From the sequence record MN850574.1: a stretch of DNA of 64,000 nt. One strand, given 5' to 3'. Below the pieces are notes generated by a model. It had not been told where the DNA came from. It saw only the letters and a program-made list of their open reading frames with translations, and ran no database searches. How positions within the stretch are numbered: the first letter of the stretch is position 1; each line of letters opens with the position of its first letter. This stretch comes from Escherichia phage kaaroe. A program made the translations under genes and the position numbers. This document shows positions 1 through 64,000 of this stretch, in pieces.

Positions 1-1
1 A

Positions 2-331
2 GATTTAGTAGAAATCAACATTCTGACAGAACAACGTCAGAAGAACATTTTCTCTATCTATCTGAATACGGTCGCCGGACAATATCGCGAAATGAAGAAA
101 GAGAATCCAAAATTTAAACCAGATTGGGATTCCTTCTGGACGATGAAGCGTATGTTCTTGAATGTAAAAGCATTACCAGCTTGCACCATTCATAAGTCAC
201 AAGGGATCAGCGTAGACCGCGTGTTCCTGTATACTCCTTGCATGTGTACAGACAATGTTGACTTTGAACTGGCAATGCAGTTATTATATGTGGGTGTTAC
301 CCGTGCGCGGTATCGAGTAGACTATATTTGA
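2..331 (+). CDS. dda: SF1 DNA helicase, C-terminal fragment (Dda-like); 5' end upstream of window
   Basis: Frame open from window edge; helicase motif VI-like TIHKSQG...VGVTRAR; lies upstream of dexA as in T4. Confidence 0.55.
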   Translation, partial: DLVEINILTEQRQKNIFSIYLNTVAGQYREMKKENPKFKPDWDSFWTMKRMFLNVKALPACTIHKSQGISVDRVFLYTPCMCTDNVDFELAMQLLYVGVTRARYRVDYI

Positions 332-341
332 GGAAATTATT

Positions 342-509
342 ATGATTATGCGAAGTATCCCAGAATTTAATGATGTGACGGTAAGCCGTCACAATGGAAC
401 TGTTACCATGTGCTTTAGATGGGGTCTATACGGCTGGAACGTGTCCGGCGATAGTGAAGCTGCATGTATCAATAAAATGATCGAGCATTTCACTAAGCGA
501 GGGTTTTGA
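342..509 (+). CDS. hypothetical protein (55 aa)
   Basis: ORF read from sequence (MIMRSIPEF...); GAGGAA Shine-Dalgarno 7 nt upstream. Confidence 0.45.
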   Translation: MIMRSIPEFNDVTVSRHNGTVTMCFRWGLYGWNVSGDSEAACINKMIEHFTKRGF

Positions 510-510
510 T

Positions 511-753
511 ATGGTTGTTATTAATAATGTGGCTAATGTAATACATCTACAATCAATTGTCGCGTGGAACCGTCAAAAGATTCATTGTGACTATGCACAA
601 CATGTAATGAATTTTAACAACAAAGTACGCGCATACATGGCAACGGAACGACTGTTAACCGATAATTACGGTAACGGGATTATTGATTGTAGCGGTTTCA
701 TTCTGGATAAAAACGATCTGGAGTTGTTCCGGCATATCGCGGAGGATATTTAA
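511..753 (+). CDS. hypothetical protein (80 aa)
   Basis: ORF track; start immediately follows previous stop. Confidence 0.45.
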   Translation: MVVINNVANVIHLQSIVAWNRQKIHCDYAQHVMNFNNKVRAYMATERLLTDNYGNGIIDCSGFILDKNDLELFRHIAEDI

Positions 754-754
754 A

Positions 755-1423
755 ATGCTTCCAGTGGATTTAATGATTGACTTTGAAAGTTTAGGTTATC
801 CGCCTGATGGGGCGGTTATCAATATGGCGGCAATCGGATTTAAAGAAGATCCGCACAATCCACCTACATTTAAAGAACTGGTTGGCAATTCCTTTCTGGT
901 AAAATTTGATATTCCTTCCCAGAAAGGTGTAAGGGTGTTTGATCATGGTGTGGTTGAATGGTGGAAGAATACCACCTCAGAAGGCATGAGAAAGCAATTA
1001 ATCACAAATGGTACGGAAGTATCAACTAAAGAAGGTTTAGCGCGTTTTAACGCATTCTGTGAAGCCGTAGGAGTAGATCCGGTTAAATCCGTATTGTGGT
1101 CACGCGGTAATGCGTTTGATATTCCGTTACTAGTTGATATGATCCGCCGTGCACACAATACACGAGAGACGTTCAGCCTTGAACCTGTGCGATTCTGGAA
1201 TATCCGAGATGTTCGCACCGCCATTGAGCGTACATTGATGCATCGCGGGATGTGTGAGTGTCCGTTACCAATGGGTACGCTAGATGGTTTTATCGCACAT
1301 GATGCAATTCATGATTGCGCTCGCGATATTCTTATGCTAATCTATGCACAACGTTATGCTATGGGTCTGGAAGACCTACCAGAAAATCCAGATCCAAATT
1401 CAGTTAAGAAACAAAGGGGATAA
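755..1423 (+). CDS. dexA: exonuclease A (DnaQ-like 3'-5' exonuclease)
   Basis: Internal ATG with GGAGGA SD; DxE exo motif (LMIDFESLGY); similarity to T4 DexA; synteny dda-dexA. Confidence 0.8.
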   Translation: MLPVDLMIDFESLGYPPDGAVINMAAIGFKEDPHNPPTFKELVGNSFLVKFDIPSQKGVRVFDHGVVEWWKNTTSEGMRKQLITNGTEVSTKEGLARFNAFCEAVGVDPVKSVLWSRGNAFDIPLLVDMIRRAHNTRETFSLEPVRFWNIRDVRTAIERTLMHRGMCECPLPMGTLDGFIAHDAIHDCARDILMLIYAQRYAMGLEDLPENPDPNSVKKQRG

Positions 1424-1424
1424 T

Positions 1425-1598
1425 ATGCCATTATACGATTATTCTTGTGAAGAACACGGTCAATTTCAGAAAATCCGCAAAATTTCCGAGCGTGAAAAGG
1501 CAGAATGCCCTGAATGCGGTAAAGAATGCAAACAGGGATTGACTGCCCCGCGCGGGATTAATGGCGGGTACTATGATAAAAATGTGCGCGTGTCATGA
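1425..1598 (+). CDS. small zinc-ribbon protein (FmdB-like, CxxC...CxxC)
   Basis: MPLYDYSCEEHGQF...CPECG; two CxxC pairs; starts right after dexA stop. Confidence 0.5.
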   Translation: MPLYDYSCEEHGQFQKIRKISEREKAECPECGKECKQGLTAPRGINGGYYDKNVRVS

Positions 1599-1697
1599 GT
1601 CATATACTTGACAATCACTCAATTTTTAATATGATTGTTGCAGCCGTCTTTGTGGCGGTTGCAGTAAGTTATGGTTATGTTATGAAGAGGTTTAATA

Positions 1698-3521
1698 ATG
1701 AGTGAGTTTCGCATTTTATCTGATCGTGAACATGTCCTTAAGCGTGCAGGAATGTATATAGGATCAACAACTTACGAAGAACATCAACGTTTCCTGTTCG
1801 GTAAATGGACAAAAATTTCATACGTTCCTGGACTGGTTAAAATCATTGATGAGATCATCGACAACTCTGTAGACGAGGCGATCCGCACTAACTTTGAATT
1901 TGCCAATGTGATTAGCGTCGATATCCAAAACAATATTGTTACTGTAACAGACAATGGTCGCGGTATTCCTCAACATATGGTTACTACCCCAGAGGGTACG
2001 CAGATTCCGCAACCTGTCGCCGCATGGACACGAACAAAAGCAGGGTCTAACTTTGATGATACCAATCGATTAACGCAAGGGATGAACGGTGTGGGGTCGT
2101 CGTTGTCAAATTTCTTTAGCGATTGGTTTACTGGTGTGACCTGTGACGGCGAAACAGAAATGACCGTTCAATGTACAAACGGTGCTGAAAATATCACATG
2201 GTCATCGAAACCATCAAAATTGAAGGGAACAAAGGTTACATTTTGCCCAGACTTCGACCACTTCGAAGGTTATATGATGGGCAACTCTGTTTTAGATATT
2301 GTTCATGATCGTCTGCAATCATTGAGCGTAATATTTCCTAAGATCACGTTTAAGTTTAATGGTAAACGTATTGTTAGTAAGTTCAAGGATTATGCTAAAC
2401 TATACAATGATGATCCGTTTGTCATTGAAGATAAAAACTTTTCACTTGCCCTAGTTCCTGCGGTCGAGGGAGAAGGTTTTAAATCAGTATCCTTTGCTAA
2501 TGGTCTGTTTACCAAAAACGGGGGAACACACGTTGATTATGTGACAGATGATCTTTGTGAAGAGATTGTAAAACGAATCAAGAAAGAATATAAGGTTGAT
2601 GTTACTAAAGCTGCGGTTAAGTCTGGATTGACCTGTATTCTTATTGTTCGTGAATTGCCTAACCTTCGTTTTGATTCACAGACAAAAGAACGATTGACTA
2701 ATCCAACTGGTGATATCAAGCGTCATATTGATCTTGATTTTAAAAAGCTGGCTAAAGTCATTGCTAAGAAAGAAAACATTATCATGCCTATTATTGCTGT
2801 AGTCCTGGCACGCAAAGAGGCAGCAGATAAAGCGGCAGCGACTAAGGCAGCAAAGGCAGCGAAACGGGCTAAGGTGGCAAAACACGTTAAAGCTAACCTT
2901 ATTGGAACTGACGCAGAAACTACCCTGTTTTTGACGGAAGGTGATTCCGCGATCAACTATCTGATCTCTGTACGTGATCAAGATTTACATGGAGGTTTCC
3001 CGTTGCGAGGCAAAACTCTTACAACGTGGGAACAACCGGAGGCAAAGATCGTTAAGAACGCCGAAATTTTTAACATCATGGCGATCACTGGCTTGCAATT
3101 TGGTGTTGATGCATTGGAAGTTATGCAATACAAAAATATTGCGATTATGACCGACGCTGATACTGACGGGATCGGGTCTATTAAACCTAGTCTGATCTCT
3201 TTCTTTGCACGTTGGCCTGAATTGTTCGAAGATGGACGAATCCGGTTTATCAAAACACCTATTATCATTGCGGAACCAAAGAAAGGTGATGATGTTCGAT
3301 GGTATTATGACCTAGAAGATTTCGAGAACGACCGAGATAATATCAAAGGTTACAACATTCGATATATCAAAGGTTTAGCATCGCTCACAGAATCAGACTA
3401 TCATCGCGTGATCAACGATCCTGTCATGGAGATCATCACGTTACCGGAAAACTATAAAGAGCTATTCGATTTGCTCTATAGTGAAGATGCAGATCAGCGC
3501 AAAATTTGGATGCAATCATAA
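1698..3521 (+). CDS. 39: DNA topoisomerase II large subunit (GyrB-like; gp39 and gp60 regions in one continuous ORF)
   Basis: 607 aa; GHKL ATPase motifs (DNSVDEAI, DNGRGIP, GMNGVGSS) and Toprim motifs (LTEGDSA, MTDADTDG); T4 gp39-like N-terminus. Confidence 0.93.
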   Translation: MSEFRILSDREHVLKRAGMYIGSTTYEEHQRFLFGKWTKISYVPGLVKIIDEIIDNSVDEAIRTNFEFANVISVDIQNNIVTVTDNGRGIPQHMVTTPEGTQIPQPVAAWTRTKAGSNFDDTNRLTQGMNGVGSSLSNFFSDWFTGVTCDGETEMTVQCTNGAENITWSSKPSKLKGTKVTFCPDFDHFEGYMMGNSVLDIVHDRLQSLSVIFPKITFKFNGKRIVSKFKDYAKLYNDDPFVIEDKNFSLALVPAVEGEGFKSVSFANGLFTKNGGTHVDYVTDDLCEEIVKRIKKEYKVDVTKAAVKSGLTCILIVRELPNLRFDSQTKERLTNPTGDIKRHIDLDFKKLAKVIAKKENIIMPIIAVVLARKEAADKAAATKAAKAAKRAKVAKHVKANLIGTDAETTLFLTEGDSAINYLISVRDQDLHGGFPLRGKTLTTWEQPEAKIVKNAEIFNIMAITGLQFGVDALEVMQYKNIAIMTDADTDGIGSIKPSLISFFARWPELFEDGRIRFIKTPIIIAEPKKGDDVRWYYDLEDFENDRDNIKGYNIRYIKGLASLTESDYHRVINDPVMEIITLPENYKELFDLLYSEDADQRKIWMQS

Positions 3522-3524
3522 CAC

Positions 3525-3563
3525 TTGACATACAAGGGAGATTCTCTATAATGGGAGTCTCCC
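3525..3563 (+). promoter_or_regulatory. sigma70-type early promoter with palindromic spacer (PeSL-like)
   Basis: TTGACA, 16-nt spacer, TATAAT; -10 sits between inverted repeats GGGAGA/TCTCCC. Confidence 0.55.
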
Positions 3564-3586
3564 TTTTCTTTTATGAGGATTTAACG

Positions 3587-3886
3587 ATGAGCAAAAAGAA
3601 TAACATGATGATGAGTATGGCAAAGTTCATGGAAGCAGACCTGATCAAAAATACAGTACAGCATGAACGCCAGCGAGAAGCCGCAGTGATTGCAGAACAA
3701 GGTTTTCAGGTTATCCGCAATCCACCTAAAGATACGATTAAATCGAAATACAGAGAAGATCTGAAAGACCATGAAGTACGGGAACTGGTTAATGATCTGC
3801 GTGACATTGCCATCAAATATCATGGTTATCAGTGCTTACGAGAACTGATCGCAGAGCGAGTAATGGATGCATTGAAAAAAGATTAA
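3587..3886 (+). CDS. hypothetical protein (99 aa)
   Basis: Internal ATG of track ORF 3506-3886, preceded by GAGGA SD and the promoter at 3525. Confidence 0.55.
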   Translation: MSKKNNMMMSMAKFMEADLIKNTVQHERQREAAVIAEQGFQVIRNPPKDTIKSKYREDLKDHEVRELVNDLRDIAIKYHGYQCLRELIAERVMDALKKD

Positions 3887-3893
3887 AAATCTG

Positions 3894-3928
3894 TTGACAC
3901 TGGATCGGGGATATATCATAATGTCCCC
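3894..3928 (+). promoter_or_regulatory. sigma70-type early promoter with imperfect inverted repeat around -10
   Basis: TTGACA, 17-nt spacer, CATAAT; flanked by GGGGATAT/ATGTCCCC. Confidence 0.5.
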
Positions 3929-3952
3929 ATCGAAAACAAAAGGTTGACTTAT

Positions 3953-4147
3953 ATGAAACCGTTTAAGAATGAAGAAACTCAAAAATTTTGTGAAAAAATT
4001 GCAGAAATCTACTTGACAGGGAATAAGGAAAAAGCTAATATTATGTTCAAAGAGTCAGTTTCCATGATGAAAGTAGCACGCTGGGAACTGATCGCAATGC
4101 AAGACCAAATTCGTTATCTAGTAACAAAGGAGAATCAAAATGCGTAA
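3953..4147 (+). CDS. hypothetical protein (64 aa)
   Basis: ATG downstream of the TTG start used in the ORF track. Confidence 0.5.
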   Translation: MKPFKNEETQKFCEKIAEIYLTGNKEKANIMFKESVSMMKVARWELIAMQDQIRYLVTKENQNA

Positions 4148-4334
4148 CCATTACATCGAATTGGCAAGCCGTAAAGTTTCAGACCTGAAAGGCGTAATTG
4201 CTTACTATGAAGAAGTCCTGAAAAACGAAATTGCCGAGTGGGAACGTAAAGAATACAGCAAGTGCTTAGAGAAAAGCCGCGCTGAACTGGTTGACGCAGA
4301 AGCCCATCTGCAATGGGTAATTGAAAATGTATAA
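4140..4334 (+). CDS. hypothetical protein (64 aa)
   Basis: ORF track; start overlaps previous stop (coupled). Confidence 0.5.
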   Translation: MRNHYIELASRKVSDLKGVIAYYEEVLKNEIAEWERKEYSKCLEKSRAELVDAEAHLQWVIENV

Positions 4335-4345
4335 GGAGTAGAAAA

Positions 4346-4603
4346 ATGAGTCGAAGTTTTGATTTTATGATCGCCAAGTGTCATAGAGAAAAGAAATCGA
4401 TGGACCTATTTATGAAATGTCTGAGATATGAATATGCGCACCTTCGTAAACACAAAATTGACCCGCAAGTTTCCTACGAAAACATCAAGAAATATGCGAA
4501 AGAAGTGATTGACAACGATTGCACCGTGACATATAATGCGTTTATTGATTTATGGGCGTGGGATGTAATCTACGCAGAGATGGACAAAGAAGATTTTAAT
4601 TAA
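4346..4603 (+). CDS. hypothetical protein (85 aa)
   Basis: ORF track; AGGAG SD. Confidence 0.5.
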   Translation: MSRSFDFMIAKCHREKKSMDLFMKCLRYEYAHLRKHKIDPQVSYENIKKYAKEVIDNDCTVTYNAFIDLWAWDVIYAEMDKEDFN

Positions 4604-4617
4604 GTGAGGATTATATT

Positions 4618-6726
4618 ATGAAAATGCATATTGATAATGAAGAAGTATTTGGCAGTGACTTGAGCGGTGCGGTTGATTTTTCACTGAAAGCAAGTAGCAA
4701 GGCTTTTATGGTGCTTTCTAAGAACACTTATCAATATTGTGAACGTGCTTGCGTCCGTGAGTATTCGTGCAATGCTACCGACACTCACAAAGAAGCCGGA
4801 ACCTTAGATCGTCCGTTTGATATTCATTTACCGACTGCAATCGAACCGTATTTTTCTGTGCGTGATTATGGTACTGGTATTCCGTCTAAGAAAGAATTAG
4901 AACAACTGTTTACGGTTTACTTTGAATCAACAAAAGACCAGACTAATGATTATATCGGATCTTTTGGTTTAGGTGCGAAATCTGCTTATAGCTATACCGA
5001 CACCTTTACAATCGTAAACTATTACAATGGTCGCGCTTATGGCTTTACGGCATTTGTGCAAAACTCTATGCCGAAAATGGTGCAGATTTTCGACGAACCG
5101 ACCTATGAAGACAACGGTCTGAAAATCACTATTCCGGTGAAAGAAAAAGACATTCAGACATGGCATCGAGAAGCGCAATTTGTACTGCGTCATTTTGGGG
5201 AACACAAACCTAATATCAATGCAATCGAAATTAATTATTTCCCTAGCTTTGATAATTATTATGTGTGTAATGGGCGTGATAACGATTCCTATGTAGTATA
5301 TGCAATCATGGGTAAGATCCAGTATCCGATCCCGTATGAATATGTTCGCGGAACATGGTTAGAAGCTGTAAACCGCCAGCACCAGACCATTTACATTAAT
5401 TTTGAGTTGGGTGATCTGGACCTTATGCCATCGCGTGAAGAAGTTCACTTGTCAATTGAGACTAAAGCGAACATCGAAAAACGCATTGCAGAAATCAATG
5501 AAATGATGTTGGAAAAGGTTAAAGAAAAGATCGCCAACATTAAAACAGAGCGTAAACTTGCGCAATTTATGAGCGAGTATTCATCGACTCAACGCAATAT
5601 TATTAGCAAGATGGGTAAGATCGGACAATGGGACGATCCGGTAGCAATCTATAATAAGTTTGTTAATGCGGGTAAAGATTCGCCTAATGACGTAGAAGGT
5701 CAGGTGTATACTCTGTATCGTACTCGTCACACAATAAGTAAATTGCGCCCTGCTTTCGTTAGCAGTCAATACAACATTACGCATTTTGTATGGATGCATA
5801 AAGAAGATATTACGTGTCTTATTGATGATACCGATAAACCGAAACTGCGTGCACTGACTCTTAACGGCATGGTCCAGGAATACGGCATCAATAAAAAGGT
5901 ACTGGTGTTCCGTCAGAAAAACGAAAAACATATGGAGACTTTCGAGTACATCAAACAGTATTATGATGATTCTGAAATGACCGTGATTAAAGTGTCTGAG
6001 GCCGATGATCTGCGTGCTAAAGCAGTTAAACCGGAGAAGACCGAGCGTACACAACGTGAAGCGACTCCTAAGCTGCCTAACGTGTATATCATGGAAAAGA
6101 TTGGTGACAGTTGGCATAAAACCAGCCATCACATGAAAGCGGCAGAGATTCGCGAGTTATCAGGCTTGCACATGTTCCGCGTAGGTGATGCATTCGAAAG
6201 CCGTAGTCGTAAATCGATCCATAGTGAAAATACATTACACACGGCGCTTGACTACTTCGGGGTAACAAAGTATATTATTACTCGAAACGAGACACAAAAA
6301 TATCTCGTTGACGAACAATTGGAATGTGCGCTAGAATTTGTTCGCGGTAAGCTGGCTGGTCTGGCTAAGAAGGTTAAGACCAATCATCTGGGGTATGGCG
6401 AATATCTGGGTGTGATCACTATGTTGTTTCATGACGATGAACTAGAACGCTGTGTTCCAGAATTTATTGACAGACTGTACGGTCGTCATTATAATAAAGA
6501 GGTTTCCAAGTTACTCCTTCGTACTCGTTGGATTATGGACGCAGAAACTAAAAAGATTTGTGATGAAAAATTCACGGTAGCAAACGAACGAATTAAAGCA
6601 GTTTGTGCGAAGTTTAAAGAGAATAGCCCGTTACTGTATGATATTGTAGATAACTGGTATCGTATTCTGCATAATGACAAACGCGCACAAGACTTTATGA
6701 AACTGGTTAAGAATGTTAAATTTTAA
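4618..6726 (+). CDS. rIIA: rIIA protein (membrane-associated, GHKL ATPase-like N-terminal domain)
   Basis: 702 aa; HATPase-like motifs (DYGTGIP, GSFGLGAKSAY); rIIA-rIIB-like pair following gene 39 as in T4. Confidence 0.85.
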   Translation: MKMHIDNEEVFGSDLSGAVDFSLKASSKAFMVLSKNTYQYCERACVREYSCNATDTHKEAGTLDRPFDIHLPTAIEPYFSVRDYGTGIPSKKELEQLFTVYFESTKDQTNDYIGSFGLGAKSAYSYTDTFTIVNYYNGRAYGFTAFVQNSMPKMVQIFDEPTYEDNGLKITIPVKEKDIQTWHREAQFVLRHFGEHKPNINAIEINYFPSFDNYYVCNGRDNDSYVVYAIMGKIQYPIPYEYVRGTWLEAVNRQHQTIYINFELGDLDLMPSREEVHLSIETKANIEKRIAEINEMMLEKVKEKIANIKTERKLAQFMSEYSSTQRNIISKMGKIGQWDDPVAIYNKFVNAGKDSPNDVEGQVYTLYRTRHTISKLRPAFVSSQYNITHFVWMHKEDITCLIDDTDKPKLRALTLNGMVQEYGINKKVLVFRQKNEKHMETFEYIKQYYDDSEMTVIKVSEADDLRAKAVKPEKTERTQREATPKLPNVYIMEKIGDSWHKTSHHMKAAEIRELSGLHMFRVGDAFESRSRKSIHSENTLHTALDYFGVTKYIITRNETQKYLVDEQLECALEFVRGKLAGLAKKVKTNHLGYGEYLGVITMLFHDDELERCVPEFIDRLYGRHYNKEVSKLLLRTRWIMDAETKKICDEKFTVANERIKAVCAKFKENSPLLYDIVDNWYRILHNDKRAQDFMKLVKNVKF

Positions 6727-6737
6727 GAGGTGATATT

Positions 6738-6869
6738 ATGACTAAACTGACCGCTATCCAGAAAGAAACCATCCGTAAACAATACGCTCGCGGCTTGACT
6801 AAAGGCGAACTGGCACGAATCTATAATGTATCAGACCGCACAATCCGCAAGGTTGTCGAAGCAAAATAA
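6738..6869 (+). CDS. small helix-turn-helix protein (43 aa)
   Basis: MTKLTAIQKETIRKQYARGLTKGELARIYNVSDRTIRKVVEAK; classic HTH pattern; below ORF-track size cutoff. Confidence 0.5.
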   Translation: MTKLTAIQKETIRKQYARGLTKGELARIYNVSDRTIRKVVEAK

Positions 6870-6881
6870 TTCTGGTATAAT
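6853..6881 (+). promoter_or_regulatory. candidate sigma70 promoter for rIIB
   Basis: TTGTCG, 17-nt spacer, TATAAT, followed by a short hairpin at about 6892-6908. Confidence 0.4.
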
Positions 6882-6931
6882 GATGTGAATCGGGCGGCGA
6901 TAGTCGCCCAACTAATAGAGGAATGAATACT

Positions 6932-7924
6932 ATGACTAAAGCAAAAATCACCGTCTCTGACCGTAACGTTCAATGCCTGGATTCTGAAAAACAAATCAAA
7001 CTGGCTAAACAGTGGGGCGAAGGTAAGTTTACTACCCGCGAAGCACTTGCGGCAGCATTTGGGGTATCTCGTCGTACTGCCTCCCGTGTATTACTGATTC
7101 AGAAAGACGCAGTAGCGGAAGGTCGCAAGGCACTAGAAAAACGTAAAGCACGCCGTAAAACCAGTAAAGGAAAAGGCGGTGAACGCGCAAAAAAGCCCGT
7201 GACTACTTCCTCAAAAATCGTAGCAATAGCCTCAACTAAGTTTATTACTATTACATGTGGTGACATTGTTTATACTGCTGATCCATCGCATGTTAACTTT
7301 AATGAAGCACTGGAAGCGATTAAACATAATGATTTCATCAAAGCTATTACGCTGATTGACATTAAGAAAGCGGTTGAAGTATATTATCACGGCGCTTTCC
7401 GTATCGAAAATGGTATTGTGTATTATCATAATATTGTTCTTGATAATAATCTGACTCGTCGAGTTGTGGAGTCGATTAAAGAGAATAAGCCATATACGCA
7501 CTATCTGAACTTCTTTGAGAAGTGCAAGAAGAATCCTAGCCGTAAGGCGGTAGATCGTCTGTTTGACTTCTTAGAGCACAACGACATTGAGATCGGGGAA
7601 GATGGTTGTTTCTATGCATGGAAACGTGTTGATGTTGATTATAAAGATTTCTTTACGCATACGTTTGATAATAGCCCAGGGCGCACGGTTAAAATGAAGC
7701 GTAAAGACGTGGACCCAGATGATGATCGCACTTGCTCTAATGGCCTCCACGTTGCAGCGAAACACTATATTCCTCACTATGGCGGTGGACGAGGCCGAAT
7801 CATTAAATGCAAAGTTGATCCGCGTCACGTTGTAAGTATCCCGAAAGATTATGCGAATGCCAAAATGCGCTGCCATCGTTACTATGTGGTTGAAGATGTA
7901 ACCGAAGGTTTTAGCCATTACTAA
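6932..7924 (+). CDS. rIIB: rIIB protein
   Basis: Internal ATG 11 nt after AGAGGA SD; ~330 aa; directly downstream of rIIA. Confidence 0.8.
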   Translation: MTKAKITVSDRNVQCLDSEKQIKLAKQWGEGKFTTREALAAAFGVSRRTASRVLLIQKDAVAEGRKALEKRKARRKTSKGKGGERAKKPVTTSSKIVAIASTKFITITCGDIVYTADPSHVNFNEALEAIKHNDFIKAITLIDIKKAVEVYYHGAFRIENGIVYYHNIVLDNNLTRRVVESIKENKPYTHYLNFFEKCKKNPSRKAVDRLFDFLEHNDIEIGEDGCFYAWKRVDVDYKDFFTHTFDNSPGRTVKMKRKDVDPDDDRTCSNGLHVAAKHYIPHYGGGRGRIIKCKVDPRHVVSIPKDYANAKMRCHRYYVVEDVTEGFSHY

Positions 7925-7938
7925 CAGAGGAATTAATT

Positions 7939-8265
7939 ATGGTTGATATGAAAGTTACTTGCGAAAGTGCACATGTTGAAGTTGAAAGTAGCCAATATTC
8001 ATTGCGTCCGTCCGGTCGCGTTACTGTGACTATGGATGATGTTGATTTGGTTAATAATGTTAGTGTTGAAGATATCGTTAATGAGTATGATCATAGCGAA
8101 CTACTAGACGCAATTCCTGAACATGTTGTGATCCAGCACGTAGTAAGCAATAATGATCCATCGACTTTCATTAAAGAATATGGCGCTGATGAAATGCTCG
8201 ATGAAATTGGCGAAAAGATTGTTATTGCATGGCTTGAAAACAACGGTTATACTGTAGAACAATAA
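7939..8265 (+). CDS. hypothetical acidic protein (108 aa)
   Basis: ORF track; GAGGAA SD. Confidence 0.5.
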   Translation: MVDMKVTCESAHVEVESSQYSLRPSGRVTVTMDDVDLVNNVSVEDIVNEYDHSELLDAIPEHVVIQHVVSNNDPSTFIKEYGADEMLDEIGEKIVIAWLENNGYTVEQ

Positions 8266-8272
8266 TCAACAT

Positions 8273-8296
8273 AGGCCGCTTTGCGCGGCCTTTCTT
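8273..8296 (+). terminator. intrinsic terminator
   Basis: GGCCGC / GCGGCC stem followed by TTTCTT. Confidence 0.5.
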
Positions 8297-8310
8297 AGAG
8301 GGAATACATT

Positions 8311-8604
8311 ATGACGGTCACGGTTATTACCAAATACGACGACGAAAATGTGATTTACGGTGACGTGGTTGTTGTTCACGGTCGTAGCATGAAAGTTACT
8401 GGTAATTGTAAAGATGGTGCTATTATTTGCGGTGAATTGGTGAGAACAGTCAATCCTATCACCGACGAACAAAAGCGAGTCATTATCAGAAAACTTAAAG
8501 ACAGTGGATATTGTAACGTCGTGGTGATTCAAGAAAAAATTGAAGTAGGTCACTTATACACAAATCAGAAAACAATTCCTGTATCAATGGTTAAAGGCGG
8601 TTAA
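8311..8604 (+). CDS. hypothetical protein (97 aa)
   Basis: ORF track; GAGGGAA SD. Confidence 0.5.
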   Translation: MTVTVITKYDDENVIYGDVVVVHGRSMKVTGNCKDGAIICGELVRTVNPITDEQKRVIIRKLKDSGYCNVVVIQEKIEVGHLYTNQKTIPVSMVKGG

Positions 8605-8606
8605 TA

Positions 8607-8969
8607 ATGCTAGGTCATTCTAAAATAGAAGATTGCTCATTCAGAGCAATGAAAGATGATTTTTCGGTCCTGTACGCGTCTATCCGAGAGTTGTTTGTAG
8701 ATTTTAAGCAATTCAGAGAATACAAAGGCGTTAAGATGCGGGAGTGGGTATTCTGGCCTTTCTATATCATTACTCTGTTTTCTATGGTATTTTGTTTTGT
8801 CGGGATCACTATCGCTAGTTTTGTCACTTGCGTTTTCCTGATTATCAGGTGTATCATGTTTGCTTTGATTGCTGCCCCGTTTATTGTGTCAATCCTTCCG
8901 TTAAAATGGCTATTGGATTGGGCTGATAAATCTGATAAAGTAAAGAATGTGATTTGTAAGCGTGTATGA
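8607..8969 (+). CDS. predicted integral membrane protein (120 aa)
   Basis: Long hydrophobic stretches (WVFWPFYIITLFSMVF..., FALIAAPFIVSILPL). Confidence 0.5.
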   Translation: MLGHSKIEDCSFRAMKDDFSVLYASIRELFVDFKQFREYKGVKMREWVFWPFYIITLFSMVFCFVGITIASFVTCVFLIIRCIMFALIAAPFIVSILPLKWLLDWADKSDKVKNVICKRV

Positions 8970-8976
8970 GGTGAAG

Positions 8977-10323
8977 ATGAATAAATCAGTTACTTACCGC
9001 AGCCTTGAAAGCATTGTACATAATGAAGCTAAGGAATATGCGATCTATTCTGCCGAGGAACGCGGGATTCCTCAATTAGTGGATGGGCTTAAACCAGTGC
9101 AACGCTTTGTTATGGAGTGCGCACTTCAAAAGAGTAAAGGTGACCGTAAGAAATTCCGTAAGATGGCAGATATTGGATCTGGTGTTGCTGAGTTGGGGTA
9201 TCACCACGGCGAAACTAATGCCGTAGAAGCCGGATCACTCATGGCGAATACATGGAGCAATAATACTCCACTGCTTGACGGTCAAGGTAACTTCGGATCG
9301 CGTTTAGTCCAGAAAGCAGGTGCGGCACGTTATATCTTTGCTCGCGTGCATGAAAACTTCTTTAAAATCTATAAAGATATGAATTGCGCACCTAAGCACG
9401 AAGATCTGGAACACATCCCGCCAGCGTTCTACTTGCCAGTTGTGCCAATGGTATTGGCTAACGGTATTAGTGGTATTGCTACAGGGTATAAAACTGACAT
9501 TTTACCGCATTCACTGGAAAGCCTTATTGAATGCACAGAGCTAGCACTTGCCGGAAAACTGGATAAAGAACCTAGTGTTCAATTCCCGAAATTCACGGGT
9601 AAAGTTATCCCGCGAGATGATCGCGATGGTGTGATTCTTGAGGGTACATATGAACTAAACGGCAAGACTAAACTGACAATATCAGAAGTTCCTTATAAGT
9701 TCGACCGTGAAGAATATGTAGCGGTACTGGATGCACTGGAAGAAAAAGATCTGATTGTATCGTATAATGACCGTTGCTCTAAGGACGGATTCAGATTTGA
9801 AGTAACACTGAAACGCGATTATTTCAAAAGCGAAGATGAATCCGCTCGACATGAGCAAATCATGAAGGATTTTAAACTAACGCAGTTAGTAGCCCAGAAT
9901 ATCGTAGTAGTTAACGAACGTGGTTTAGTAGAAGTATTCGAGAAAGCGAGCGATCTGATCCGTCGATTCGTCGAAATCCGATTAGGGTATGTCGATAAAC
10001 GCATTGAATTGATGCAAGCGGAAACGCTGGAAGCATACAATTATGCAATGGCTAAAGCCGAATTTATCGATCGCGTAATTAAGGGCGAAATCGAGCTACA
10101 GGGCAAGAAAAAGGCCGAGGTAATGCAATCCATCAATGGACATGAAAAACTGCGTCCATACGCCGATAAGCTAGTTTCTATGCCATTGTATAGCGTTACT
10201 CAAGAAGAGTATGATCGACTGGTCAAAGATGCCGATAAACATCATAGTGAATATGAGTATTGGACAAAGACGACCGCAATGAAGGAATATAAGAAAGATC
10301 TTAAAGAACTTAAGAAGGGTTGA
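8977..10323 (+). CDS. 52: DNA topoisomerase II medium subunit (GyrA-like)
   Basis: ATG after GAGGTG SD; GLKPVQRFV and active-site AARY motifs; T4 gp52-like. Confidence 0.9.
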   Translation: MNKSVTYRSLESIVHNEAKEYAIYSAEERGIPQLVDGLKPVQRFVMECALQKSKGDRKKFRKMADIGSGVAELGYHHGETNAVEAGSLMANTWSNNTPLLDGQGNFGSRLVQKAGAARYIFARVHENFFKIYKDMNCAPKHEDLEHIPPAFYLPVVPMVLANGISGIATGYKTDILPHSLESLIECTELALAGKLDKEPSVQFPKFTGKVIPRDDRDGVILEGTYELNGKTKLTISEVPYKFDREEYVAVLDALEEKDLIVSYNDRCSKDGFRFEVTLKRDYFKSEDESARHEQIMKDFKLTQLVAQNIVVVNERGLVEVFEKASDLIRRFVEIRLGYVDKRIELMQAETLEAYNYAMAKAEFIDRVIKGEIELQGKKKAEVMQSINGHEKLRPYADKLVSMPLYSVTQEEYDRLVKDADKHHSEYEYWTKTTAMKEYKKDLKELKKG

Positions 10324-10523
10324 TTATGAAAGAATATCCAGAAGGCGGTTATATTGCATTTGTGTACAACAATAAAAAGATTGTGCCAATGGTCGTTGAG
10401 ACTATGGAAGAAGCCAACCGGATCACTATTGAATCTCTGAGCAAATTAGCAGAGATGACAAACACACCAGAACACAGAGCAAAGATCGACAGCTTGATGA
10501 AAGAATTTTCAGAGAGGAAATAA
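10320..10523 (+). CDS. hypothetical protein (67 aa)
   Basis: ORF track; start overlaps gene 52 stop. Confidence 0.5.
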   Translation: MIMKEYPEGGYIAFVYNNKKIVPMVVETMEEANRITIESLSKLAEMTNTPEHRAKIDSLMKEFSERK

Positions 10524-10526
10524 ATT

Positions 10527-10922
10527 ATGACTGAACGACGCATTACTTCAAATGGTTTGGGTACTCATCATGCCTGGATGGTTGACCCAGACAAAAATCC
10601 TTATAAACTTTACGATACAACGATTAAACCGTGGAATAATGGCGTATGGAAAACACCACCCACAACAGCACCTATTATGACTGATCAGAAACCGTTTAGC
10701 CCGATGGCGGAACCAGTACAGATTAAGCCGTTACCTTACCAGATAACGACGAATAGCATCACCAACAAACAAGAAAATGATATTGATATGATCTACGAGA
10801 TGATTAAACTTTGGCGTGATGTTTATCTGGGTGTTCTCTGCAACACAGATAAAAGTGCACATGCGGCAGCGGTACTGGCATCTCATGCAGTAGACGAAGC
10901 CAAAAAGAAATTTAGTAAGTAA
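10527..10922 (+). CDS. hypothetical protein (131 aa)
   Basis: ORF track; AGAGGAAA SD. Confidence 0.5.
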   Translation: MTERRITSNGLGTHHAWMVDPDKNPYKLYDTTIKPWNNGVWKTPPTTAPIMTDQKPFSPMAEPVQIKPLPYQITTNSITNKQENDIDMIYEMIKLWRDVYLGVLCNTDKSAHAAAVLASHAVDEAKKKFSK

Positions 10923-10931
10923 CTGATTATT

Positions 10932-10958
10932 AAGCCGATCCTTGTGGTCGGCTTTTTT
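10932..10958 (+). terminator. intrinsic terminator
   Basis: AGCCGA / TCGGCT stem followed by TTTTTT. Confidence 0.6.
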
Positions 10959-10971
10959 ATTTTAAAAGTTG

Positions 10972-11000
10972 TTGACTTCCATAATCCATCATTGCATAAT
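10972..11000 (+). promoter_or_regulatory. sigma70-type early promoter
   Basis: TTGACT, 17-nt spacer, CATAAT, then conserved ACCAAACAAAAGGAGAATCAAAG leader. Confidence 0.5.
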
Positions 11001-11031
11001 ACACACATACCAAACAAAAGGAGAATCAAAG

Positions 11032-11304
11032 ATGAACAACGAAAACAGCAAAGTGTTGGCAATTGCAGATAAAGTAGGTTACTGGAAATGCTGGGATGAT
11101 ATGGAGAAATTAGGCGGTCGCTATCTCGATAACTTAGAGTTGCATTATTGCCAAGCGCGTAATGCAGAAGTTGCGGGAGTAGCAATCGAAGATATTCCGT
11201 CTAAAGTCTTCGGATTCTCTAAAGATGATACTCTAGAATATGTTTTCAAGGCTGTTATGGATCAAGCATGGGAAGACGCAGAGACACGCGCTCTTGACTG
11301 GTGA
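11032..11304 (+). CDS. hypothetical protein (90 aa)
   Basis: ATG after GGAGAATCA SD; track ORF 10969-11304 begins inside the promoter. Confidence 0.5.
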   Translation: MNNENSKVLAIADKVGYWKCWDDMEKLGGRYLDNLELHYCQARNAEVAGVAIEDIPSKVFGFSKDDTLEYVFKAVMDQAWEDAETRALDW

Positions 11305-11308
11305 TAAT

Positions 11309-11479
11309 ATGAACTGGTATAAAATTTGGAAAAATCAGGTGGAGGCTTATCTAGGGTATAAGCCAACCGACGAAGAATTACTTGAAGCAATGTACGAAGA
11401 CGGCTTAAATCCGAAAGTAGCCGCGCAAGAATACGCGGAATGGGTGAAGGTCGAAGATAACCTAAAGGGGAAACTATGA
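11309..11479 (+). CDS. hypothetical protein (56 aa)
   Basis: Internal ATG of track ORF 11240-11479, overlapping previous stop. Confidence 0.4.
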   Translation: MNWYKIWKNQVEAYLGYKPTDEELLEAMYEDGLNPKVAAQEYAEWVKVEDNLKGKL

Positions 11480-11676
11480 AGAAAATGATTGCGATTGCTT
11501 TGCTGGCTAGTGCATGTACGGTAAATGCTAATACCGCAGCGATGGTCGCGGCTGTAACTGCTGCAAATGCGTCTGTTATGGCATCGCAAGAGGCAGCACG
11601 CCAGCAAGCACAACAAGAAGCCCAGCGAAAAGCACATGAGGCGACGAAAAATTTCACGAAAATAACAAAAAACTAG
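11476..11676 (+). CDS. small secreted or lipo-protein (66 aa)
   Basis: N-terminal signal peptide MKKMIAIALLASAC...; Q/A-rich C-terminus. Confidence 0.5.
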   Translation: MKKMIAIALLASACTVNANTAAMVAAVTAANASVMASQEAARQQAQQEAQRKAHEATKNFTKITKN

Positions 11677-11710
11677 TTGACGCCAAAGGTCATCGGTAGT
11701 ATTATACTCC
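11677..11710 (+). promoter_or_regulatory. PeSL-like early promoter cassette
   Basis: TTGACG, 17-nt spacer, TATTAT, degenerate GTAGTA/TACTCC repeat, CCCATACCGAAACGAA leader. Confidence 0.5.
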
Positions 11711-11739
11711 CATACCGAAACGAACTGGAGGAAATAAAA

Positions 11740-11982
11740 ATGGTTAAAGTTAATGTTATCGAAGTTGCACTGTACGACGCTGGGATCTTCCTGAATGAAA
11801 AAGAAGCTGCCGTCCTCGACGAACTGAAAACTGTTTTTGTTCCTGTAGTAGAAGACGTAGAAGCAATCAAAATCGCTTCTCGTAAACTGTCCCGCGAAGC
11901 ATTCGACATGATTGATCCGGTTTTCAAAGTTATGCACGAATGCGCGGTTATGATGACCGAAGAAGAAGCGAAAAATTTCTAA
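11740..11982 (+). CDS. hypothetical acidic protein (80 aa)
   Basis: ATG after GGAGGAAA SD; track ORF starts at TTG inside the promoter. Confidence 0.5.
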   Translation: MVKVNVIEVALYDAGIFLNEKEAAVLDELKTVFVPVVEDVEAIKIASRKLSREAFDMIDPVFKVMHECAVMMTEEEAKNF

Positions 11983-11989
11983 AAACTAG

Positions 11990-12024
11990 TTGACGTAAAG
12001 ATAAGGGAGTAGTAACATACTCCC
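11990..12024 (+). promoter_or_regulatory. PeSL-like early promoter cassette
   Basis: TTGACG; inverted repeat GGGAGTA...TACTCCC across the -10; conserved leader. Confidence 0.55.
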
Positions 12025-12047
12025 ATACCAAACGAAAGGAGAATCAC

Positions 12048-12257
12048 ATGAAATCTATCGAGCAAGTAGTAACAGAGTTTATGAGCTACGAAGGAAACCG
12101 CATCTTTGGACGTTCTCAAGTTCGCGAGATCGTAGAAGAAGTTGCTGGAGAGTTTGCGGAATCTGGTCACATTATCACGCAAGAACGTAAAGAAGAAGCA
12201 GTAAACCAGATCATGGCTATACAGAAAATGCGTATTAATGCACGAGCGGGGGCTTAA
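12048..12257 (+). CDS. hypothetical protein (69 aa)
   Basis: ORF track; GGAGAATCA SD. Confidence 0.5.
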   Translation: MKSIEQVVTEFMSYEGNRIFGRSQVREIVEEVAGEFAESGHIITQERKEEAVNQIMAIQKMRINARAGA

Positions 12258-12258
12258 A

Positions 12259-12558
12259 ATGAATTTTACCGATAAAGTTTTTGAAATTAGTCGCACTACT
12301 TCAATTAAAAATCTTAGGGCGGCTGCATTTATGGTTGATAAAGGGTTTAATATGGCATCGTCTGACGGTGTACCGTACTTTGCACCAACTTTCGTTGGCT
12401 GGATGACTGATCGTAAACGTGATTACACTAAAGCATATCCGCATATGGTACTTAGTAAAATTATCACTAAAGTGTATCCACATATGGTACTTAATGACGT
12501 TATCACGGACCACGATCACTTTACAAACTTTATTGTTTCCGGTGAATGGCGAAAATAA
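12259..12558 (+). CDS. hypothetical protein (99 aa) with internal repeat
   Basis: Internal ATG of track ORF; contains YPHMVL direct repeat. Confidence 0.45.
   Translation: MNFTDKVFEISRTTSIKNLRAAAFMVDKGFNMASSDGVPYFAPTFVGWMTDRKRDYTKAYPHMVLSKIITKVYPHMVLNDVITDHDHFTNFIVSGEWRK
12436..12507 (+). repeat. intragenic imperfect direct repeat (two ~33-nt units)
   Basis: TATCCGCATATGGTACTTAGTAAAATTATCACT and TATCCACATATGGTACTTAATGACGTTATCACG. Confidence 0.6.
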
Positions 12559-12569
12559 TTTAAAACTAG

Positions 12570-12604
12570 TTGACACCGGATTAAGGGAGTAGTAACATAC
12601 TCCC
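12570..12604 (+). promoter_or_regulatory. PeSL-like early promoter cassette
   Basis: TTGACA; inverted repeat GGGAGTA...TACTCCC; conserved leader. Confidence 0.55.
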
Positions 12605-12632
12605 ATCAAGACAAAACACTGAGGAATATATT

Positions 12633-13391
12633 ATGAAAAACATTATCGCTGCTATCGTTCTTTCTGCTACTGCTTTCGGTGCTAACGCTGCGTCCTTTGA
12701 TTGCGCTAAAGCTACTACCAAATCAGAGAAGTTTATTTGTGCTAATGAGTCTATCTCCGCACTGGACTCTAAACTTCATGAGGTGTATGTTAAGGCTGTT
12801 AAGATTGATCCGTCTCTGAAACAAGAGCAACGAAACTGGAATAAAACTGTTCGTGATACAATGATCAATATAGGGCAGATTCAGCCACTGGAGGCTGTAT
12901 ATAACGCTCAAATCCAAAACTTGATGAATGTATTACCTAAAGAAGAAACCGCGTCAGAAAGCGATTCAGAGACTTCTGCGAAGGTTGAAGAAGAACAACC
13001 GAAACAGGAAGCAAAAGTGGTAGAAGAACCGAAGGTCGAAACTTTTACCTATCAATGTACCGTTCGTTATGAGTGGAGTATGAAAGATGGAATTTCCACA
13101 AAAATTAAAGAGGCTCCACTGTATGCAAAATATGGAAACCAGCCAGGGGATCTTAAAGTAACCATTAAAAATGGGAAGATGGTTGATTTTGTATACACTG
13201 ATGAATACAACGTACACAAAGCAAACGTACAAGAAACCGTTATGACTAAAGGCGGGTTTTATAAGAATGTTGGCAAGAAAGATCTATATGAATACTCCGT
13301 TTTCGAACCAAACGACGGAACTATTCGATTTGAAAAACGTCATCCTACATTCGGTGGAGCAATTGATGTAGATCAATACGTTTGCAAGTAA
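12633..13391 (+). CDS. secreted protein with DUF1311/LprI-like N-terminal domain
   Basis: Signal peptide MKNIIAAIVLSATAFGANA; FDCAKATTKSEKFICANESISALDSKLHEVY pattern. Confidence 0.5.
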   Translation: MKNIIAAIVLSATAFGANAASFDCAKATTKSEKFICANESISALDSKLHEVYVKAVKIDPSLKQEQRNWNKTVRDTMINIGQIQPLEAVYNAQIQNLMNVLPKEETASESDSETSAKVEEEQPKQEAKVVEEPKVETFTYQCTVRYEWSMKDGISTKIKEAPLYAKYGNQPGDLKVTIKNGKMVDFVYTDEYNVHKANVQETVMTKGGFYKNVGKKDLYEYSVFEPNDGTIRFEKRHPTFGGAIDVDQYVCK

Positions 13392-13402
13392 GAGGTTAAA
13401 TT

Positions 13403-13690
13403 ATGCAATTCAATAACATGAAGATTACAAAAGATTGGTGGAAGGCGATGCAAGATACTCCAGAAACCAAATTAAGCGAGACAACAACCACAATACAAGT
13501 TGATTACGAAGATCCGAAAGACATATACAGAGAGATTTTAATCAGAGAGCTTATAAAAGCTGGAAACTATCAAACACCAGATGGCCTTATTGACATGATG
13601 GTTAAAGGTCTGTATAGTGGTAAAAATCCAGATATTTTACCGTGGTACGAGGGATATTTTAAAACATATCGTGACCACAACCGAAAATAA
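13403..13690 (+). CDS. hypothetical protein (95 aa)
   Basis: ORF track; GAGG SD. Confidence 0.5.
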   Translation: MQFNNMKITKDWWKAMQDTPETKLSETTTTIQVDYEDPKDIYREILIRELIKAGNYQTPDGLIDMMVKGLYSGKNPDILPWYEGYFKTYRDHNRK

Positions 13691-13713
13691 GTTGTTGACG
13701 TGAGGATTATATT

Positions 13714-13905
13714 ATGGTAATTTTTAATCGCGATGGTATCATAGTTCGGCAGCATCCATTCCTTGAATACTATCAGGTTGAACAATGGGGATATGGAGAT
13801 TGCAACCGCTCATACGGTCAAAGCTGGGGATACCGTACAGTTTTTGAATCAACTAATATTGACAAAGTACGACAGAAAGTTTTAGAACTTCTTAACGATA
13901 AGTGA
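13714..13905 (+). CDS. hypothetical protein (63 aa)
   Basis: ORF track; GTGAGGATTATATTATG initiation motif. Confidence 0.5.
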   Translation: MVIFNRDGIIVRQHPFLEYYQVEQWGYGDCNRSYGQSWGYRTVFESTNIDKVRQKVLELLNDK

Positions 13906-13915
13906 GGATTACATC

Positions 13916-14284
13916 ATGGAAATTCAAAACAATTACGAAAAATGTGTTATTATCAATGATTTGCAACGTCAATTGCACAACTACGAAACCGATTATAAAA
14001 CAGCAACCAAAACTGGAAAGCTGAAAGTGTGGGAAGTCTGGTATAACCGGAACTATCTGGGAAGCATCCACAAACTTGATCGCAGTGATGTTTATACAAT
14101 GCATGTAGGCGCTTGTGGTGAATCGGATGTAGCATTTAATTTCATGGAAGCACTTGCATTCTATGTAGAATATCTGGTAGACTATATCGAGTTGGAAGAG
14201 GAAGTTGTAGAATTGCTTCCTCCACCGGAAGAAGCGCCGGAAGCAACGATCCTGAAAGCATTAAAGAAAATCTTTGTTAAGTGA
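13916..14284 (+). CDS. hypothetical acidic protein (122 aa)
   Basis: ORF track; GTGAGGATTACATCATG initiation motif. Confidence 0.5.
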   Translation: MEIQNNYEKCVIINDLQRQLHNYETDYKTATKTGKLKVWEVWYNRNYLGSIHKLDRSDVYTMHVGACGESDVAFNFMEALAFYVEYLVDYIELEEEVVELLPPPEEAPEATILKALKKIFVK

Positions 14285-14292
14285 GGTGAACT

Positions 14293-14625
14293 ATGAAAAA
14301 TGTACTGATTGTGTGGGAACTGATTCCAGAAACTACTGAATTATACATGGTACAGGTTGACAATAAAGAATTTGAAATTCTGAAACGCGTCAACTGCAAA
14401 TATATTAACATTGATGACATGACCCCAGAAATGGACTATGTAAACTATGCTCTCATGCAGCCTAGTTGGATTATGGATGAAACTAAAGCAGACGCCGAAT
14501 CGCTGGGTGTACCGGAAGAAGTATTAGCGAAATGGCATCAATTCAAAGTTGAAATAAAAGAGGGCGAACCGTTTATTCCTAGCGGTAAGATCGATGCGGT
14601 GATCGTAACAGGTTTTCATCTGTAA
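14293..14625 (+). CDS. hypothetical protein (110 aa)
   Basis: ORF track; GTGAGGTG SD. Confidence 0.5.
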   Translation: MKNVLIVWELIPETTELYMVQVDNKEFEILKRVNCKYINIDDMTPEMDYVNYALMQPSWIMDETKADAESLGVPEEVLAKWHQFKVEIKEGEPFIPSGKIDAVIVTGFHL

Positions 14626-14637
14626 GGAGATTATACA

Positions 14638-14970
14638 ATGTTTAACTATGACAAATATGAATCATGGAAAGCGACCGAATTGAAAGAGGCAGCGCGGTTA
14701 ATCACACCGCGTCTTTATCCGGTGTTGTTTAGCGCAGATAAAGTAACAAGGGAAGTAAACGAGGCGCTATCGGTTTTAGGCTATCTGATCGATAAAGTAG
14801 AGAAAACATCGGTATTCACAAATAGCGTAGAATATACCCGGTATCGAGTGTTTTTAGATTCCTTGCTCGTTGTCATTAAGGCACTAAATGATCATAACTA
14901 CACCATGAACATGACGAAAATAATCGACGAAGCAAGAATTATGACAGAGAATATTTTCGGTAAATTTTGA
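14638..14970 (+). CDS. hypothetical protein (110 aa), paralog of 15085-15408
   Basis: ORF track; C-terminal ...MTENIFGKF resembles ...AENVYGKF. Confidence 0.5.
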   Translation: MFNYDKYESWKATELKEAARLITPRLYPVLFSADKVTREVNEALSVLGYLIDKVEKTSVFTNSVEYTRYRVFLDSLLVVIKALNDHNYTMNMTKIIDEARIMTENIFGKF

Positions 14971-15084
14971 TTATGAAAGATGATGAATCATTGAAAATTG
15001 CACTGGTTATGCTATTACAAGGTATAGAATTAGCAAACCACGAAAAAATGTTGAAACAACAGCGTGAAATTATGAGAGGTGATT

Positions 15085-15408
15085 ATGATCGAGTTTGAAA
15101 TTGACAACTTTCACGAAAAAGCAGAAGACCTAACCAAAATTTTGATTAGTCGAGGTGCATATAATACGAAAGATATTATAAAAGAAGTTAATGTAGCGAT
15201 GGACGCGATCCGAAAGGAATTTAAACATATTTCAGCGATTGGAGAAAATGGTCATCTTGAAGATGTTGAGCTGGTAGCACTGCGACGCTATTACTTCTTT
15301 GTTGATTGCATCATTGATCTAGCTAAAAATTATAGTCATTACATGAAAGATATTGTAAAAGATGCACGTAAGCTGGCAGAGAATGTTTACGGGAAGTTTC
15401 CAGAATGA
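15085..15408 (+). CDS. hypothetical protein (108 aa), paralog of 14638-14970
   Basis: ATG after GAGAGG SD (track starts at GTG 15079). Confidence 0.5.
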   Translation: MIEFEIDNFHEKAEDLTKILISRGAYNTKDIIKEVNVAMDAIRKEFKHISAIGENGHLEDVELVALRRYYFFVDCIIDLAKNYSHYMKDIVKDARKLAENVYGKFPE

Positions 15409-15653
15409 AATTAGAACAAGCGATTGTATACTTTGAGATGGGCTATGATATTGCTCGTGTAGAGTGGGAAGATGGTGATTTTGTCCGATTGATTGATCTT
15501 CCAGAAACAGCTATTGCACTGGTCAAAGTAGAAAACGGCGTACAACGAAATTACGCGTTTTCTGACGAAGACAAACAAGCCGATGACTGGTACGCTACCT
15601 GTTTTCATCATACAGCGTCAAAATGCGATTCAGGCGCGTCTATGCGCCAATAA
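15405..15653 (+). CDS. hypothetical protein (82 aa)
   Basis: ORF track; start overlaps previous stop. Confidence 0.5.
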   Translation: MKLEQAIVYFEMGYDIARVEWEDGDFVRLIDLPETAIALVKVENGVQRNYAFSDEDKQADDWYATCFHHTASKCDSGASMRQ

Positions 15654-15656
15654 AAA

Positions 15657-15684
15657 GAAGGGGAGGCCGAAAGGCTTCCCCTTT
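15657..15684. terminator. bidirectional terminator between convergent gene blocks
   Basis: AAGGGGAGGCC-GAAA-GGCTTCCCCTT hairpin with A/T runs on both sides. Confidence 0.6.
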
Positions 15685-15687
15685 AAG

Positions 15688-16344
15688 TTATCTAATCCTT
15701 CCGAGGATTCTGGCAGATTGATTGCAAAGAGTATCTAAATTCTCAATGTCAATATCCGGTTTATTCTTCCATGAAATGGCGATACTACCAGAATAGACAT
15801 TATCGAGATTGAATATAGGACAAGAATACATGAAACCTATATCGATATTCTCTAATTTCTTTTCTCTTGATGGAATATACTGGAAATCTTTATCGGTAAA
15901 ATATGATTTACCTAAAAGATGCCTACGATATTCTTCACTCGTTTTATTGATAGGGAATCCGCCTAAATTTTTTTCATCGATTGTGTGAGGTAGCTTTCCT
16001 TCATATGCCACCAAATCAACAAAATAGTTTAGGTTTTTCGGACGAAAACTAAAAACAGCAGAAAAATCGGCATCAGCCGACACATGAACTATCTGTAACT
16101 GCTCCTGTGCTGCATTATCAAAATTGCGGTCTTTCTCTACCTGGAGAATGTGAGCATAAGTCTCATAACGAGTCTCTTTATAAAGCGCAAATAACTCGTT
16201 TTTACTATAAACGACAAATGCTAATATGGACAACACGACGGCAGCAAAAACACGAAGTACGAGCAACTCCGTGCTTTTAGTTGTGAAAATAGCGCGCAGG
16301 ACATTTGAGATAGCAAAGTCTTTCCCTTTTTCAGAAACTTGCAT
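15688..16344 (-). CDS. t: holin (T4 t-type, single N-terminal TMD with large periplasmic domain)
   Basis: 218 aa; strong similarity to T4 holin T (LQIVHVSADADFSAVFSFRPKNLNYFVDLVAYEGKLP, ...CNQSARILGRIR). Confidence 0.9.
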   Translation of the reverse strand: MQVSEKGKDFAISNVLRAIFTTKSTELLVLRVFAAVVLSILAFVVYSKNELFALYKETRYETYAHILQVEKDRNFDNAAQEQLQIVHVSADADFSAVFSFRPKNLNYFVDLVAYEGKLPHTIDEKNLGGFPINKTSEEYRRHLLGKSYFTDKDFQYIPSREKKLENIDIGFMYSCPIFNLDNVYSGSIAISWKNKPDIDIENLDTLCNQSARILGRIR

Positions 16345-16377
16345 ATAATGCCCTAAGATAACTATGACAGTGTACTC

Positions 16378-16617
16378 TTATTTAGGTAGTTGACTATCAC
16401 TAGGTTTATCTTGCTCGTTACTATCTTCTGACTGATCTTTATTAAACTCCTTATAAAGTTCTTCCACAAAACGATCATCAATTGGCGTATTGGTATAAGC
16501 CGCAAGACGACGAGCGCAATAGAAGAAAATTTTAGTGAGCATCTTTTCACTAATTAACTTTGACAATAATTTCATTCCGAAATTAGACAAAGCACCAATG
16601 ACGATATTATAGACCAT
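16378..16617 (-). CDS. hypothetical small protein (79 aa) at the position gp38 occupies in T4
   Basis: ORF track; AAGGAG SD 8 nt upstream; hydrophobic N-terminus, acidic tail. Confidence 0.45.
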   Translation of the reverse strand: MVYNIVIGALSNFGMKLLSKLISEKMLTKIFFYCARRLAAYTNTPIDDRFVEELYKEFNKDQSEDSNEQDKPSDSQLPK

Positions 16618-16657
16618 AGCCGTTTCTCCTTAGTAGTTCCCTTCCCTGGGAGTTTCC

Positions 16658-19420
16658 TTAATTCTTTTTAAGTTCCGCTAGTTCAGCTTTAACGGCATTC
16701 AATTCTTCGCTCATTTCCTGAAACGCCTTAATTAAAAGAGCGTTGACAGCAGAGTTAGAAATTGTTAAGATCTCTTCTGGCTTATCGGGATCGCCGATGT
16801 TAGAAGTTGTTACTGCTTCCGGTAATTCTTTTTCAAGATCCTGAGCAATAATACCAACTTCATGAGCAATGACAGTACGGTCGGTTAAAGATTTAACCTT
16901 GTCATAGGTGTATACCGTCAAGCGATTAACTTTATCAGTGGCATTCTCCTTATACTCTTCCTTGTTGATTTTAAGGCGAGCATCAGAGCGAATGTAAACG
17001 TCGTTAAAGTTACCATTGCGTCCAGCTTGGAAATCGCCGTTTTTATAGAAGGTAGTATTAGATTCAACACCAGAACCTTTAACATGAACTCGCCATGAAC
17101 CTTCATTAAGAAGCATACCCAACGAGAATGTTACTGCACCTTGAACATAACGTTGCTTGATCAAAGGAACATATGTAGACGCATCACCACGGTCTAAACG
17201 TTGGAAAATAGGTGCTTTGACGTTATCATCATGTTGAGATGCAAAAGAACCAGCACCCGCAGAACCAGAATCTATAGTAATGACGCTAGCGCCGCGTTGA
17301 ATAGCATTACCAAAATTCAGACTACCGCCTACGTTAGCATCGCTTCCGCTATAGAAAGAACCTGCAACAGAGAACTTAACCGGACCAGTTCCACCCGCAG
17401 TACGTTCGGTATACCAATGATAACTTGTTGCATCCGTACATTCAAAAACTTGTTTTCGTGATTCATTACCCCATGTATGGAGACTAAATTGCGAAGAAGA
17501 ACCACGGTTAGCATGGAATGTAATTTCGCCAGATTCTACACGCACAAATCCTTTAAATCGCGCAGTAATTTCACCGGTTGCCATTTTACGTTCAGTTGTG
17601 AAGTGTGCACCGCTATTGTCTTCAAACTGCAAAATGTTATCACGGGCGTTATTGCTATCACCCCAATGGTTGATTTTAAAGAAATCACGAGATCCTAATC
17701 GTCCACTAGAGAAATGAAGGAAACCTTTTTCTACATAAACATCACCCGTAAAACGAGCGGCTTTGCTTGCACGTTCTAACGTTAATGCAGCTTCGTTACC
17801 GTCACCGCCTAATTGAACGTTACCGGAAGTCAAATCGTAAATGAATGGTCGGTTGCCGTTCCACCCACCAAAACGATCATTTTCGGCAGTAGAAAGAAGA
17901 TAAACTTTAGTGCCGTCATTACGCCAGAATGCACCATAATTACCAAAGATCATACGGTATGCATCAGAATTGGCAGCTACATATTGACCATTAGTGTATA
18001 CAATTTTGGTTGCACCTGCGCTTAAAGATACTTGACCACTTGCTTCTAGCTTAACAAAGTTTTTACCTTCGTCACTATACCATTGAAAATCGTTGGTTTC
18101 TGTAGAACCAAAACCAAACCAGCCTTGACGTTTATTAGCCCCGTCTCGCTGATCCATATATTCAAAATAGTTACTACAACCAGTAGGACGCCACATACGA
18201 ATCGCGTTATTGCCTTGCAGATGAAGTCTATTGACAAATAAACCATCACTACCAACAATTTTTAATACTTCTTTTTGGTCGGTGGAACCAGTAGCCAAAC
18301 GATACACATCACCTTGAACAGTTTCATGCCATATTGTTTCCGCCGCACGACTGCGGAATTTACGCATATATTTTTTATTGTTGTCTGGTACGTTATTAAG
18401 GCTCACAATATCATAGGTTGCTTGTGAGTTATTATCAAACATCAACGTTCCGGCTTTGTTTTCTGTGTTGAACATCGTAATAACACGAGCATCAAATTTA
18501 GTTCCGGTTGCTGGTGCAGTCGCCGAAAATTCAGGAACATCATAAACAGTCAATGCGACGTCAACAGTTTTTCCAAACTCTACAATAACGTTATCGGTGT
18601 AACGACCATAGTTAACATAAATGTCATAGTTATCACCGGAAGTATTAATTGCAAATACTTCATGGACGTTCAAAGAATTTCGACGATATGCAGCAATAGT
18701 AACACCTTTAGGATTTCCATTCCCACCACGAATCACGATTTCAAGGAAATCCACCTGGTCGTAGGATTTAACATTAAATCCGTTTCCACCATAGATACGA
18801 ATAAATGCCATTTTTCCTTGCTGGGGGATCATTGCGGTTGCAATCTTAAAGTAGCCACGAGTTGCGTCACCGGAAGGAACAGACATTTTAACGTTCTTAA
18901 CAAACATACGGTCAATTTCTTGTTTGCTATAAACGTTCAATTCTCCTGGAGTTGGTTTATCACCTTCGTGATACATTTTATAACTAAATGCTTTTTGACC
19001 TTCTCTATTATAGCCATAAGTTTCTACACGCGATCCAGTGTGCCCATACTGGAAAGTAAATCCTCGACCATGTTGGACACCGGAAGAGTGAGGAACGTTT
19101 AGCGTGAGTTCGAGAAGACCATCAAGACCATTGGTACGGAAAGCGCCAAAGTAGTTAAGATCTCTCGCTGTCTGATCTTCCAGATAGTTAGCGGTTTTAC
19201 TTAAGATATAATTATTACCTTTAACCTTACCCGCCATTGTAACATCGCGGTCATAAACCGGAGGACAACTTAAATTGATAATAGTACCGGAATCATTTTT
19301 AGTAAGAAGATATTGATCCGCAAGGTTGATTGCCAATTCCCCCGGATTCATCGTACTAGCATCAGGTTTACGACCTTTAGTGCTAGTGCGTTTAAATTGG
19401 ATTCTGCTTAAATCTGCCAT
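16658..19420 (-). CDS. 37: long tail fibre distal subunit
   Basis: 920 aa; N-terminus MADLSRIQFKRTSTKGRKPDASTMNPGELAINL resembles T4 gp37. Confidence 0.88.
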   Translation of the reverse strand: MADLSRIQFKRTSTKGRKPDASTMNPGELAINLADQYLLTKNDSGTIINLSCPPVYDRDVTMAGKVKGNNYILSKTANYLEDQTARDLNYFGAFRTNGLDGLLELTLNVPHSSGVQHGRGFTFQYGHTGSRVETYGYNREGQKAFSYKMYHEGDKPTPGELNVYSKQEIDRMFVKNVKMSVPSGDATRGYFKIATAMIPQQGKMAFIRIYGGNGFNVKSYDQVDFLEIVIRGGNGNPKGVTIAAYRRNSLNVHEVFAINTSGDNYDIYVNYGRYTDNVIVEFGKTVDVALTVYDVPEFSATAPATGTKFDARVITMFNTENKAGTLMFDNNSQATYDIVSLNNVPDNNKKYMRKFRSRAAETIWHETVQGDVYRLATGSTDQKEVLKIVGSDGLFVNRLHLQGNNAIRMWRPTGCSNYFEYMDQRDGANKRQGWFGFGSTETNDFQWYSDEGKNFVKLEASGQVSLSAGATKIVYTNGQYVAANSDAYRMIFGNYGAFWRNDGTKVYLLSTAENDRFGGWNGNRPFIYDLTSGNVQLGGDGNEAALTLERASKAARFTGDVYVEKGFLHFSSGRLGSRDFFKINHWGDSNNARDNILQFEDNSGAHFTTERKMATGEITARFKGFVRVESGEITFHANRGSSSQFSLHTWGNESRKQVFECTDATSYHWYTERTAGGTGPVKFSVAGSFYSGSDANVGGSLNFGNAIQRGASVITIDSGSAGAGSFASQHDDNVKAPIFQRLDRGDASTYVPLIKQRYVQGAVTFSLGMLLNEGSWRVHVKGSGVESNTTFYKNGDFQAGRNGNFNDVYIRSDARLKINKEEYKENATDKVNRLTVYTYDKVKSLTDRTVIAHEVGIIAQDLEKELPEAVTTSNIGDPDKPEEILTISNSAVNALLIKAFQEMSEELNAVKAELAELKKN
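16661..16987 (-). other. C-terminal intramolecular chaperone domain of gp37 (predicted autoproteolytic)
   Basis: SDARLK motif then ~105 aa ending in coiled-coil AVKAELAELKK, as in T5 pb1 / endosialidase chaperone domains. Confidence 0.6.
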
Positions 19421-19458
19421 TTTATAAAATCCTTAAACGGTTATTAGAATAATATTAT

Positions 19459-19485
19459 TTAGAAAAGCGGGGATTGTCTCCCCGC
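19459..19485 (-). terminator. hairpin between genes 36 and 37 (terminator or attenuator)
   Basis: GCGGGGA / TCCCCGC stem; on the minus strand followed by TTTTCT. Confidence 0.45.
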
Positions 19486-19490
19486 TAAAA

Positions 19491-20981
19491 TTAGAAAGTA
19501 CCAAAATCAATCACCGCATTAAGTGGAACTGCGCCAACATCAGCCGGAGTAGGTTTATTACCTTCATGATAAAGCTGATAGCGGTCCACGGTTTGAGTAT
19601 TGTTTCTAGAACGGAAAAACACGACCTTTGAGTCGTGGGTGATCCCCAGCTTTTCGGTCCCTTTAATATCACTAATGCGGTGAATCATAGCAGTACCATC
19701 AGCACCGCTTAACGCCGCATAACAGTTATCCCCGTTATAGTTAGTTTTAGCTGTTCTAACACCGTTTGCAGCCGGAACAGTTAACGGTCCTGTCATGGTA
19801 TCGCCAGTGACGTTAACATAGCGAATATCAGCCAATTTACGGTGATCTACATAGTTCCATGCAGTCCATGATTCATTAGAACACGAACGCCAGCACATCG
19901 GATGGTCAATAGATTCAGGATAATACACCTGAACAATTCGACGAGTACCAACAGCATCTTCTGGGCGATATACCATCAAAACGCCGTTATAATAGCTATC
20001 AGACGGTTTATTAGTACCTGATCCAGCATTTTCCACACGATAGATACCGCGATTAATAAGAGTGTTCCAATCAACGTTTCCAATGATGGTTGGATTTGCT
20101 ACCATTGATTTTCTCTCAAAGTAGCTCAAACGAACCAATTCATTAGGACCAGCAGGATCGTTTGTCGCCAACATTCTAGGCGCTTGCAAGTTACCTTCCA
20201 TAATATCACCAGCACGTTTAACCTGTGCATCATTGGTGACATTGCCTAGCCCAACATCGGCTTTAGTTGGTTTATTGTTGGTGTGATAAAAACGACCTTC
20301 TCTGCCATTAACAAAAATGGTAGGCTCATCTTTACTTCGGAAGACCAACGTGTCAAGAACGTTACCATAATAGATCTTAGTCGCATCAAAATTAATTAAA
20401 TCACGTTCCCTTGCAATTAATTTCGAATCAACCGATAGTTTAACAGTGACAGTGTTTAAATTATATGTTCCTGTGAGGGTATCACCGCGACGAGACACCA
20501 AATCTAAATCATTATTCGTTGGTTTATTAACAGGGCTATAGACGCGTTGACCTGTGTCTTTAATGGTTGTCCCTTCGATAGTCCCTTTAGACTTAAATTC
20601 GCCCGTTGTGGTGTCAATATACGCCATAATAACGCCATCACGGGCATTAACAAAGCCGATTGACTTCCATGAATGCAAACCCCAGCTTACGCCGTCAAAA
20701 TTAGCAGCGTCGCTCTGACCTTTAAAGATACCATTCTTTTTGGTTTCTCCAGCCGATGCGCTACCTACGCTTAAACCTTCCTCGAAATGAACTTGCTTTT
20801 GAAATGTGCCACCTTCGGATGCACTAACAGCATCAAAATCGGTAGCCGAAGGTCTATCAAAAGCGGTATAGATTTTATGACCTTTGTAGAAAAGCTGATC
20901 CCCCGCTGGCTGGATCGTCAAGTTTCCTTGCGTCCAAATGGGAGATCCACCTACAGTAGATCCATATTTCAAATCTGCCAT
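19491..20981 (-). CDS. 36: long tail fibre protein gp36 (enlarged, 496 aa)
   Basis: N-terminus MADLKYGSTVGGSPIWTQGNLTIQPAGD resembles T4 gp36. Confidence 0.85.
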   Translation of the reverse strand: MADLKYGSTVGGSPIWTQGNLTIQPAGDQLFYKGHKIYTAFDRPSATDFDAVSASEGGTFQKQVHFEEGLSVGSASAGETKKNGIFKGQSDAANFDGVSWGLHSWKSIGFVNARDGVIMAYIDTTTGEFKSKGTIEGTTIKDTGQRVYSPVNKPTNNDLDLVSRRGDTLTGTYNLNTVTVKLSVDSKLIARERDLINFDATKIYYGNVLDTLVFRSKDEPTIFVNGREGRFYHTNNKPTKADVGLGNVTNDAQVKRAGDIMEGNLQAPRMLATNDPAGPNELVRLSYFERKSMVANPTIIGNVDWNTLINRGIYRVENAGSGTNKPSDSYYNGVLMVYRPEDAVGTRRIVQVYYPESIDHPMCWRSCSNESWTAWNYVDHRKLADIRYVNVTGDTMTGPLTVPAANGVRTAKTNYNGDNCYAALSGADGTAMIHRISDIKGTEKLGITHDSKVVFFRSRNNTQTVDRYQLYHEGNKPTPADVGAVPLNAVIDFGTF

Positions 20982-21015
20982 AAAGTAACCTCAAAAAATT
21001 AGTTATAGTTCCGAG

Positions 21016-21023
21016 TATTTATA
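21016..21023 (-). promoter_or_regulatory. T4-type late promoter (TATAAATA) for gene 36
   Basis: Exact TATAAATA on the minus strand about 35 nt upstream of the gene 36 start. Confidence 0.6.
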
Positions 21024-21140
21024 GAATGTTAACAAAATATCGCTTCGCGACGTGCCGTAGGCACTGGCTATTTTTTAACCGAAACAAATTTCTATTATTC
21101 TAAAGATCTTTCTTCGTTTTGGTTACATTTTAACCAACTG

Positions 21141-21174
21141 TATAAAAAATAAAGCCGACCACATGGGTCGGCTT
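21141..21174 (-). terminator. intrinsic terminator after gene 35
   Basis: AAGCCGACC / GGTCGGCTT stem with T-run on the minus strand. Confidence 0.55.
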
Positions 21175-21184
21175 GTTAAAAATG

Positions 21185-22324
21185 TTAATCAACATCGAAC
21201 TCTTTAAAGTTGTTGGATGTGATGTGTTTATTATCTCTGGGTAGTTTAAGAAGACTCATTACAGGGTTAGTAAAATCACCGTTATCCTGAATATGAGTTG
21301 TTCTAACACCATTAACACCAAATGAAGTAGGACCAGTAGTTTTGACAACTCCACTGATCGGCGTTATTAGTATGTTTCTAATTTTAACAATACCTTCATT
21401 GGAGTTGGTTGGATATCTGATACAACCAGTTACTACACTATCAACTCCTTCCGGTACGGTATAGACGGCTTCAAACTTTTCCCATTGGTCTTTTTTGCTG
21501 GCATTGTATCGAACACCAGTTTGATATTGTCCATCGGTGAAGTAGTTGTGATAGAAACGCGCTGTTACGTTGGCTGCGGCTGCGGCACTATCACGGAACA
21601 ATTCAAAGGATATTGATAGTTTGTCACCTGCCTTTATGTTAAAATCCTCAAGTGGGGCGCTGGTCTCATCATGAGGCCATTGTATTAGCTCGAAATGTTC
21701 GGCATCTTCGCTAACATACTCAACCGGATAATCTAAAAATCGTTGTGGTGTTCCTGTTATAGCAAGATCATCTATAGTATCATAGACTTTCTCAATTTGT
21801 ATAGATGAATCTTGTCCTTCCCCGTGAGTTGCTTGCATCCCTTCGCACACAATTTTACCCATTTTAGTAGAATAAATTGCTGCATATGATACACGAGGCA
21901 TTTGCTGTAGCAAAATGTGATTCGGGAATGATACAGATCCCAGCTTAGAGAATACACCATCACTGATCGGATCTGCAAACAATTCTCCATGCGTTGCCAT
22001 CGCAATGATATAGTCACCTTTCAGCAAAGAAAGATAATCACGCATTGCCAAAACAGCACCGCGACCATAGAATACCTTTTCTTCGTGTAGTTGTCCAGTT
22101 GGAGTAAGAACTTTAAAATTTAGGCCATTTTCATAGCCAGTGCCAACGATCTCCACTCCATTAAATCTAATCCTTGCTGGTTTGGTAGAATCCGCATTAG
22201 ATCCGCGCACTTCCAGCTTATACATCACAGAGTTATTTTCTGAAATGCTGGTAAATGTCGCAGAGTCTTCGTCGAAATGCGCAAACCTAATTCCAGTGTT
22301 GCGTAATTCTATATCTTGTGTCAT
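21185..22324 (-). CDS. 35: long tail fibre hinge connector
   Basis: 379 aa; between genes 34 and 36. Confidence 0.75.
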   Translation of the reverse strand: MTQDIELRNTGIRFAHFDEDSATFTSISENNSVMYKLEVRGSNADSTKPARIRFNGVEIVGTGYENGLNFKVLTPTGQLHEEKVFYGRGAVLAMRDYLSLLKGDYIIAMATHGELFADPISDGVFSKLGSVSFPNHILLQQMPRVSYAAIYSTKMGKIVCEGMQATHGEGQDSSIQIEKVYDTIDDLAITGTPQRFLDYPVEYVSEDAEHFELIQWPHDETSAPLEDFNIKAGDKLSISFELFRDSAAAAANVTARFYHNYFTDGQYQTGVRYNASKKDQWEKFEAVYTVPEGVDSVVTGCIRYPTNSNEGIVKIRNILITPISGVVKTTGPTSFGVNGVRTTHIQDNGDFTNPVMSLLKLPRDNKHITSNNFKEFDVD

Positions 22325-22335
22325 AATAACCCCAT

Positions 22336-22353
22336 AGGGGGCTTTCGCCCCCT
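22336..22353 (-). other. stable GCGAAAGC-type hairpin between genes 34 and 35
   Basis: GGGGGCGAAAGCCCCC on the minus strand; no T-run. Confidence 0.5.
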
Positions 22354-22357
22354 TTAA

Positions 22358-25300
22358 TTAGTCTTCCCAGATAAAGTCTACGGTACGAGTCAGATTATTG
22401 GCGATGATTTTAACATTACCAACTTTGATCCAATCACGAACCGTCATAGAGTTCATTAAACCACCTTCTGCAACTACTGCCCCGATTTCCTGAGCGGTAG
22501 GCTTATTCTGTTTGGTGTAAATTTCACCCCATGCTGTCCATTGACCACCAGTACCGGAACGGATATAATGTTTATGAGTACCATCAGGGGACCAAAGCTG
22601 GGTAAGCCCGTCCGCGTCAGTACCCCATTGCATCAGAGTACCGTTTTTCTTCTCTGGATAAGTTTCTTTGATGTTCTGGGTAGTAACTCGCATATTCCAG
22701 AAACCGATGTTACCGATTGCCGGAGCGGTTGCCGCGCTAGCTTCATGCTTAACAGAAACAATAGGCGCATTATCCATAGTCAGCTTACCGACCATTGTAT
22801 CGCCAGCATTCTTAACAAACTGACGGTTAAGAACTTCGTCGGCGTTTCCTGCGTGTACGATCTGATATTTCTGTCCGGCGATCTCTGTAGTTAACGTTTG
22901 ATGACCTGCCTTGATGTTAACACTTCCACCGTGACCGATATTCAGCATACCATCTGAGGAACGAGTCATTGCCGGATTAGACTGGTCAACTATGTATAAA
23001 CCGCCTTGTTTCGCATACAGGTTACGACCTGCAATAAAGTCTCTATATGCTGTCGCGTCGCCATTGTGTTTCATAGCAAAGGCGTAATGCTCAACGACTC
23101 CACCATCATTGATTTTACCGAAAGCGATAGCATCACTATCAACAACTTGCGCTGTTCCAGTACCACCAACGATAATAGACCAAGAGTTTTTCATGCCTTC
23201 CGATGCGGTTGTGCCATGCAGAGTAATTCCGGTGTGACCGTCAACTCCACGCTCACCCAACACCAGATGACCATTACTCGGAACATCGGTCGAGTTCTTA
23301 GTCACAGACAGAGTTTCAAAGGAACCTGATTTTAAGCACTCTAAATCGCCCTTCACGTTAACGTTTTTATTAAACGTGTAATTGCTCTCTATGGTCTGAT
23401 CAATGTCTCTACGCGCCCATTTAGCGGCCTCTACGTTACCCAATTTCAAACTATTCTGAGCGGTTGCCATCTTAGGTAAGAAATTAGCAAGTGCGTAGTT
23501 TAATCCTTTAGGGGTAACAGCAATTCCGTCATGCTGGTAGTTTCCTAGTTCTTGAGTAGAACCTTGCAGATTATCACCAACAAAACAGTTTTCCTGAGTA
23601 GCAACTTTCAAGAAGCCACGACGCGCTTCGGTTGCTTTCCATGTATCCTCTGTCTGAACAACATATTTGAAGTTCTTCGGAGAAATTGCTACATTGTCCA
23701 TAATACCAGCCACGGTTTCGGCTTGAGTACCAACTCGGATAATACCTTCTTTACCTTCGGTGGCCTTTTTGCCTTGCAGCTTTTTAGGCGTGATGATTGT
23801 AGTATCATCTTGACCAGCGTCAGTAAGCTGAGTAGTCGCAACTTTAGCGACACCTTTTGTATCTTCGGTTGCATCCAGACCGCTGATCATGATACCTTGC
23901 CACAAATCACCAGTAAGGTTAAGCCCCTGAGTCGGATCTACTTTCAAACGCTGTGCATTCTCAAAGAAGGTTTTAATCTTCAATGGGGTAGAAATGCGAT
24001 CATCGTCACGACCTGCGTCAAATTCCGGCTGAGTTGCAATTTCTGCTAAACCGTGTAAAGTTTCCGTTGCGCGGCGAGTATGCAACTTTTTAGGCGTGAT
24101 GATATGGTTATCACTTTGACCTAAGTTTGTTTCTTCCTGAGTTGCAATTTCAGCGATACCAGTGCGCGATTCGGTAGCAGTACGTTTCGTTAGCGTGCGA
24201 GTCGTGATGAGTAAAGCATCTTGCTGGGTTGATTCTGTAGCCCCTTGCACTTCCGCGTCAGTTGCCAGATAGCCAACACCACGGGAAGTTTCGGTCGCCT
24301 TGACTTCGTTGATGTTTTTTGGCGTAACAATTTTAGCATGGTCATTGATGTTATAGATCCCTGTACCAGCTTCGCCACGTCGAGCGGCAGCACTGCCGCC
24401 AGCCTGAACAATTTCAGCAATACCAGCGAGATCTTCGGAAGCGCGACGTTCTTCTAATTTCTTAGGAGTAATAGCGCGGGTATCGTCTAAACCTTCATTG
24501 GTTTCGTGCTGGGTTGCAATTTCCATCACACCACGACGGGCTTCGGTAGCAACACAGTCATTTAACTTTTTAGGCGTAACGATAACATCATCCAGGAAGT
24601 TGGAACCAGTATCTTGATGCGTTTCCGCTTGAGTCGCAATGCGAGCAATACCGCGTCGAGTTTCGTTGGCGGTTTTATTAGCCAGCATTTTTGGTGTTAC
24701 TGCAACTTCGTCGCTAGGATTCTCTTCATGGTTTTTATTCGTTTCAGTTTGGGTAGCCAGTGCAATTACACCAACACGATCTTTACGAGTCGGATCTACT
24801 CGTTCTACAATCGGGTGAGCATGTGCCACCAACCAGTATTTCTTACCATCATCACCTTCTGAATAAGAGAACTCCAGATAAGGTACATAATCATTTGCAG
24901 CGTTGAAAGACAATTCAGATACTCCCGTCCATGTATCGGTCCCATTGAATGGGTACTCGCTACGCTTAGGAAACTGAACCATGTTTTTCTGCATAAGGAT
25001 TTTTGTATCCTCTGTGGCGGTGATAATACGGCAATTCTGGTTTCCGTTCATATACTGCATAGAAACTTGAATACGATCACCCGGCTCGACATTGGTCGGC
25101 AGCGTCAGAGTAACATCACGACCACCAAATACAGCAACATAGCTATTAGGTTGCAAGCGAGTGTCATCGATGATCGGTTTAAGACGAACAGACTGATCAC
25201 CATCCCACAAACGCCATAAGTTTTCCGTCTTGTCAAAGATGAATACACCATGACCGCTACGCTTACCGATAATCTCTTTTAGACCGGACGTGCCAATTGA

Positions 25301-26098
25301 TTGTTCTTCTGCGTGCTCATGAACTTTAACCGTAACGTGGTTGGTTGCGGTTAATCCGTCAAGGTCTGTAGTCTGGATCATGTCGCCATTGTTGGCAAAC
25401 TTAGGAAGCACTAAGGTAATATTACCCAACGAACTACGACGAAATACCTGATCACCATTCTGCATTTGAATAGCATCAATCGCTGGCTGTGCGTACACAC
25501 CGCGTGGCTCTGTTCCTGTCTGATAAACATGCCAACGATTACGAACAAAGATGAAATAGTTCATTGCATACGGGGTAGTGCAATACCATTTTCGGTTGTA
25601 CACATTACCGTTATGGTAAAACTCATGTCCTGTACTCAAGAACGATAATTCGTTAACACCACACTTGCCACCGATATCTTTTACTGTTATAGTGTCTCCC
25701 TCTGCTGGTTTAGTTGGCATAGAGAAAGTCAAGTTTGCAAATTGACCATCTGCTGCGATATAATCACCAGACTGTAAAGGAGTATCACCGGAAGTTGCTG
25801 CAATATAATCCCAACGTGGGTCCGTGCGCAGTGCTTGCCATTTAGTCGGGTCAAAATCACCTGCTGGCTTTGTGATATCTTCTTTTGCATAATACGGACG
25901 GTTTTGATAGATTGTAGTTCCGTATTGATCATAACCGCGAGTTGTGTCATACTGAGTAATACCATTATGGTAATTGAAAAATTCAACGTTGACCGCATCG
26001 GTGTTGACATTCTTATCAGCCAATGCTACATTGACGACCTTTTCATTACCAGCGTCAAAGCCAAATGTGGCCTTGAAATGTTGAGAAAAATCTGCCAT
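22358..26098 (-). CDS. 34: long tail fibre proximal subunit
   Basis: 1246 aa; about nine GxAxxAT(Q)xE repeats (GIARIATQAET, GVMEIATQHET, GIAEIATQEET...). Confidence 0.88.
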   Translation of the reverse strand: MADFSQHFKATFGFDAGNEKVVNVALADKNVNTDAVNVEFFNYHNGITQYDTTRGYDQYGTTIYQNRPYYAKEDITKPAGDFDPTKWQALRTDPRWDYIAATSGDTPLQSGDYIAADGQFANLTFSMPTKPAEGDTITVKDIGGKCGVNELSFLSTGHEFYHNGNVYNRKWYCTTPYAMNYFIFVRNRWHVYQTGTEPRGVYAQPAIDAIQMQNGDQVFRRSSLGNITLVLPKFANNGDMIQTTDLDGLTATNHVTVKVHEHAEEQSIGTSGLKEIIGKRSGHGVFIFDKTENLWRLWDGDQSVRLKPIIDDTRLQPNSYVAVFGGRDVTLTLPTNVEPGDRIQVSMQYMNGNQNCRIITATEDTKILMQKNMVQFPKRSEYPFNGTDTWTGVSELSFNAANDYVPYLEFSYSEGDDGKKYWLVAHAHPIVERVDPTRKDRVGVIALATQTETNKNHEENPSDEVAVTPKMLANKTANETRRGIARIATQAETHQDTGSNFLDDVIVTPKKLNDCVATEARRGVMEIATQHETNEGLDDTRAITPKKLEERRASEDLAGIAEIVQAGGSAAARRGEAGTGIYNINDHAKIVTPKNINEVKATETSRGVGYLATDAEVQGATESTQQDALLITTRTLTKRTATESRTGIAEIATQEETNLGQSDNHIITPKKLHTRRATETLHGLAEIATQPEFDAGRDDDRISTPLKIKTFFENAQRLKVDPTQGLNLTGDLWQGIMISGLDATEDTKGVAKVATTQLTDAGQDDTTIITPKKLQGKKATEGKEGIIRVGTQAETVAGIMDNVAISPKNFKYVVQTEDTWKATEARRGFLKVATQENCFVGDNLQGSTQELGNYQHDGIAVTPKGLNYALANFLPKMATAQNSLKLGNVEAAKWARRDIDQTIESNYTFNKNVNVKGDLECLKSGSFETLSVTKNSTDVPSNGHLVLGERGVDGHTGITLHGTTASEGMKNSWSIIVGGTGTAQVVDSDAIAFGKINDGGVVEHYAFAMKHNGDATAYRDFIAGRNLYAKQGGLYIVDQSNPAMTRSSDGMLNIGHGGSVNIKAGHQTLTTEIAGQKYQIVHAGNADEVLNRQFVKNAGDTMVGKLTMDNAPIVSVKHEASAATAPAIGNIGFWNMRVTTQNIKETYPEKKNGTLMQWGTDADGLTQLWSPDGTHKHYIRSGTGGQWTAWGEIYTKQNKPTAQEIGAVVAEGGLMNSMTVRDWIKVGNVKIIANNLTRTVDFIWED

Positions 26099-26126
26099 TA
26101 TTGGGTCTCCTTTTATAGTATGTTCA

Positions 26127-26134
26127 TATTTATA
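26127..26134 (-). promoter_or_regulatory. T4-type late promoter (TATAAATA) for gene 34
   Basis: Exact TATAAATA on the minus strand ~28 nt upstream of the ATG, then AAAAGGAG SD. Confidence 0.65.
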
Positions 26135-26172
26135 AAATAAGGCTTGATAGAAACAAAAGAGGATGATATATT

Positions 26173-26358
26173 ATGGTTAAAGTTGATTTGTCAGAAGGTG
26201 CAAAATGGGTAGTTGACAGAATCCCTGATAAGGATTACAATTATTTCCGCGCCGAATTAAACAATGCAATTCTGCGAGTTATGGAGAAGTACGGGTATGA
26301 CCGTGAAGTATCTAACTCGTTTGGCGAATATGTTGTTGTGAGAGTGGAGAGAACTTAA
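26173..26358 (+). CDS. hypothetical protein (61 aa)
   Basis: ORF track; AGAGGA SD; divergent from gene 34. Confidence 0.5.
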   Translation: MVKVDLSEGAKWVVDRIPDKDYNYFRAELNNAILRVMEKYGYDREVSNSFGEYVVVRVERT

Positions 26359-26360
26359 TT

Positions 26361-27308
26361 ATGACGTATAACCCATTTACAAAAACGACCGCTACACTTA
26401 ATGATTTCTTCGATGATCCAGAAGATAAACTGCCGGAAGGTGTGCATTTGATTGATATGTCGCAGCTTATGATTGCTACTATCTCACATACCTTTAAACC
26501 GGAAGATCCTATTAATGAAGGTATGATCCGTCATCTTATCCTTGACACCATGCGTTATAATATGACAAAATTCAAAGAGCAATACCCAATTACGGTACTT
26601 GCCTTTGATTCAAGCAAAGGTTACTGGCGACGTGATATCGCACCTTACTATAAACGCAACCGTAAGGAAAAACGAGACGCAGATCCGCGTGATTGGGAGA
26701 TGATCTTTGCTGCGATCAATAAGATCACCGAAGAGTTTAAAGAGAACATGCCTTATCACGTTATTAAGGTTGACAAAGTTGAAGCGGATGATATAATCGC
26801 TGTGTTAACTAAAAAGTTTTCTGTCGAAGGTCGCCAGGTGCTGATCAACTCAGGCGATGGTGACTACACACAGTTACACAAATACAAAAACGTGAAACAG
26901 TGGTCGCCAGTACAGAAAGCGTGGAAGAAATGCAAATATGGTAGCCCTTACAAAGACCTTATGGTAAAATGTGTTAAGGGTGACGCAAAAGACGGTGTAG
27001 CTTCTATCAAGTGCCGTAGTGATTTCATTATCTCACGACTGGAAGGAGAACGAGCTAAACCAATTGCAACCAAATGGTTAGAGCAAATTTTCGATGCCGA
27101 AGATCCAAAGTCTTTGATGACAGAGGAAGAAGCACGACGCTTTGACGAAAACCGCGAACTTATTGATTTTGAATTTATTCCTGATAACATCGAATATGAA
27201 ATTTTGTTAGCATGGGAGAAATCTAAACCAGCACCACGCGGTAAAATTTATAACTATTTTGTAACAAATGCGTTAGTTAAAATGTTGCAGAAAATTGGTG
27301 AGTTCTAA
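26361..27308 (+). CDS. rnh: RNase H (FEN-family 5'-3' exonuclease)
   Basis: 315 aa; strong similarity to T4 RNase H (GYWRRD, ADDIIAVLTKKFS, DGDYTQLHKY, KQWSP, PRGKIYNYF). Confidence 0.93.
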   Translation: MTYNPFTKTTATLNDFFDDPEDKLPEGVHLIDMSQLMIATISHTFKPEDPINEGMIRHLILDTMRYNMTKFKEQYPITVLAFDSSKGYWRRDIAPYYKRNRKEKRDADPRDWEMIFAAINKITEEFKENMPYHVIKVDKVEADDIIAVLTKKFSVEGRQVLINSGDGDYTQLHKYKNVKQWSPVQKAWKKCKYGSPYKDLMVKCVKGDAKDGVASIKCRSDFIISRLEGERAKPIATKWLEQIFDAEDPKSLMTEEEARRFDENRELIDFEFIPDNIEYEILLAWEKSKPAPRGKIYNYFVTNALVKMLQKIGEF

Positions 27309-27318
27309 GGGTTGATAT

Positions 27319-27915
27319 ATGAAAGAACTTGAATTAAAATACTATGCACACTCACAAATTGGCGTCGAAACAATCTGTGATTTGTGGGTAGCAATGTATG
27401 ACGGGTACAATCTAGTAGATCGTGCTAACACTCTAAAACACGAATTTTATTATGATACCGAAGATCATGCACTGCGTCGAAAAGGAATTTATGCTCGACT
27501 TGACGTTAATAGATCATTGATCATGGTCAAAATAGGTGATAGTGAATCTGGACTCTTCAACCGAGAAGAAATTACTTTTTCAACAATGGATGATTTCTAT
27601 CATTATGTTGATAGTCTAGGCGTAAACTCCGACCTTATCGTTCCTTTATTGCAAGTAATGACATACCGCAAGTCATTGACACTTGACCTTGAGGGTGCTA
27701 TAGTGGAAATGTGCAAAGACACTTTCTATTATTGCAAAGTCGGCGAAAGAATGGGAGAGGCTCACTATGAACTTGAGTTCGAGTTAAAATCAGGTGATGA
27801 AAAAGCACTTGACATTATCCGAGAAATGATGCTAGAATATGTTGGTGACGATTTAAGTCCTAGCGAATTTTCAAAAGCTGAACGTGGTTTTCAATTAATG
27901 ACGAAAGAGGGTTAA
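27319..27915 (+). CDS. CYTH-like (triphosphate tunnel metalloenzyme) domain protein
   Basis: N-terminal ELELKYY (ExExK) and C-terminal HYELEFELK acidic strand; 198 aa. Confidence 0.5.
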   Translation: MKELELKYYAHSQIGVETICDLWVAMYDGYNLVDRANTLKHEFYYDTEDHALRRKGIYARLDVNRSLIMVKIGDSESGLFNREEITFSTMDDFYHYVDSLGVNSDLIVPLLQVMTYRKSLTLDLEGAIVEMCKDTFYYCKVGERMGEAHYELEFELKSGDEKALDIIREMMLEYVGDDLSPSEFSKAERGFQLMTKEG

Positions 27916-27919
27916 TATT

Positions 27920-28195
27920 ATGACTGAACAGAAAAAAGAAAAAGTAGTATTTGACGAAGCAGTGCACGGAAATACCCTGGCACAACTGATTAAAGAAGCC
28001 AGCGATCAGAAAACCATTCAAGAAGCATATGGCGATAAGATCAAAGAGATCAAACAGCGTGCTAAAGAAGAATTAGGCGTAGATGGTAAAATGTGGGGCA
28101 TTCTGTTTAAACTGTATCACCAGCAACAGCGCGAAACCTTCGAAGCAGAACGCGATGAAGCAGTAGAACTCTATGATCGGGTGTTCAATGCTTAA
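27920..28195 (+). CDS. dsbA: double-stranded DNA binding protein DsbA
   Basis: 91 aa; similarity to T4 DsbA (VFDEAVHG, LIKEAS, ELGVDGKM, EAERDEAVELYDRVF). Confidence 0.85.
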   Translation: MTEQKKEKVVFDEAVHGNTLAQLIKEASDQKTIQEAYGDKIKEIKQRAKEELGVDGKMWGILFKLYHQQQRETFEAERDEAVELYDRVFNA

Positions 28196-28442
28196 TGAAC
28201 ATGCGGTAAAAGCCGCGAATAAAACAGCAAACGGTCTTGCAATCGAAAAACTGGTTGTTGAAGAGGGATTGACTTATCTTGAAGCGACAACTCAGTTTGT
28301 AGAGGAAAACTCTATAGAATATGGTCACTATCAGAAATATATTCCGGTGTCCATTATTGACAAGATCACACAAGAATGTATAGTAAATAGAACGCTCAGG
28401 AAGGGAGTGATCGACGAACCGACCAACACTCTCGATATTTAA
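28188..28442 (+). CDS. 33: late transcription accessory protein gp33-like (positional call)
   Basis: Between dsbA and gene 59 as in T4; sequence identity not verified. Confidence 0.4.
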   Translation: MLNEHAVKAANKTANGLAIEKLVVEEGLTYLEATTQFVEENSIEYGHYQKYIPVSIIDKITQECIVNRTLRKGVIDEPTNTLDI

Positions 28443-28451
28443 GGGGTATGT

Positions 28452-29132
28452 ATGATCAGAAACCGTCTTCCTCCAGATCCAGATATGCGAATTAATGCTA
28501 AATCTGTGTATATGTTATATTGCATGATGAAAGCTCATATGAACGGGCGTTATGATTGCGTAAAATACAATTGGAGGATGCGGTTATCTGATGCCGCATT
28601 CAATAAACGCAGAGATAAGTATTATTTCGCGAAATTAGCGGAAAAGTACAATCTAAGAGAATTATACTTCCTATTCCTAAGCAATCTGGTAGCTAATACC
28701 GATGCATGGGTAGGTGAAATCACCGATGTTGACGCATACGGGTTTTACATGGAGTACATCGGTAAAATCACTGATGCGGCAACACGATTTGACGATGACA
28801 TTAAAAGTCTTGTATACTTCTCAGAGAAACGCGGGGTTACTCTTAAAGAGCTAATTACATACAATCCCGCAACCGAAACTAGCGGTATATTTAAACTACT
28901 GCAAAATCGGATTATATCGTTTGAGTCGTTTATGTTGTTAGATAGCTTTCTAAATATAATCGACGAACACGACAAGGTAGCCAAAGACTTGATTTGGCAA
29001 ACTTATAGTGTTAAAATGAAGGCGTACAAGAAACTACTTGTTATTGACGCCGCAAAAGCAAGAGCATTATTTGTTAAAGTAGTTAAAGAGTGTAAAGAAA
29101 TATCTCAATTAAAAGCCGAAACAAATAGTTGA
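28452..29132 (+). CDS. 59: helicase loader gp59
   Basis: 226 aa; similarity to T4 gp59 (KSVYMLYCMMKAHMNGRYDCVKYNW, LVANTDAW, SFLNIIDEHD). Confidence 0.9.
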   Translation: MIRNRLPPDPDMRINAKSVYMLYCMMKAHMNGRYDCVKYNWRMRLSDAAFNKRRDKYYFAKLAEKYNLRELYFLFLSNLVANTDAWVGEITDVDAYGFYMEYIGKITDAATRFDDDIKSLVYFSEKRGVTLKELITYNPATETSGIFKLLQNRIISFESFMLLDSFLNIIDEHDKVAKDLIWQTYSVKMKAYKKLLVIDAAKARALFVKVVKECKEISQLKAETNS

Positions 29133-29156
29133 CAAGTAAATTTAAATCTGTATAAT
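29129..29156 (+). promoter_or_regulatory. sigma70-type promoter for gene 32
   Basis: TTGACA, 16-nt spacer, TATAAT; AU-rich leader follows. Confidence 0.55.
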
Positions 29157-29192
29157 AGTCTAGTAAATTAATCAAAAGAAGGAATAGTGAAT

Positions 29193-30161
29193 ATGTTTAA
29201 ACGCCAAGATTCTTCCAAACTGCAAGCTCAACTGGCCGCACTGAAAGGTGGCAACGGTTTCTCCAAAGAAGATCCGAAAGAGTGGAAGATTAAGACTGAT
29301 GCAGCAGGTAACGGTGAAGCCCTGATTCGCTTCCTGCCGTCTAAGACAGAAGACGGTCTGCCGATTGTGAAACTGGTAAACCATTCCTTCAAAGTTAATG
29401 GCAAATGGTATTGGGAAAACTGCTCAAGCACCCACGGTGATTTTGATTCTTGCCCTGTGTGCAAATATATTAACGAAAAAGACTTGTACAATACCGATAA
29501 AACCGAATGGCAACTGATTAAGCGTAAAGCGTCTTACTACGCAAACATTCTGGTACTGAAAGATCCTCAAGCACCAGAAAATGAAGGTAAGGTATTCAAA
29601 TTCCGCTTCGGTCAGAAAATTTATGATAAGATCGTTGCAATGGTGAACGTGAATACCGATATGGGCGAAGTTCCGGTAGATGTAACTTGTGTGTTCTCTG
29701 GTGCTAACTTCCTCCTGAAAGCTAAGAAGGTTGATAAACACCAGAACTATGATGATTCTCGTTTCATGCAGCAATCACAGCTTCCGAAAATTGAAGACGA
29801 AGCATATCAGAAATATCTGATGGAAAACATGGTTGATCTGAGTGAGATTGTAGCGCCTAGCCAGTTTAAACCGTTCGATGAACTGGAAACCAAATTTAAG
29901 AAAACTATGGGCGTTTCTATGGTAGCTGGTGCTGCGGCTTCCAGTGCTGCGGCAGCGATTAACAGCCAGCTTGACGATTTTGACGCACAGATGAATGCAT
30001 TCGATTCTGGTATGACCGCAGCTAGCACTGTAGTTGGTATTAACGCAGCTAGCACGGCGTTAGATTCTTCCGCTGATGACCTGATGGCATCTCTGGACCT
30101 GGGTGGCGGTACTTCCTCCGCTTCTGATCTGGATGATCTTGACGCTCTGTTAGGGATGTAA
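29193..30161 (+). CDS. 32: single-stranded DNA binding protein gp32
   Basis: ATG after AAGGAA SD; Zn site H..C..CxxC ([14 protein letters not shown]); strong similarity to T4 gp32; acidic C-terminus. Confidence 0.93.
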
Positions 30162-30171
30162 TGAATTTTAC

Positions 30172-30197
30172 AGCCTCCCTTCGGGGAGGCTTTTTAT
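30172..30197 (+). terminator. intrinsic terminator after gene 32 (UUCG-loop hairpin)
   Basis: AGCCTCCC-TTCG-GGGAGGCT followed by TTTTTATT. Confidence 0.7.
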
Positions 30198-30223
30198 TGC
30201 CTAAAATTTTATGAAAAAAGATG

Positions 30224-30251
30224 TTGACATGTTGGCGAGGTAATGTATAAT
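30224..30251 (+). promoter_or_regulatory. sigma70-type early promoter
   Basis: TTGACA, 16-nt spacer, TATAAT, then CATCGAAACAACGGAGGATAAAAATATG leader. Confidence 0.55.
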
Positions 30252-30281
30252 GAACTCATCGAAACAACGGAGGATAAAAAT

Positions 30282-31526
30282 ATGAAAACTTACTTTGCAA
30301 AAGATGTTTGTTATATTATCAAAAATAAATCCGTCTCAAAAACACCAGAACATTACGAGAATCGCTCAATAAATTATGCATTGTCTCATGGTTTCGTTTA
30401 TTTGGGGTTTATTGGAGAATATTCTGGATGCCAAACCTTGTCAAATTTTGAATGTAAAAGACATGGAACGTTTGCGGTCAGAGTACAAAATCTAAATCAT
30501 GCTAAACATGGTTGCCCAAAATGTGCCATTGAGGATAGGGCAGAAAAAAGAAAATTGAGTATAGAAAAGATTTATAACGACATAAATCGAATCTGTGACG
30601 AGAACGGAACTATAGAATTAACAGAAATTAAAGGTGGGTATAAAACAACAAAAACACGAAATTTATTTTTTAAATGTAAATTGTGTAATGGCATGTTTAA
30701 TACATCACATGATCATTTAAAACGAGGTCAAGCATGTCCAAAATGTCGGTATAAAAAAATTTCTGTGTGTAATACTAGAAACCAACTTGATATTGAACTT
30801 GACATAAAAATAGAATGTAAAAAAAGAAAAACCGTTGAATTTGTAGAATTTGAAAATGGATATTGCAGATACAAGTCAAAAAATTTAATAATGAGATGTT
30901 TGCGTGGACACGGAAATTACACAACAACAGCAAACGACTTTTTTAAGGGACGTGGTTGTCCTACATGCGGAGGAACGAAAAGACTAACAGAAAAACAAGC
31001 ATCTGAACAAATGATAAAAGAGTGTGAAATTAGAGGTTATGATTTTTTGGGATTTTTTAATGGGTATAAAAAGTCGGCAGAACCTAATGCAAAATTAAAA
31101 TGTAAACGCAGTGGGGTAGTTTTTTATACATCACACAACAATTTTATGAAAGGACAAAACTGTAAGTGTTGCTCTGAATTTGGATATAGAACAACGAAAT
31201 CTGGTGTTTTCTATGTACAGAAACTGTTAGAAAATAATATTTTTTGTGGTGTTAAATTTGGTGTAACCAATAGAACAACAAAAGAACGAATTGGAGGTCA
31301 ATCTCGCCTTTCCAAATTCGACCACGAGATCTTTTATGAACTTACTTTACAAGACGGTCAAAAGATCTTAGACTTAGAGAACAAGATCAAGGAAGCGATG
31401 AAAGGTAAAACTTCCTATATCTCAAAAGAAGATATGCCGGATGGCTACACAGAAACAGTAGCGCCGTCAGAATTGAGCACTATCATGTATATCGTAAAAA
31501 CTTTTGAAAAAGAGTTGACAGCGTAA
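30282..31526 (+). CDS. zinc-ribbon repeat protein with C-terminal GIY-YIG/T5orf172-like region (possible homing endonuclease-like element)
   Basis: Four repeats of ~45 aa ending G(C)PxC; C-terminal GVFYVQKL...FCGVKFGVTNRTTKERIG; AT-rich codon usage. Confidence 0.4.
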   Translation: MKTYFAKDVCYIIKNKSVSKTPEHYENRSINYALSHGFVYLGFIGEYSGCQTLSNFECKRHGTFAVRVQNLNHAKHGCPKCAIEDRAEKRKLSIEKIYNDINRICDENGTIELTEIKGGYKTTKTRNLFFKCKLCNGMFNTSHDHLKRGQACPKCRYKKISVCNTRNQLDIELDIKIECKKRKTVEFVEFENGYCRYKSKNLIMRCLRGHGNYTTTANDFFKGRGCPTCGGTKRLTEKQASEQMIKECEIRGYDFLGFFNGYKKSAEPNAKLKCKRSGVVFYTSHNNFMKGQNCKCCSEFGYRTTKSGVFYVQKLLENNIFCGVKFGVTNRTTKERIGGQSRLSKFDHEIFYELTLQDGQKILDLENKIKEAMKGKTSYISKEDMPDGYTETVAPSELSTIMYIVKTFEKELTA

Positions 31527-31542
31527 CGCAATAGTGTATAAT
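31515..31542 (+). promoter_or_regulatory. sigma70-type early promoter
   Basis: TTGACA, 16-nt spacer, TATAAT, then CATATCGAAACAAAGAGAGGATTATATTATG. Confidence 0.5.
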
Positions 31543-31573
31543 GTACATATCGAAACAAAGAGAGGATTATATT

Positions 31574-31903
31574 ATGTGGACTGTAGAACAAATCGTAGAT
31601 GAAAAAGTAAGTATTATCTCATGTGGCACTATTGAAGAATGCCTAAAAGCCGCCAATCGTGAATGTATTACGGTTTATGAAGCCCGTCGCGGGGATGGTA
31701 CTGTGTTAACCAGCGACTATCGATATGAACCAAAAATGATTACCTTTCGTTTCTGGGAAAATGGTGTTAATGTTGGGGTATCTCACTTAAAACGTTTTCG
31801 TGATTATTCTGACCGTTATTTCATCACACCGGATAACGGTCAAGAATTTAAGACAGCAATCACAGAAGAAAATGTAAACGAAAACTATTTCAAACTGATT
31901 TGA
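31574..31903 (+). CDS. hypothetical protein (109 aa)
   Basis: Internal ATG of track ORF 31541-31903 after GAGAGGA SD. Confidence 0.5.
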   Translation: MWTVEQIVDEKVSIISCGTIEECLKAANRECITVYEARRGDGTVLTSDYRYEPKMITFRFWENGVNVGVSHLKRFRDYSDRYFITPDNGQEFKTAITEENVNENYFKLI

Positions 31904-31918
31904 TGGGAGATTTATATT

Positions 31919-32488
31919 ATGATTCAATGTGTATTTGCGATTGGTGACACTAAAATGTCAGATGAAAACTGGGCTTTTGGTTTTAAAGGCGGTTTACCGT
32001 GGGGTCGTCCAATCAAAAAGGACATGGAAAACTTTAAAATGCGCACTATGGGAGATGTTGATCTTGCGGCGGTAGTAATGGGACGTAATACCTTTGAAAG
32101 TCTGCCTAAAGCACTGGAAGGTCGTCTTAATGTGGTTATTAGTACCGATGCCAGCAAGCCGACACCGAAAGCCAAAAACGGCGACCAGCCTAATGTGTAT
32201 ACTGGAATTGAATTAAAGGATCTGTTAAAAGTCCTGGAGAAAACGCAAGGTTTGGTAAGTGTTATCGGCGGACCTTCCCTGATTGAAAAAGCGGTTGACT
32301 TTGCGGATCGTATTGTGTTAACGTATGTTCAACGTTCAGGAATCAACGATCCATTTGAATATGATGTTGGTATCTCTAAGGAAATGATTCAGGAATTATA
32401 TTTTGACTTTGTAACCAAAGAAGAACATAATTACTTCCTTGATGATTACCTGATCAGCGAACAAATTTTAGAACGTAAGAAGGCGTAA
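31919..32488 (+). CDS. frd: dihydrofolate reductase
   Basis: 189 aa; DHFR pattern (AFGFKGGLPWGRPIKKDMENFK); position between gene 32 and td. Confidence 0.85.
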   Translation: MIQCVFAIGDTKMSDENWAFGFKGGLPWGRPIKKDMENFKMRTMGDVDLAAVVMGRNTFESLPKALEGRLNVVISTDASKPTPKAKNGDQPNVYTGIELKDLLKVLEKTQGLVSVIGGPSLIEKAVDFADRIVLTYVQRSGINDPFEYDVGISKEMIQELYFDFVTKEEHNYFLDDYLISEQILERKKA

Positions 32489-32489
32489 C

Positions 32490-32582
32490 ATGAAAATTCT
32501 GACAGATTATGAGTGCAAACATTGTGGTGAATCTTTGATGTTTGCTGGTAGTCGGTGTTTACACTGCGGACGGGAACAATAA
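32490..32582 (+). CDS. small zinc-ribbon peptide (30 aa)
   Basis: MKILTDYECKHCGESLMFAGSRCLHCGREQ; CxxC...CxxC; stop overlaps next start. Confidence 0.4.
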   Translation: MKILTDYECKHCGESLMFAGSRCLHCGREQ

Positions 32583-32851
32583 TGAAAGTCGGTATTATTC
32601 AATTATGGACGGCTACCAGTGAAAACTACGCAGTAGCCGTAGATTATTACGGTTTACAATATCTCTATGATGAAGCGAGCGCATCATGGCTTCCTGTGCA
32701 AGAAAATAGCGATATATCAAGACCTGCTACTATATTCGACCGTGGCGTTGTCTTTATCGATATTGACGAGACAGTAGCAAAACTGCGTAAGAAAGCAATC
32801 AATAAGAAAAAGGTGATGTGGGATGAAAGAATATTTGAAACTATTGCGTGA
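32582..32851 (+). CDS. hypothetical protein (89 aa)
   Basis: Internal ATG of track ORF 32555-32851; 3' end overlaps td start. Confidence 0.45.
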   Translation: MKVGIIQLWTATSENYAVAVDYYGLQYLYDEASASWLPVQENSDISRPATIFDRGVVFIDIDETVAKLRKKAINKKKVMWDERIFETIA

Positions 32852-34055
32852 TGTTCTTGATAATGGATGGCCTCGTGAAGACCGAACTGGGGTAGGTACG
32901 CTATCTAAATTCGGCGCAGAGATGCGAATTGATTTAAGCAAGGGTTTCCCATTACTGACCACTAAAAAGATGGCTACAGCCTCTGTAATTGGCGAATTGC
33001 TATGGTTTATGGAGGGATCACTTGACCGCCGTCGCTTACAGGAAATTACACGCGGTAAGTTTGACGAAGAAGCCTTCGACATTTGGCGCGGCAACTGTCT
33101 TGATATGAAAGAAAAGAATCCTTTGCGATTCAATGGTTATAATGTCGGCAATATGTATGGTATGGCATGGCGACGCAAACCGATTCATCCACACGGTGAA
33201 ATCAAAATTAAGCGCGTTAAGAGCAAATATGCACATACATTTAAGCACCCGTGGGTAGAAGACTTTACGCCAACCAATGAAACAGAAGACCGTTTATGTG
33301 CTATCTGGCGTGGTATGCGTTATGAAGAGTTTGATTCTGAATATAATCAATTCTTAGTAGCAGACCACTGGAAGACTCAATCTAATTTTGTTAATGATGC
33401 ATATTGCTTGTGGGGATTCCAGGAATGGGTAGATGATGGTTATTTCGGTTATCTGCTTGATAGTGATTATCTGGGCGGGGATATTTTAGCGCCAGATACC
33501 ACGATCTTTGCTAGTATGGACGTAGACACATCGAGCACTAAAGACGATGAAGAATATGTCTATCGACCGAAGATTTGGGAAGACCAGTTACAAAACGTGA
33601 TTGAACAAATTAAAAACAATCCAACGGATCGACGTATCATCATTGACTCATGGAACGTACAAGGAACACATAATGCTGTATTAGGTGTATGTCATCCTTT
33701 CGTGCAATTCTACGTCAATGAAGGTAAACTGTCTTGTATGTGGTTTCAGCGAAGCGTAGACAGCTTTTTAGGCTTGCCCTTTAACGTCGCCAGCTATGCG
33801 CTGTTAACTCACATCATAGCGAAAATGTGTGATCTTGAGGTAGGAGAACTGATTTTCTCTGGTGGAGATACTCACATTTACAAAAACCATTTTGATCAAG
33901 TTATGGAACAGTTAAGCCGTGTTCCGTTTGATAAACCAACGATTGAGTTGCCGGAATTTAAATCTTTAGATGAGGTATTGACAAAGACTCCGAAAGACTT
34001 TAAAATTCACAACTATCAAAGCCATCCAGCAATCACCGCTCAAATGGCAGTATAA
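32823..34055 (+). CDS. td: thymidylate synthase with a ~130-aa internal insertion; no intron
   Basis: 410 aa continuous ORF; ThyA motifs (active-site CHPFVQFYV, RSVDSFLGLPFNVASYALL, SGGDTHIY, C-terminal AV). Confidence 0.88.
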   Translation: MKEYLKLLRDVLDNGWPREDRTGVGTLSKFGAEMRIDLSKGFPLLTTKKMATASVIGELLWFMEGSLDRRRLQEITRGKFDEEAFDIWRGNCLDMKEKNPLRFNGYNVGNMYGMAWRRKPIHPHGEIKIKRVKSKYAHTFKHPWVEDFTPTNETEDRLCAIWRGMRYEEFDSEYNQFLVADHWKTQSNFVNDAYCLWGFQEWVDDGYFGYLLDSDYLGGDILAPDTTIFASMDVDTSSTKDDEEYVYRPKIWEDQLQNVIEQIKNNPTDRRIIIDSWNVQGTHNAVLGVCHPFVQFYVNEGKLSCMWFQRSVDSFLGLPFNVASYALLTHIIAKMCDLEVGELIFSGGDTHIYKNHFDQVMEQLSRVPFDKPTIELPEFKSLDEVLTKTPKDFKIHNYQSHPAITAQMAV

Positions 34056-34060
34056 ACAAA

Positions 34061-34076
34061 GGGGGCGAAAGCCCCC
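34061..34076 (+). other. stable GCGAAAGC-type hairpin between td and nrdA
   Basis: GGGGGC-GAAA-GCCCCC; no T-run. Confidence 0.5.
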
Positions 34077-34123
34077 AATATGGAGGATAAACTTGTTCCT
34101 GCTAAAATATGAAGTGAGGTAAT

Positions 34124-36367
34124 ATGATTAAAAATGTTGTTAAGTCTTCCGGTCTGACTGTTCCTTTTGAAAAAGAAAAAGTAATGAAAATTCTGGAAGC
34201 GGCAGCCGAAGGTCATAACGTTGATCCATATGAATTGTTTGATATGGTTGAACCACTTCTGACAGAAGGTATGTCTACCAACGATATCCAGAAAGTATTG
34301 ATTAAGGTCGCAGCAGATAACATTACTGTAGAAACACCCGATTATCAATATGTAGCAAGTAACCTTGCAATGTTCGCGCTTCGCAAATCAGTATACGGTC
34401 AATTCCAACCGATTGATTTTTACAGCCATATTGAGCGTAATATTGCAACCGGAAAATATGATCGCGAAATTCTGCAAAAGTATTCCCGTGAAGAAGTGGA
34501 ATATCTGGAGAAATTCATCGACCATAAACTTGATTTTAAAATGACCTATGCTGGTGCGATGCAGTTAAAAGAGAAATATCTTGTTCAAGATCGCAGCACT
34601 AAGAAAATCATCGAAACACCGCAATTTGCGTATATGCTGATCGGTATGTGCTTGCATCAAGAAGAGACAGAAAATCGACTTGAACATGTGATTGATTTTT
34701 ATAATGCGGTTGCGAATAAGCAAATCTCTCTGCCTACTCCGATTATGGCAGGTGTGCGTACCCCAACACGCCAATTTAGTTCGTGTGTGGTGATTGAAAG
34801 TGATGACTCATTGCAGGGTATTAATGAAACCGCAAATGCAATCATCAAGTATATTAGCAAGCGTGCTGGTATCGGTATCAACGCTGGCATGATTCGCGCG
34901 GAAGGATCTAAGATCGGGCATGGTGAAGTTCGTCATACTGGAGTTATCCCATTCTGGAAACATTTTCAGACTGCCGTTAAGTCATGCTCACAAGGCGGTA
35001 TTCGTGGCGGGGCAGCGACACTCTATTACCCAATGTGGCATTTAGAGTTTGAAAGTCTGATTGTGTTAAAGAACAATAAGGGCGTGGAAGATAACCGCAT
35101 TCGCCATCTTGACTACGGCGTACAGATTAATAACCTGATGGTAGAGCGATTCCTTAAACGGGATTACATTACTCTGTTTAGTCCAGATGTTGCGGGTGGC
35201 TTGTTGTGGGATCTGTACTTCCGAGACGAGGAAGGTTTCCGCCAACTTTACGAAAAACTGGAAAAAGATCCGAGTGTTCGTAAAACTCGTGTTAAAGCCG
35301 AAGACCTGTTTTTAGCGGTGGCAATTGAACGTTTTAACACTGGTCGAATCTATCCAACGTTCACAGACAACATGAACAATCACGGGGCGTTTATTCGTAA
35401 TGTAGCACCGATTAAACAATCTAACCTGTGTTGTGAAATTGCTCTGCCTACTAAACCGATGGGTCGTGATGATTCAGAGATCAGCCTATGTACTTTGGCA
35501 GCATATGTTTTAGGAAACTTTGATATCGAAAATATGGAAGAAGTAGAACGCATTGCTATGGTTATGGTGCGTGCACTTGACAACCTGTTAGATTATCAGG
35601 ATTATCCTGTAGAGCAAGCTATGACAGCCAAAAAACGTCGCTCTCTGGGTGTTGGGGTGACTAACTTTGCATCGTATCTCGCGGATAATTTCTTCACATA
35701 TGAAGACGCTAACGAGTTTACGCATAAAACGTTTGAACGCTTGCAATATGCTCTGATTAAGGCTAGTGTGCAACTGGCTAAAGAGAAGGGTGCTTGCGAA
35801 CTGATGCACGAAACCCGCTATGGTCGCGGTGAACTGCCTATCGACTGGTACAAAAAGACAGTAGATGAACTGGTTGATCCGGTGTATGAGATGGATTGGG
35901 AAGAACTGCGCGAAGACCTGAAAAAATATGGCATTCGTAATAGTACGCTTTCGGCTCTGATGCCTTGTGAGTCGTCTTCTCAGGTATCTAACAGCACAAA
36001 CGGTATTGAACCACCTCGCGGGATTGTATCGGTTAAAGGATCGAAAGAAGGGCAATTTAATCAGGTTATTCCGAACGTAGAGAATAATGCTGATGTTATT
36101 GACCTGCTTTGGACACTGATCAAGAAAGGTAACAAGCCCTATCTGACACTGGCAGCGATCATGCAGAAGTTTGTAGATCAGGCGATTAGTTCCAATACAT
36201 CCTATGATCCAAGCACTTATAAGACTGGTAAAGTCGATATTGCTGATGTGTTAGATGATATGTTGTTCGCTCAACATTACGGTCTGAAAACCCTGTATTA
36301 TGCGAACGTTCGCGACGGTGCAGATGGTACGGAAGACGCTAGCGAGTGCTCATCTTGCAAGCTGTAA
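34124..36367 (+). CDS. nrdA: ribonucleotide reductase large subunit (class Ia)
   Basis: 747 aa; N-terminal ATP-cone, active-site SNLCCEIALP, C-terminal CSSCKL. Confidence 0.93.
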   Translation: MIKNVVKSSGLTVPFEKEKVMKILEAAAEGHNVDPYELFDMVEPLLTEGMSTNDIQKVLIKVAADNITVETPDYQYVASNLAMFALRKSVYGQFQPIDFYSHIERNIATGKYDREILQKYSREEVEYLEKFIDHKLDFKMTYAGAMQLKEKYLVQDRSTKKIIETPQFAYMLIGMCLHQEETENRLEHVIDFYNAVANKQISLPTPIMAGVRTPTRQFSSCVVIESDDSLQGINETANAIIKYISKRAGIGINAGMIRAEGSKIGHGEVRHTGVIPFWKHFQTAVKSCSQGGIRGGAATLYYPMWHLEFESLIVLKNNKGVEDNRIRHLDYGVQINNLMVERFLKRDYITLFSPDVAGGLLWDLYFRDEEGFRQLYEKLEKDPSVRKTRVKAEDLFLAVAIERFNTGRIYPTFTDNMNNHGAFIRNVAPIKQSNLCCEIALPTKPMGRDDSEISLCTLAAYVLGNFDIENMEEVERIAMVMVRALDNLLDYQDYPVEQAMTAKKRRSLGVGVTNFASYLADNFFTYEDANEFTHKTFERLQYALIKASVQLAKEKGACELMHETRYGRGELPIDWYKKTVDELVDPVYEMDWEELREDLKKYGIRNSTLSALMPCESSSQVSNSTNGIEPPRGIVSVKGSKEGQFNQVIPNVENNADVIDLLWTLIKKGNKPYLTLAAIMQKFVDQAISSNTSYDPSTYKTGKVDIADVLDDMLFAQHYGLKTLYYANVRDGADGTEDASECSSCKL

Positions 36368-36375
36368 AATAAGTG

Positions 36376-36404
36376 TTGACGCGGGGAGAAATCCCCGCTA
36401 TAAT
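36376..36404 (+). promoter_or_regulatory. PeSL-like early promoter cassette
   Basis: TTGACG, CGGGGA-GAAA-TCCCCG hairpin in spacer, TATAAT. Confidence 0.55.
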
Positions 36405-36603
36405 ACAACCATCAAAAACAAGTGAGGATTTTATTATGACCAAATTAAAATGTGTTGCTGTAGATTTTTGAACTAGCTGATAGCTTTGTTGTTGGTGATG
36501 AATATGATGCTCAACATGATGGGACTTGCTACTACGTCGAGGATGAATATGGTGTAGAATGGGCGATTCTTCCTGATGATAAATGTTTTGAGGTTGTCGG
36601 ATA

Positions 36604-36777
36604 ATGGCTACTGTATGGTTATTGATTGCAATCAGCAATTCAATGTATAATTACGGAAATATGTCAAGCATTGAATTTGCAACAAAGCAGGATTGCGTTA
36701 AAGCTCGCGAGATTATCCGCGAAGACAATAAACGCTTTATGAATCTATATTGCGTTGAAAAACAAAAGGTGAACTAA
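36604..36777 (+). CDS. small protein (57 aa), tandem paralog A
   Basis: MATVWLLIAISNSMYNYGNMSSIEFATKQDC...; below ORF-track cutoff. Confidence 0.5.
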   Translation: MATVWLLIAISNSMYNYGNMSSIEFATKQDCVKAREIIREDNKRFMNLYCVEKQKVN

Positions 36778-36944
36778 TGGCTACATTATGGTTATTGCTT
36801 TCCGTTAGCGTAGGCTCATATAATAAAGGAACTGTTACCAGCGTGGAGTTTTCATCACATCAAAGCTGTTTTGAAGCCGTGCAGGAATTGCAACAGGATA
36901 ACGAAATAAACAGAAATACTAAGTTCTTTTGTGTTAAAAAGTGA
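36777..36944 (+). CDS. small protein (55 aa), tandem paralog B
   Basis: MATLWLLLSVSVGSYNKGTVTSVEFSSHQSC...; start overlaps paralog A stop (TAATG). Confidence 0.5.
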   Translation: MATLWLLLSVSVGSYNKGTVTSVEFSSHQSCFEAVQELQQDNEINRNTKFFCVKK

Positions 36945-36959
36945 TAGTGAGGTGAATTA

Positions 36960-38120
36960 ATGAGCGTATTTAACCGCGAACATGTTGATATTATGAACGA
37001 ACCAATGTTTCTGGGTAGTGGGTTGGGTATCGCTCGCTATGATATTCAGCGTCATCAAGTATTTGAAGAACTGATCGAAAAGCAATTGTCATTTTTCTGG
37101 CGTCCAGAAGAAATTTCACTTGCAACCGACCGCATTCAATATCTTAATATGGGTGACGTTGAAAAGCGTTTCTTTACTGAAAACTTGAAGTATCAGACAT
37201 TACTTGATTCTATTCAAGGTCGCGCACCGTCCGCAGCATTTGGTCCAATTGTATCTGATCCAACTCTCGATACATGGTTGCAAACATGGACATTCAGCGA
37301 AACGATTCATAGCCGAAGCTATACACACATTATGCGTAACTGTTTCATTGATCCGGCTAGTGAGTTCGACCAGATCATCGATAACCCTGCTATCATGAAG
37401 CGAGCGGAATCTATCGGGAAATATTATGATGATGTTCTTTATTGGATTCGTAAGTATGAGAATGCAAAAGAAGATCTCCGCTATTGGGAAGAACGAGACG
37501 ACCAGACAGCATTAGATGATGCAAGAAGATTTTTTGAAGATACAAAACGAGATCTGATGGCTTCGATTTATCTGTGTGCACACTGCGTCAATGCACTGGA
37601 AGCAATTCGTTTTTATGTGTCCTTTGCATGTACTTTCAGCTTTGCCGAACGTGGTTTACTGGAAGGTAACGCGAAGATCATGAAATTTATTGCGCGTGAT
37701 GAACAACTTCACTTAAAAGGCACACAATACATTATTCGTCAATGGCAAACGGGGGTTGATGGTGATGAGTGGAAACAGATTGCGGAAGAACTTGAAGGCG
37801 AAGCAACGAAAATCTTTCTGGATGTTGTCGAGCAAGAAAAAGAATGGGTAGACCACCTATTCGCAATGGGGGCAATTCCTAACCTGTCACCGGAAATTCT
37901 GAAAACCTATGTAGAATACCTGGCAGATTCCCGTATGCGTGCTGCCGGACTGAAAAGCCCGTTTAGTGTTCGTCGTCATCCGTTACCGTGGATGCGTAAA
38001 TGGTTGAACTCTGACGAAGTACAGAATGCAGCGCAGGAAGTAGAGATTATGTATCTGGTATCTCAGGTTAATACCGATTTAACAGATGACGACTACAACC
38101 GATTCGGGAAATATCTATGA
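36960..38120 (+). CDS. nrdB: ribonucleotide reductase small subunit; no intron
   Basis: 386 aa; di-iron ExxH motifs (FSETIHSRSYTH, ARDEQLH); GAGGTG SD. Confidence 0.9.
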   Translation: MSVFNREHVDIMNEPMFLGSGLGIARYDIQRHQVFEELIEKQLSFFWRPEEISLATDRIQYLNMGDVEKRFFTENLKYQTLLDSIQGRAPSAAFGPIVSDPTLDTWLQTWTFSETIHSRSYTHIMRNCFIDPASEFDQIIDNPAIMKRAESIGKYYDDVLYWIRKYENAKEDLRYWEERDDQTALDDARRFFEDTKRDLMASIYLCAHCVNALEAIRFYVSFACTFSFAERGLLEGNAKIMKFIARDEQLHLKGTQYIIRQWQTGVDGDEWKQIAEELEGEATKIFLDVVEQEKEWVDHLFAMGAIPNLSPEILKTYVEYLADSRMRAAGLKSPFSVRRHPLPWMRKWLNSDEVQNAAQEVEIMYLVSQVNTDLTDDDYNRFGKYL

Positions 38121-38593
38121 TATATTTTGTCGATTTAGATTTTACGATCACAGATCCAACACATCGACTAGCAAAGATGCCAACCGAAAATCTTGATAAA
38201 GTCGAGTCATGGATCGAATATAACAAAGCATGTGGGGGAGATTCCCCCATTTACGATGTAATTCGTGTTATTAATGCTCTTTCCGACAACGGGCATTTGA
38301 TTTACATCCTCACCGGACGAAGTTCACATGCTTACATGGAAACAATTGATTGGTTAATTTCTAACGGGGTGTGTTTTGATAAAATCTTTATGAGAGGCCG
38401 TACCGATTCCCGTAAAGATTATCACATCAAATTAGAGGTAATTAAATCCTTTGATAAAGATGAAGTTGTCGGAGTCTTTGAGGATAACCCAGAAGTGATT
38501 AAAGTTTTGCGTGAAAATGGTTATCGTGTCTTTGACGTAGGAAATCACAAAGATAAGACGCGAGCGGATATTGCAAATCACGGTCATGATTAA
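38117..38593 (+). CDS. HAD-superfamily phosphatase-like protein (resembles the Pnk phosphatase domain)
   Basis: 158 aa; N-terminal FVDLDFTIT (DxDxT); similar to the C-terminal half of the pseT product in this window. Confidence 0.6.
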   Translation: MIYFVDLDFTITDPTHRLAKMPTENLDKVESWIEYNKACGGDSPIYDVIRVINALSDNGHLIYILTGRSSHAYMETIDWLISNGVCFDKIFMRGRTDSRKDYHIKLEVIKSFDKDEVVGVFEDNPEVIKVLRENGYRVFDVGNHKDKTRADIANHGHD

Positions 38594-38604
38594 TGTTTGT
38601 TCAA

Positions 38605-38630
38605 AGTCGCCCATAGTGGCGACTTTTTTG
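38605..38630 (+). terminator. intrinsic terminator
   Basis: AGTCGCC / GGCGACT stem followed by TTTTTTG. Confidence 0.65.
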
Positions 38631-38640
38631 TTATTGGGTG

Positions 38641-38669
38641 TTGACAATCTGATCTTGCCATAGCATAAT
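38641..38669 (+). promoter_or_regulatory. sigma70-type early promoter
   Basis: TTGACA, 17-nt spacer, CATAAT, then CATCGAAACGGAGGAACATATG. Confidence 0.55.
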
Positions 38670-38693
38670 ACGCACATCGAAACGGAGGAACAT

Positions 38694-38912
38694 ATGGAAA
38701 CAGAAGAACAAGTCATTGCATATTTTCATCGTAAAAAGATGAAACTTAGAATTGAAAAGCAGTACATCAATCACTACATTGACCGAGTTCACTTAACAAG
38801 TACACCTTACCTATTCCGGTTGATAAACCCTAGAAAACGGTGGGAGAAGTTGGATAGAAACACAAAAATAATTGATAAGCTCACCCAGTGGTGGAATGAA
38901 TACAACAAGTAA
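38694..38912 (+). CDS. hypothetical basic protein (72 aa)
   Basis: ORF track; GGAGGAA SD. Confidence 0.5.
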   Translation: METEEQVIAYFHRKKMKLRIEKQYINHYIDRVHLTSTPYLFRLINPRKRWEKLDRNTKIIDKLTQWWNEYNK

Positions 38913-38919
38913 AAAGTAG

Positions 38920-38954
38920 TTGACACTGAATAACGGGGGTAGTAAGATACTCCC
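38920..38954 (+). promoter_or_regulatory. PeSL-like early promoter cassette
   Basis: TTGACA; GGGGGTAGTAAGATACTCCC palindrome; conserved leader. Confidence 0.55.
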
Positions 38955-38981
38955 ATCGAAACGAAACAAAGGAGAATCAAA

Positions 38982-39200
38982 ATGAAATTTACTTGCACCG
39001 ACTCTATCAGCAAACACTTTGTAGTAGGCGAAGTATACGAATCTACTACCATTCGCCAGCGTGACCTGATGGGTCGCCTTTACAATCAGCCAGTATTCAT
39101 TATTGGCGAAGAATTGTTCTACATTGAAAACCGTCCGTGGGTTGCTTTCAATAAACGAGGACGCAAGGTAGCAAAATTCGAACTTGTCATTAAAAAGTAG
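38982..39200 (+). CDS. hypothetical protein (72 aa)
   Basis: ORF track; GGAGAATCAAA SD. Confidence 0.5.
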   Translation: MKFTCTDSISKHFVVGEVYESTTIRQRDLMGRLYNQPVFIIGEELFYIENRPWVAFNKRGRKVAKFELVIKK

Positions 39201-39235
39201 TTGACAGCATGAAACGGGGGTAGTAATATACCCCC
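39201..39235 (+). promoter_or_regulatory. PeSL-like early promoter cassette
   Basis: TTGACA; GGGGGTAGTAATATACCCCC palindrome; conserved leader. Confidence 0.55.
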
Positions 39236-39267
39236 ATCGAAACGAAATACACTTTAAGGAGAATCAA

Positions 39268-39417
39268 ATGAACAACTTTGACGCGGTACTGAAAATGGCA
39301 ATCGAAACTTACGCGGAGATCTCCGGCGAGAAAGTAGAGGACATTATCAAAGAATGTCAGAACTTTGAAAGCCAGACAGCCAAGAATGTTCAAATGTTGA
39401 TGTTTGCGGTTGCATAA
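39268..39417 (+). CDS. hypothetical small protein (49 aa)
   Basis: MNNFDAVLKMAIETYAEISGEK...; GGAGAATCAA SD; below track cutoff. Confidence 0.45.
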   Translation: MNNFDAVLKMAIETYAEISGEKVEDIIKECQNFESQTAKNVQMLMFAVA

Positions 39418-39425
39418 AAAAGCAG

Positions 39426-39460
39426 TTGACAGCATATCACGGGAGTAGTAAGATACTCCC
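39426..39460 (+). promoter_or_regulatory. PeSL-like early promoter cassette
   Basis: TTGACA; GGGAGTAGTAAGATACTCCC palindrome; conserved leader. Confidence 0.55.
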
Positions 39461-39487
39461 ATACCAAAACAACTAAGGAGTATCAAG

Positions 39488-39886
39488 ATGATTAAATTTC
39501 AAACTCGCAAAGATGTTCTGGACTTCGTTAAAGTTTTCGGTTACGCTGCATTGCAACATGCAATGGACAAAATGACCATCTCCCCAGATCAGACTATGCT
39601 GATCCGTATGGTTAAAGCAACCGCCTACAAAAACGACATTACCCTCTCAGAAATCAACGACGGTAATACTGTTCGCGAGGTAATTGTTTCTTTCGAATCA
39701 CCGAAAATTGGCGGTTTTCATACCACGATGTTAGGTGAAATCACTGTCACTGTATACGGGCAAGGTGGCGGAGTGTTTACCGTCAAAGAAGCAATGGAAA
39801 ATGGAACGCTGAACAAAGAAAAACTGGAATTTGTCCTGAAAATCATCAAGGAGCGTAACGAAGCTCGCGATATTCTGGAAAGTTAA
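39488..39886 (+). CDS. hypothetical protein (132 aa)
   Basis: ORF track; AGGAGTATCAAG SD. Confidence 0.5.
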   Translation: MIKFQTRKDVLDFVKVFGYAALQHAMDKMTISPDQTMLIRMVKATAYKNDITLSEINDGNTVREVIVSFESPKIGGFHTTMLGEITVTVYGQGGGVFTVKEAMENGTLNKEKLEFVLKIIKERNEARDILES

Positions 39887-39893
39887 TAAGGTG

Positions 39894-39919
39894 GGCGGGA
39901 GAAATCCCGCCTTTGTTGT
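39894..39919 (+). terminator. intrinsic terminator
   Basis: GGCGGGA-GAAA-TCCCGCC followed by TTTGTTGT. Confidence 0.6.
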
Positions 39920-39936
39920 GACGTGAGGAAAGGATA

Positions 39937-40398
39937 ATGATTAATGAGCTAATAGAAAACTATGGATTCGTTAAATATTCATGTTTAGAGTGTAAAGATG
40001 GTGATGTGATTCTGCCGCCTCAGAAGAACCGTTTAAATGTTCTTTACGCTATTGTTGTTGATGATGAACTGGTATACATTGGTCAGACTGTCAATCTCAG
40101 AAAGCGGATCAATTATTACCGGACTAGCATTAACAGACAAACACCAACAGCGGATACTCGCAAGAGTAAGAATATTCATAAGGCGCTAGAGGAAGGTAAG
40201 ACAGTAACATTCTATTACCGACAGTGCTTTGAGTTGTACATCGAGAATCCAACGGGTAAGGATATTATAAGCACTGCCGATATCGAAGAACCTGTTTTGA
40301 TCACCAAATTTAAACCAGAATGGAACACAAATTATGTCAACAAAAGAAAACAACAAAAAAGTTTTAGCATTGTTCAAAAATCTGATGGCACTATGTGA
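39937..40398 (+). CDS. stand-alone GIY-YIG nuclease domain protein
   Basis: 153 aa; VLYAIVVDDELVYIGQTVNLRKRINYYR (GIY...YIG...R); 3' end overlaps rnlA start. Confidence 0.6.
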   Translation: MINELIENYGFVKYSCLECKDGDVILPPQKNRLNVLYAIVVDDELVYIGQTVNLRKRINYYRTSINRQTPTADTRKSKNIHKALEEGKTVTFYYRQCFELYIENPTGKDIISTADIEEPVLITKFKPEWNTNYVNKRKQQKSFSIVQKSDGTM

Positions 40399-41503
40399 CG
40401 GATCTGATACGTTCTATTACAAAGATGAAATTACGGCGATGCAAACCCGTATGCGCATTTTTAGTTATCTGTACTTGAGCAAACCGGAAATGTGGAATAA
40501 ACCAGATGCGTTAGAGTGTCGCGGGATCATGTTTGAAATTGACGATAAAGGTCGTCCGGTCCGCATCGCATCTCGTCCTATGGAGAAGTTTTTTAATTTG
40601 GGTGAGAATGATCGCGCTCGCTTTAAGCCGGAAGATGTGGAAATGGTCATGGACAAAATGGACGGTAGTCTAGTAAGCACATACATTGATAACGGCTATG
40701 TTCAGTTGAAGTCTAAAGCGGCCTTGTACTCAAGCCAGGCAGAGAGAGCAAACGGTCTTCTGTATTCAGAGAAGTATGCGGATCTACGCGCTAAGATTGC
40801 TGATATTGGGTCTGATTATACTTTCAACTTTGAATATACAGCGCCCAGCAACCGAATTGTTGTAGAATATTCTGAACCGTCGCTAACACTTCTGAATGTA
40901 CGCCATAACGTCACAGGAGAGTACGTACCGCATCAAATGCTATTTTCTGACGCAATCCTACGTCCTCATCTGGTAAATGCGTTACAGGTTGATTCAGCGC
41001 GTTTTAGCAATATTCTTGATGAAGTTCGGACCGCAGAAGGTATCGAAGGAATTGTTGCACGCACTAAAGACGGTCAAATGTTCAAAGTGAAGAGTGAATG
41101 GTATATTGGTGTGCATAACATTAAAAACACATCGATGTTTCCTAATAACCTGATCTACTATGTCGTAGAAAGCGAAACCGATGATTTGCGTGCTGCATAT
41201 GAAGGCGAACCGGAAGCACTGGAACGAATCGAGCTATTCGAGGAAGCATTCAGGTCTATTCTTCGCAATGCCTTCACGACAGCAACAGAATTTTATAACG
41301 CACACGCGGGAGAAGACAGAAAGACATATGCATCAAATGCGACTATCGAATCACGTAAACATGGTGATGCACAAGCATATATTTTCATGTGTCTGATGAT
41401 TGCATTTGATGGTCTTGATTATGACCGTATTCTGGATTCAATGAAAACTTACTATCTACGGAATTATAAGAAACTTATTCCGGCTGATAAGATTGATTGG
41501 TAA
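40334..41503 (+). CDS. rnlA: RNA ligase 1
   Basis: 389 aa; adenylation motif KMDGSL; strong similarity to T4 Rnl1 (DALECRGIMFE, VRIASRPMEKFFNL, DRKTYA). Confidence 0.9.
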   Translation: MSTKENNKKVLALFKNLMALCDGSDTFYYKDEITAMQTRMRIFSYLYLSKPEMWNKPDALECRGIMFEIDDKGRPVRIASRPMEKFFNLGENDRARFKPEDVEMVMDKMDGSLVSTYIDNGYVQLKSKAALYSSQAERANGLLYSEKYADLRAKIADIGSDYTFNFEYTAPSNRIVVEYSEPSLTLLNVRHNVTGEYVPHQMLFSDAILRPHLVNALQVDSARFSNILDEVRTAEGIEGIVARTKDGQMFKVKSEWYIGVHNIKNTSMFPNNLIYYVVESETDDLRAAYEGEPEALERIELFEEAFRSILRNAFTTATEFYNAHAGEDRKTYASNATIESRKHGDAQAYIFMCLMIAFDGLDYDRILDSMKTYYLRNYKKLIPADKIDW

Positions 41504-41508
41504 TAATA

Positions 41509-41532
41509 AGCGGGGCTAGTTCCCCGCCTTTT
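41509..41532 (+). terminator. intrinsic terminator
   Basis: GCGGGG / CCCCGC stem followed by CTTTTG. Confidence 0.55.
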
Positions 41533-41547
41533 GTCGTTGGGGGTAAT

Positions 41548-41871
41548 ATGTCAAAGCTGATATACATTGTTATCATCTCTGTGTTGCTAGGGGTAGGTGG
41601 TAATATGTGGTGGGAAAATAAAAAGGAGGTAGATCGACTGAATCAGGAATTTACAGAGTATAAGAAAAAGACAGATGAAAAGATGAAGGTCGTAGACTCA
41701 CTACAAAAGGAGATGTACGGAATAAGAACTAAGTTTGCAGAAGAACAAAACAAAGCAATGAAAGACGCTACACGAGGCTATGTAGTAGCACAAAAACCAA
41801 AGTTGGTAGAGAAACAGCTTAATGATTCATTTAAGGAGTTTACCGAAGAATTAAAGGAGGCTACTAAATGA
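41548..41871 (+). CDS. membrane-anchored coiled-coil protein (107 aa)
   Basis: Internal ATG of track ORF after GGGGG SD; N-terminal TM LIYIVIISVLLGVGG. Confidence 0.5.
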   Translation: MSKLIYIVIISVLLGVGGNMWWENKKEVDRLNQEFTEYKKKTDEKMKVVDSLQKEMYGIRTKFAEEQNKAMKDATRGYVVAQKPKLVEKQLNDSFKEFTEELKEATK

Positions 41872-42320
41872 GCATAGAAATATTGCCTACACAAGAGCAG
41901 ATAAGCAATTTTAATCTGGTTGATTATCTGTGGATAGGTGCAAGCATTATTATCCTGATGGTGTTTTCAATTTTCGTGATACACTGGATGTTTAAGAAAG
42001 CACATAAGAATTTTCAGACCTCCATAATCCATGTCTTCGCTTTGCCTATTGTATTTGCGCTTTCTTCGTGTACAATGGACCATTATTCACAGGAACCGAA
42101 ATTACATCCTCCACTACCAGCACCAATAGAAAAAGTTGACATTGACCTGAAAGTGGATACAATAGACGGTAAACCTAGAGTTTCTATGTCGTGGGAGGAC
42201 TCCCAAAAATTCAGAGTCTGGCTTGCGGATATTAAGAGATATACACTTGAAAGTAAGTTGATCATGTGTTATTATCGAAAAGAACTTAATGAGGAACGGT
42301 GCAAACCGAAGGAGAAATAA
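41868..42320 (+). CDS. membrane protein, possible lipoprotein (alternative start 41988)
   Basis: TM segment, then lipobox-like MFKKAHKNFQTSIIHVFALPIVFALSSC. Confidence 0.45.
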   Translation: MSIEILPTQEQISNFNLVDYLWIGASIIILMVFSIFVIHWMFKKAHKNFQTSIIHVFALPIVFALSSCTMDHYSQEPKLHPPLPAPIEKVDIDLKVDTIDGKPRVSMSWEDSQKFRVWLADIKRYTLESKLIMCYYRKELNEERCKPKEK

Positions 42321-43198
42321 TGCCGAAATGTGAAGTGATTTTAACCGTTGGTTGTTCTGGGTCCGGTAAAACTACATGGGCTATGGAAACGTGTAAACGG
42401 TTTAGTAATTATCGTAATGTGAATCGTGATGATCTTCGTCTTATGTTGTTTGGTGTTGACTCACATTTGAAATACAAGTATACTAAGGAAAAAGAAAAGC
42501 TGGTAGAGTCTATTCAGAGAATGATTGCTCGTGAGACTCTATCACGCGGATTGAGTATCATTATCTCCGATACCAACCTGAAAGAAAAACATCGTGTATT
42601 CTACAAAGAACTTGCAAAAGAATTTAACGCGGTGTATACTGAACAAGTGTTCAATGAATCATTTGAGACACTAAAGAAACGTAATTTCTATCGCGGCGAG
42701 AAAGCAATTCCACTTTCTCATTTGCGCAACCAATTTTATCTGATGCAGGAATATATGGGTCAAGAAGTATACAAACCGAATACTATGCTGCCAAAGGCAG
42801 TGATCTTTGATATTGATGGAACATTAGCGGATAAGGGCGGTCGTCATCCGTTTGACTGGACAAAGGTCAAAGAAGATAAACCACGTCCGCAAGTGATCGA
42901 AATGCTTAAACTGTATCGTGATAATGGCTATCGTATCATTACATGCTCAGGTCGTGAGGATGTTTGCGAAGAAGATACTCTGCAATGGTTGCGTGAACAG
43001 GGTATTGAACCTAGTGATCACTTTCAACGTGAAACTAATGATCGTCGTCCTGATCATGAAGTAAAGAAAGAGATTTTCTTCTCTGAAATTGCACCGCGAT
43101 ATCATGTTGTTTTGGCAGTAGATGACCGTGATCAAGTGGTTGACATGTATCGCTCAATTGGTGTAGAATGTTTTCAGGTTAACTACGGAGACTTTTAA
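42320..43198 (+). CDS. pseT: polynucleotide 5'-kinase/3'-phosphatase
   Basis: ATG after AAGGAGA SD; Walker A GCSGSGKTT; phosphatase DIDGTLA; T4 Pnk-like C-terminus (IGVECFQVNYGDF). Confidence 0.9.
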   Translation: MPKCEVILTVGCSGSGKTTWAMETCKRFSNYRNVNRDDLRLMLFGVDSHLKYKYTKEKEKLVESIQRMIARETLSRGLSIIISDTNLKEKHRVFYKELAKEFNAVYTEQVFNESFETLKKRNFYRGEKAIPLSHLRNQFYLMQEYMGQEVYKPNTMLPKAVIFDIDGTLADKGGRHPFDWTKVKEDKPRPQVIEMLKLYRDNGYRIITCSGREDVCEEDTLQWLREQGIEPSDHFQRETNDRRPDHEVKKEIFFSEIAPRYHVVLAVDDRDQVVDMYRSIGVECFQVNYGDF

Positions 43199-43401
43199 TG
43201 TTTACCGATAAACTCAAGCAATTAGGCGAAGCACTTGCTAAACGTGGTTTTAATGTTGAAATTGAACCAGCACCAGTTAACCCGTTTAGTGATGAGCGTC
43301 GCAGTGTGTATGTCATTATGAGCAATGATCATGGCGTGAATACATTCAATGTAAAACAGTATAGCGACGGATCAGTAGAATACTTTCGCGTATACGGTTA
43401 A
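43198..43401 (+). CDS. hypothetical protein (67 aa)
   Basis: ORF track; start overlaps pseT stop. Confidence 0.5.
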   Translation: MFTDKLKQLGEALAKRGFNVEIEPAPVNPFSDERRSVYVIMSNDHGVNTFNVKQYSDGSVEYFRVYG

Positions 43402-43422
43402 TTAATATGTGAGGATTATATT

Positions 43423-43929
43423 ATGTTGTCACAAACTTACATGCAGATCGCTTATCTAATCGCAAAGAACTCTAAATGCGTTTCGTGGAAGGTAGGCGCA
43501 CTGATCGAAAAAGACGGGCGAATCATTTCTACTGGATTTAATGGCACTCCAGCAGGGCAAGTAAATTGTAGCTGTCATGCACATAAAAGCGGTTGGCTGG
43601 ATGATGACGGAAAAATGATCCCAGAAAAACGACCAGAACATAGTGCATGGTCACAGAAAAACGAGATCCATGCTGAATTAAATGCTATTTTGTTTGCTGC
43701 CCGTAGCGGTGTATCGATTGAAGGCGCTAGTATGTGGTGTACTGCTTCACCGTGTCCAGATTGCGCTAAAGCAATTGCAAACAGTGGTATTAAACATCTA
43801 TACTATTGCGACACATATGATCGAAATGGTGGGCGTGATTGGGCTGATATTTTGGATAAAGCCGACATTACGGTTACTCGTATTCCAAAAGCATTATTGT
43901 CTGATTTGAAGGTTATTGATAATGACTGA
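43423..43929 (+). CDS. cd: dCMP deaminase
   Basis: 168 aa; zinc motifs HAELNA and PCPDCA; similarity to T4 Cd. Confidence 0.9.
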   Translation: MLSQTYMQIAYLIAKNSKCVSWKVGALIEKDGRIISTGFNGTPAGQVNCSCHAHKSGWLDDDGKMIPEKRPEHSAWSQKNEIHAELNAILFAARSGVSIEGASMWCTASPCPDCAKAIANSGIKHLYYCDTYDRNGGRDWADILDKADITVTRIPKALLSDLKVIDND

Positions 43930-44236
43930 ACAAGTTGATAATATCGCACTTCGTGAAGCACTAAAGAAAATGTTTTCGGTCGGTACTCACTCTTTGCAGT
44001 TTACTAAGAAAGATGGTACTGTCCGTGAGATGATCGCCACGCGAGATCCGGCACTGATGCCTTTCGAAACATACGAAAAGTGGTTAGTTCCTAATGTTGA
44101 AAAACCGCGTAAAGAATCAGAAACATCTTTGCCAGTATATGAAATTGCAGTTGAAGGTTTCCGTAGTTTTGGGCTTGATAGTCTGATTAATGTAGACGGG
44201 CTGACTCCAGCGCAGATCGTCGAAATTTATAAATAA
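43922..44236 (+). CDS. hypothetical protein (104 aa)
   Basis: Internal ATG of track ORF; overlaps cd stop. Confidence 0.5.
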   Translation: MTEQVDNIALREALKKMFSVGTHSLQFTKKDGTVREMIATRDPALMPFETYEKWLVPNVEKPRKESETSLPVYEIAVEGFRSFGLDSLINVDGLTPAQIVEIYK

Positions 44237-44277
44237 TTCATCATTAAACTGTATTGATTTGAAGAGGTAATAAAATT

Positions 44278-44601
44278 ATGACCGTTAAAACTCCTAAAGC
44301 ACTTGGTGACTATGTGATCATTGAAGCTAAAGCAGAAAGCGCAGGGACAGAAGTAAAAAGCTCTATGGGGATCATTATTGAGCAAAAGCGCACTATGGGC
44401 GAGATTCCGCTGGTAGGTAAGATTATTGATATCGGTGAAACGGTAGATAAAGAATTGCTGGGTAAAACTGTTTTACTGCCACATGGCAAGATGAATAAAG
44501 TTCCTCATCCAGACGTTATTAACGGCGTTAAGAAGGAAGAAGAGATCGACCTGAAATGGACTGTAACGCACAAACAGAATATTGTGGTAGTTTACGGTTA
44601 A
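44278..44601 (+). CDS. 31: GroES-like co-chaperonin for capsid assembly
   Basis: 107 aa; GroES-like (LGDYVIIEA..., mobile-loop-like region); between cd and ligase as in T4. Confidence 0.75.
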   Translation: MTVKTPKALGDYVIIEAKAESAGTEVKSSMGIIIEQKRTMGEIPLVGKIIDIGETVDKELLGKTVLLPHGKMNKVPHPDVINGVKKEEEIDLKWTVTHKQNIVVVYG

Positions 44602-44612
44602 TGATTTTAAAC

Positions 44613-44639
44613 GGCGGGAAATAATCCCGCCTATATTTT
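44613..44639 (+). terminator. intrinsic terminator
   Basis: GGCGGGA / TCCCGCC stem followed by TATATTTT. Confidence 0.6.
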
Positions 44640-44684
44640 GACTATATGATTTTGTAAGTTATTGATTATTAAGGAAATTTTATT

Positions 44685-44849
44685 ATGAAAACTATGAATG
44701 TAAACATCCACGAAATCCATACCGAAGTATTCACCGAAGAAGACCAGTTTGGTGTATGGGTAAACCCTCATTCGATTACTATCGATATTCCTAATGACGA
44801 TTATGATCCGTTCTCTCTGATTAGCGAGATTAGTTTCAATGACTTCTGA
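44685..44849 (+). CDS. hypothetical small acidic protein (54 aa)
   Basis: MKTMNVNIHEIHTEVFTEEDQF...; AAGGAAA SD; 3' end overlaps next start. Confidence 0.4.
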   Translation: MKTMNVNIHEIHTEVFTEEDQFGVWVNPHSITIDIPNDDYDPFSLISEISFNDF

Positions 44850-45318
44850 AATTGATATCTATGCGGGTGGACCTTATCCATCGGGTGAATTGAGTAATTT
44901 CAATAAAAGACCATTCCGTCTATTTGGTTGCGATATTAACAGCACAGAAGGATTTTTACAGGGGCTAAGATTTAAGAACCCTCAGAGACAAAGAGAAATC
45001 TTTTTGATGCACGGTGGCAAAGCAAAAAGAACCGGAAGAACTGAAAAGATTGAGAATCACATGTTATATTTTCAGGGTCGCCAGATTCATCGAATGAGTG
45101 AGCATTATTACAGACTGGTACATCTGGCATTTGTTACGATGGCACGGAATAACCCAGAATTTTGTAAAGCATTACTCTCTACCGGAAATAAGAAATTACG
45201 TCATAGCATAGGTGGAACTGATCCGTTAAAGACTATATTGACTGAATCGGAATTTTGTAGTATCCTCAATGATATTCGTGAACGTTTAACAAAACGAGGT
45301 GAAAATGTCAATTCTTAA
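44839..45318 (+). CDS. NADAR-like (YbiA/DUF1768 family) protein
   Basis: 159 aa; SNF...PF...G....S.E...Q..RF..........AK.TGR pattern. Confidence 0.55.
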   Translation: MTSEIDIYAGGPYPSGELSNFNKRPFRLFGCDINSTEGFLQGLRFKNPQRQREIFLMHGGKAKRTGRTEKIENHMLYFQGRQIHRMSEHYYRLVHLAFVTMARNNPEFCKALLSTGNKKLRHSIGGTDPLKTILTESEFCSILNDIRERLTKRGENVNS

Positions 45319-46801
45319 TATCATTAATCAGCTTGCAGCAACAGACAAAACATCGCTGAAAGAAAAGATTCTGAAAGAATCCGCGAGCAATGAAACGCTG
45401 AAAGAATGCTTTTATCTGGCATATTGCAAACAGGTTACGTTTGGCGTAAAGAAATACGATAAACCGTCTCGCTATTCGTCTGTATTGTCTTTATCCGGTG
45501 CATTACAGGTCTTTAAAAATAAACTTGCCACGCGTCAAGTAACTGGTAATGCAGCATTACAGCTAGTTACCGATACTCTGACTTGCTTGTCAGAAAATGA
45601 TGCTAAAGTTGCAATGATGGTCCTGAATCGTGATCTGGAATGTGGTTGTTCCGCTACTACTGCAAACAAGGTATGGAAGAAACTGATCCCTCAGCAACCG
45701 TGCCACCTTGCATCGTCATGTTCTGATAAGACTATTGCTAATATCAAGTATCCGGCGTATGCACAACTTAAAAGCGATGGCGCTCGTGGTATGGCTGATA
45801 TTGACGGGGAAACATTAGCAATCTATACCCGCTCAGGTAATACCTATCAAGGGCTTGATGATTTGTTTGCGGTTTTAGAGCGTCTACGAGGCCGTGGAAT
45901 TGTTCTAGATGGCGAATTGGTATATATGCCTACCCTTTCGCAAACACCAGCGCAGAACTTCGTTGAAAGCGTTTATGATGGTACTCTGTCATGGATATTT
46001 GAAGAAGAGGAAATGCCATTAACGCCAGTAGCGGAAGCAGTGAAAGAATCCGTTGTTGCAGATCGTCAGACCGGAAATGGTATCCTCAACAAATCACTTA
46101 AAGGAACTATTCCAAAAGAAGAAGCCCAATGTATTGTTTACACTGTCTGGGATGTTATCGACCGTGATGTGTATTACGGAAACGAGAAAGCAACGAAGCA
46201 ATATAAAGATCGATTCGAAGAACTAAAACAGATTGTTGAAGAACTTAACGATCCTCGTGTTCAGATCATCGAAAACACTGTAGTTAACAATATCGATGAA
46301 GCTCGCGAAGTATATCATCGTTATGTCAACATGGGCTTAGAAGGTATTATCCTTAAAAATTTACATGGTGTATTTGAAGATCGCCGTAGTAAAGATCAGG
46401 TTAAATTTAAAGAAGTGATTGACTTCGACGCGGAAATTGTTGATGTATATCCGCATAGTAAAGACCCCAATAAGGTAGGCGGTTTTACTGTCCGTAGTGC
46501 GTGCGGACGAATGATGACTAACACCGGATCGGGATTAACCGACACTACAACCGAAAAAGGTGATGATGGTATCGAACGTGTAATTCCGTTCGATCGTCGA
46601 AATGAACTCGACCGAGAAATGTTATGGGCTGACCGTCATAACCTGATTGGAAAAGTCATTGAGATGACATGCAACGGGTATATCCGCAGCAAATCACGTA
46701 AAGAAGATGAACCGGAGTTCTCTTTATTTCTCCCAATCATCAAACGTATTCGCTACGACAAGACCACTGCAAATACAGTAAAAGAGGTATTCGATGTGTG
46801 A
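45305..46801 (+). CDS. 30: ATP-dependent DNA ligase
   Basis: ATG after GAGGTG SD; motif I KSDGAR; strong similarity to T4 ligase (LTGNAA, GLEGIILKN, KFKEVIDFD, DPNKVGGF). Confidence 0.92.
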   Translation: MSILNIINQLAATDKTSLKEKILKESASNETLKECFYLAYCKQVTFGVKKYDKPSRYSSVLSLSGALQVFKNKLATRQVTGNAALQLVTDTLTCLSENDAKVAMMVLNRDLECGCSATTANKVWKKLIPQQPCHLASSCSDKTIANIKYPAYAQLKSDGARGMADIDGETLAIYTRSGNTYQGLDDLFAVLERLRGRGIVLDGELVYMPTLSQTPAQNFVESVYDGTLSWIFEEEEMPLTPVAEAVKESVVADRQTGNGILNKSLKGTIPKEEAQCIVYTVWDVIDRDVYYGNEKATKQYKDRFEELKQIVEELNDPRVQIIENTVVNNIDEAREVYHRYVNMGLEGIILKNLHGVFEDRRSKDQVKFKEVIDFDAEIVDVYPHSKDPNKVGGFTVRSACGRMMTNTGSGLTDTTTEKGDDGIERVIPFDRRNELDREMLWADRHNLIGKVIEMTCNGYIRSKSRKEDEPEFSLFLPIIKRIRYDKTTANTVKEVFDV

Positions 46802-47270
46802 TAATGAAGGGGCGAAAGCCCCTAAACCTAAAAAATTGTCAAAGAAAGAGCAACGCCAGATCCTGAAAATGAAATATGGTGGACGTTGTGCCTATTGTGG
46901 CGAGGAACTAGGGGATCGCTGGCACGCGGACCACATCAAACCAGTATTGCGACGCTCAAAGGTAGTCTATGATGAAAATGGACGAATTGCCCGTAATGAT
47001 GATGGATCATGGAAATATAAGGTTGTAGGAATGCATAAACCGGAGCATGATATACTTGATAACATGAATCCGGCGTGTGTGCAATGCAATCTTTATAAAA
47101 GCTGTATGGGCTTAGAATACTGGCGTAAGTGTATACGCGAGAACTTCCAGAAGTACATTCAGCGCAATATGGGATTGCGAGCGGCTAAACGCTTTGGCTT
47201 GCTGTCAATCCACGACCAGCCAGTAGAATTTTATTTCGAAAAGTACGATCGCGAGCATCAAGAAAAATAA
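46794..47270 (+). CDS. HNH endonuclease
   Basis: 158 aa; CAYCG...HADHIKP...N...CVQCN; start overlaps ligase stop. Confidence 0.75.
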   Translation: MCDNEGAKAPKPKKLSKKEQRQILKMKYGGRCAYCGEELGDRWHADHIKPVLRRSKVVYDENGRIARNDDGSWKYKVVGMHKPEHDILDNMNPACVQCNLYKSCMGLEYWRKCIRENFQKYIQRNMGLRAAKRFGLLSIHDQPVEFYFEKYDREHQEK

Positions 47271-47283
47271 TTCAAAAAGTTGT

Positions 47284-47312
47284 TGACAGGGGATCGGTGA
47301 TCCCCTATACTA
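47284..47312 (+). promoter_or_regulatory. PeSL-like early promoter cassette
   Basis: TTGACA, GGGGATCGGTGATCCCC hairpin in spacer, TATACT; conserved leader. Confidence 0.6.
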
Positions 47313-47356
47313 CACACATCAAAACGAAACACACTTTCTTAAACGGAGAATCAAAA

Positions 47357-47668
47357 ATGAAATACATCGTAACGCTGCCAATGATTGACTTCGACGGAAC
47401 CATGAACACCCAGAAGACCATGAGCGCGGAGAACCAACTGAAAAACGCTACCCTGATTCGTGAAGTTCGCAAGGCACTGGCAAAAGAATTTAACACCAAA
47501 ATTCATTCTGTAACTGGCGAACGTTTCGCGGATCATCTTGATATCAACATCAAACCAGTGCGCAACGGTGTTATCTCTGTAACAACCAGCCGCCCACATG
47601 CTGACGCTGATAATCTGACCGCTCGCGCAGAAGATGTAATTATGACCGTTATCATGGAAAAACTTTAA
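47357..47668 (+). CDS. hypothetical protein (103 aa); paralog of 50675-50962
   Basis: ATG after GGAGAATCAAAA; shared VRKALAKEFN motif. Confidence 0.5.
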   Translation: MKYIVTLPMIDFDGTMNTQKTMSAENQLKNATLIREVRKALAKEFNTKIHSVTGERFADHLDINIKPVRNGVISVTTSRPHADADNLTARAEDVIMTVIMEKL

Positions 47669-47676
47669 AAAAGTTG

Positions 47677-47705
47677 TTGACAGGGGATCACCGATCCCCT
47701 ATACT
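47677..47705 (+). promoter_or_regulatory. PeSL-like early promoter cassette (hairpin in flipped orientation)
   Basis: TTGACA, GGGGATCACCGATCCCC, TATACT; conserved leader. Confidence 0.6.
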
Positions 47706-47739
47706 ACACACATACCGAAACGAACTAGGAGAATCAATT

Positions 47740-47919
47740 ATGAACTTCAACGAAATCATCGCTAAAATCCGCTACAACGAAGAAACCATTGAACTGATGC
47801 AAAACAATATCACCAATGGCTATATGATTGCAGCGTCACAAGAAATCATTGATTTGACGGTAGCAGAAAATGCTCAGTTGAAACATCAACTTTCAACGGC
47901 TGGCGTGATTGTTATGTAA
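47740..47919 (+). CDS. hypothetical protein (59 aa)
   Basis: ATG after AGGAGAATCAA. Confidence 0.5.
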   Translation: MNFNEIIAKIRYNEETIELMQNNITNGYMIAASQEIIDLTVAENAQLKHQLSTAGVIVM

Positions 47920-47936
47920 TAAAGAGAGGTGACTAA

Positions 47937-48239
47937 ATGGCAAAAGTTCAGGTAGGTGAGGTCTTCAAAATGGAAGACCACACCGTGGAAGAGATGAAAG
48001 GCGCAGTATTGAAAGTAATTAATTCAATGTGGCGTAGTGTGCTTTACATCAACTTTATCGACGGTGATGTGTGGTGGGCTAGCGATAGCGATAAATGGGA
48101 TATCAAGTTCTACAAAGGTCATACTCACTGGTTAGGATCAGAGGATGTTGTAGAAGTTCTTGCGGTTGATGTTATGCCAGGAGAGATCGAGAATCTTAGC
48201 GGAACAGCAAAAGAAGCATTGACACGCCATTTTGCGTAA
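47937..48239 (+). CDS. hypothetical protein (100 aa), HxHW-family paralog
   Basis: ORF track; GHTHWLGSEDVVEVLAVDV. Confidence 0.5.
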   Translation: MAKVQVGEVFKMEDHTVEEMKGAVLKVINSMWRSVLYINFIDGDVWWASDSDKWDIKFYKGHTHWLGSEDVVEVLAVDVMPGEIENLSGTAKEALTRHFA

Positions 48240-48295
48240 TGTAGTATAACAATAATCGGGAGGGTAATACTCTCCCACAAATTGAGGATAATATT

Positions 48296-48487
48296 ATGTG
48301 TGGTCTTAAAATGGTTGCTGAATATAAGCGAACTGGTAATGTTATGATGTATCGACGCAATACCAACGAAGAATGGAAACCTTCAAACCGCATTAAATCC
48401 ATCCAGACGTTTATGAATAACATAAAAGAAAACCTTTTCGTTAAGCGTGCTGGTGTTGGACATTGGGAAGTTTACGAAGCTGTATAA
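48296..48487 (+). CDS. hypothetical basic protein (63 aa)
   Basis: ORF track; GAGGATAATATTATG. Confidence 0.5.
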   Translation: MCGLKMVAEYKRTGNVMMYRRNTNEEWKPSNRIKSIQTFMNNIKENLFVKRAGVGHWEVYEAV

Positions 48488-48500
48488 TTTTGAGGAAAAT

Positions 48501-48797
48501 ACTATGGAACATACTAATTTGTTTGTAGCCGAACCTTTCGTTGAAGGCAATAAAAATCTGGCTAATACCGTTATTCTTTATGAAGATTGGATCTTTTACA
48601 TCGACGAGCATTTAGATGTATTTTGTCGCACAGATAAAAGTGACCAATTTCCAATTGAAAAAAATCGAACATCAAATCATTGGTACGGCGGGAATGACGA
48701 AACCGACCTAGCTATTGTTCTAGAATCAGGCGTAGAATCTGAACATGCCAATGAAGTGGCAGACAAATTTATGAAATACGCATATAAAGCATTATAA
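48501..48797 (+). CDS. hypothetical acidic protein (98 aa)
   Basis: Internal ATG of track ORF after GAGGAAAA SD. Confidence 0.5.
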   Translation, partial: TMEHTNLFVAEPFVEGNKNLANTVILYEDWIFYIDEHLDVFCRTDKSDQFPIEKNRTSNHWYGGNDETDLAIVLESGVESEHANEVADKFMKYAYKAL

Positions 48798-48802
48798 AGT
48801 TG

Positions 48803-48831
48803 TTGACAGGGGATCGGTGATCCCCTATAAT
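48803..48831 (+). promoter_or_regulatory. PeSL-like early promoter cassette
   Basis: TTGACA, GGGGATCGGTGATCCCC, TATAAT; conserved leader. Confidence 0.6.
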
Positions 48832-48863
48832 GCACACATACCAACGAGATAGGAGAATCAAAA

Positions 48864-49031
48864 ATGTTCCAGACTAAAGCAGAATGCGAAGCATACATTG
48901 TAGCAAACCACGGTGAAGACTACCTGAAATTCGATATCGTAGTAGCACAGAAGATCACCGGAATGGTTGCAAAATATCTGGGTGTTAAAGAAGGTTACTA
49001 TCCGAGCAACGCACCGGAAATCAACAAATAA
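48864..49031 (+). CDS. hypothetical protein (55 aa); near-identical copy at 52144-52311
   Basis: MFQTKAECEAYIVANHGEDYLKFDIVVAQK...; below track cutoff. Confidence 0.5.
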   Translation: MFQTKAECEAYIVANHGEDYLKFDIVVAQKITGMVAKYLGVKEGYYPSNAPEINK

Positions 49032-49034
49032 TAG

Positions 49035-49068
49035 TTGACAATGATTAAAGGGAGTAGTAAGATACTCA
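49035..49068 (+). promoter_or_regulatory. PeSL-like early promoter cassette (degenerate palindrome)
   Basis: TTGACA ... GGGAGTAGTAAGATACTCACA; conserved leader. Confidence 0.5.
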
Positions 49069-49095
49069 CATCAAGACAACAAACGGAGAATCAAA

Positions 49096-49275
49096 ATGAA
49101 AGCTATCGAAGTTCAGAAGTACATGGAACTCATCATTGAAGGTAAAGCACATACAGTATTGACTACCCACGTAGGATATGATAAAAATGTGCATATGCTG
49201 GTAGACAATATCGGCTGGATGAAGTTTAACCCTAACGAGAACGTACAAGCTCAAGAAATGACCATCCCTTTCTAA
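49096..49275 (+). CDS. hypothetical protein (59 aa)
   Basis: MKAIEVQKYMELIIEGKAHTV...; GGAGAATCAAA SD; below track cutoff. Confidence 0.45.
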   Translation: MKAIEVQKYMELIIEGKAHTVLTTHVGYDKNVHMLVDNIGWMKFNPNENVQAQEMTIPF

Positions 49276-49287
49276 GAGGAATATATT

Positions 49288-49566
49288 ATGATGCGAATTA
49301 CTGCAACGCTGGATAAGACACACAAAGAAAGATTTTTCGGTATGATCTTAAAAACGCCGATTTTCGATAATTACCTTTATGTTGACTATGAAGGTCACAT
49401 TAGCTATAAATGTAAAAATGATATTCGTGATTCCTTTGGTGATAAATCACAAGCTGATATTCATGACCACTGGTGGAACCATGACGAACCTTTACGAGTT
49501 ATCGCAGTTGATGTAAAAACAACAAAAGAAGCTGATAAGGTAGTGAATGATTATGAGCAAATTTAA
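49288..49566 (+). CDS. hypothetical protein (92 aa), HxHW-family paralog
   Basis: ORF track; HDHWWNHDEPLRVIAVDV. Confidence 0.5.
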   Translation: MMRITATLDKTHKERFFGMILKTPIFDNYLYVDYEGHISYKCKNDIRDSFGDKSQADIHDHWWNHDEPLRVIAVDVKTTKEADKVVNDYEQI

Positions 49567-49810
49567 AGAATACAAAGCATATCAACAGATCCTGCGAGTA
49601 TACGCACCAGAGTTCGCCGAAAAGATGATGGAAGATGCATCAAAATGCCCGTCCTTTTCTGGAAACAAAAACCATTATTCTACTCGTATTGTATCATGGA
49701 AAGAAACATGTTACACTCAACAGTGGATAAACGTTTTCTCAAAAACAATTGGTTGGAATGGTGTTAATTATGGGTATTCAGAGTCAATTCAAAGATTATC
49801 GAGTGTATAA
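49553..49810 (+). CDS. hypothetical protein (~85 aa), tandem paralog 1
   Basis: ORF track; MSKFKEYKAYQQILRVYAPEFAEKMMEDASKCPSF. Confidence 0.45.
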   Translation: MSKFKEYKAYQQILRVYAPEFAEKMMEDASKCPSFSGNKNHYSTRIVSWKETCYTQQWINVFSKTIGWNGVNYGYSESIQRLSSV

Positions 49811-49988
49811 AGAAATCTGTGCTGTATTTGATGAGAAAACAGCAGATAAAATGATGAAAGAAGCGTCACAATGTTCATCTTTTGTTGATAACAAAGATTT
49901 AAGAGTAAATGAGATCGTGTGCTGGAGCGACACGAAACATGAAATTGTATGGCGTACCGTGTACTATAGCCGCGACCGAGGATTATAA
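49770..49988 (+). CDS. hypothetical protein (72 aa), tandem paralog 2
   Basis: Internal ATG of track ORF; MGIQSQFKDYRVYKEICAVFDEKTADKMMKEASQCSSF. Confidence 0.45.
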   Translation: MGIQSQFKDYRVYKEICAVFDEKTADKMMKEASQCSSFVDNKDLRVNEIVCWSDTKHEIVWRTVYYSRDRGL

Positions 49989-49989
49989 A

Positions 49990-50310
49990 ATGAAATTAAC
50001 TAAAAAGATTTTCCCAGAATTGCGTAACTGTCTGTTACTGGTTACTGAATATAAACCTTATACGATCTATTTGTACGTTGATGAAAATCTGAAAATCCGT
50101 TACTATGATTATACGTCTCCAGTGATGAAATCATTTGCTCACTCGATCGCAAATAACTGTATGAATCACAATCATTGGGTATCAGAAACGGATGACGATG
50201 CGTCAGAAGTTGTAGTGGTTGCATGGAATCTATCACCAGCGGAAGCAGATCAAGCACGCATTAAGCATTATGCGAAAAACAATTGGTTTGACCTTATAAA
50301 TGAGGACTAA
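49990..50310 (+). CDS. hypothetical protein (106 aa), HxHW-family paralog
   Basis: Internal ATG of track ORF; HNHWVSETDDDASEVVVVAWN. Confidence 0.5.
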   Translation: MKLTKKIFPELRNCLLLVTEYKPYTIYLYVDENLKIRYYDYTSPVMKSFAHSIANNCMNHNHWVSETDDDASEVVVVAWNLSPAEADQARIKHYAKNNWFDLINED

Positions 50311-50314
50311 TATT

Positions 50315-50593
50315 ATGTTCAAAGTAGGTGATAAGTTTATTCTTAGTCGTGATATTCTCCCTAATCTGAAAGGTTGTATCATCAATCCTAGTAAAAATTC
50401 ATGGTTTTATCTGTTTATCGATGATGATCTAAATGTACGCGCCGAATATAAAGAAGGTCTTCGTACTGGTCTTGGTTTCTTTCACGATCATGACCATAGC
50501 CATTGGCTAAACGGTGGATTCGAAGCAACGGTGATAGCGGTTGATGTGGATTACACAAACATCATAGAAAAATATCAAAAAATTATTTTATAA
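50315..50593 (+). CDS. hypothetical protein (92 aa), HxHW-family paralog
   Basis: ATG after GAGGACTAATATT; HDHDHSHWLNGGFEATVIAVDV. Confidence 0.5.
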   Translation: MFKVGDKFILSRDILPNLKGCIINPSKNSWFYLFIDDDLNVRAEYKEGLRTGLGFFHDHDHSHWLNGGFEATVIAVDVDYTNIIEKYQKIIL

Positions 50594-50599
50594 AAAGTG

Positions 50600-50634
50600 T
50601 TGACATAAGATCGGGTGTATAGCATAATACACCC
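50600..50634 (+). promoter_or_regulatory. PeSL-like early promoter cassette
   Basis: TTGACA; GGGTGTATAGCATAATACACCC palindrome with CATAAT; conserved leader. Confidence 0.6.
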
Positions 50635-50674
50635 ATCGAAACGAGATACACTTTCTAACTAGGAGAATCAAATT

Positions 50675-50962
50675 ATGGCATACATTACTATCACTCTGAA
50701 AGTTAACAAATTTGCTCACGCTGCACACGAAACCGATAATGCAATCCGTAACAACAAGTTCGCACGTCTGGTACGCGATGCAGTAGCTAAAGAGTTCAAC
50801 TTCAAATTTGCAGATGGTAAAGTTATCACTAAATGGACTCATGACGGCGAAACTAAAGTAGAACTTGCTGACAACTTCGCAAATCAGGAATATGCACACC
50901 GTCGCATTAATGAAATCATCAGCGATGAACTCTACTACGGTGTACAGGAAGGACTGTTTTAA
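50675..50962 (+). CDS. hypothetical protein (95 aa); paralog of 47357-47668
   Basis: ORF track; LVRDAVAKEFNFK. Confidence 0.5.
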   Translation: MAYITITLKVNKFAHAAHETDNAIRNNKFARLVRDAVAKEFNFKFADGKVITKWTHDGETKVELADNFANQEYAHRRINEIISDELYYGVQEGLF

Positions 50963-50966
50963 TATA

Positions 50967-50987
50967 CGGGGCGTTAAGCCCCCTTTT
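50967..50987 (+). terminator. intrinsic terminator
   Basis: GGGGC-GTTAA-GCCCC followed by CTTTTC. Confidence 0.5.
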
Positions 50988-51011
50988 CATCCAACTATTG
51001 AGGATAATACT

Positions 51012-51320
51012 ATGAAAGATAATATCTTTGAATTTACCCGCGAAAATCTCCCAATGTTCCGAAAGTCTCTGCTTAAACTAGAGAACAGCAATTACGATGT
51101 ATATTTTTACATCACCGAAGATCTAGAGATCCTTTACGCTGATTACCCAGGTCCGATCCGTACCTTCGAAGAAGCATCGCAGTATAAAAATGTTCACGGT
51201 CATGAGCACTGGTTACGAGAAAACCCAGGTCGCAAGAAAGCACGCGTTAAAGTGATTGCGATTGACGTAACACCAGCATACGCCGACCGGATTGCACTGA
51301 ATGATTATTTGTCTAAATGA
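51012..51320 (+). CDS. hypothetical protein (102 aa), HxHW-family paralog
   Basis: ATG after GAGGATAATACT; HGHEHWLRENPGRKKARVKVIAIDV. Confidence 0.5.
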   Translation: MKDNIFEFTRENLPMFRKSLLKLENSNYDVYFYITEDLEILYADYPGPIRTFEEASQYKNVHGHEHWLRENPGRKKARVKVIAIDVTPAYADRIALNDYLSK

Positions 51321-51327
51321 TTTTATT

Positions 51328-51353
51328 AGCCGACCTTAGCGTCGGCTTTTTTA
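51328..51353 (+). terminator. intrinsic terminator
   Basis: AGCCGAC / GTCGGCT stem followed by TTTTTTATT. Confidence 0.65.
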
Positions 51354-51376
51354 TTGCATAAAATTAAAAAAAAGAA

Positions 51377-51410
51377 TTGACACCAGATCACGCCTATAGC
51401 ATAATACACC
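51377..51410 (+). promoter_or_regulatory. PeSL-like early promoter cassette
   Basis: TTGACA ... CATAATACACCC; conserved leader. Confidence 0.55.
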
Positions 51411-51445
51411 CATCGAAACGAGATACCACTTAGGAGAATCAAACA

Positions 51446-51715
51446 ATGGCACTGACTAAAACCACTACCAACTTTGCAAAACGTCACGGCTTCGACATTG
51501 AAATCAATAGCTTTAACGATTACACTCTTCTGTGTGTATATGAAATCGAAAATGATTGCGAGTGGATGTTCAGCTATCGCGTAAACGAAGACGGATCTTT
51601 CACTTGGAACGGAAATATCTATCTTGCACAGGAAGTAAAAGAAGAACTTCCGGCGAATATCAAAGATGAGAAACATTTACGTCAAGTTTTAAAATTTATT
51701 TCTGAAAATATCTAA
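51446..51715 (+). CDS. hypothetical protein (89 aa)
   Basis: ORF track; GGAGAATCAAAC SD. Confidence 0.5.
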   Translation: MALTKTTTNFAKRHGFDIEINSFNDYTLLCVYEIENDCEWMFSYRVNEDGSFTWNGNIYLAQEVKEELPANIKDEKHLRQVLKFISENI

Positions 51716-51723
51716 AAAAGTTG

Positions 51724-51757
51724 TTGACACCAAAGTAAGAACATAGCATAATACACC
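51724..51757 (+). promoter_or_regulatory. PeSL-like early promoter cassette
   Basis: TTGACA ... CATAATACACCC; conserved leader. Confidence 0.55.
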
Positions 51758-51785
51758 CATACCGAAACGAACTGGAGAATCAAAA

Positions 51786-52067
51786 ATGAAATTCATCAAA
51801 GCAACCGAAATCCTGAAAAACAAAGAAGCATACATCGGAAACATCGTTGGTATGAACATTCGCGGCGCTGGTAGCCAGTGGACCAAACTGGTTGATGTTA
51901 AAGCTAAAGGCGATAAAATTGAGTTCACTGTAAAAATGCTTACTCATAACGCACATATGGGTATCAAGACAAAAACGATGGCAGCAGATAAAAGCATTAA
52001 CTATCAGGGTCTGGGTGATTGGCTGAACTGGTGCAAAATGCACAATATCGAAACTAATCACGAATAA
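51786..52067 (+). CDS. hypothetical protein (93 aa)
   Basis: ORF track; GGAGAATCAAAA SD. Confidence 0.5.
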   Translation: MKFIKATEILKNKEAYIGNIVGMNIRGAGSQWTKLVDVKAKGDKIEFTVKMLTHNAHMGIKTKTMAADKSINYQGLGDWLNWCKMHNIETNHE

Positions 52068-52081
52068 TTTTAAAAAAGTTG

Positions 52082-52110
52082 TTGACGGGGATCGGGAGAT
52101 CCCCTATAAT
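52082..52110 (+). promoter_or_regulatory. PeSL-like early promoter cassette
   Basis: TTGACG, GGGGATCGGGAGATCCCC, TATAAT; conserved leader. Confidence 0.6.
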
Positions 52111-52143
52111 ACACACATAACGAAACGAAATAGGAGAATCAAA

Positions 52144-52311
52144 ATGTTCGAGACTAAAGCAGCATGTGAAGCATATATCATTGAAACCCACGGCGAAGAT
52201 TATCTGAAATTTGACATTGTAGTAGCACAGAAGATTGTAGGGATGGTTGCAAAATATCTGGGTGTTAAAGAAGGTTACTATCCGAGCAACGCACCAGAAA
52301 TTAACAAATAA
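52144..52311 (+). CDS. hypothetical protein (55 aa); near-identical copy of 48864-49031
   Basis: MFETKAACEAYIIETHGEDYLKFDIVVAQK...; below track cutoff. Confidence 0.5.
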   Translation: MFETKAACEAYIIETHGEDYLKFDIVVAQKIVGMVAKYLGVKEGYYPSNAPEINK

Positions 52312-52325
52312 TTTTATAAAAAGTA

Positions 52326-52354
52326 TTGACAGGGGAGGATAACTCCCCTACAAT
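52326..52354 (+). promoter_or_regulatory. PeSL-like early promoter cassette
   Basis: TTGACA, GGGGAG-GATAA-CTCCCC, TACAAT; conserved leader. Confidence 0.6.
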
Positions 52355-52394
52355 ACAACCATCAAGACGAGATACCACTTAGGAGAATCAAACA

Positions 52395-52646
52395 ATGGCT
52401 AACATCGAAACCGCAAAGAAAATCGCTAAAGACCTGAACGTTAAAGGCTTCCGTAAACTGAAATTACAGCGTGTACGCTACACCATCGGCAAACAGTGCT
52501 CTTTCATGAGCGAAGAAGTTGCTAACAGCCTCATTGATAACCTGATTGCGGCTGGCTGGGAAGTTGCGGATCTGAAAACTTGCCGCGAACTGGCTAACAA
52601 AGGTCTTTTAGATTCTGTTACTATCAAACCAATGGGGGCAGCGTGA
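52395..52646 (+). CDS. hypothetical protein (83 aa); first gene of the coupled operon
   Basis: ORF track; GGAGAATCAAAC SD. Confidence 0.5.
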   Translation: MANIETAKKIAKDLNVKGFRKLKLQRVRYTIGKQCSFMSEEVANSLIDNLIAAGWEVADLKTCRELANKGLLDSVTIKPMGAA

Positions 52647-52888
52647 AAAGAAAATTAATTAAACGCAATAAGGAATTTCTTAATAACTGCATTAAGGCCG
52701 CTAATGGTTGGCCTTTGTGCCTCTTCCTTTATGATTGGTATTCTAAACAATCAGTTGAGGAAACACGACACTATAAGAAGATCAGAAAAGAATCATATAC
52801 AAAACAAGGCCGCATTAACGGACTTTACTTAATGTGGCACGGCAAAGAACCTTCTAAAATCTGCGTTGGATTAAAGGGGCGTATATGA
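52643..52888 (+). CDS. hypothetical basic protein (81 aa)
   Basis: ORF track; start overlaps previous stop. Confidence 0.5.
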   Translation: MKRKLIKRNKEFLNNCIKAANGWPLCLFLYDWYSKQSVEETRHYKKIRKESYTKQGRINGLYLMWHGKEPSKICVGLKGRI

Positions 52889-53601
52889 AACAAAAATTAA
52901 TATTCTGTAACTTTGACGGATCGGGGATAATGGGGCTAGAATGGGCTAAAGCAGGTCATAAGGTGATCTGCTTTAATGCTGACGATGGCGACCACGGCAC
53001 ATACAAAAAGTATAATACCAGATTTGAACACCCAAACATTACCTATGTAAACACATGGATTGATTTGAACTGGCTAGAAAGAGCAATGGACCTTGAATGG
53101 GGGAAACCGGATATTATCTTTGCATTCCCACCGTGCACCAATTTAGCTGTTAGTGGCGCTGCACACTTTGAACGAAAGAAACGAGAACAAGGACCATTGA
53201 TTCAAGTTCATGATGTAAGGGCAGCTAAAATAACCGCTTATTTGGGTGAATGGCTAGGAGTTCCCTACATGATAGAGAATCCTGTAAGCGTTATCTCTAG
53301 CATGTGGCGTAAGCCTGATTACATGTTCCACCCGTGGGAATATGGCGGTTATTTGCCGGAAGATGATAAACATCCTACTTTTCCTGAGTATATCGCCGCC
53401 CGTGATATGTACCCGAAAAAGACTTGCTTATGGACCGGACAAGGCTTTATAATGCCAGAAAAGAAACCGTTGCAGATTAATAAAGGGTACAGTAAACAGC
53501 ATTCTAAGCTAGGCGGGAAAGGAACGAAAACAAAGACTATCAGGTCACTTACCCCGCGAGGATTCGCAAAGGCAGTATTTGAAGCAAATAAGGATCTATG
53601 A
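52885..53601 (+). CDS. short DNA C5-cytosine methyltransferase-like protein (no obvious target-recognition domain)
   Basis: 238 aa; motif I-like FDGSGIMG, motif IV-like FPPCTNLAVSGA, motif VI-like IENPVSV. Confidence 0.55.
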   Translation: MKQKLIFCNFDGSGIMGLEWAKAGHKVICFNADDGDHGTYKKYNTRFEHPNITYVNTWIDLNWLERAMDLEWGKPDIIFAFPPCTNLAVSGAAHFERKKREQGPLIQVHDVRAAKITAYLGEWLGVPYMIENPVSVISSMWRKPDYMFHPWEYGGYLPEDDKHPTFPEYIAARDMYPKKTCLWTGQGFIMPEKKPLQINKGYSKQHSKLGGKGTKTKTIRSLTPRGFAKAVFEANKDL

Positions 53602-53936
53602 TGAGATTGTTTAAGTATTCGCTAACGTCAAATTACGATAAACAAGGTCATTGCATCCGTTGCCCTGATTGTCATAGCCATAACATCGAAAGCAAGATCA
53701 CCGATCATATTGATGGACTTTGGTCGCCAGCAAGTGAAATAGAATACTATTGCGCTGATTGTGGAATTGTAGTAGCATATTGGGCATACGGATCATATGA
53801 TCCATACTTCCAGATGGGAGAACGTTCAATCCCTGCGCTTATCTGGAGAATTAAGAACAATATCCGCTATTCATGGGATGAGTTCTTAAAAGATATTGAT
53901 TTACGTGATGATCCATTCAGGAGAACTATATTATGA
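53598..53936 (+). CDS. zinc-finger protein (112 aa)
   Basis: CIRCPDCHSH ... CADCG cysteine clusters; start overlaps previous stop. Confidence 0.5.
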   Translation: MMRLFKYSLTSNYDKQGHCIRCPDCHSHNIESKITDHIDGLWSPASEIEYYCADCGIVVAYWAYGSYDPYFQMGERSIPALIWRIKNNIRYSWDEFLKDIDLRDDPFRRTIL

Positions 53937-54112
53937 TAACACCACAACTACACGGTAAAGAGATTTGCGATCTTACTTGGGAAGAGTTGGTCATGTATCG
54001 CGACACCTACAAATGGTTTGAATCCATGAAAGAATTTGTAGCAGCAGTACGAGAAGAAATGAGCATTCGCCAGTATGCGGACGCATATATTGAAAAGGTA
54101 AGCACACTATGA
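53933..54112 (+). CDS. hypothetical protein (59 aa)
   Basis: MITPQLHGKEICDLTWEELVMYRDTYKWF...; overlaps neighbours on both sides; below track cutoff. Confidence 0.45.
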   Translation: MITPQLHGKEICDLTWEELVMYRDTYKWFESMKEFVAAVREEMSIRQYADAYIEKVSTL

Positions 54113-54627
54113 ACCGTTTAACGCCTAAACGCCGTTACTATACCAATACTAAAAACTTTGTCATCTCTGTTTATGAGGCGTGGTTAGAAGATGGCTTTAT
54201 CAACATGAACCCAGATTATCAGCGTCCTTTGGTATGGGACACCGAAAACAAACGTATGTTTATCGAAAACCTGATTAATGATTTTCCGGTTGGTGCTATC
54301 GCAATGGCTAAGATTGATGATGGCTCTCGCTATGAGATCGAAATCGTGGACGGTAAACAGCGTTTAAACGCAATATTCTCCTTCATGAAGGATGAGTTTA
54401 GCATTGCTGGTAATGATGATTCTATGTTGTATTACAGTGATTTTACGCCAGCAGAAAAGCGACGTTTCCGAAATCTCGGACTACCCGCGATCATGATGGA
54501 AGAGAGCACACGAGAAGACCGATTAGAGTATTTCTACAAAACAAACTTTTTCGGTGTGCCTCAATCGGAAGAACATCGCCAGCATGTGATTGCCCTATTG
54601 CAAGATGAGCAATTAAAAAATAACTAA
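54109..54627 (+). CDS. DUF262-like (ParB/Srx-fold, GmrSD/DndB N-terminal-type) domain protein
   Basis: 172 aa; PDYQRPLVWD...FPVGAIAMA...YEIEIVDGKQRLNAIFSF (DGQQR-type motif). Confidence 0.55.
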   Translation: MNRLTPKRRYYTNTKNFVISVYEAWLEDGFINMNPDYQRPLVWDTENKRMFIENLINDFPVGAIAMAKIDDGSRYEIEIVDGKQRLNAIFSFMKDEFSIAGNDDSMLYYSDFTPAEKRRFRNLGLPAIMMEESTREDRLEYFYKTNFFGVPQSEEHRQHVIALLQDEQLKNN

Positions 54628-54635
54628 AAAAGTTG

Positions 54636-54664
54636 TTGACAGGGGATCATCGATCCCCTATAAT
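54636..54664 (+). promoter_or_regulatory. PeSL-like early promoter cassette
   Basis: TTGACA, GGGGATCATCGATCCCC, TATAAT; conserved leader. Confidence 0.6.
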
Positions 54665-54698
54665 ACACACATACCGAAACGAACTAGGAGAATCAAAC

Positions 54699-54878
54699 AT
54701 GAAACACTTAACCATCGAATCGGCAATCATCGCAATCGCTAAAGTTCAAGCGGCTTATAATTGCACTGACATTGAAGCCATTTCAAAAATGCAAGCAGAA
54801 GCAGCAAAAGCGGGTGACGAGAAATCTTTAGATGTTCTCTGCGAAATCAAAGCAGAATTGATTTCAAAAATGTTCTAA
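54699..54878 (+). CDS. hypothetical protein (59 aa)
   Basis: Internal ATG of track ORF after AGGAGAATCAAAC. Confidence 0.5.
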   Translation: MKHLTIESAIIAIAKVQAAYNCTDIEAISKMQAEAAKAGDEKSLDVLCEIKAELISKMF

Positions 54879-54884
54879 AAGTTG

Positions 54885-54919
54885 TTGACATAACAGAGGG
54901 TGTATATCACAATACACCC
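54885..54919 (+). promoter_or_regulatory. PeSL-like early promoter cassette
   Basis: TTGACA; GGGTGTATATCACAATACACCC palindrome; conserved leader. Confidence 0.55.
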
Positions 54920-54949
54920 ATACCGAAACGAACTACTAAGGAGTATCAA

Positions 54950-55162
54950 ATGGCTAACATCGAAATCATCATTACCGACGTAACTTATGACCGCATTAAC
55001 GAAATCGGTACTGCATTACTGGAAGATGGAACAACTCGTACCATCAACTACGCAGAATACGTTGAAATGCGCGGTTGTATTAAACGAGTAGGAAAATATA
55101 TCCTGATTGAAAAAGACTATTCAGGATACACCTTAGAGCAATTGCTCGATGGTGCATTATAA
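54950..55162 (+). CDS. hypothetical protein (70 aa)
   Basis: ORF track; AAGGAGTATCAA SD. Confidence 0.5.
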   Translation: MANIEIIITDVTYDRINEIGTALLEDGTTRTINYAEYVEMRGCIKRVGKYILIEKDYSGYTLEQLLDGAL

Positions 55163-55167
55163 TAAAT

Positions 55168-55188
55168 GGGGGCGTTAAGCCCCTTTTT
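55168..55188 (+). terminator. intrinsic terminator
   Basis: GGGGGC-GTTAA-GCCCC followed by TTTTTC. Confidence 0.6.
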
Positions 55189-55229
55189 CATAAATATAGG
55201 TTTATAGGTTATCAACTAGAGGATATAAA

Positions 55230-57281
55230 ATGTTTAACTTAGAAATCGACGATCTAATGATTGAATCTTTCGAGAAATGGCTGTTGACGGAAGAGGAAGA
55301 AAACTTTGGCAGTATTGCTCCGGTACAGTGCTTAAAGCCTAAGCAGAATCCTAAACAGCTTTTTGCAGTACAGACACGCGATAAAGATGTGATTGTCCGT
55401 CTTTGTAACTTCACCAACAAAACACCTAAAATCATTCGTATGGGTGACAAGACCGCACATGTTGTACTGTGCGAAATGAACAAAAGCGGTCGTATTGTAC
55501 AGCTTAAAAATGGTCTAGGCGATAACCCGATTGCAGTTATGTCAAGTGCTTTTGATGTGGTTATGGAAACAGCCCGTAAAGCGCAATTAGACGCTGTTAT
55601 GTTCCGTTTTAACGTATCCCGCATGAAAGGTAAGACCGAACTGGTTAAGCGCGTTATAGAGCGTTTGGTGCGTCGTACACCGAAGTTTGAAGTATTCCAG
55701 CAGGAAGTAATGACCAGCAAAAAGATCGCTTTAGTTGTTGTCAAGCGTCGCGGGATGGCGATTGATAAGATTAAAGGTATTAAACTTGATGAATCCTTGT
55801 TCACTAAAGTAGAAAGTGATTTAGGTGATCGCTGGGTATCTAAGGCTACTGGTGAATCTCTGACTAAAGATGAGGCATATGCGGCTAGTCTTGTGTCAGA
55901 AGAAGAACGAAACGCGGAAGCAGAACAACGCGTAGCGGCTAAATCTCGTTTGACTAAAGAAGAAATGCTGAAAACTCAAGCGACATATAACAGCGACTAC
56001 GTGAATCATCCAGAAAAAATTAATCTTAAACCGGAAGAAGATATCACCGAAGCAGAACCTAAGAAACAGTTTAATACTCTGATTGACCGTCAAGCCTTAG
56101 AACGTTCAACCGCCCGTTCTCTGAATGACTGGACAAGTGATATTATCACTCGCTATGGTTTCATGCGTACTATTTTTGAAAGCGAAGCCGATGCAAAATA
56201 CGCAGTAAGCGAACTGGTAAAAGTTCAGGATCAATATGATCCATTGTCTGCGGAAGTTATCGCAGCCTCGGTCAAACGCTTAAAAGAAATCATGAGCGAG
56301 GAAGTATTCGAAAACAAGATCACCGCCCTGGCAATGGATCGAGTAGACCAGTCTATGCCAGCAGATGTAAAAGCTGAAATGCTGCGTAGTCATATCACCC
56401 AGATTAAAACAGATGCCCTACGTAATATTGCCTCCGGTATGTTTGAAGCAATTGCTAGCAACATGGGTGAAATGATGGCAGATATTGATCTTGATCTGCC
56501 GGGCGCGGAAGGTTTTGTGTTGAGCGAATATGCCGATGCAGCATACATCAATATGAACAACTTCCTAACCGACCGTAAGCTGGAAGAGTTTGAAGGCATC
56601 GCAGATCCAGAAGAATTGGTCAAGATGTGCGATGCACTGGATAATGCCTTCTCCAACTATGGCGTTAAACTTGATCCGGGTACTATTCTGTATCGTGGTA
56701 TGGACTTCCGGTCGCAAATGTGGGAAACTGCACGTAAGCAAAAAGCGTTTTACTTTAAAAACTATGTGAGCACTTCCCTTGCACCTAACATTTTTGGCGG
56801 CTGGAATGCAAACGTGGCTAGTGCCGTTGCTGGTGTTGATTCTATGGCTGGCTCTCGCGGTGAAGGTGGCGCTAATGTTGCTTTCTCCATTGCTGGCGCG
56901 GAAAACATCCCTGTATTGCCAGTAGGTAACAAAGCATTTGCTTACAAAGAATGCGAGATTTTACTTCCTCGCGGTGTTGTGTTATCCTTTGATACGGTAA
57001 CTCGTGCTACGGCATCGACGGATTCACAAGAAACTTATTACATCGAGGCACATATTATGAACAAAAATGAACTGGCAGCATTACAAGAATCTGGCGAGAT
57101 GATCGCGGACGGTGATGCATTCATCCGTGAAGGTGTTGTTAAACCGGCTTCTGACCTGTCTTTCTCCAGCTTCATTAGCGAAGCTAAAACCGAACGTAAG
57201 AAAGCAGATAAGGCAACTCTACGTCAGCTTATCGCTGATCTGGTATCTGTAGACGCAATGCCAGATAAATTTAAAATGTAA
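55230..57281 (+). CDS. alt: Alt-like ADP-ribosyltransferase (packaged RNA polymerase-modifying enzyme)
   Basis: 683 aa (T4 Alt is of similar length); C-terminal R-S-E triad (LYRG, YVSTSL, ECEILLPRG); between ligase and baseplate genes. Confidence 0.8.
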   Translation: MFNLEIDDLMIESFEKWLLTEEEENFGSIAPVQCLKPKQNPKQLFAVQTRDKDVIVRLCNFTNKTPKIIRMGDKTAHVVLCEMNKSGRIVQLKNGLGDNPIAVMSSAFDVVMETARKAQLDAVMFRFNVSRMKGKTELVKRVIERLVRRTPKFEVFQQEVMTSKKIALVVVKRRGMAIDKIKGIKLDESLFTKVESDLGDRWVSKATGESLTKDEAYAASLVSEEERNAEAEQRVAAKSRLTKEEMLKTQATYNSDYVNHPEKINLKPEEDITEAEPKKQFNTLIDRQALERSTARSLNDWTSDIITRYGFMRTIFESEADAKYAVSELVKVQDQYDPLSAEVIAASVKRLKEIMSEEVFENKITALAMDRVDQSMPADVKAEMLRSHITQIKTDALRNIASGMFEAIASNMGEMMADIDLDLPGAEGFVLSEYADAAYINMNNFLTDRKLEEFEGIADPEELVKMCDALDNAFSNYGVKLDPGTILYRGMDFRSQMWETARKQKAFYFKNYVSTSLAPNIFGGWNANVASAVAGVDSMAGSRGEGGANVAFSIAGAENIPVLPVGNKAFAYKECEILLPRGVVLSFDTVTRATASTDSQETYYIEAHIMNKNELAALQESGEMIADGDAFIREGVVKPASDLSFSSFISEAKTERKKADKATLRQLIADLVSVDAMPDKFKM

Positions 57282-57298
57282 TTTTTAAGAAATAATGG

Positions 57299-57327
57299 TT
57301 GACTCAAACGGGGACTAGTTTTATACT
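57299..57327 (+). promoter_or_regulatory. sigma70-type promoter with palindromic spacer
   Basis: TTGACT, CGGGGACTAGT...ACTAGCCCCG inverted repeat, TATACT. Confidence 0.5.
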
Positions 57328-57359
57328 AGCCCCGTTTTCTGTTATATGGGAGGTTTAAA

Positions 57360-58184
57360 ATGTTCAAGAAATTACAGGATTTTCGTCTTTCAGAAGAATC
57401 ACGCGAATCAATGATGGAACGTATGGATAATTACATCGAAACATATGACATTGAGGGGATTAATGGTTACATGATCACTGAGATGATCAGCGATCAGATT
57501 AACTTTGATGATTATGTGAAGGTTATCCGCTTCCTTGAGCGCGAGACACAAGATTATGGATTTGTAAAGAAAATCATTAATGTGATGTATGAAGTACACT
57601 CCGAAGACTTTGGAGATAATGTATTCAAACATTACAAACATAACAACATAACCCCAGCAGAATATAATGCAATCTGTGATTATGTGTCTGAACAATACGA
57701 ATGGGTAAATGGTGCTCTCTTAGGGGAAGAAGACATGACCGATGAGATATCAGAGATTGTTGATTTGATGGATTGTGTCATGGATAAAACCGAAAAGTTA
57801 AACGGTACTCTTTATCGAGGTCAACATCTTGACATTCAGACAATAGAGCGTATCATTGAAGATAAGGAGTTTACCTTTAAAAACTTTGTATCTACCAGCA
57901 TGACACCGATCATCTTTGGAGGATGGCTATCAAACAGCACTAGCCTTTATTGTGAGAATCGATATGAATCAATGACCGGAAAGATGCAACATTCTTGTAA
58001 TGTATCATGGGTAATTGACGTAAAAGATCATAAAGGTTTTGTTGTTGGGTCAATTGCATGGAACCCTTGCGAATGTGAAGTAATTTTACCGCGAGGGACT
58101 TGCGTCAAGGTAAACGACGTAGTAGAATCTTTCGGCGATGAGAATCGTAGACAATTTACAATTTTCGGTGAGGTGACTAAATGA
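57360..58184 (+). CDS. second ADP-ribosyltransferase (paralog of the Alt catalytic domain)
   Basis: 274 aa; LYRGQ, FKNFVSTSM, ECEVILPRG aligned with the Alt C-terminus. Confidence 0.7.
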   Translation: MFKKLQDFRLSEESRESMMERMDNYIETYDIEGINGYMITEMISDQINFDDYVKVIRFLERETQDYGFVKKIINVMYEVHSEDFGDNVFKHYKHNNITPAEYNAICDYVSEQYEWVNGALLGEEDMTDEISEIVDLMDCVMDKTEKLNGTLYRGQHLDIQTIERIIEDKEFTFKNFVSTSMTPIIFGGWLSNSTSLYCENRYESMTGKMQHSCNVSWVIDVKDHKGFVVGSIAWNPCECEVILPRGTCVKVNDVVESFGDENRRQFTIFGEVTK

Positions 58185-58666
58185 AAATGATTAAACTGAT
58201 TGGTCTTGCGGCTGCATTCATGCTTACTGGTTGTGCCAACATGGAAGCTATGATGAATGCTAAATCAGATCCGGTTTTCTTGCTTCGTGAATGTAAAGCA
58301 GCATATGCAAGTGATGATCAGATCGAATCATGCTTTATTTCTAAAATGGAACGTCGAGACGTAGATCGAGTTAAAGTTGGTTTAGCACCACAAACGCAGA
58401 TGTTCAAGGAGGCAATCAAAGAAGCGCGGGAAGAGAAAGCACAAGAAGAAAAGAAGCGTCAAGAAGAATTGCGCAAGCAGAAAGAAGAGTCTATACAACT
58501 TGAGAAGATGAAAGCGCGGGATCGCTGTATTATCATGTCTGACATGCAGATAGAGCAAGAAGCAAGAAAGGCAGCATTAAACGGTGATTATGACCGTTAT
58601 GAAGAACTTAACAGCGCAGAATTTCAAACTAAGGCACTAAAATATTGCAATGATTTAGCAAAATAA
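58181..58666 (+). CDS. lipoprotein (161 aa)
   Basis: Signal peptide with lipobox MLTGC; charged coiled-coil middle region; start overlaps previous stop. Confidence 0.6.
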   Translation: MKMIKLIGLAAAFMLTGCANMEAMMNAKSDPVFLLRECKAAYASDDQIESCFISKMERRDVDRVKVGLAPQTQMFKEAIKEAREEKAQEEKKRQEELRKQKEESIQLEKMKARDRCIIMSDMQIEQEARKAALNGDYDRYEELNSAEFQTKALKYCNDLAK

Positions 58667-58668
58667 AA

Positions 58669-58692
58669 AGGCGGGGATAATCCCCGCCTTTC
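58669..58692. terminator. bidirectional terminator between convergent genes
   Basis: GGCGGGGA-TAA-TCCCCGCC flanked by A-run upstream and T-run downstream. Confidence 0.65.
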
Positions 58693-58697
58693 GCTTA

Positions 58698-59630
58698 TCA
58701 GAACCAGTTAGTGACAGTATTCACCACACGCCCACCAACGCCATTTAGACGCGATAAAGCATTACCAGCAGCAGATAACCCACTATCAAGTAAATTATTG
58801 CCGAAAGTGTTTGTTATTGCGTTTATTGCCTTATCCTCAATCCATTCTCGCGCGGCTTGCTCTCCTACAGCACCAGTTTGCATAGTCCTATACGCAAAAG
58901 TAACATCGAATGTTGTAATTTCGTTGTTATTTTCATAGGTTAATTCCGGTGCACTCACACCAACAGGAACACAACCATTAAACATCATGATCGTGTGAGG
59001 AACTCCCATTCGGTTATGTAAGTTAACCTGAATATCTGCTTCAACGTCAACAGGAAGCGCACGAAGCCCTGTAACGGGGTCTTCTACTGAGTTAACCCAA
59101 TCCTGCATTGCTCTATAGTTTGATGCGCTAGAGTCCATTCTAAAGCTCAATACAAGCGGATCGAAATCACGTCCGGTAATTCGAATGTTTGGCGCATTGT
59201 GGTTACGGTCCATTTCATAATTCAATCTGTTTTCTGGAACCTTAACAGCATACACCAGAAGACCGCTTGTCTTATATGCCATATTGAACCAGTCAAGCGC
59301 ATATGTACCAACATCAAATTGCCCCAGAAGAGATTGAACTACGCGGGATGACATTGCACCTAAAAGATACTTTTTGACACCGGATGAATCAACAGCACGC
59401 CTAACACCCTGTACAGCAAGATTTGTTAATGCGTCAGTATAATCACCACGAGTAATCCCGAAATAGTCATTTAATGCATTTGGTATAATATCATATACCG
59501 CACCGCCCATACTTTCTAGGATCGCTTGTGTCTTATTACTTGGAGTGGTGGCAAATGCCACGCTGAATAAGTTAGATCGCTGAAAGTCAAGGTTAGCGGC
59601 TTGTTCGTTAAAATCATTTAAATCAAACAT
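58698..59630 (-). CDS. 54: baseplate tail tube initiator
   Basis: 310 aa; N-terminus MFDLNDFNEQAANLDFQRSNLFSVAFATTPS resembles T4 gp54. Confidence 0.85.
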   Translation of the reverse strand: MFDLNDFNEQAANLDFQRSNLFSVAFATTPSNKTQAILESMGGAVYDIIPNALNDYFGITRGDYTDALTNLAVQGVRRAVDSSGVKKYLLGAMSSRVVQSLLGQFDVGTYALDWFNMAYKTSGLLVYAVKVPENRLNYEMDRNHNAPNIRITGRDFDPLVLSFRMDSSASNYRAMQDWVNSVEDPVTGLRALPVDVEADIQVNLHNRMGVPHTIMMFNGCVPVGVSAPELTYENNNEITTFDVTFAYRTMQTGAVGEQAAREWIEDKAINAITNTFGNNLLDSGLSAAGNALSRLNGVGGRVVNTVTNWF

Positions 59631-60688
59631 TATACCACACTCCCAAATATAGTACCACGGGAAAGTGTCAAGATCTCTCTAAATGATACTTCCAGAACAA
59701 ATGTACTAGGCAAGTTAGGAGAAATAGCAAGGCCATTAAACTTACCATCAGGCGACTTGTCCAGACGTACACTTGAGATCTGAGCGGGACCAAATGCATC
59801 GCTACGCCCTTCAAACGATGTACGCTTGCCGAAGTTAGAGATCATCCATATTGTCGGGTTAGATACAGTAATTGCGTTTGATAGAAAATCGGTGATCCCT
59901 TCAAACAGAGTATCATTTCTCTTCGCTTCCTCTGGGGTGGATTTTCTCAATAGTGTATTTTTATACCACGCATCAACTTCCGCTTTTAATTCTTTTGCGG
60001 TGCTGGAAATACCACTAGACCCATAAGACAACTCTAAAAACGTTTCGTATATGATCAGAATATTGCGAAGGTCTTCAATACTACGTGGGGTTAGATGCCA
60101 TACGTAGTTTTTAGTTCGTGCGTCAGCACCAGCATACATGCTTCGCGCAGTATTATAAATCTGTTCACCGTGATCGGCAAGGTATCCACCAGTAATACTT
60201 TCGATACCACCAAAAACGGCAGTAGATGCCATATTAGAAAGAGCACCGCCTAAAGTACCACCACCGCGAGAAATAACAGATTCACCAACATCATTAAACT
60301 TATGGCTAGCAGCGTCAACGTCAGATTGACTACGAGGAAGAAGAATATTAGCAATTGCCTCTCGGTCAAATGCAGCATTTCTCCCACCCAAATTTAAATC
60401 AAAACCAGCGATATTAACGCTACCACCAAAACCGCTAGCAACATTTTTCTTTTTCCTGAAATCACGCAACGAACCAGTAGTACGAGATGTATAATCGTAT
60501 GCAGTGAATAACAGACCATTATTATATAAGTCGTTGATATAATAACCGCTAGCATCATTACCGCTAGCACGTTCAGCGGGGAATTGAGCGGTTAATGTTT
60601 TCCCTTTATTTTTTGAGGTAAAACCAGCGGAGGTTTTAACCCCCGCTTTAAAGCTATCAACGGCATCATTGATAACACTAATTTTCAT
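59630..60688 (-). CDS. 48: baseplate tail tube cap
   Basis: 352 aa; order 27-28-29-48-54 as in T4. Confidence 0.75.
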   Translation of the reverse strand: MKISVINDAVDSFKAGVKTSAGFTSKNKGKTLTAQFPAERASGNDASGYYINDLYNNGLLFTAYDYTSRTTGSLRDFRKKKNVASGFGGSVNIAGFDLNLGGRNAAFDREAIANILLPRSQSDVDAASHKFNDVGESVISRGGGTLGGALSNMASTAVFGGIESITGGYLADHGEQIYNTARSMYAGADARTKNYVWHLTPRSIEDLRNILIIYETFLELSYGSSGISSTAKELKAEVDAWYKNTLLRKSTPEEAKRNDTLFEGITDFLSNAITVSNPTIWMISNFGKRTSFEGRSDAFGPAQISSVRLDKSPDGKFNGLAISPNLPSTFVLEVSFREILTLSRGTIFGSVV

Positions 60689-62421
60689 TAAAAGTTCCCC
60701 ATATTAATTGTACCGGGAGCATCAATTCTAGTTGTTGGTGCACCCTGTTTAATAGTTCTATTGTTTGTTACAATTTGTGTATTATTTACGTTTGAGGTCT
60801 GATTTGTCGTTTGTTGCTGGATTGCAGCTTGTTTCTGCATTTGTTCAGTACGTTCCGCTTGTTTTGCTGTTTCCGTTTCAGTTGCAGGAACAGGATTAGT
60901 TGGAACCACACCCTTAGTTTTATCAGCATACATCTCATCAAATTTTTCAATAAGACGCTCTAACTGAGAACGATCACTTTCAACTAATGTAGGATCTTGA
61001 ACTTGCTCACGGTAAACATCAATATCCTTTTTCAACTCTCCCATTCTTTCTTTGTCATAGTCACCGCTCAAATTCTCCATAACTTCATTAATATTATTGA
61101 TCGCGCCCTCGCTTTTAATTCTAAGTTTACGACTAGCAGATCGTTGTTCAGCAGAAACAGACTTGTATTCCCCGCGTTTTAATTCTTCTTGTCGTTTCTC
61201 TGCGTCAACATCCTTTTGATCTCTCCAGCCCAGACTAACAAGACCTTCGTTAACTTTATCCTTAATAGAATCCCCAATAGCTTCGCCAATATCACGGGCT
61301 TTTCCTGTCCATCCTGTGCGCTCTCCATATTTGTCTTCTTCGTGTTCAGACTCGACCTTATCCATTAATTCGAGTTCTCTTTCATTTGGCTTATAGCCTT
61401 TAGCAACAGCAGACTTTAAAGCACCGTATTCTAACTTATCGGCATAATCACCCATACCGGGGATCATGCGAAGAATTTTAGCAATACCAGTAGTGATAAT
61501 TCGATCAAGTTGGATAAAGGTTTTATAGAATGCATCACCAATACCCATAACAAGAGATTTAATTAATTCTCCATATTCGCCTTTAGACCAATAATCTCGA
61601 ACTTGACGAATCGTGGTTAAGATATCGCTAATTGGTCCAGCCCATTCTCCGGCCTTATCCATAAATTCATCAAATTTTGTTTCGAATAAATCACTCCAAT
61701 ATCTGAAATGAATCATAAGGGTATCAATGGCAAAAACAATACCCATCAAAATAGCGCCCCATTTTGCGGCTTCTGCCATAGCGGTCAAGGTGATCTTAAA
61801 TAACATCCCTAAGACCTTATTAGAGATACCTATGGTTTCTTTAAATCCTCCACGAACAACTTTAAGAAGATTTTCCATAGAATCCGCATTGCGCTTATCT
61901 GCGGCGTTCTTTTTCTTCCGTTCCTCAACATCTGGTTTTTTCTTTGGAAGACCTTGATAGTTGTCATTATTAGGCTGTTCCGGTACAGTAGGCAAAACTG
62001 GCTGAGGTGATGGCATTGTTTGCGGTTGTTCCGGTTTTTTCAGTGCTTCTTCAATCGCACCAATACCGCTAGCCATTTTACTGACAACACCAAATCTACG
62101 TTCCATCATAACACCAAAACCACGTAATTTCTCATTCATCTGAGAAGAGAAATTATTGAGTTTTTGCAATTCTTCATAAGTTTTTTGGGTATTGCCAGCG
62201 GTAGATTGTGTATTTTCTGCCGTCAATTCATTGGCTGCGGTGTTATCCTCTACCGCACCAACAACTTCATTAGATTTTTGTTCCACTGTCTCGGCCACCA
62301 ATTCGGTAGCGGCTTGCAAATTATCAATAGAATCAAGTTTATCTAATTTGTTAAGTTTATCAATCGGGTTTTCTTCCGCTTCCTTGCGCATCCCGCGAAA
62401 TGATGTTAATGCGTCATTCAT
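60688..62421 (-). CDS. 29: baseplate hub / tail length determinator
   Basis: 577 aa; coiled-coil and Q-rich regions; synteny. Confidence 0.7.
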   Translation of the reverse strand: MNDALTSFRGMRKEAEENPIDKLNKLDKLDSIDNLQAATELVAETVEQKSNEVVGAVEDNTAANELTAENTQSTAGNTQKTYEELQKLNNFSSQMNEKLRGFGVMMERRFGVVSKMASGIGAIEEALKKPEQPQTMPSPQPVLPTVPEQPNNDNYQGLPKKKPDVEERKKKNAADKRNADSMENLLKVVRGGFKETIGISNKVLGMLFKITLTAMAEAAKWGAILMGIVFAIDTLMIHFRYWSDLFETKFDEFMDKAGEWAGPISDILTTIRQVRDYWSKGEYGELIKSLVMGIGDAFYKTFIQLDRIITTGIAKILRMIPGMGDYADKLEYGALKSAVAKGYKPNERELELMDKVESEHEEDKYGERTGWTGKARDIGEAIGDSIKDKVNEGLVSLGWRDQKDVDAEKRQEELKRGEYKSVSAEQRSASRKLRIKSEGAINNINEVMENLSGDYDKERMGELKKDIDVYREQVQDPTLVESDRSQLERLIEKFDEMYADKTKGVVPTNPVPATETETAKQAERTEQMQKQAAIQQQTTNQTSNVNNTQIVTNNRTIKQGAPTTRIDAPGTINMGNF

Positions 62422-62936
62422 GATAGGCGATCCAATATGTTAATTCCACCATAGATAGTACCTTCCGGTGTATCCAGTGCAATAGTTTTTCTTAATCCTG
62501 TAGCCCAATCCATAATAAAAGCTGGGAAATCATGGAAGTCTACGCTAGGATCGTGATAATGATGACTCAAGAAATCAGCGTCATCGATAATGGGGTCAGA
62601 AGTATACATTGGATTTTTAAATTTAAAGACTTTACCATTTAAAGTAAATTCAGTCTCTGTACAAATATACACATCAGACAGCTTAAGACCATCTTTTTCT
62701 TCCAGACACTTACCATTAAACGCACAAAGGTTAAGCATAACCAATTCAGACTCGGCAGCGTTTAACCCAGGACAGATTGAATCAAGAAGAATCTTTAATG
62801 TTTCATCACAGCTACGAACATCTTTTAATAATCGATGTTGCTTAATCCCCATTTTTGGGATCTTGATATGTTTCCCGTTTATCTCTAATTTTTTTACAGG
62901 AACAACAAATTTTAACATAGGTTTAGTTTCTGTCAT
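62418..62936 (-). CDS. 28: baseplate hub distal subunit
   Basis: 172 aa; synteny between 27 and 29. Confidence 0.65.
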   Translation of the reverse strand: MTETKPMLKFVVPVKKLEINGKHIKIPKMGIKQHRLLKDVRSCDETLKILLDSICPGLNAAESELVMLNLCAFNGKCLEEKDGLKLSDVYICTETEFTLNGKVFKFKNPMYTSDPIIDDADFLSHHYHDPSVDFHDFPAFIMDWATGLRKTIALDTPEGTIYGGINILDRLS

Positions 62937-64000
62937 TATATCTTACCTTCAAATTTGACTTCCTGTAATTCTTCGCTGTTACCGATCATATACAGGTGAG
63001 TTAATGATTGCTCTCGGCTAATTTCATGCACCACTTCGTCAACAATAAAATCATTGCGTGCTTGTTGCTTCTCATCAAAGAATCGAATAACCATACCGGG
63101 GCGCAACGAAAAATTACCGTGACACACGGCGGTAGCATATGAATCATATTGTTCTATTGTGGCAAGTTTAGAACCTTCCAAAAACGCATTCTTATAAGTT
63201 AAATCGCCATAAGCGCCACCATGAGCAAAGTGTGCAATGTTATCCCCATTACCAACAATAATTTTATTATACTGCTTAGTAACAAAATCAATAGTTGTGT
63301 ATGTCACATTGCTAAATGAATTTTTAACTTTAGCATTGCTCTTAGTCTGCCACTCGAAATTAAAAACCATCAGATTAGGCGACATATCAATAAACTGCCC
63401 CATGAGTCTAGGCTCACAGATTATAGCTGGTATTGGCTCATTTTTTAATATTGTATCGTGTCCAGCGATCGTTATACCATCAAAATCTTCCCAGCAATAC
63501 ACGAAAGACTCGGTTTCTACGCTTTGCCCGTATGCCCTCACAAAATCCATATAGTCATTTATGGTACTAACCCACGGACAACGAGGAATAACAACGTTAT
63601 CACCCTTTATAGTAGGTTTCCATAAAGGAACTTCCTTATAGATGGCATCAATCATGCTAGTTACGTTATTAACCGCGTTATTTGTCAATGAGCGAGAAAA
63701 TTTAAGGTTTAATGATTCGTGATAGCTCTTTAACTGGAATGTTAAAATGTTGTCGGATTTTTGGTCAATTGTTACATTACTATGAGAGATCCCATAGATT
63801 CGGTTAAACACTTCATCTGTATTAGCAGTGGATAGCGAAATCTGAATGATCTCTCTCCCGTTTAATTTTGTATGCATCGCCTTATTATCATAGAATTGCA
63901 ACAATCCTTCGTTCACCCCACGAATCGAATCACGCAGAGTCATTGTAACAAAGGTAGCACCCAATTCTATAAAGCGATGATTTAGAAATGCCTCATAATC
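62936..64000 (-). CDS. 27: baseplate hub subunit, N-terminally truncated by window edge
   Basis: Frame open to window end (track M at 63964 is a TTG codon); synteny. Confidence 0.65.
   Translation of the reverse strand, partial: DYEAFLNHRFIELGATFVTMTLRDSIRGVNEGLLQFYDNKAMHTKLNGREIIQISLSTANTDEVFNRIYGISHSNVTIDQKSDNILTFQLKSYHESLNLKFSRSLTNNAVNNVTSMIDAIYKEVPLWKPTIKGDNVVIPRCPWVSTINDYMDFVRAYGQSVETESFVYCWEDFDGITIAGHDTILKNEPIPAIICEPRLMGQFIDMSPNLMVFNFEWQTKSNAKVKNSFSNVTYTTIDFVTKQYNKIIVGNGDNIAHFAHGGAYGDLTYKNAFLEGSKLATIEQYDSYATAVCHGNFSLRPGMVIRFFDEKQQARNDFIVDEVVHEISREQSLTHLYMIGNSEELQEVKFEGKI

Follow-up and report, generated by a model that had tools for sequence, protein, structure and literature searches.

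A nuclease gene located behind a core DNA-metabolism gene, with a stable hairpin near its translation start, has been described for I-TevI, I-TevII, I-TevIII, segB and Aeh1 mobE; these hairpins sequester the Shine-Dalgarno (SD) sequence or the AUG, and a late promoter bypasses them (PMC2988022). In the RB49/phi1 phage group, GC-rich stem-loops caused a strong drop in downstream lacZ expression in reporters (PMC2839356). Hairpins are also present close to the ligase gene in other T4-type phages, lying 4-8 nt after ligase in Aeromonas T4-like phages and, in T4, immediately behind the small ORF downstream of ligase (UUCG hairpin AGGCC-UUCG-GGCCU). The locus described here, in which an HNH endonuclease gene follows DNA ligase, resembles the I-TevI group in its gene order and in the presence of a stable hairpin near the start of the nuclease gene, whereas its hairpin, at position 46808, leaves both the SD and the AUG free.

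The ligase-HNH unit

Escherichia phage kaaroe (MN850574.1) has a genome of the Krischvirus type (RB49-like, T4-like coliphage). A stretch of 64,000 nucleotides, referred to below as the window, was analyzed, and all positions are those of the window. The features of the ligase-HNH unit are the following.

45299..46801, + strand: ATP-dependent DNA ligase (gp30 homologue), ORF matching Pfam DNA_ligase_A_M PF01068 at 2.8e-22
46784..46788, + strand: Shine-Dalgarno GAGGU of the HNH ORF, located in the final codons of ligase and separated from the ATG by a 6-nt spacer
46794..47270, + strand: HNH endonuclease ORF, 158 aa, last gene of the 30.3-ligase-HNH unit
46799..46807, + strand: ligase stop codons TGA TAA TGA, three consecutive in frame, read from the sequence
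47283..47311, + strand: PeSL element (TTGACA, stem-loop 47288-47306, TATACT), found by the terminator and hairpin scans

The gene upstream is annotated as DNA ligase or T4-like gp30 in PQ306574.1 and in the RefSeq Krischvirus records, its start being placed at 45305 in the public annotation as against 45299 for the ORF. The original prediction that the HNH ORF begins 8 nt ahead of the ligase stop was borne out by the ORF coordinates, the overlap (46794-46801) being read in ATGTGTGA. The SD of the HNH ORF is recorded as a ribosome_binding_site feature in the Ec_Makalu records. The PeSL element marks the end of the ligase-HNH unit and the start of the next early unit, and is annotated as a promoter in GEC-3S; further true PeSLs were found in the window at 47677 and 48803. 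A ligase-HNH frameshift fusion or a gene-60-like bypass was considered and rejected: there is no slippery heptamer, the spacing from SD to site is unlike that of prfB, tRNA-Val is unable to re-pair in the +1 frame, and the sole downstream GUC lands outside the HNH frame.

All of the HNH motifs named in the original prediction were found in the product (C32xxC35, H44-A-D-H47, N90 and C95xxC98-N99), and C32, C35, H44, D46, H47, N90, C95, C98 and N99 were invariant in a 25-sequence family alignment. These include the catalytic His, the conserved Asn and the two CxxC pairs that bind zinc. The protein matched the profile of the beta-beta-alpha-Me nucleases, Pfam HNH PF01844, with a score of 27 bits (cut-off 21.4) and the phrog_2118 'HNH endonuclease' profile at 7e-55. 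As to the beta-beta-alpha fold, its AlphaFold model had a mean pLDDT of 90.8; the best PDB matches of the model were HNH domains (Cas9 HNH and Gme HNH, 4H9D), albeit weak ones with E-values of 0.02-0.1, and the profile comparison with 4H9D gave 6.8e-4. Based on sequence, the ORF at 46794-47270 is a real HNH-family nuclease gene with predicted activity. For residues 1-10 the mean pLDDT was only 57, and secondary structure was absent before residue 18 in the model. Since the matches to family homologues begin at query residue 13-14, the N-terminal tail is regarded as an add-on.

The HNH gene, which RefSeq annotates as 'HNH endonuclease', follows ligase in 58 of 58 public Krischvirus records and also in L009/L010, a metagenomic relative with roughly 70% identity which has ligase and then HNH but lacks the hairpin. 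The presence/absence comparison at the 3' end of ligase, which had been proposed as a check, therefore gave no genus-level polymorphism. The sporadic presence among close relatives that marks free-standing homing endonuclease genes of the mob/seg type was not seen, the gene being in all 58 records and in L009/L010. Universal conservation of the gene at this position, together with lack of a hairpin effect on expression, had been named as an outcome that would speak against the original prediction; the conservation holds within Krischvirus, while at longer range the HNH gene is absent behind ligase in T4 and the Aeromonas phages and is located elsewhere in Morganella Mm5. Between the window and L009/L010 the HNH gene has diverged to the same extent as ligase: against the L009 homologue its dN is 0.23, equal to the ligase dN, and as synonymous sites were saturated only dN could be used. 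The gene is under purifying selection. Searches for further intermediate relatives returned only two Krischvirus contigs from IMG/VR and, from the metagenomes, a single match to a frameshift-ridden Krischvirus contig. P0004 and P0005 appear chimeric.

The hairpin, its sister copies and its variants

The hairpin close to the HNH start and its two sister copies in the window are as follows.

46808..46823, + strand: hairpin with a C(GAAA)G tetraloop on a 6-bp stem; folding energy -12.6 kcal/mol, equalled by 0 of 200 shuffles
34061..34076, + strand: sister hairpin GGGGGC-GAAA-GCCCCC, 5 nt past the td stop codon, with nrdA downstream
22336..22353, - strand: sister hairpin AGGGGGC-GAAA-GCCCCCT, 4 nt past the gp34 stop codon, with gp35 downstream

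The predicted mini-hairpin within HNH codons 5-10 (E-G-A-K-A-P) was confirmed as AGGGGC-GAAA-GCCCCT. Its core, GGGGCGAAAGCCCC, occupies 46809-46822, and an A-U closing pair extends the span to 46808-46823; relative to the HNH start the hairpin covers +15 to +30. The exact 14-mer occurs three times in the window (22338-22351, 34062-34075 and 46809-46822), compared with 0.00 copies expected from 100 shuffles. The copies originally placed at 22336 and 34061, which are the starts of the extended stems, both exist as post-stop elements; the strand of the former had to be corrected, since it is on the minus strand, in the sense of gp34/gp35. This gp34/gp35-side hairpin is annotated 'terminator' in MK327941.1, and the 32 nt comprising the td end and its hairpin recur with 100% identity in T4-like phages belonging to other genera. 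All three copies start 4-6 nt past the stop codon of the upstream gene and carry GAAA on the sense strand. No Rfam family match was obtained for the hairpin, the search of region 44000-49000 at E <=1 giving one chance match only. An apparent second case of a hairpin within an ORF, at 50968-50982, proved to be an artefact, as the TTG ORF had been drawn too long; its real start, which has an SD, is at 51013.

Of the 34 hairpins in the window with dG <= -9, about 26 lie 0-26 nt past a stop codon. When the GC-rich GNRA/UUCG hairpins of the window and of 50 kb of GEC-3S were examined, the stable loop was on the sense strand in ten cases out of ten, one of them in an oppositely transcribed late region, which points to a role at the RNA level. 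The core GCGAAAGC exactly matches the 'mini-hairpin DNA' motif, which has extraordinary stability as single-stranded DNA, withstands the 3' exonuclease of T4 polymerase and excludes SSB (PMC13037366), and single-stranded DNA is abundant in T4-type replication; the motif might on these grounds serve replication or recombination, or be a nuclease recognition or immunity site. The constant sense orientation of GAAA, seen in three of three copies here as well as in the wider set of ten, and the placing of the copies by stop codons and not by any replication feature, make such a role highly improbable.

The 60-nt junction was 100% identical in 53 of the 58 records, including isolates which were collected over two decades on several continents. 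Four records (three distinct phages) each have a single change in the hairpin that is uncompensated: G46812T in KFS-EC (dG -5.4), C46819A in Cognac (dG -6.2) and a loop change of G to A in E26 (dG -11.8). Only one change was seen in the 44 flanking nt, and the hairpin is not visibly more conserved than its flanks. Since two of these changes are stem-breaking and uncompensated, and the phages that carry them are viable, the hairpin is dispensable for viability.

Comparison with L009/L010 identified one further feature.

46800..46823, + strand: 24-nt segment GATAATGAAGGGGCGAAAGCCCCT (codons 3-10, DNEGAKAP) without a counterpart in the L009 HNH gene

At the L009/L010 junction the ligase stop and the HNH start share a TAATG, with a terminator behind HNH; no replacement structure was found at that junction (MFE -7.2, z +1.2). 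The HNH N-terminus is MCKPKK (MCKPKKLTKK) in L009 as compared with MC-DNEGAKAP-KPKK here. Protein alignment gave a clean 24-nt in-frame indel after ATGTGT, while the MAFFT DNA alignment gave a net difference of 14 nt with the L009 TAATG aligned to 46802-46806. Based on the L009 protein, which begins MCKPKK and has no hairpin, the hairpin is a discrete indel, located in a disordered N-terminal tail; more distant homologues are without this tail. The polarity of this indel (insertion or deletion) is judged from one relative and the outgroup N-termini.

If it was an insertion, the 16-nt C(GAAA)G hairpin could be a portable RNA module that landed where the stop of ligase and the start of HNH overlap in this coupled pair. 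The insertion would have put the ancestral TAATG start (now 46802-46806) out of frame, and HNH would have survived by gaining a new ATG in frame, served by an SD of its own 10 nt upstream, turning a regulatory hairpin into coding sequence. Such a module might act as a dosage divider, since transcripts trimmed to the hairpin would encode ligase only, and a potentially toxic nuclease would be kept scarce with its ribosome binding site untouched. This scenario is offered tentatively and is, on balance, unlikely.

The same observations can be read as those of a relic, either the remnant of an earlier ligase terminator or a copy from elsewhere, and tolerated in a dispensable, disordered HNH tail. 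Viable phages with uncompensated stem-breaking variants, two of them non-synonymous (A7S and A9D), the absence of the hairpin from L009, and a tail that is disordered and missing from the wider family would fit this reading. The near-invariance of the 60-nt junction does not fit it, nor does the nature of the structure, which is of the most stable possible hairpin type and is identical to two clearly intergenic post-stop copies, one of them conserved across genera; a relic is accordingly considered doubtful.

Candidate roles of the hairpin

The hairpin at 46808 has a GC-rich stem and a GNRA loop, is on the sense strand and begins 6 nt past the ligase TGA. As most of the stable hairpins of the window lie 0-26 nt past stops, it is best read as a 3' boundary element of ligase. 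We assign a probability of roughly 0.5 to its being a generic post-stop GC-rich tetraloop RNA hairpin that forms the 3' boundary of the ligase message, a role suggested by its position. The "ligase 3' stability element" of the original prediction agrees with this reading in the post-stop position shared with the hairpin class, and the stabilizing function proposed there is likewise suggested by position.

As a boundary, the hairpin would be a barrier to 3'-to-5' exonucleases, a partial attenuator, or both. Decay of the 30.3-ligase-HNH transcript from its distal end, or partial termination, would then yield a stable ligase-only mRNA, and HNH mRNA would be scarcer than ligase mRNA. Full intrinsic termination is not indicated: a U-tract is absent after the stem, the next letters being AAACCUAAAAAA, and the terminator scan made no intrinsic terminator call. 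In the GEC-3S annotation other hairpins are marked as terminators and the ligase-end hairpin is not. The overlap of ligase and HNH leaves no intergenic space, so that the hairpin is carried in the extended, disordered N-terminal tail of HNH. HNH is, on this reading, translationally coupled to ligase via the overlapping stop and start, and because the hairpin lies just beyond the 30S initiation footprint (at +15) ribosomes should still be able to translate HNH, whether through its own SD and ATG or after re-initiating. Against the boundary role, with the hairpin only 6 nt past the stop a terminating ribosome must partly melt it.

The hairpin had also been proposed to restrict HNH translation. 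As a translational brake in codons 5-10 it would hinder 30S binding or early elongation and so keep the nuclease level low. RNA hairpins commonly keep the expression of T-even homing-endonuclease genes low (PMC2988022), and the hairpin lies within -4..+37, a region in which some data sets link structure to reduced expression (quoted in PMC5435973). In E. coli, however, the measured initiation footprint is 13 nt, and in vivo 6-bp hairpins at +14 or beyond gave no repression and 11-bp hairpins ceased repressing at +16, which leaves a 6-bp hairpin at +15 past the repressing range; elongation through such hairpins was also unslowed (PMC5435973). With a footprint to +13/+14, opening of the initiation region cost only about +2 kcal/mol relative to a hairpin-deleted construct. 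In vitro footprints extend to +19 (PMC5435973), and a footprint reaching +16 to +19 would add 7-13 kcal/mol to the opening cost, which places the hairpin exactly at the footprint edge. The SD (GAGG) and the ATG are outside the hairpin and the SD is not sequestered; it is in fact better than that of the hairpin-less relative, which relies on the TAATG overlap. Unlike in I-TevI, segB and mobE there is no late promoter nearby: none was found for HNH within 2.5 kb upstream on the plus strand, the only plus-strand TATAAATA of the window being at 44228. The claim of restricted translation is not supported by these data, and a translational brake is quite improbable. Alternative HNH starts were also rejected. 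TTG 46836 and ATG 46869, behind the hairpin, lack an SD, and the former is TTA in L009; ATG 46804 is not in the HNH frame and would give a 20-aa peptide.

Comparison with known systems

Homologues of the phrog_2118 HNH type (about 135 aa; temperate/sipho-type phages and prophages) share 35-50% identity with the Krischvirus protein over residues 14-150, and none of the catalytic and zinc residues varies. The Krischvirus protein differs in having a 13-residue N-terminal extension and in its gene having a fixed place after ligase, within a genome of T4 type. The neighbours of the homologues include NinB, NinG, methyltransferases, integrases and replication proteins, with no conserved neighbour among 32 to 37 homologues per side. 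An HK97 gp74-type packaging HNH, whose gene lies next to terminase or the cos end, was rejected, there being no terminase among the neighbours of the same 32 to 37 homologues per side.

The PeSL cassettes of RB49/phi1 (PMC2839356, PMC4122927) come from the same phage group and have the same style of GC-rich stem-loop. Their stem-loops lie between sigma-70 -35 and -10 hexamers, whereas the 46808 hairpin is without flanking hexamers and is not at a cassette boundary; the scan found no promoter-like site at 46790-46840, and the hairpin is therefore not a PeSL cassette.

The locus is otherwise ordinary, as the HNH gene was already annotated and occurs throughout the genus, and hairpins of this class are well known from T4-type phages. 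If the proposed boundary role is true, the locus would be a compact natural example of how a phage without intergenic space accommodates an mRNA-boundary hairpin where two genes overlap: the hairpin is encoded as part of a disordered protein tail, right at the limit of the ribosome initiation footprint. Natural test material is available in the hairpin-less relative and in the G46812T and C46819A isolates, which are the two halves of a compensatory pair. The hairpin is like the T4-type post-stop tetraloop hairpins in its GC-rich stem (6-8 bp in that class), its GNRA loop, its sense-strand orientation and its start a few nt past a stop. Those hairpins (C(UUCG)G and GNRA, some annotated as 'terminators' in Krischvirus) are usually in spacers, whereas the ligase copy is within HNH codons 5-10, a tidy gene-packing curiosity and not a new system.

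The ligase-HNH junction and the HNH protein

The ligase/HNH region showed 97.5-100% identity to 58 public Krischvirus genomes (RB49-like T4-type coliphages: RB49, Phi1, JSE, GEC-3S and others), and window positions 46300-47700 were 100% identical to PQ306574.1. Public records already name the two products "ATP-dependent DNA ligase" and "HNH endonuclease"; their gene coordinates, and hence the 8-nt overlap, match those given here. Based on ORF calls, reading of the sequence and folding, the junction consists of:

45299/45305..46801, + strand, ligase ORF
46794..47270, + strand, HNH ORF, sharing ATGTGTGA with the ligase end
46799-46807, + strand, in-frame triple stop of the ligase (TGA TAA TGA)
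46808-46823, + strand, hairpin AGGGGC-GAAA-GCCCCU, HNH codons 5-10

The anatomy described in the original prediction was right: the HNH gene starts inside the ligase end, with an 8-nt overlap. A good Shine-Dalgarno sequence (GAGGU, 6-nt spacer) lies within the final ligase codons. The predicted HNH identity was upheld by a Pfam HNH profile match above the gathering cut-off, a match to phrog_2118 (7e-55) and the invariance of the catalytic/zinc-type residues C32, C35, H44, D46, H47, N90, C95, C98 and N99 in an alignment of 25 homologues. The AlphaFold model was confident (pLDDT 90.8), and the closest solved structures were HNH domains, with weak E-values. Judged from sequence, the product is a genuine HNH protein.

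Structure, copies and class of the hairpin

The hairpin has a folding energy of -12.6 kcal/mol, and 0 of 200 shuffled sequences were as stable. Its 14-mer core was present in exactly three copies in 64 kb (0 expected), so that the copies claimed near 22336 and 34061 proved exact, the former lying on the minus strand, the sense strand at that site. In the gene pairs gp34/gp35, td/nrdA and ligase/HNH, each copy starts 4-6 nt past the stop of the first gene and lies on the transcribed strand. A census of perfect stems of -9 kcal/mol or below across the window yielded 34 hairpins, about 26 of which sit 0-26 nt downstream of a stop codon (ORFs of at least 60 aa). The hairpin at 46808 is the only strong post-stop hairpin of the window within credible coding sequence. 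A second in-ORF hairpin, at 50968, was rejected as an artefact of ORF calling.

Some census hairpins are PeSLs, the promoter/stem-loop cassettes known from RB49/phi1-type phages (PMC2839356). The repeated order is TTGACA, a GGGGATC..GATCCCC-type stem-loop in the spacer, and TATACT/TATAAT, with small ORFs flanked:

47283-47311, PeSL element closing the ligase-HNH unit
47677-47705, PeSL cassette near small ORFs that follow the HNH gene
48803-48831, PeSL cassette, likewise near these small ORFs
36373-36404, further cassette with the repeated motif
52079-52110, further cassette with the repeated motif
54641-54659, further cassette with the repeated motif

The 46808 hairpin differs from these in having no flanking promoter hexamers; the terminator/promoter scan also revealed no U-tract, and an Rfam search gave no family match. 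In 10 of 10 GC-rich GNRA/UUCG hairpins from the window and a further 50 kb of GEC-3S, the stable loop was on the sense strand, which argues for a function at the RNA level. Given these loops, it is highly improbable that the mini-hairpin motif GCGAAAGC (PMC13037366) acts as a DNA element.

A 32-nt stretch made up of the final td codons and the td copy (34044-34075, with GGGGGCGAAAGCCCC) was 100% identical in other T4-like genera, in 44 records from phages of Cronobacter, Enterobacter, Klebsiella and Citrobacter whose surrounding DNA has diverged. The hairpin sequence is thus old and conserved, at the td site at least, and strong constraint or horizontal exchange at the td 3' end is suggested. 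Between this hairpin and the nrdA start (34124) lies a 10-codon mini-ORF (34080-34112, ATGGAGGATAAACTTGTTCCTGCTAAAATATGA, MEDKLVPAKI). The thymidylate synthase ORF (32823-34055) encodes 410 aa and matches a 266-position Pfam profile end to end, indicating an internal insertion of about 120-140 aa (approximately residues 125-250) of unassigned nature.

Aeromonas T4-like phages carry a terminator hairpin 4-8 nt past the ligase stop, and T4 has a UUCG hairpin after a small ORF overlapping the ligase stop; a hairpin directly 3' of ligase is a recurrent positional feature. The proposal that the hairpin is a ligase 3' stability element therefore stands as to its post-stop position, and by position and analogy a ligase 3' element is the best-supported reading, the role being suggested by those two lines. 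We give a probability of roughly 0.5 to a role as mRNA boundary or attenuator, by which HNH would be kept below ligase.

Inheritance and natural variation

The HNH gene was found behind ligase in 58/58 Krischvirus records, so that the presence/absence polymorphism looked for in this gene does not exist within the genus. Among the Krischvirus HNH genes, synonymous differences far exceed non-synonymous ones, indicating that the protein is maintained by selection. Among 5.8 billion proteins the only intermediate relative was P0003 (70% identity), represented by two short Logan contigs, L009 and L010, in which HNH also lies directly 3' of ligase. Identity to the window (ligase 71%, HNH 69-70%) and dN (0.22 and 0.23, respectively) are nearly equal for the two genes, so the pair has been inherited jointly. 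At long range the family behaves, in its genomic contexts, like a movable accessory gene. In neither T4 nor the Aeromonas phages is ligase followed by a family member, and Morganella phage Mm5 carries one at another locus. Other homologues occur on phage/prophage contigs of ~40-60 kb; their neighbours, which include NinB, NinG, methyltransferase and replication genes, vary from case to case, and no terminase was found among them. Two entries joining an HNH half to unrelated sequence (P0004, P0005) and a Krischvirus contig with many frameshifts (L097, MAVA01000210.1) appear to stem from assembly or sequencing errors and not to be genuine variants. Window positions 1-26000 were not collinear with the best match, PQ306574.1, upstream of gp34, whose coordinates are offset by 1597 nt, reflecting an indel or mosaic difference in hyperplastic regions.

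Family members begin M-x-L-S/T-K-x-Q-R, corresponding to K13-K14-L15-S16 here. In the protein alignment MC-DNEGAKAP-KPKKLSKK of the window faces MCKPKKLTKK of L009, and the 24 nt GATAATGAAGGGGCGAAAGCCCCT (46800-46823) have no L009 counterpart. The L009 genes meet at TAATG (1-nt overlap), without stable structure at the junction (MFE -7.2, z +1.2). In the DNA alignment this TAATG matches window 46802-46806, the middle TAA of the ligase triple stop plus the next TG, now out of frame, with a net difference of 14 nt; the ATG at 46794 would then be a replacement start. Both alignments agree that the hairpin lacks a counterpart in one relative and that the frame stays open across it. Polymorphism for the hairpin does exist, on this sequence comparison, in one more distant relative. 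Disorder is predicted for the HNH tail (mean pLDDT 57 for residues 1-10, first helix from residue 18), which explains its tolerance of eight extra codons dictated by RNA structure. The L009 unit has a proper terminator after HNH: at 1216-1320, GCCGATCC..GGGGTCGGC and a T-run precede a TTGACA/TATACT early promoter without a stem-loop in the spacer, and this boundary is thus not PeSL-like.

The 60-nt junction was 100% identical in 53/58 Krischvirus records. The variants (positions 611-660 of loci L093-L096) were G46812T in KFS-EC (L093, two records of one phage; A7S, dG -5.4), C46819A in Cognac (L096; A9D, dG -6.2), the synonymous loop change G46814A in E26 (L094; GAAA to AAAA, dG -11.8) and T46836A in ELT3 (L095; L15M, TTG to ATG), by which a canonical start codon arises shortly after the hairpin. 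The substitutions in KFS-EC and Cognac strike both partners of one base pair in separate phages, each uncompensated, so the hairpin is not essential; no covariation supporting the stem was seen among the 5 variant records of 58. That it is a tolerated relic is considered unlikely.

Position of the hairpin and HNH translation

The hairpin begins at +15 (A of AUG = +1). In systematic measurements in E. coli, 6-bp hairpins repressed up to 530-fold at +4 to +10 and only 4-5-fold at +12/+13, with no significant effect from +14 on; for 11-bp hairpins repression ended at +16, and elongation was not slowed (PMC5435973). With the footprint ending at +13/+14, opening costs 8.6 kcal/mol in the wild type vs 6.6 kcal/mol in the 24-nt deletion, rising to 13.5 at +16 and 21 at +19 if the footprint is longer; shifting the hairpin 3 or 6 nt closer raises the cost to 11.9 or 20.0 kcal/mol. 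Together with the published positions, these energies put it right on the footprint's permissive edge. Initiation of HNH translation is therefore probably not much restricted. The +15 position, the free Shine-Dalgarno and AUG, and a rise in opening cost of only ~2 kcal/mol over the deletion speak against the suggestion that the hairpin may restrict HNH translation, and a translational brake is regarded as quite improbable.

In the control of I-TevI/II/III, segB and mobE (PMC2988022), the hairpins include the Shine-Dalgarno or AUG, whereas the 46808 hairpin includes neither, and, unlike in those systems, no late promoter was found near the HNH start. The present case is slightly unusual, within known kinds of element.

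Follow-up and report, generated by a model that had tools for sequence, protein, structure and literature searches.

The window, by which we mean the whole stretch of Escherichia phage kaaroe DNA that was analysed (64,000 nt; MN850574.1), contains five promoters with a hairpin between their -35 and -10 hexamers. Their downstream ORFs are homologues of ORF210, ORF209, ORF205, ORF191, and ORF186 (Table 1). Exact search of the window found the 17-mer GGGGATCGGTGATCCCC on the + strand at 47289–47305 and 48809–48825, and its reverse complement, GGGGATCACCGATCCCC, at 47683–47699. When the loop was left free, an extra copy, GGGGATCATCGATCCCC, was obtained at 54642–54658. The copy at 52087–52104 has a tetraloop, GGGA. 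The 17-mer was absent from all dinucleotide shuffles of the window (0/100 with a match). The first-pass annotation had reported the hairpin and its reverse complement at these sites, and both are real. Its position for the 47683 copy was exact, and the true starts of three other copies (47289, 48809, and 54642) lie 1–2 nt from the ones it gave (47291, 48810, and 54643). The further loop variants that it had noted at 52087 and 54643 proved to be GGGA and, with the corrected start of 54642, ATC.

The spacer between -35 and -10 was 17 nt at all five sites and was occupied by the hairpin. The sequence AAAAAGTTG was found upstream of every -35, and the A-rich tract contains the stop codon of the preceding gene; the hairpins start 11–19 nt past these stop codons. 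Downstream of each copy, a conserved leader was followed by GGAGAATCAAA(n)ATG. The stem GGGGATC/GATCCCC is a perfect 7-bp palindrome, which is extended to 8 bp by a flanking A–T pair. Because the stem itself is palindromic, GGT versus ACC is the only difference between the "reverse complement" copies, and only the loop can reveal orientation. The flipped sequence described in the first-pass annotation is thus real and is limited to the 3-nt loop. The identical promoter context that it had claimed for the 47289 and 47683 copies was confirmed, extending 22 nt to the left and 21 nt to the right of the loop.

The window comes from an RB49-like coliphage (Krischvirus) and is 96–99.6% identical to phages of the RB49 group (MIZ6, RB49, JSE, Phi1, GEC-3S, and others). 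In 2010, Arbiol, Comeau, Kutateladze, Adamia, and Krisch described promoter-early stem-loops, or PeSLs, in phages RB49 and phi1 (PMC2839356); in 2014, Comeau et al. extended the description to further T4-like phages (PMC4122927). A stem-loop between -35 and -10, typically GGGG...CCCC, is the commonest PeSL subclass (PMC2839356). On sequence grounds, the five sites are PeSLs, a regulatory cassette of RB49-like T4-type phages. They have a consensus promoter, an A-rich tract, a spacer hairpin of the form GGGG...CCCC, a Shine-Dalgarno sequence, and a small downstream ORF(an), and they agree with the PeSLs of RB49 and phi1 in all these features as well as in phage group, stem-loop position, and hyperplastic location. 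The published PeSL206/205 is the orthologue of the 48803 copy, and promoters are annotated at the same sites in the GEC-3S record. Relatives share the 10 kb around the finding only as a mosaic (44–98% coverage in 2–8 pieces). Gene content between PeSLs varies, with ORF insertions and deletions in the annotation tables of the relatives, indicating a hyperplastic region. No Rfam 15 family was found at the gathering threshold within 46500–55500. The element is already known, and the loop-orientation polymorphism with its statistics is the only addition made here, a modest one; the loop in both orientations is absent from the text of the 2010 paper (PMC2839356).

Table 1. Hairpin promoters and associated features in the window (all positions refer to the 64,000-nt stretch)
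Feature	Position	Strand	-35	Hairpin	-10	ATG	Sigma-70 consensus score	Remarks
PeSL between the ORF212 homologue (HNH endonuclease) and ORFan210	47272..47356	+	TTGACA 47283-47288	GGGGATC-GGT-GATCCCC 47289-47305; loop 47296-47298	TATACT 47306-47311	47357	11/12	Upstream stop 47268-47270; Shine-Dalgarno before ATG; RNA hairpin -12.8 kcal/mol
ORFan210 homologue, 103 aa	47357..47668	+						Bracketed by the 47289 and 47683 hairpin promoters
PeSL ORFan210/ORF209	47666..47739	+	TTGACA 47677-47682	GGGGATC-ACC-GATCCCC 47683-47699; loop 47690-47692	TATACT 47700-47705	47740	11/12	"Flipped" copy
PeSL upstream of ORF205	48790..48863	+	TTGACA 48803-48808	GGGGATC-GGT-GATCCCC 48809-48825	TATAAT 48826-48831	48864	12/12	ORF205 100% identical to RB49
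PeSL upstream of ORF191	52072..52143	+	TTGACG 52082-52087	GGGGATC-GGGA-GATCCCC 52087-52104	TATAAT 52105-52110	52144	11/12	GNRA-form tetraloop; first G common to -35
PeSL upstream of ORF186	54626..54698	+	TTGACA 54636-54641	GGGGATC-ATC-GATCCCC 54642-54658	TATAAT 54659-54664	54699	12/12	
Sister PeSL	52326..52354	+		GGGGAG-GATAA-CTCCCC 52332-52348				Different stem, perfectly complementary
Sister PeSL in another variable region	36376..36404	+		GCGGGGA-GAAA-TCCCCGC 36381-36398				

The ORFan210 homologue was 99% identical to Phi1 ORF210 and 93% identical to RB49 ORF210. In published experiments, ORFan210 was excised as encapsidated mini-circles via recombination between its flanking PeSLs, and the RB49 mini-circle crossover was mapped within the hairpin loop (PMC2839356). 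As the gene at 47357–47668 is ORF210, the 47289 and 47683 copies are the cassette pair of that mini-circle experiment. Four relatives, AV108, JK32, SFHK24, and Whisky, were without ORFan210. The junction was recovered in AV108, JK32, SFHK24, and metagenome loci, and it consisted of one chimeric PeSL with the ORF212-side flank and the ORF209-side leader. These chimeras carried either the left-hand loop (GGT) or the right-hand loop (ACC/GCC). Trees built from upstream flanks and from downstream flanks were discordant, and both loop orientations were paired with both -10 variants. In some genomes, the ORF209 and ORF205 sites also had the GGGA loop, and in MIZ6 and FL38 the 52326 sister site holds a GGGGATC-GGGA hairpin instead. 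Recombination of PeSLs is visible here and is published for these same copies (PMC2839356). The recombination hotspot proposed in the first-pass annotation was therefore borne out, the natural ORFan210 deletions having left chimeric promoter-hairpins.

To compare loops, the homologous region was taken from 19 complete genomes and from metagenome and IMG/VR loci, and 101 promoter-context hairpins were sorted by the N-terminal sequence of the ORF that follows. Scanning metagenomes with promoter context yielded 14 loci on about 6 contigs. Searching IMG/VR with the bare palindrome GGGGATCNNNGATCCCC was uninformative, as the matches listed were unrelated viral contigs; with promoter context added, 2 contigs were obtained. 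Loops at the ORF205 site (MFQTKA) were ACC (11), GGT (9), ACA (2), TGT (1), and GGGA (1), and those at the ORF209 site (MNFNEI) were ACC (9), GGT (2), GCC (2), and GGGA (2). The ORF210 site (MKYIVT) had GGT in eight cases and ACC in one (ELT4). The loops were GGT (8), ATC (7), AGT (1), and ACC (1) at the ORF186 site (MKHLTI) and GGGA (16) and ACC (2) at the ORF191 site (MFETKA). Three sites came from metagenomes: MSNLSF (GGC 2, GCC 1), MKHTHK (GGT 2, GGC 2, GCC 1), and MWTLLI (GCGA 1, TCGC 1). The half-sites GGGGATC were invariant in more than 100 copies, and the centre varied. The GATAA loop of the 52326 sister PeSL was constant in 12–13 relatives.

Collection-wide loop counts were made on 50,697 phage records by megablast with exact 31-nt queries in promoter context. 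Exact queries were chosen because BLAST with a GAT-loop query cannot separate GAT from GGT plus one flank mismatch. GGT was found at 77 places and its reverse complement ACC at 53, which is near parity. TGT and its reverse complement ACA were found at 2 places each, both confined to the ORF205 site (TGT in Whisky and 011D4, ACA in SFHK24 and SSG23). ATC was present at 15 places in 15 records, whereas its reverse complement GAT was present at none. Similarly, GGGA was present at 47 places in 46 records, versus 0 for its reverse complement TCCC.

The window alone is weak evidence for a flip: reverse-complement triloops within it have a coincidence probability of about 5% (hand calculation from three distinct triloops, which form three pairs with a chance of 1/63 each). 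The comparative sequence data are convincing. Reverse-complement loop pairs (GGT/ACC, TGT/ACA, GCGA/TCGC, and GGC/GCC) were strongly over-represented, making up 8 of the 22 same-length loop pairs at the same site where about 0.35 was expected; reverse-only pairs were 0 of 22. The loop was swapped for its exact reverse complement between identical 25-nt flanks for GGT/ACC (at four sites), TGT/ACA, and GCGA/TCGC. Between RB49 and AV108, the loop was flipped and only 3 of 500 flanking nt differed. The GCGA/TCGC pair is independent and comes from two more distant metagenome phages, with 8 of 500 flanking nt differing. Beyond the PeSL triloops, no flipped loops were found in other hairpins of the region. 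One candidate with CAG/CTG loops was rejected, being a single central substitution. The remaining hairpins there are for the most part AT-rich, lie within genes, and are attributable to chance.

Inversion had to be weighed against a simpler history, in which GGT and ACC are old alleles that became complementary via ordinary substitutions and were then spread by gene conversion or crossover. Recombination is documented and is also seen here, as chimeric PeSLs, discordant trees, and moving GGGA and ATC loops. Both GGT and ACC are abundant as donors in every genome, and the loops that lack an existing flipped donor (ATC and GGGA) were never flipped. All of this agrees with old alleles, and yet we consider such a history unlikely. 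The step from GGT to ACC takes three substitutions, since all 3 positions differ, and the intermediates are nearly absent (AGT once; GCT, ACT, and AGC none). The 4-nt pair GCGA/TCGC arose in a different lineage, and the excess of reverse-complement pairs had no reverse-only counterpart. Within the collection, TGT and ACA are restricted to one and the same site; therefore, there is no donor copy from which gene conversion could supply them. They could still be parallel G:C-to-T:A changes, and the chance of obtaining the rc-matched neighbours TGT/ACA and GGC/GCC by independent point mutation from GGT and ACC was about 0.23 (hypergeometric, hand calculation). DNA-level inversion, which the first-pass annotation had listed among its possibilities, is the best explanation for the origin of the GGT and ACC forms.

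Parsimony on flank trees gave 7–11 changes at the ORF205 site (GGT/ACC) and 6–7 at the ORF186 site (GGT/ATC). Alternation at one site is no proof of repeated in-situ flips, because alternation between GGT and ATC, which no inversion can produce, is just as patchy and the flank trees disagree. We rejected the recurrent-flip reading of the ORF205 counts, as recombination of old alleles can yield this pattern. ATC (15) and GGGA (47) were never seen flipped, and flipping is therefore not fast. An origin in situ would fit TGT/ACA, which is single-site in the collection, yet every genome contains potential donors of GGT and ACC, and loops are shuffled. Inversion and gene conversion are confounded here because the cassette is multicopy and the phage is highly recombinogenic. 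Inversion and recombination both operate, and they can be told apart in these data only partially. We conclude that at least two independent loop inversions took place, and probably three or more, which spread mostly by recombination.

Folded as RNA, the five hairpins had predicted energies of -12.8 to -13.9 kcal/mol, with z-scores of -2.7 to -4.7. GGU, ACC, and AUC loops gave equal predicted energies (-12.8 kcal/mol as RNA and -7.2 as DNA). A cruciform of either orientation shows the same two loops. For the tetraloop, GGGA was predicted at -13.9 versus -13.0 kcal/mol for the flipped UCCC, 0.9 better, and the flipped orientation appears to be disfavoured for this GNRA-type loop. GNRA loops are likewise enriched in the forward orientation among RNA hairpins with template-switch inversions (PMC8794818). 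Triloop orientation is most likely neutral. A selected or functional orientation is not supported, as orientation varies in near-identical genomes (3/500 nt), occurs with either -10 variant, and leaves the predicted energy equal. That annotation had itself named random loop orientation among related genomes as evidence against its view. Tabulated across the relatives, loop orientation was haphazard, and the flip behaves as neutral variation.

The hairpin itself is a different matter. Perfectly complementary stems occurred as GGGGATC/GATCCCC, GGGGAG/CTCCCC, GGGGAT/ATCCCC, and GCGGGGA/TCCCCGC. Internal stem mismatches were G.T only (GGGGGTC..GATCCCC; 4 cases, no A.C) when counted on the core stem, extension into ACA..TAT being an artefact. 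The G.T-only mismatches and the varied complementary stems fit a single-stranded role of the + strand, as RNA. Sister promoters with no hairpin were common, for example 24 copies of TTGACA-CCAAAGTAAGAACATAG-CATAAT, indicating that the hairpin is dispensable for promoter recognition. The first-pass view of the hairpin as a feature apart from the promoter was therefore upheld, because stem variants stay complementary and sister hexamers occur without it. On the whole, that annotation was right about selection on the hairpin itself and about a recombination site, and silent on the identity of the elements as PeSLs; a meaning of orientation is not supported. We also considered a Dam/GATC explanation and rejected it, as the 349 GATC sites of the window show no depletion against the 335 expected. 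Each hairpin contains two GATC sites, which is unremarkable.

PeSL hairpins resemble intrinsic terminators in their G+C-rich stem of 7–8 bp (-12.8 kcal/mol as RNA) and in lying shortly past a stop codon (11–19 nt). They differ in having the -10 hexamer UAUACU/UAUAAU in place of a U-run; the tail after the stem is TATACT/TATAAT ACACAC. A terminator scan called 0 of the 5 sites on the + strand, and it called canonical terminators nearby at 50968, 51328, and 55168. Fused to lacZ, PeSL206/205 yields about 13,000 Miller units, and the PeSL211/210 stem-loop cuts downstream lacZ about as strongly as the rrnB T1 terminator (PMC2839356). The stem-loop in that terminator test was the RB49 PeSL211/210 sister, GGGGAT-CACGT-ATCCCC, whose sequence is other than that of the copies studied here.

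Constant half-sites around a free centre could also mean that the 17-bp palindrome is a duplex operator for a dimeric protein, such as an early-promoter shutoff regulator or a recombination helper, which leaves the central 3 bp uncontacted. The GGGGATC half-sites fit this well. Repressor sites classically lie between -35 and -10, and Arbiol et al. speculated on a GGGG..CCCC-binding protein (PMC2839356). However, what is conserved is complementarity, not sequence: sister PeSLs differ in the stem and in where it lies on the promoter (e.g., GGGAGTA..TACTCCC overlapping -10), and mismatches limited to G.T fit single-stranded or RNA structure on the + strand. The common 4-nt GGGA loop also alters the half-site spacing. 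No candidate protein emerged, and binding is unnecessary to explain the data; an operator is thus doubtful. The presence of both orientations at one site in near-identical genomes might suggest a programmed invertible switch that alters promoter output by phase variation. A 3-nt unit with 7-bp arms is far too small for a recombinase synapse, the -35 and -10 are untouched, and the predicted energy is unchanged. Moreover, ATC and GGGA never flip, and related isolates are stable (TGT in both Whisky and 011D4, ACA in both SFHK24 and SSG23), which makes a switch very improbable. It is just as hard to believe that the flips arose as artefacts when a palindrome was sequenced or assembled. Inverted repeats can in general yield strand-switch chimeras in library preparation, but the loop states recur in independently sequenced relatives and are tied to specific sites, and any read spans a 17-nt hairpin. 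Somewhat apart stands the idea that the flips are scars of an active, structure-targeted process, in which the palindrome, extruded in the course of infection as a hairpin or cruciform, is nicked or serves as a strand-switch point for the replication and recombination machinery of the phage, frequently so in phage populations. Endonuclease VII or the adjacent HNH endonuclease may be examples of the enzyme involved, and the loop may be the initiation point of shuffling. The RB49 crossover within the loop would fit such a process, which we nevertheless regard as improbable.

The reading that we think probably accounts for the whole is one of PeSL cassettes that attenuate transcripts, promote gene shuffling, and carry loops of neutral orientation, inverted by template switching and spread by recombination. 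PeSLs would separate small accessory genes in hyperplastic (variable) regions. The promoter would fire the downstream gene, with the spacer hairpin sitting where RNA polymerase does not read bases singly. Only RNA arriving from upstream would include the hairpin, and that transcript would be attenuated or terminated. The near-identity of about 45 nt between copies would make them substrates for phage recombination, by which genes are excised, deleted, and shuffled. During replication, the polymerase may switch strands across the 7-bp arms, copy the loop from the opposite strand, and switch back. GGT and ACC forms would then be carried between sites and genomes by PeSL–PeSL and allelic recombination. 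It was others who showed that the promoter is active, that a sister stem-loop acts as a terminator, and that PeSLs recombine. Our own data provide identity, orthology, loop polymorphism with its statistics, and energy neutrality, the last as predicted. Template switching as the inversion mechanism is what we infer from them. The loop flip is most likely a harmless micro-inversion that requires no new mechanism.

T4 is a classic system for quasi-palindrome templated mutations. Such templated mutagenesis in T4 was reportedly the subject of work by Ripley in 1982 and by Schultz and Drake in 2008, and minute hairpin inversions in chloroplast non-coding DNA are said to have been described by Kelchner and Wendel in 1996. 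The standard route for loop inversion is a double template switch in replication (PMC8794818, PMC5453318). Inter-strand template switching was described as the cause of loop inversion at perfect hairpins by Monttinen and Loytynoja in 2022 (PMC8794818), and template-switch inversions were also described by Loytynoja and Goldman in 2017 (PMC5453318). The PeSL loops resemble these cases in the exact reverse complement of the loop, the untouched stems, the short perfect inverted repeats, and the forward orientation of GNRA-type loops. They differ in that the mechanism is inferred here and in being part of a promoter cassette present in many copies. Another comparison is offered by the hairpin promoters of phage N4, as PeSLs likewise have a short hairpin with a 3-nt loop inside a phage early promoter. 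The virion RNA polymerase of N4 recognises its promoters by the extruded DNA hairpin itself. PeSLs differ in having full sigma-70 consensus hexamers and hairpin-less sisters. We know of no sign of an N4-like hairpin-recognising polymerase in T4-type phages.

For the hairpin within the promoter, the question is closed: it is a named cassette that has been studied since 2010 and is a driver of gene shuffling in T4-type phages. The small addition made here is a clean natural micro-inversion of a hairpin loop in a phage, with triloops occurring in both orientations near parity and a GNRA-type tetraloop kept in one. The pattern also gives a hint that the active form of the hairpin is + strand RNA and not duplex DNA. 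Across about 45 nt of identity nothing but the loop is informative, which makes the loop a cheap marker for crossover points inside PeSLs. If the flips were indeed scars of an active, structure-targeted process, loop flipping would be frequent within phage populations, and not a rare replication error.

The small gene ORFan210, which lies between two promoter-early stem-loops (PeSLs; sigma-70 promoters with a hairpin), was compared across homologous loci. It was cleanly missing from several relatives (AV108, JK32, SFHK24 and Whisky). At the ORFan210-less loci from which a junction hairpin was recovered, a single chimeric promoter-hairpin was left. AV108 and JK32 had a GGT loop in it; the loop of SFHK24 and of the metagenome loci L123, L145 and L146 was ACC or GCC. 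Crossovers at these junctions fell on either side of the loop, and the junctions are natural counterparts to the published mini-circle excision.

Positions of the features described
Feature	Sequence	Position
ORFan210	window	47357-47668
ORF212	window	46794-47270
ORFan210-less locus	AV108 (L152)	2521-3252
ORFan210-less locus	JK32 (L156)	3038-3770
ORFan210-less locus	SFHK24 (L148)	5795-6527
ORFan210-less locus	Whisky (L153)	2170-2770
Hairpin 5' of ORF210	RB49 AY343333 (L130)	5022-5050
ORF186 site, 8-bp stem	Phi1 (L129)	~10490-10530
ORF186 site, 8-bp stem	kvi (L128)	~10478-10518
PeSLs with -10-spanning hairpin	window	11990, 12570, 38920, 39201, 39426, 49035; also 50600, 54885
alt gene	window	55230-57281
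Promoter-like site 3' of alt	window	57299-57345
ORF205 homologue	window	48861-49032
ORF191 homologue	window	52141-52312
Tandem direct repeat (family D13)	window	12426-12503
Separate terminator	window	51328-51347
Hairpin-less PeSL promoter	window	51377-51405

The gene directly 5' of the first hairpin promoter is ORF212, for which the annotation in relatives is HNH endonuclease. RB49, JSE, Delraymugoa, PHB13, G2494 and Whisky carry an extra ORF211 between ORF212 and the PeSL. The RB49 hairpin 5' of ORF210, published as PeSL211/210, is GGGGAT-CACGT-ATCCCC, and the same hairpin was present in loci L126, L131, L147, L150 and L153-L155. Compared with the ACC form it is a 2-nt variant, with the stem reduced to 6 bp and the loop grown to 5 nt. 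The published terminator assay used this RB49 sequence, not the window's own (PMC2839356).

Stem length also varied at the ORF186 site, the PeSL named after ORF186, where some genomes had an additional G 5' of the stem (TTGACAG-GGGGATC...). In LF73P4, AV108 and PHB13 (loci L127, L152 and L154) the extra G occurred alone, giving a G.T pair. In Phi1 and kvi it was accompanied by a change of the -10 from TATAAT to CATAAT, and the stem was lengthened to 8 bp (GGGGGATC/GATCCCCC). These variants look like stepwise or templated stem growth at a cost to the -10 consensus.

In other PeSL subclasses the hairpin spans the -10 hexamer. One such hairpin is GGGAGTA-GTAAGA-TACTCCC, with the variant GGGGGTA..TACCCCC; a further one is GGGTGTAT-AGCATA-ATACACCC. 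Because the -10 sits inside their loops, a flip is impossible without promoter destruction. A search for flipped loops among the region's other hairpins found none in these subclasses. The promoter-like site 3' of alt, conserved in 19 relatives, has a hairpin (GGGGACTAG..CTAGCCCC) overlapping the -10, followed by GTTTTCTG. It seems to unite a terminator and a promoter in one element of a different design.

Over the whole window, GGCC was strongly depleted (26 observed, 72 expected; ratio 0.36) and GGATCC did not occur, while the GATC count matched expectation. The GGCC depletion and GGATCC absence may reflect restriction avoidance.

At the DNA level the ORF205 homologue is 87% identical to its paralogue, the ORF191 homologue; the two encode 55-aa proteins (MFQTKAECEA... 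and MFETKAACEA..., respectively). Each has a PeSL with a GATC-hairpin (GGGGATC-loop-GATCCCC) on its 5' side. The pair looks like a cassette-mediated duplication. Another variable region contains a tandem direct repeat of two 39-nt units with 82% identity.

One of the hairpin-less PeSL promoters has a terminator of canonical form immediately on its 5' side, with the hairpin AGCCGAC-CTTAGC-GTCGGCT and then TTTTT. The arrangement fits the idea of a built-in hairpin normally replacing a separate terminator.

Follow-up and report, generated by a model that had tools for sequence, protein, structure and literature searches.

Apparent continued exchange and deletion between two old homologous gene cassettes in an RB49-like phage genome

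Ectopic gene conversion together with unequal crossing-over between dispersed paralogs is a general mechanism, and the gene pair described here is a well-documented case of it. As in other such pairs, contiguous tracts of diagnostic sites appear to have been switched and a deletion of one repeat period leaves a hybrid repeat, although the gene here spans only 168 nt and the tracts 25–70 nt, a very small scale, and the setting is a lytic phage.

The closest described system is the set of PeSL and ORFan cassettes of phages RB49 and phi1, in which PeSL crossovers were placed either in the hairpin loop or in the stretch from the -10 to the ATG, and from which an RB49 mini-circle carrying ORFs 191–194 was sequenced (Arbiol et al. 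2010, Genome Biol Evol 2:140; PMC2839356). For other RB49/phi1 PeSLs and for the ORF191–194 circle, experiments have shown that promoters and terminators are active and that mini-circles form during infection (PMC2839356), and less than 50 bp of homology is enough for recombination in such phages (Singer et al. 1982, cited in PMC2839356). The locus described here has the same composite element in the same genome region, and ORF191, carried on the sequenced mini-circle, has its ortholog in one of the two genes (copy B); the natural junctions reported below (between the -10 and the ATG, and in the hairpin/-10 region) lie within the zones given in PMC2839356. It differs in that homology extends for a further 168 nt beyond the recombining PeSLs, and in that short-patch gene conversion within the coding sequence probably occurs besides cassette gain and loss. 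Arbiol et al. (2010; PMC2839356) make no mention of paralogy between ORF191 and ORF205.

Organization of the two copies

The window (the whole 64,000-nucleotide stretch of Escherichia phage kaaroe that was analysed, from MN850574.1) is from a Krischvirus, i.e. an RB49-like, T4-type coliphage, and is 93.9–98% identical to the listed Krischvirus genomes. The features of the locus are as follows.

48786..48863, + strand: PeSL-A, with an AT-rich tract, promoter and hairpin, an A-specific 5'UTR (CCAACGAG), the SD GGAG (48852–48855) and then the ATG. Within it are the stop codon of the upstream ORF (48795–48797, in the AT-rich tract), a -35 TTGACA (48803–48808), the hairpin GGGGATC-GGT-GATCCCC (48809–48825) and a -10 TATAAT (48826–48831).
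48864..49031, + strand: copy A, a 55-aa ORF, ortholog of RB49p205.
49035..49063, + strand: promoter-like element 3' of copy A, TTGACA-N17-TAAGAT; right bound of cassette A.
49096..52067, + strand: interval between the copies, with ~12 small ORFs of unknown function, equivalents of RB49p204–p193.
52068..52143, + strand: PeSL-B, with an AT-rich tract, promoter and hairpin, a B-specific 5'UTR (CGAAACGAA) and the SD GGAG. Its parts are a -35 TTGACG (52082–52087), the hairpin GGGGATC-GGGA-GATCCCC (52087–52104) and a -10 TATAAT (52105–52110).
52144..52311, + strand: copy B, a 55-aa ORF, ortholog of RB49p191.
52312..52394, + strand: PeSL 3' of copy B, with TTGACA at 52326, a hairpin GGGGAG...CTCCCC (-19.4 kcal/mol) and TACAAT; right boundary of cassette B.

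The two ORFs had been reported in the initial annotation as a near-identical gene pair, each behind its own PeSL, and we reproduced both translations exactly, with 49 of 55 residues identical (89%), a start-to-start distance of 3280 bp in direct orientation, and a full PeSL before each copy. The description of the copies as differing at a few residues only is right for the protein but not for the DNA, in which 146 of 168 nucleotides are identical (86.9%) and 20 of the 22 differences fall within the first 102 nt, leaving two differing sites in the last 66 nt; the C-terminal 23 residues are the same in both. At the protein level copy A is the derived paralog (Q3, A14, N15 and T32), and B is nearer than A to the outgroup proteins. 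A tblastn search found no third copy of the gene in the window. RB49 ORF192 has no counterpart in the interval between the copies, nor does it have one in phi1.

Both promoters hold the GGGGATC/GATCCCC arms within the N17 spacer, and the hairpins of PeSL-A and PeSL-B have minimum free energies of -13.5 and -14.3 kcal/mol (z -2.4 and -2.7, respectively). Sequence characters of a PeSL cassette are present at both copies, namely an intergenic sigma70-type promoter with a polyG...polyC stem-loop in its spacer and, as read from the sequence, an AT-rich tract with an upstream stop codon and an SD with a start codon at the 3' end. The pattern TTGACN18TATAAT (with one mismatch at most) occurs 29 times in the window versus 2.9 expected. 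Copy B has a PeSL on either side, as confirmed by products in phages Brandy and UPWr_E1 from which B alone is excised, and copy A has a PeSL 5' and, 3', a TTGACA-N17-TAAGAT promoter with no convincing hairpin (-5.2 kcal/mol, z -0.9). The earlier description of the copies as cassettes was supported in that B lies in a PeSL-flanked unit and A probably does, but the upstream PeSLs do not delimit the duplicated segment; we rejected them as its limits because they resemble each other no more than they resemble unrelated PeSLs at 47677 and 54636. A and B are direct repeats of ~235 bp, each made up of a generic PeSL, then the 5'UTR and the coding sequence, in the hyperplastic region between the ligase gene and alt.

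Both copies match PHROG 8009 over its full length (profile positions 1–55 of 55; E = 1.2e-38 and 6.8e-38), a family that has no functional annotation and in which membership says nothing on mechanism; Pfam, NCBIfam and PDB sequence searches gave no match for the protein. A word-indexed search for homologs yielded five proteins, all near-identical or chimeric, an exhaustive HMMER search of 1.8 billion representatives gave only three true clusters (the other matches being short and in long proteins), an IMG/VR search gave only two loci, and Foldseek against BFVD found only the GEC-3S ortholog. As far as these searches reach, the 55-aa protein is a member of a very small family that occurs in enterobacterial phages only. 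Its AlphaFold2 model has two helices at low confidence (pLDDT 66), and we infer that this early product, with its two predicted helices, would have a host target.

Age and origin of the pair

Synonymous divergence between A and B is dS = 0.67 overall, with 1.47 in codons 1–34 and 0.16 in codons 35–55, and the ortholog dS across the genus has a mean of 0.07–0.09 and a maximum of 0.17; likewise, A and B differ at 20–28 nucleotides versus 0–6 among orthologs. Of 58 Krischvirus records, 51 have two copies, and every recognised Krischvirus species that was examined has both paralogs, set apart by the same diagnostic differences (15 loci were compared base by base). Twenty A/B-diagnostic sites between nt 7 and 99 keep A and B apart, with isolated single-site exceptions, in all nine two-copy genomes (RB49, phi1, JSE, GEC-3S, ECD7, FL37, SFHK24, G2248 and the window), and because these sites are shared, an independent duplication in each genome is excluded. 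With dN = 0.055 and dN/dS of ~0.08, codon comparison shows both copies to be kept under purifying selection.

Judged by this divergence, the split is shown to be old. The initial annotation had taken the pair as direct evidence of recent cassette-mediated duplication, with the few differences presumably gained since, and had itself named nucleotide divergence indicative of ancient copies as the observation that would speak against this; such divergence is what we found. A recent origin draws on the 89% protein identity, on the two differing sites in the last 66 nt, and on the documented PeSL mini-circles that are able to reinsert, one of which includes ORF191, but it is extremely improbable given a dS of 0.67 (1.47 in codons 1–34) against ~0.08 among orthologs, the presence of both paralogs throughout the genus, and the fact that the 3' likeness is apparently a strain-specific patch not found in RB49, phi1, GEC-3S, G2248 or SFHK24.

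An old split could also reflect two separate horizontal acquisitions, such that A and B are xenologs brought in, for example, on PeSL mini-circles from different phages. The family does move horizontally, since it is common to unrelated siphoviruses (Swiduovirus and Sashavirus) and an unclassified contig, and over residues 1–34 the distance from B to the homolog P0003 is the same 6 aa as that from B to A; moreover, the linkage of copy B to an ORF194 homolog recurs in L017. Complete E. coli genomes compared with the L017 gene pair matched only its ORF194-like part, in 49 genomes, and the 55-aa gene was not detectable at the DNA level in those 49. Against separate acquisition, the unconverted 5' 102 nt have 20 differences between A and B versus 26–30 to P0003 and 33–35 to swi2, such that at the nucleotide level neither copy has a nearer known relative in this segment than the other copy, and the two copies share the same hyperplastic region, orientation and PeSL/UTR architecture. 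We regard xenology as unlikely, while giving it some weight, and favor the view that A and B (RB49 ORF205 and ORF191) are paralogs from an ancient duplication of a small early gene.

Conversion patches and deletions among related phages

The 3' segment of window copy B contains the following candidate feature.

52251..52284, + strand: minimal A-to-B gene-conversion patch in copy B (CDS nt 108–141); maximal extent 52243–52311.

Window copy B differs from the majority B type (RB49, phi1, GEC-3S, G2248, SFHK24 and FL04) at exactly five sites, nt 108, 114, 117, 120 and 141, which are consecutive among the diagnostic sites and are all in the A state (5/5); nt 99 and the downstream flank are still B-type. 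FL37_B and Cognac have a shorter A-state patch (nt 114–141), the B 3' allele forms a graded series across the 58 Krischvirus records, and Brandy copy A has B states at 6 of 6 sites between nt 51 and 75, i.e. a switch in the opposite direction. The marks of gene conversion are therefore present, with a contiguous run of switched diagnostic sites, the copy's own sites flanking it, and polymorphism among strains. Within the window, A–B differences are clustered (binomial P = 0.002); a max-chi2 permutation gave a marginal P = 0.04 for the window pair and 0.027 for FL37, and was not significant for the RB49, phi1 and G2248 pairs, and the argument for conversion is based mainly on the comparison across strains.

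It is thus probably through short-patch gene conversion from A that the 3' third of window copy B is identical to the A type. Alternatively, the near-identity could reflect functional constraint at the nucleotide level, such as an RNA element or an overlapping signal, with which it is consistent that RB49-type pairs are also less diverged in the 3' part (dS 0.5–0.9) than in the 5' part (~1.4) and that the C-terminal residues are unchanged. However, many B alleles have five synonymous differences from A in this segment and are evidently viable, all five changes in window B are to the exact A state, and the Brandy patch runs the other way and lies elsewhere, which makes constraint a very unlikely explanation.

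The prediction that the repeats could serve as a substrate for deletion is matched by natural variants. Cognac and FL04 have one gene only, with the upstream neighbours of copy A and the downstream neighbours of copy B; exactly the A-to-B interval is gone, including all of 49096..52067, and the single copy lies behind an A/B hybrid PeSL whose left part matches the A context base for base. The Cognac junction is between the A-specific UTR and CDS nt 7, and that of FL04 is inside the PeSL core. In Brandy and UPWr_E1 only cassette B is excised, and the partner of PeSL-B is the PeSL at 52312..52394. The inversion that had also been proposed was rejected, because A and B have the same orientation and a reciprocal exchange between direct repeats gives deletion or duplication; no three-copy genome, the reciprocal product, was found among the 58 Krischvirus records.

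Deposited assemblies may contain errors, and the single-copy state of Cognac and FL04 could conceivably be an artefact, as assembly collapse can lose a repeat-bounded segment, or else be ancestral, as extant genomes alone cannot prove polarity. Both are highly improbable. Flank trees place FL04 closest, on both sides, to FL37 and the window, which have two copies (its flanks being 99.2% and 99.0% identical to those of the window), and the ligase tree groups Cognac with MIZ4, GEC-3S and phi1, among two-copy genomes; the PeSLs are hybrids, the two junctions are unlike each other, the genomes come from separate laboratories, and a finished assembly would not lose 3 kb of unique sequence through collapse of a 235-bp repeat with 87% identity. 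These comparisons indicate that the two deletions are independent, derived events. They could nonetheless be ordinary PeSL-by-PeSL events independent of the duplicated gene, because both junctions lie in the generic PeSL/5'UTR rather than in the paralog-specific coding sequence.

Proposed mechanism and significance

We propose that A and B, each of which would form a cassette with flanking PeSLs in the Krischvirus hyperplastic region between ligase and alt, continue to interact ectopically because they are direct repeats of ~235 bp in a phage with very active homologous recombination. By one route, short-patch gene conversion would copy tracts of ~25–70 nt from one copy to the other; by a second, unequal crossing-over resolved in the PeSL/5'UTR would remove the 3.3-kb interval and leave one copy with a hybrid PeSL. 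PeSL-by-PeSL exchange would excise cassette B alone, as in Brandy and UPWr_E1. The mosaic tracts, deletion variants and junctions are shown by genome comparison, and we infer that homologous recombination by the phage's own machinery gave rise to them; the extra coding-sequence homology presumably favours this PeSL pair. We give this reading as a whole, old paralogs that still exchange patches and are deletion-prone, a probability of roughly 0.85.

Two further readings are unlikely even when taken together. The A/B pair may be the boundary of a 3.3-kb module (~12 ORFans) that is repeatedly dropped and possibly regained as a mini-circle with one hybrid copy, with conversion keeping an identical tract of at least 50 nt so that it remains excisable; or the paralogs may be specialised on different host targets, A having four derived surface substitutions.

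With the reading of old, still-exchanging paralogs, the locus shows clearly, in nature, how PeSLs mediate the shuffling of modules in T4-type phages: two homologous cassettes as the substrate, conversion patches as by-products and, as end products, two apparently independent deletions with mapped junctions are all preserved in sequenced isolates. It is also a caution for reading a single sequence, as high protein identity and locally identical DNA mimicked a recent duplication in what is really an old, partly homogenised pair. Cognac49, which lacks the interval, plates on K-12, C600, BL21 and F5 (PMC9569957), and the ~3.3 kb (~12 ORFs plus copy A) is for that reason dispensable on laboratory hosts, which may be useful in engineering RB49-like therapeutic phages.

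The gene pair and its promoter elements

Copies A and B lie in direct orientation, with 3280 bp from one start to the other, and each follows a composite promoter/stem-loop:

48864-49031, +, copy A, a 55-aa ORF
48803-48808 and 48826-48831, -35 (TTGACA) and -10 (TATAAT) of PeSL-A, an AT-rich tract with an upstream stop codon, the hairpin GGGGATC-GGT-GATCCCC inside the 17-nt promoter spacer, and GGAG and then ATG following
52144-52311, +, copy B, a 55-aa ORF
52082-52087 and 52105-52110, TTGACG and TATAAT of PeSL-B, with the hairpin GGGGATC-GGGA-GATCCCC between them

Both ORFs translate exactly as in the initial annotation, and the products are identical at 49/55 residues and the genes at 146/168 nucleotides (86.9%); no third copy was found in the window by tblastn. 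Predicted folding energies are -13.5 kcal/mol for the PeSL-A hairpin and -14.3 kcal/mol for that of PeSL-B, and promoter-pattern matches are in ten-fold excess in the window (29 observed, 2.9 expected). The annotated arrangement, a duplicated gene with each copy behind its own PeSL in a cassette context, is thus confirmed.

Among 58 matching records, the listed genomes of Krischvirus (RB49-like, T4-type coliphages) align to this region at 93.9-98% identity, FL37 being the best match (98.0%). The RB49 counterparts of copies A and B are RB49p205 and RB49p191, both annotated as hypothetical proteins and located in the variable region from DNA ligase gp30 to alt. The upstream elements belong to the class that Arbiol et al. 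2010 (PMC2839356) named promoter-early stem-loops (PeSLs); those authors sequenced an RB49 mini-circle holding ORFs 191-194, such that copy B (ORF191) was on the mini-circle. Their model cassette was ORF192, which is absent from the window and likewise from phi1, and the ORF191/ORF205 paralogy is not mentioned in that paper.

The PeSLs do not mark the limits of the duplicated segment. PeSL-A and PeSL-B are no more alike than either is to the PeSLs at 47677 or 54636, and the loop variants GGT, ACC, ACA, and GGGA are shuffled between copies and strains, so that the paralog-specific homology comprises only the 5'UTR (~25 nt) and the CDS, stopping directly past the stop codon.

Other cassettes are nearby. 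One is the RB49p211 equivalent (47297-47668, +), which follows an HNH endonuclease and lies between PeSLs at 47283 and 47677. The window, RB49, JSE, FL37, G2248, and Cognac have it and phi1, GEC-3S, MIZ4, and FL04 lack it (compared loci including L003, L004, L009, and L011), so it is another presence/absence cassette. Several TTG-start ORF calls (47674-47919 and 54633-54878, both +; 6965-7168 in locus L014; database protein P0004) start with 'MLTGDHRSPI..HTYRNELGES', a PeSL translated in frame, and this artefact appears to lengthen the annotated G2248 copy-A CDS (by 36 nt) and the P0004 N-terminus. A 172-aa ORF (54109-54627, +), the second gene past the DNA methyltransferase (52885-53601), has the motif 'IVDGKQRLNAI', reminiscent of a DUF262/ParB-like nuclease domain.

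Age of the duplication and gene conversion

The duplication had been described as recent, but the nucleotide divergence refutes this, and the copies are ancient. Of the 22 differences between A and B, 20 fall within the first 102 nt, and overall dN/dS is ~0.08.

Nei-Gojobori estimates for copies A and B of the window
Whole gene: dS 0.67, dN 0.055
Codons 1-34: dS 1.47, dN 0.091
Codons 35-55: dS 0.16, dN 0

Across nine genomes that have the gene twice (the window, RB49, phi1, JSE, GEC-3S, ECD7, FL37, SFHK24, and G2248), 20 diagnostic sites at CDS nt 7-99 distinguish A from B with isolated single-site exceptions only. Between orthologs there are 0-6 differences (mean dS 0.07-0.09, maximum 0.17), and between A and B 20-28. 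Of the 58 Krischvirus records, 51 carry two copies. Because A/B synonymous divergence so exceeds that of orthologs, by roughly an order of magnitude, the split predates the radiation of the known genus.

The near-identical 3' third of window copy B is due to an A-to-B conversion patch of 34-70 nt. The B sequences of RB49, phi1, GEC-3S, G2248, SFHK24, and FL04, drawn from across trees of the two flanks (the ligase gene and the downstream p190-methyltransferase segment), have in common 108G, 114C, 117C, 120A, and 141T; the corresponding A states are A, T, G, T, and G, with nt 117 and 141 variable among the A copies. Window copy B departs from this majority type at those five sites and no others, has the A state at every one, and is still B-type at site 99 and past the stop codon. 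We estimate the probability of five random substitutions all falling at diagnostic sites in the A state at ~(26/168 x 1/3)^5 = 4e-7. Support from tests confined to the pair is weaker: a binomial test of the clustering of differences gives P = 0.002, and max-chi2 permutation reaches P = 0.04 for the window and 0.027 for FL37 but no significance for RB49, phi1, or G2248. Nucleotide-level constraint was rejected as the cause of the 3' identity, as no allele is commoner than the one with five differences. Further patches are a shorter A-state patch (nt 114-141) in FL37 copy B and the Cognac gene, a partial one in ECD7 copy B, and six consecutive B states (nt 51-75) in the Brandy A copy, in the opposite direction. 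Over all 58 records the B 3' alleles form a graded series, with 0 to 6-7 mismatches to window B.

Family, origin, and predicted function

The 55-aa family is tiny: 1.8 billion representatives, searched exhaustively with a profile, yielded three true clusters (Krischvirus, Swiduovirus, and Sashavirus types). In siphoviruses the homolog is the first gene of a small operon that diverges from the large terminase gene. Two homologs serve as outgroups, P0003, which is 78% identical to A, and swi2; both have the B residues E3, E14, and T15, and P0003 also has V32, so copy A is the derived one at the protein level. On the P0003 contig (L017) the gene is directly 3' of an RB49 ORF194 homolog, which suggests that the neighbourhood of B is older than that of A. 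Two separate acquisitions of A and B are less favoured than duplication within the lineage, as over the first 102 nt, where no conversion has occurred, A differs from B at 20 positions and the two differ from P0003 at 26-30, making them mutual nearest known relatives.

On L017 (4723-5165 and 5158-6633) the homolog adjoins genes for PHP-domain and 2-hydroxyacid dehydrogenase-domain proteins that by eye resemble E. coli ycdX (truncated) and ghrA, suggesting that the contig is chimeric or holds an integrated element; only its ORF194-like part has matches in 49 complete E. coli chromosomes, at ~72% identity. P0005, a 73-aa ENA metagenome protein in which residues 1-22 are identical to copy A and are joined to part of a histidine-kinase ATPase (PF02518), is probably an assembly or read chimera.

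The A/B protein has no match in Pfam, NCBIfam, or PDB and belongs to the unannotated PHROG 8009. In an AlphaFold2 model (pLDDT 66), residues 5-16 and 18-39 are predicted to be helical and the tail to be disordered, and Foldseek recovered the GEC-3S ortholog only. From the sigma70-type early promoter, strong SD, low dN/dS, and retention in nearly all Krischviruses we infer an expressed early protein that would act on a host component.

Four ORFs in the A-B interval (49288-49566, 49909-50310, 50300-50593, and 50892-51320, all +) are diverged paralogs of one another (26-31% identity, E 1e-4 to 4e-12) with a common C-terminal 'H.HW ... V.VIAVDV' motif by eye, and 47937-48239 looks related to them; the 55-aa pair is thus one of several old duplications in the region. 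Overlapping tandem paralogs are at 49547-49810 and 49758-49988 (+; 40% identity over 63 aa, E 1e-14). A PeSL at 36376 precedes another tandem pair, of 55-57-aa paralogs, at 36604-36777 and 36777-36944 (+; 40%, E 2e-14). An Alt-like ADP-ribosyltransferase (55230-57281, +) and the adjacent ADP-ribosyltransferase gene (57360-58184, +) share a 109-aa homologous stretch (37% identity).

Natural deletions

No Krischvirus record has three copies, and 7/58 have one; our base-by-base study covered five of the latter (Cognac, FL04, Brandy, UPWr_E1, and MIZ4), the other two being MIZ5 and JK32. In Cognac and FL04 the lone gene encodes the B protein, with the upstream neighbours of copy A (RB49p206-p208 equivalents; a single 519-bp ORF fills the p206/p207 position in FL04) and the downstream neighbours of copy B (p190, p189.1, methyltransferase), the entire A-B interval being missing. 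Cognac retains a hairpin of the A type, followed by the UTR motif specific to A, CAACGAGAT, and is B-type by CDS nt 7, placing the crossover inside ~27 nt around the SD and ATG; FL04 has an A-type PeSL left end (TTGACAGGGGATC...) and a B-type UTR, placing it in the PeSL core. These zones match the mini-circle junctions mapped by Arbiol et al., between the -10 and ATG and in the hairpin loop (PMC2839356). In both flank trees the phages nearest to FL04 are the window phage and FL37, which have two copies (99.2% and 99.0% identity to the window), and Cognac nests with MIZ4, GEC-3S, and phi1 in the ligase tree; the two deletions are independent and derived. The pair does therefore act as a deletion substrate, as proposed, while the inversion also proposed is rejected, since it is not expected of direct repeats.

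Brandy and UPWr_E1 lost cassette B alone via PeSL-B x next PeSL exchange (flanking segments overlap by 90 nt), and MIZ4 lost B plus ~3 kb downstream. A different deletion is present in a metagenomic Krischvirus contig (IMG/VR L007, IMGVR_UViG_3300045988_033703), which keeps copy A (8613-8789) and lacks the equivalent of 50516-52483; it does not look PeSL-mediated, as it ends inside the p190 homolog.

Both deletion junctions fall in the generic part, so the added CDS homology is only a possible reason why this PeSL pair recombined. In favour of it, two independent large deletions used this one pair, when the ten or so PeSL/promoter elements offer about 45 pairings, and the conversion patches indicate that heteroduplexes clearly form inside the CDS. 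Cognac49 plates on K-12, C600, BL21, and F5 (PMC9569957), and the A-B interval is thus dispensable on these strains. The mechanism, PeSL-mediated modular shuffling with ectopic conversion, is already known; this is a well-documented instance of it, whose specific features are the two paralogs, the conversion patches they carry, and the natural deletions with mapped junctions.
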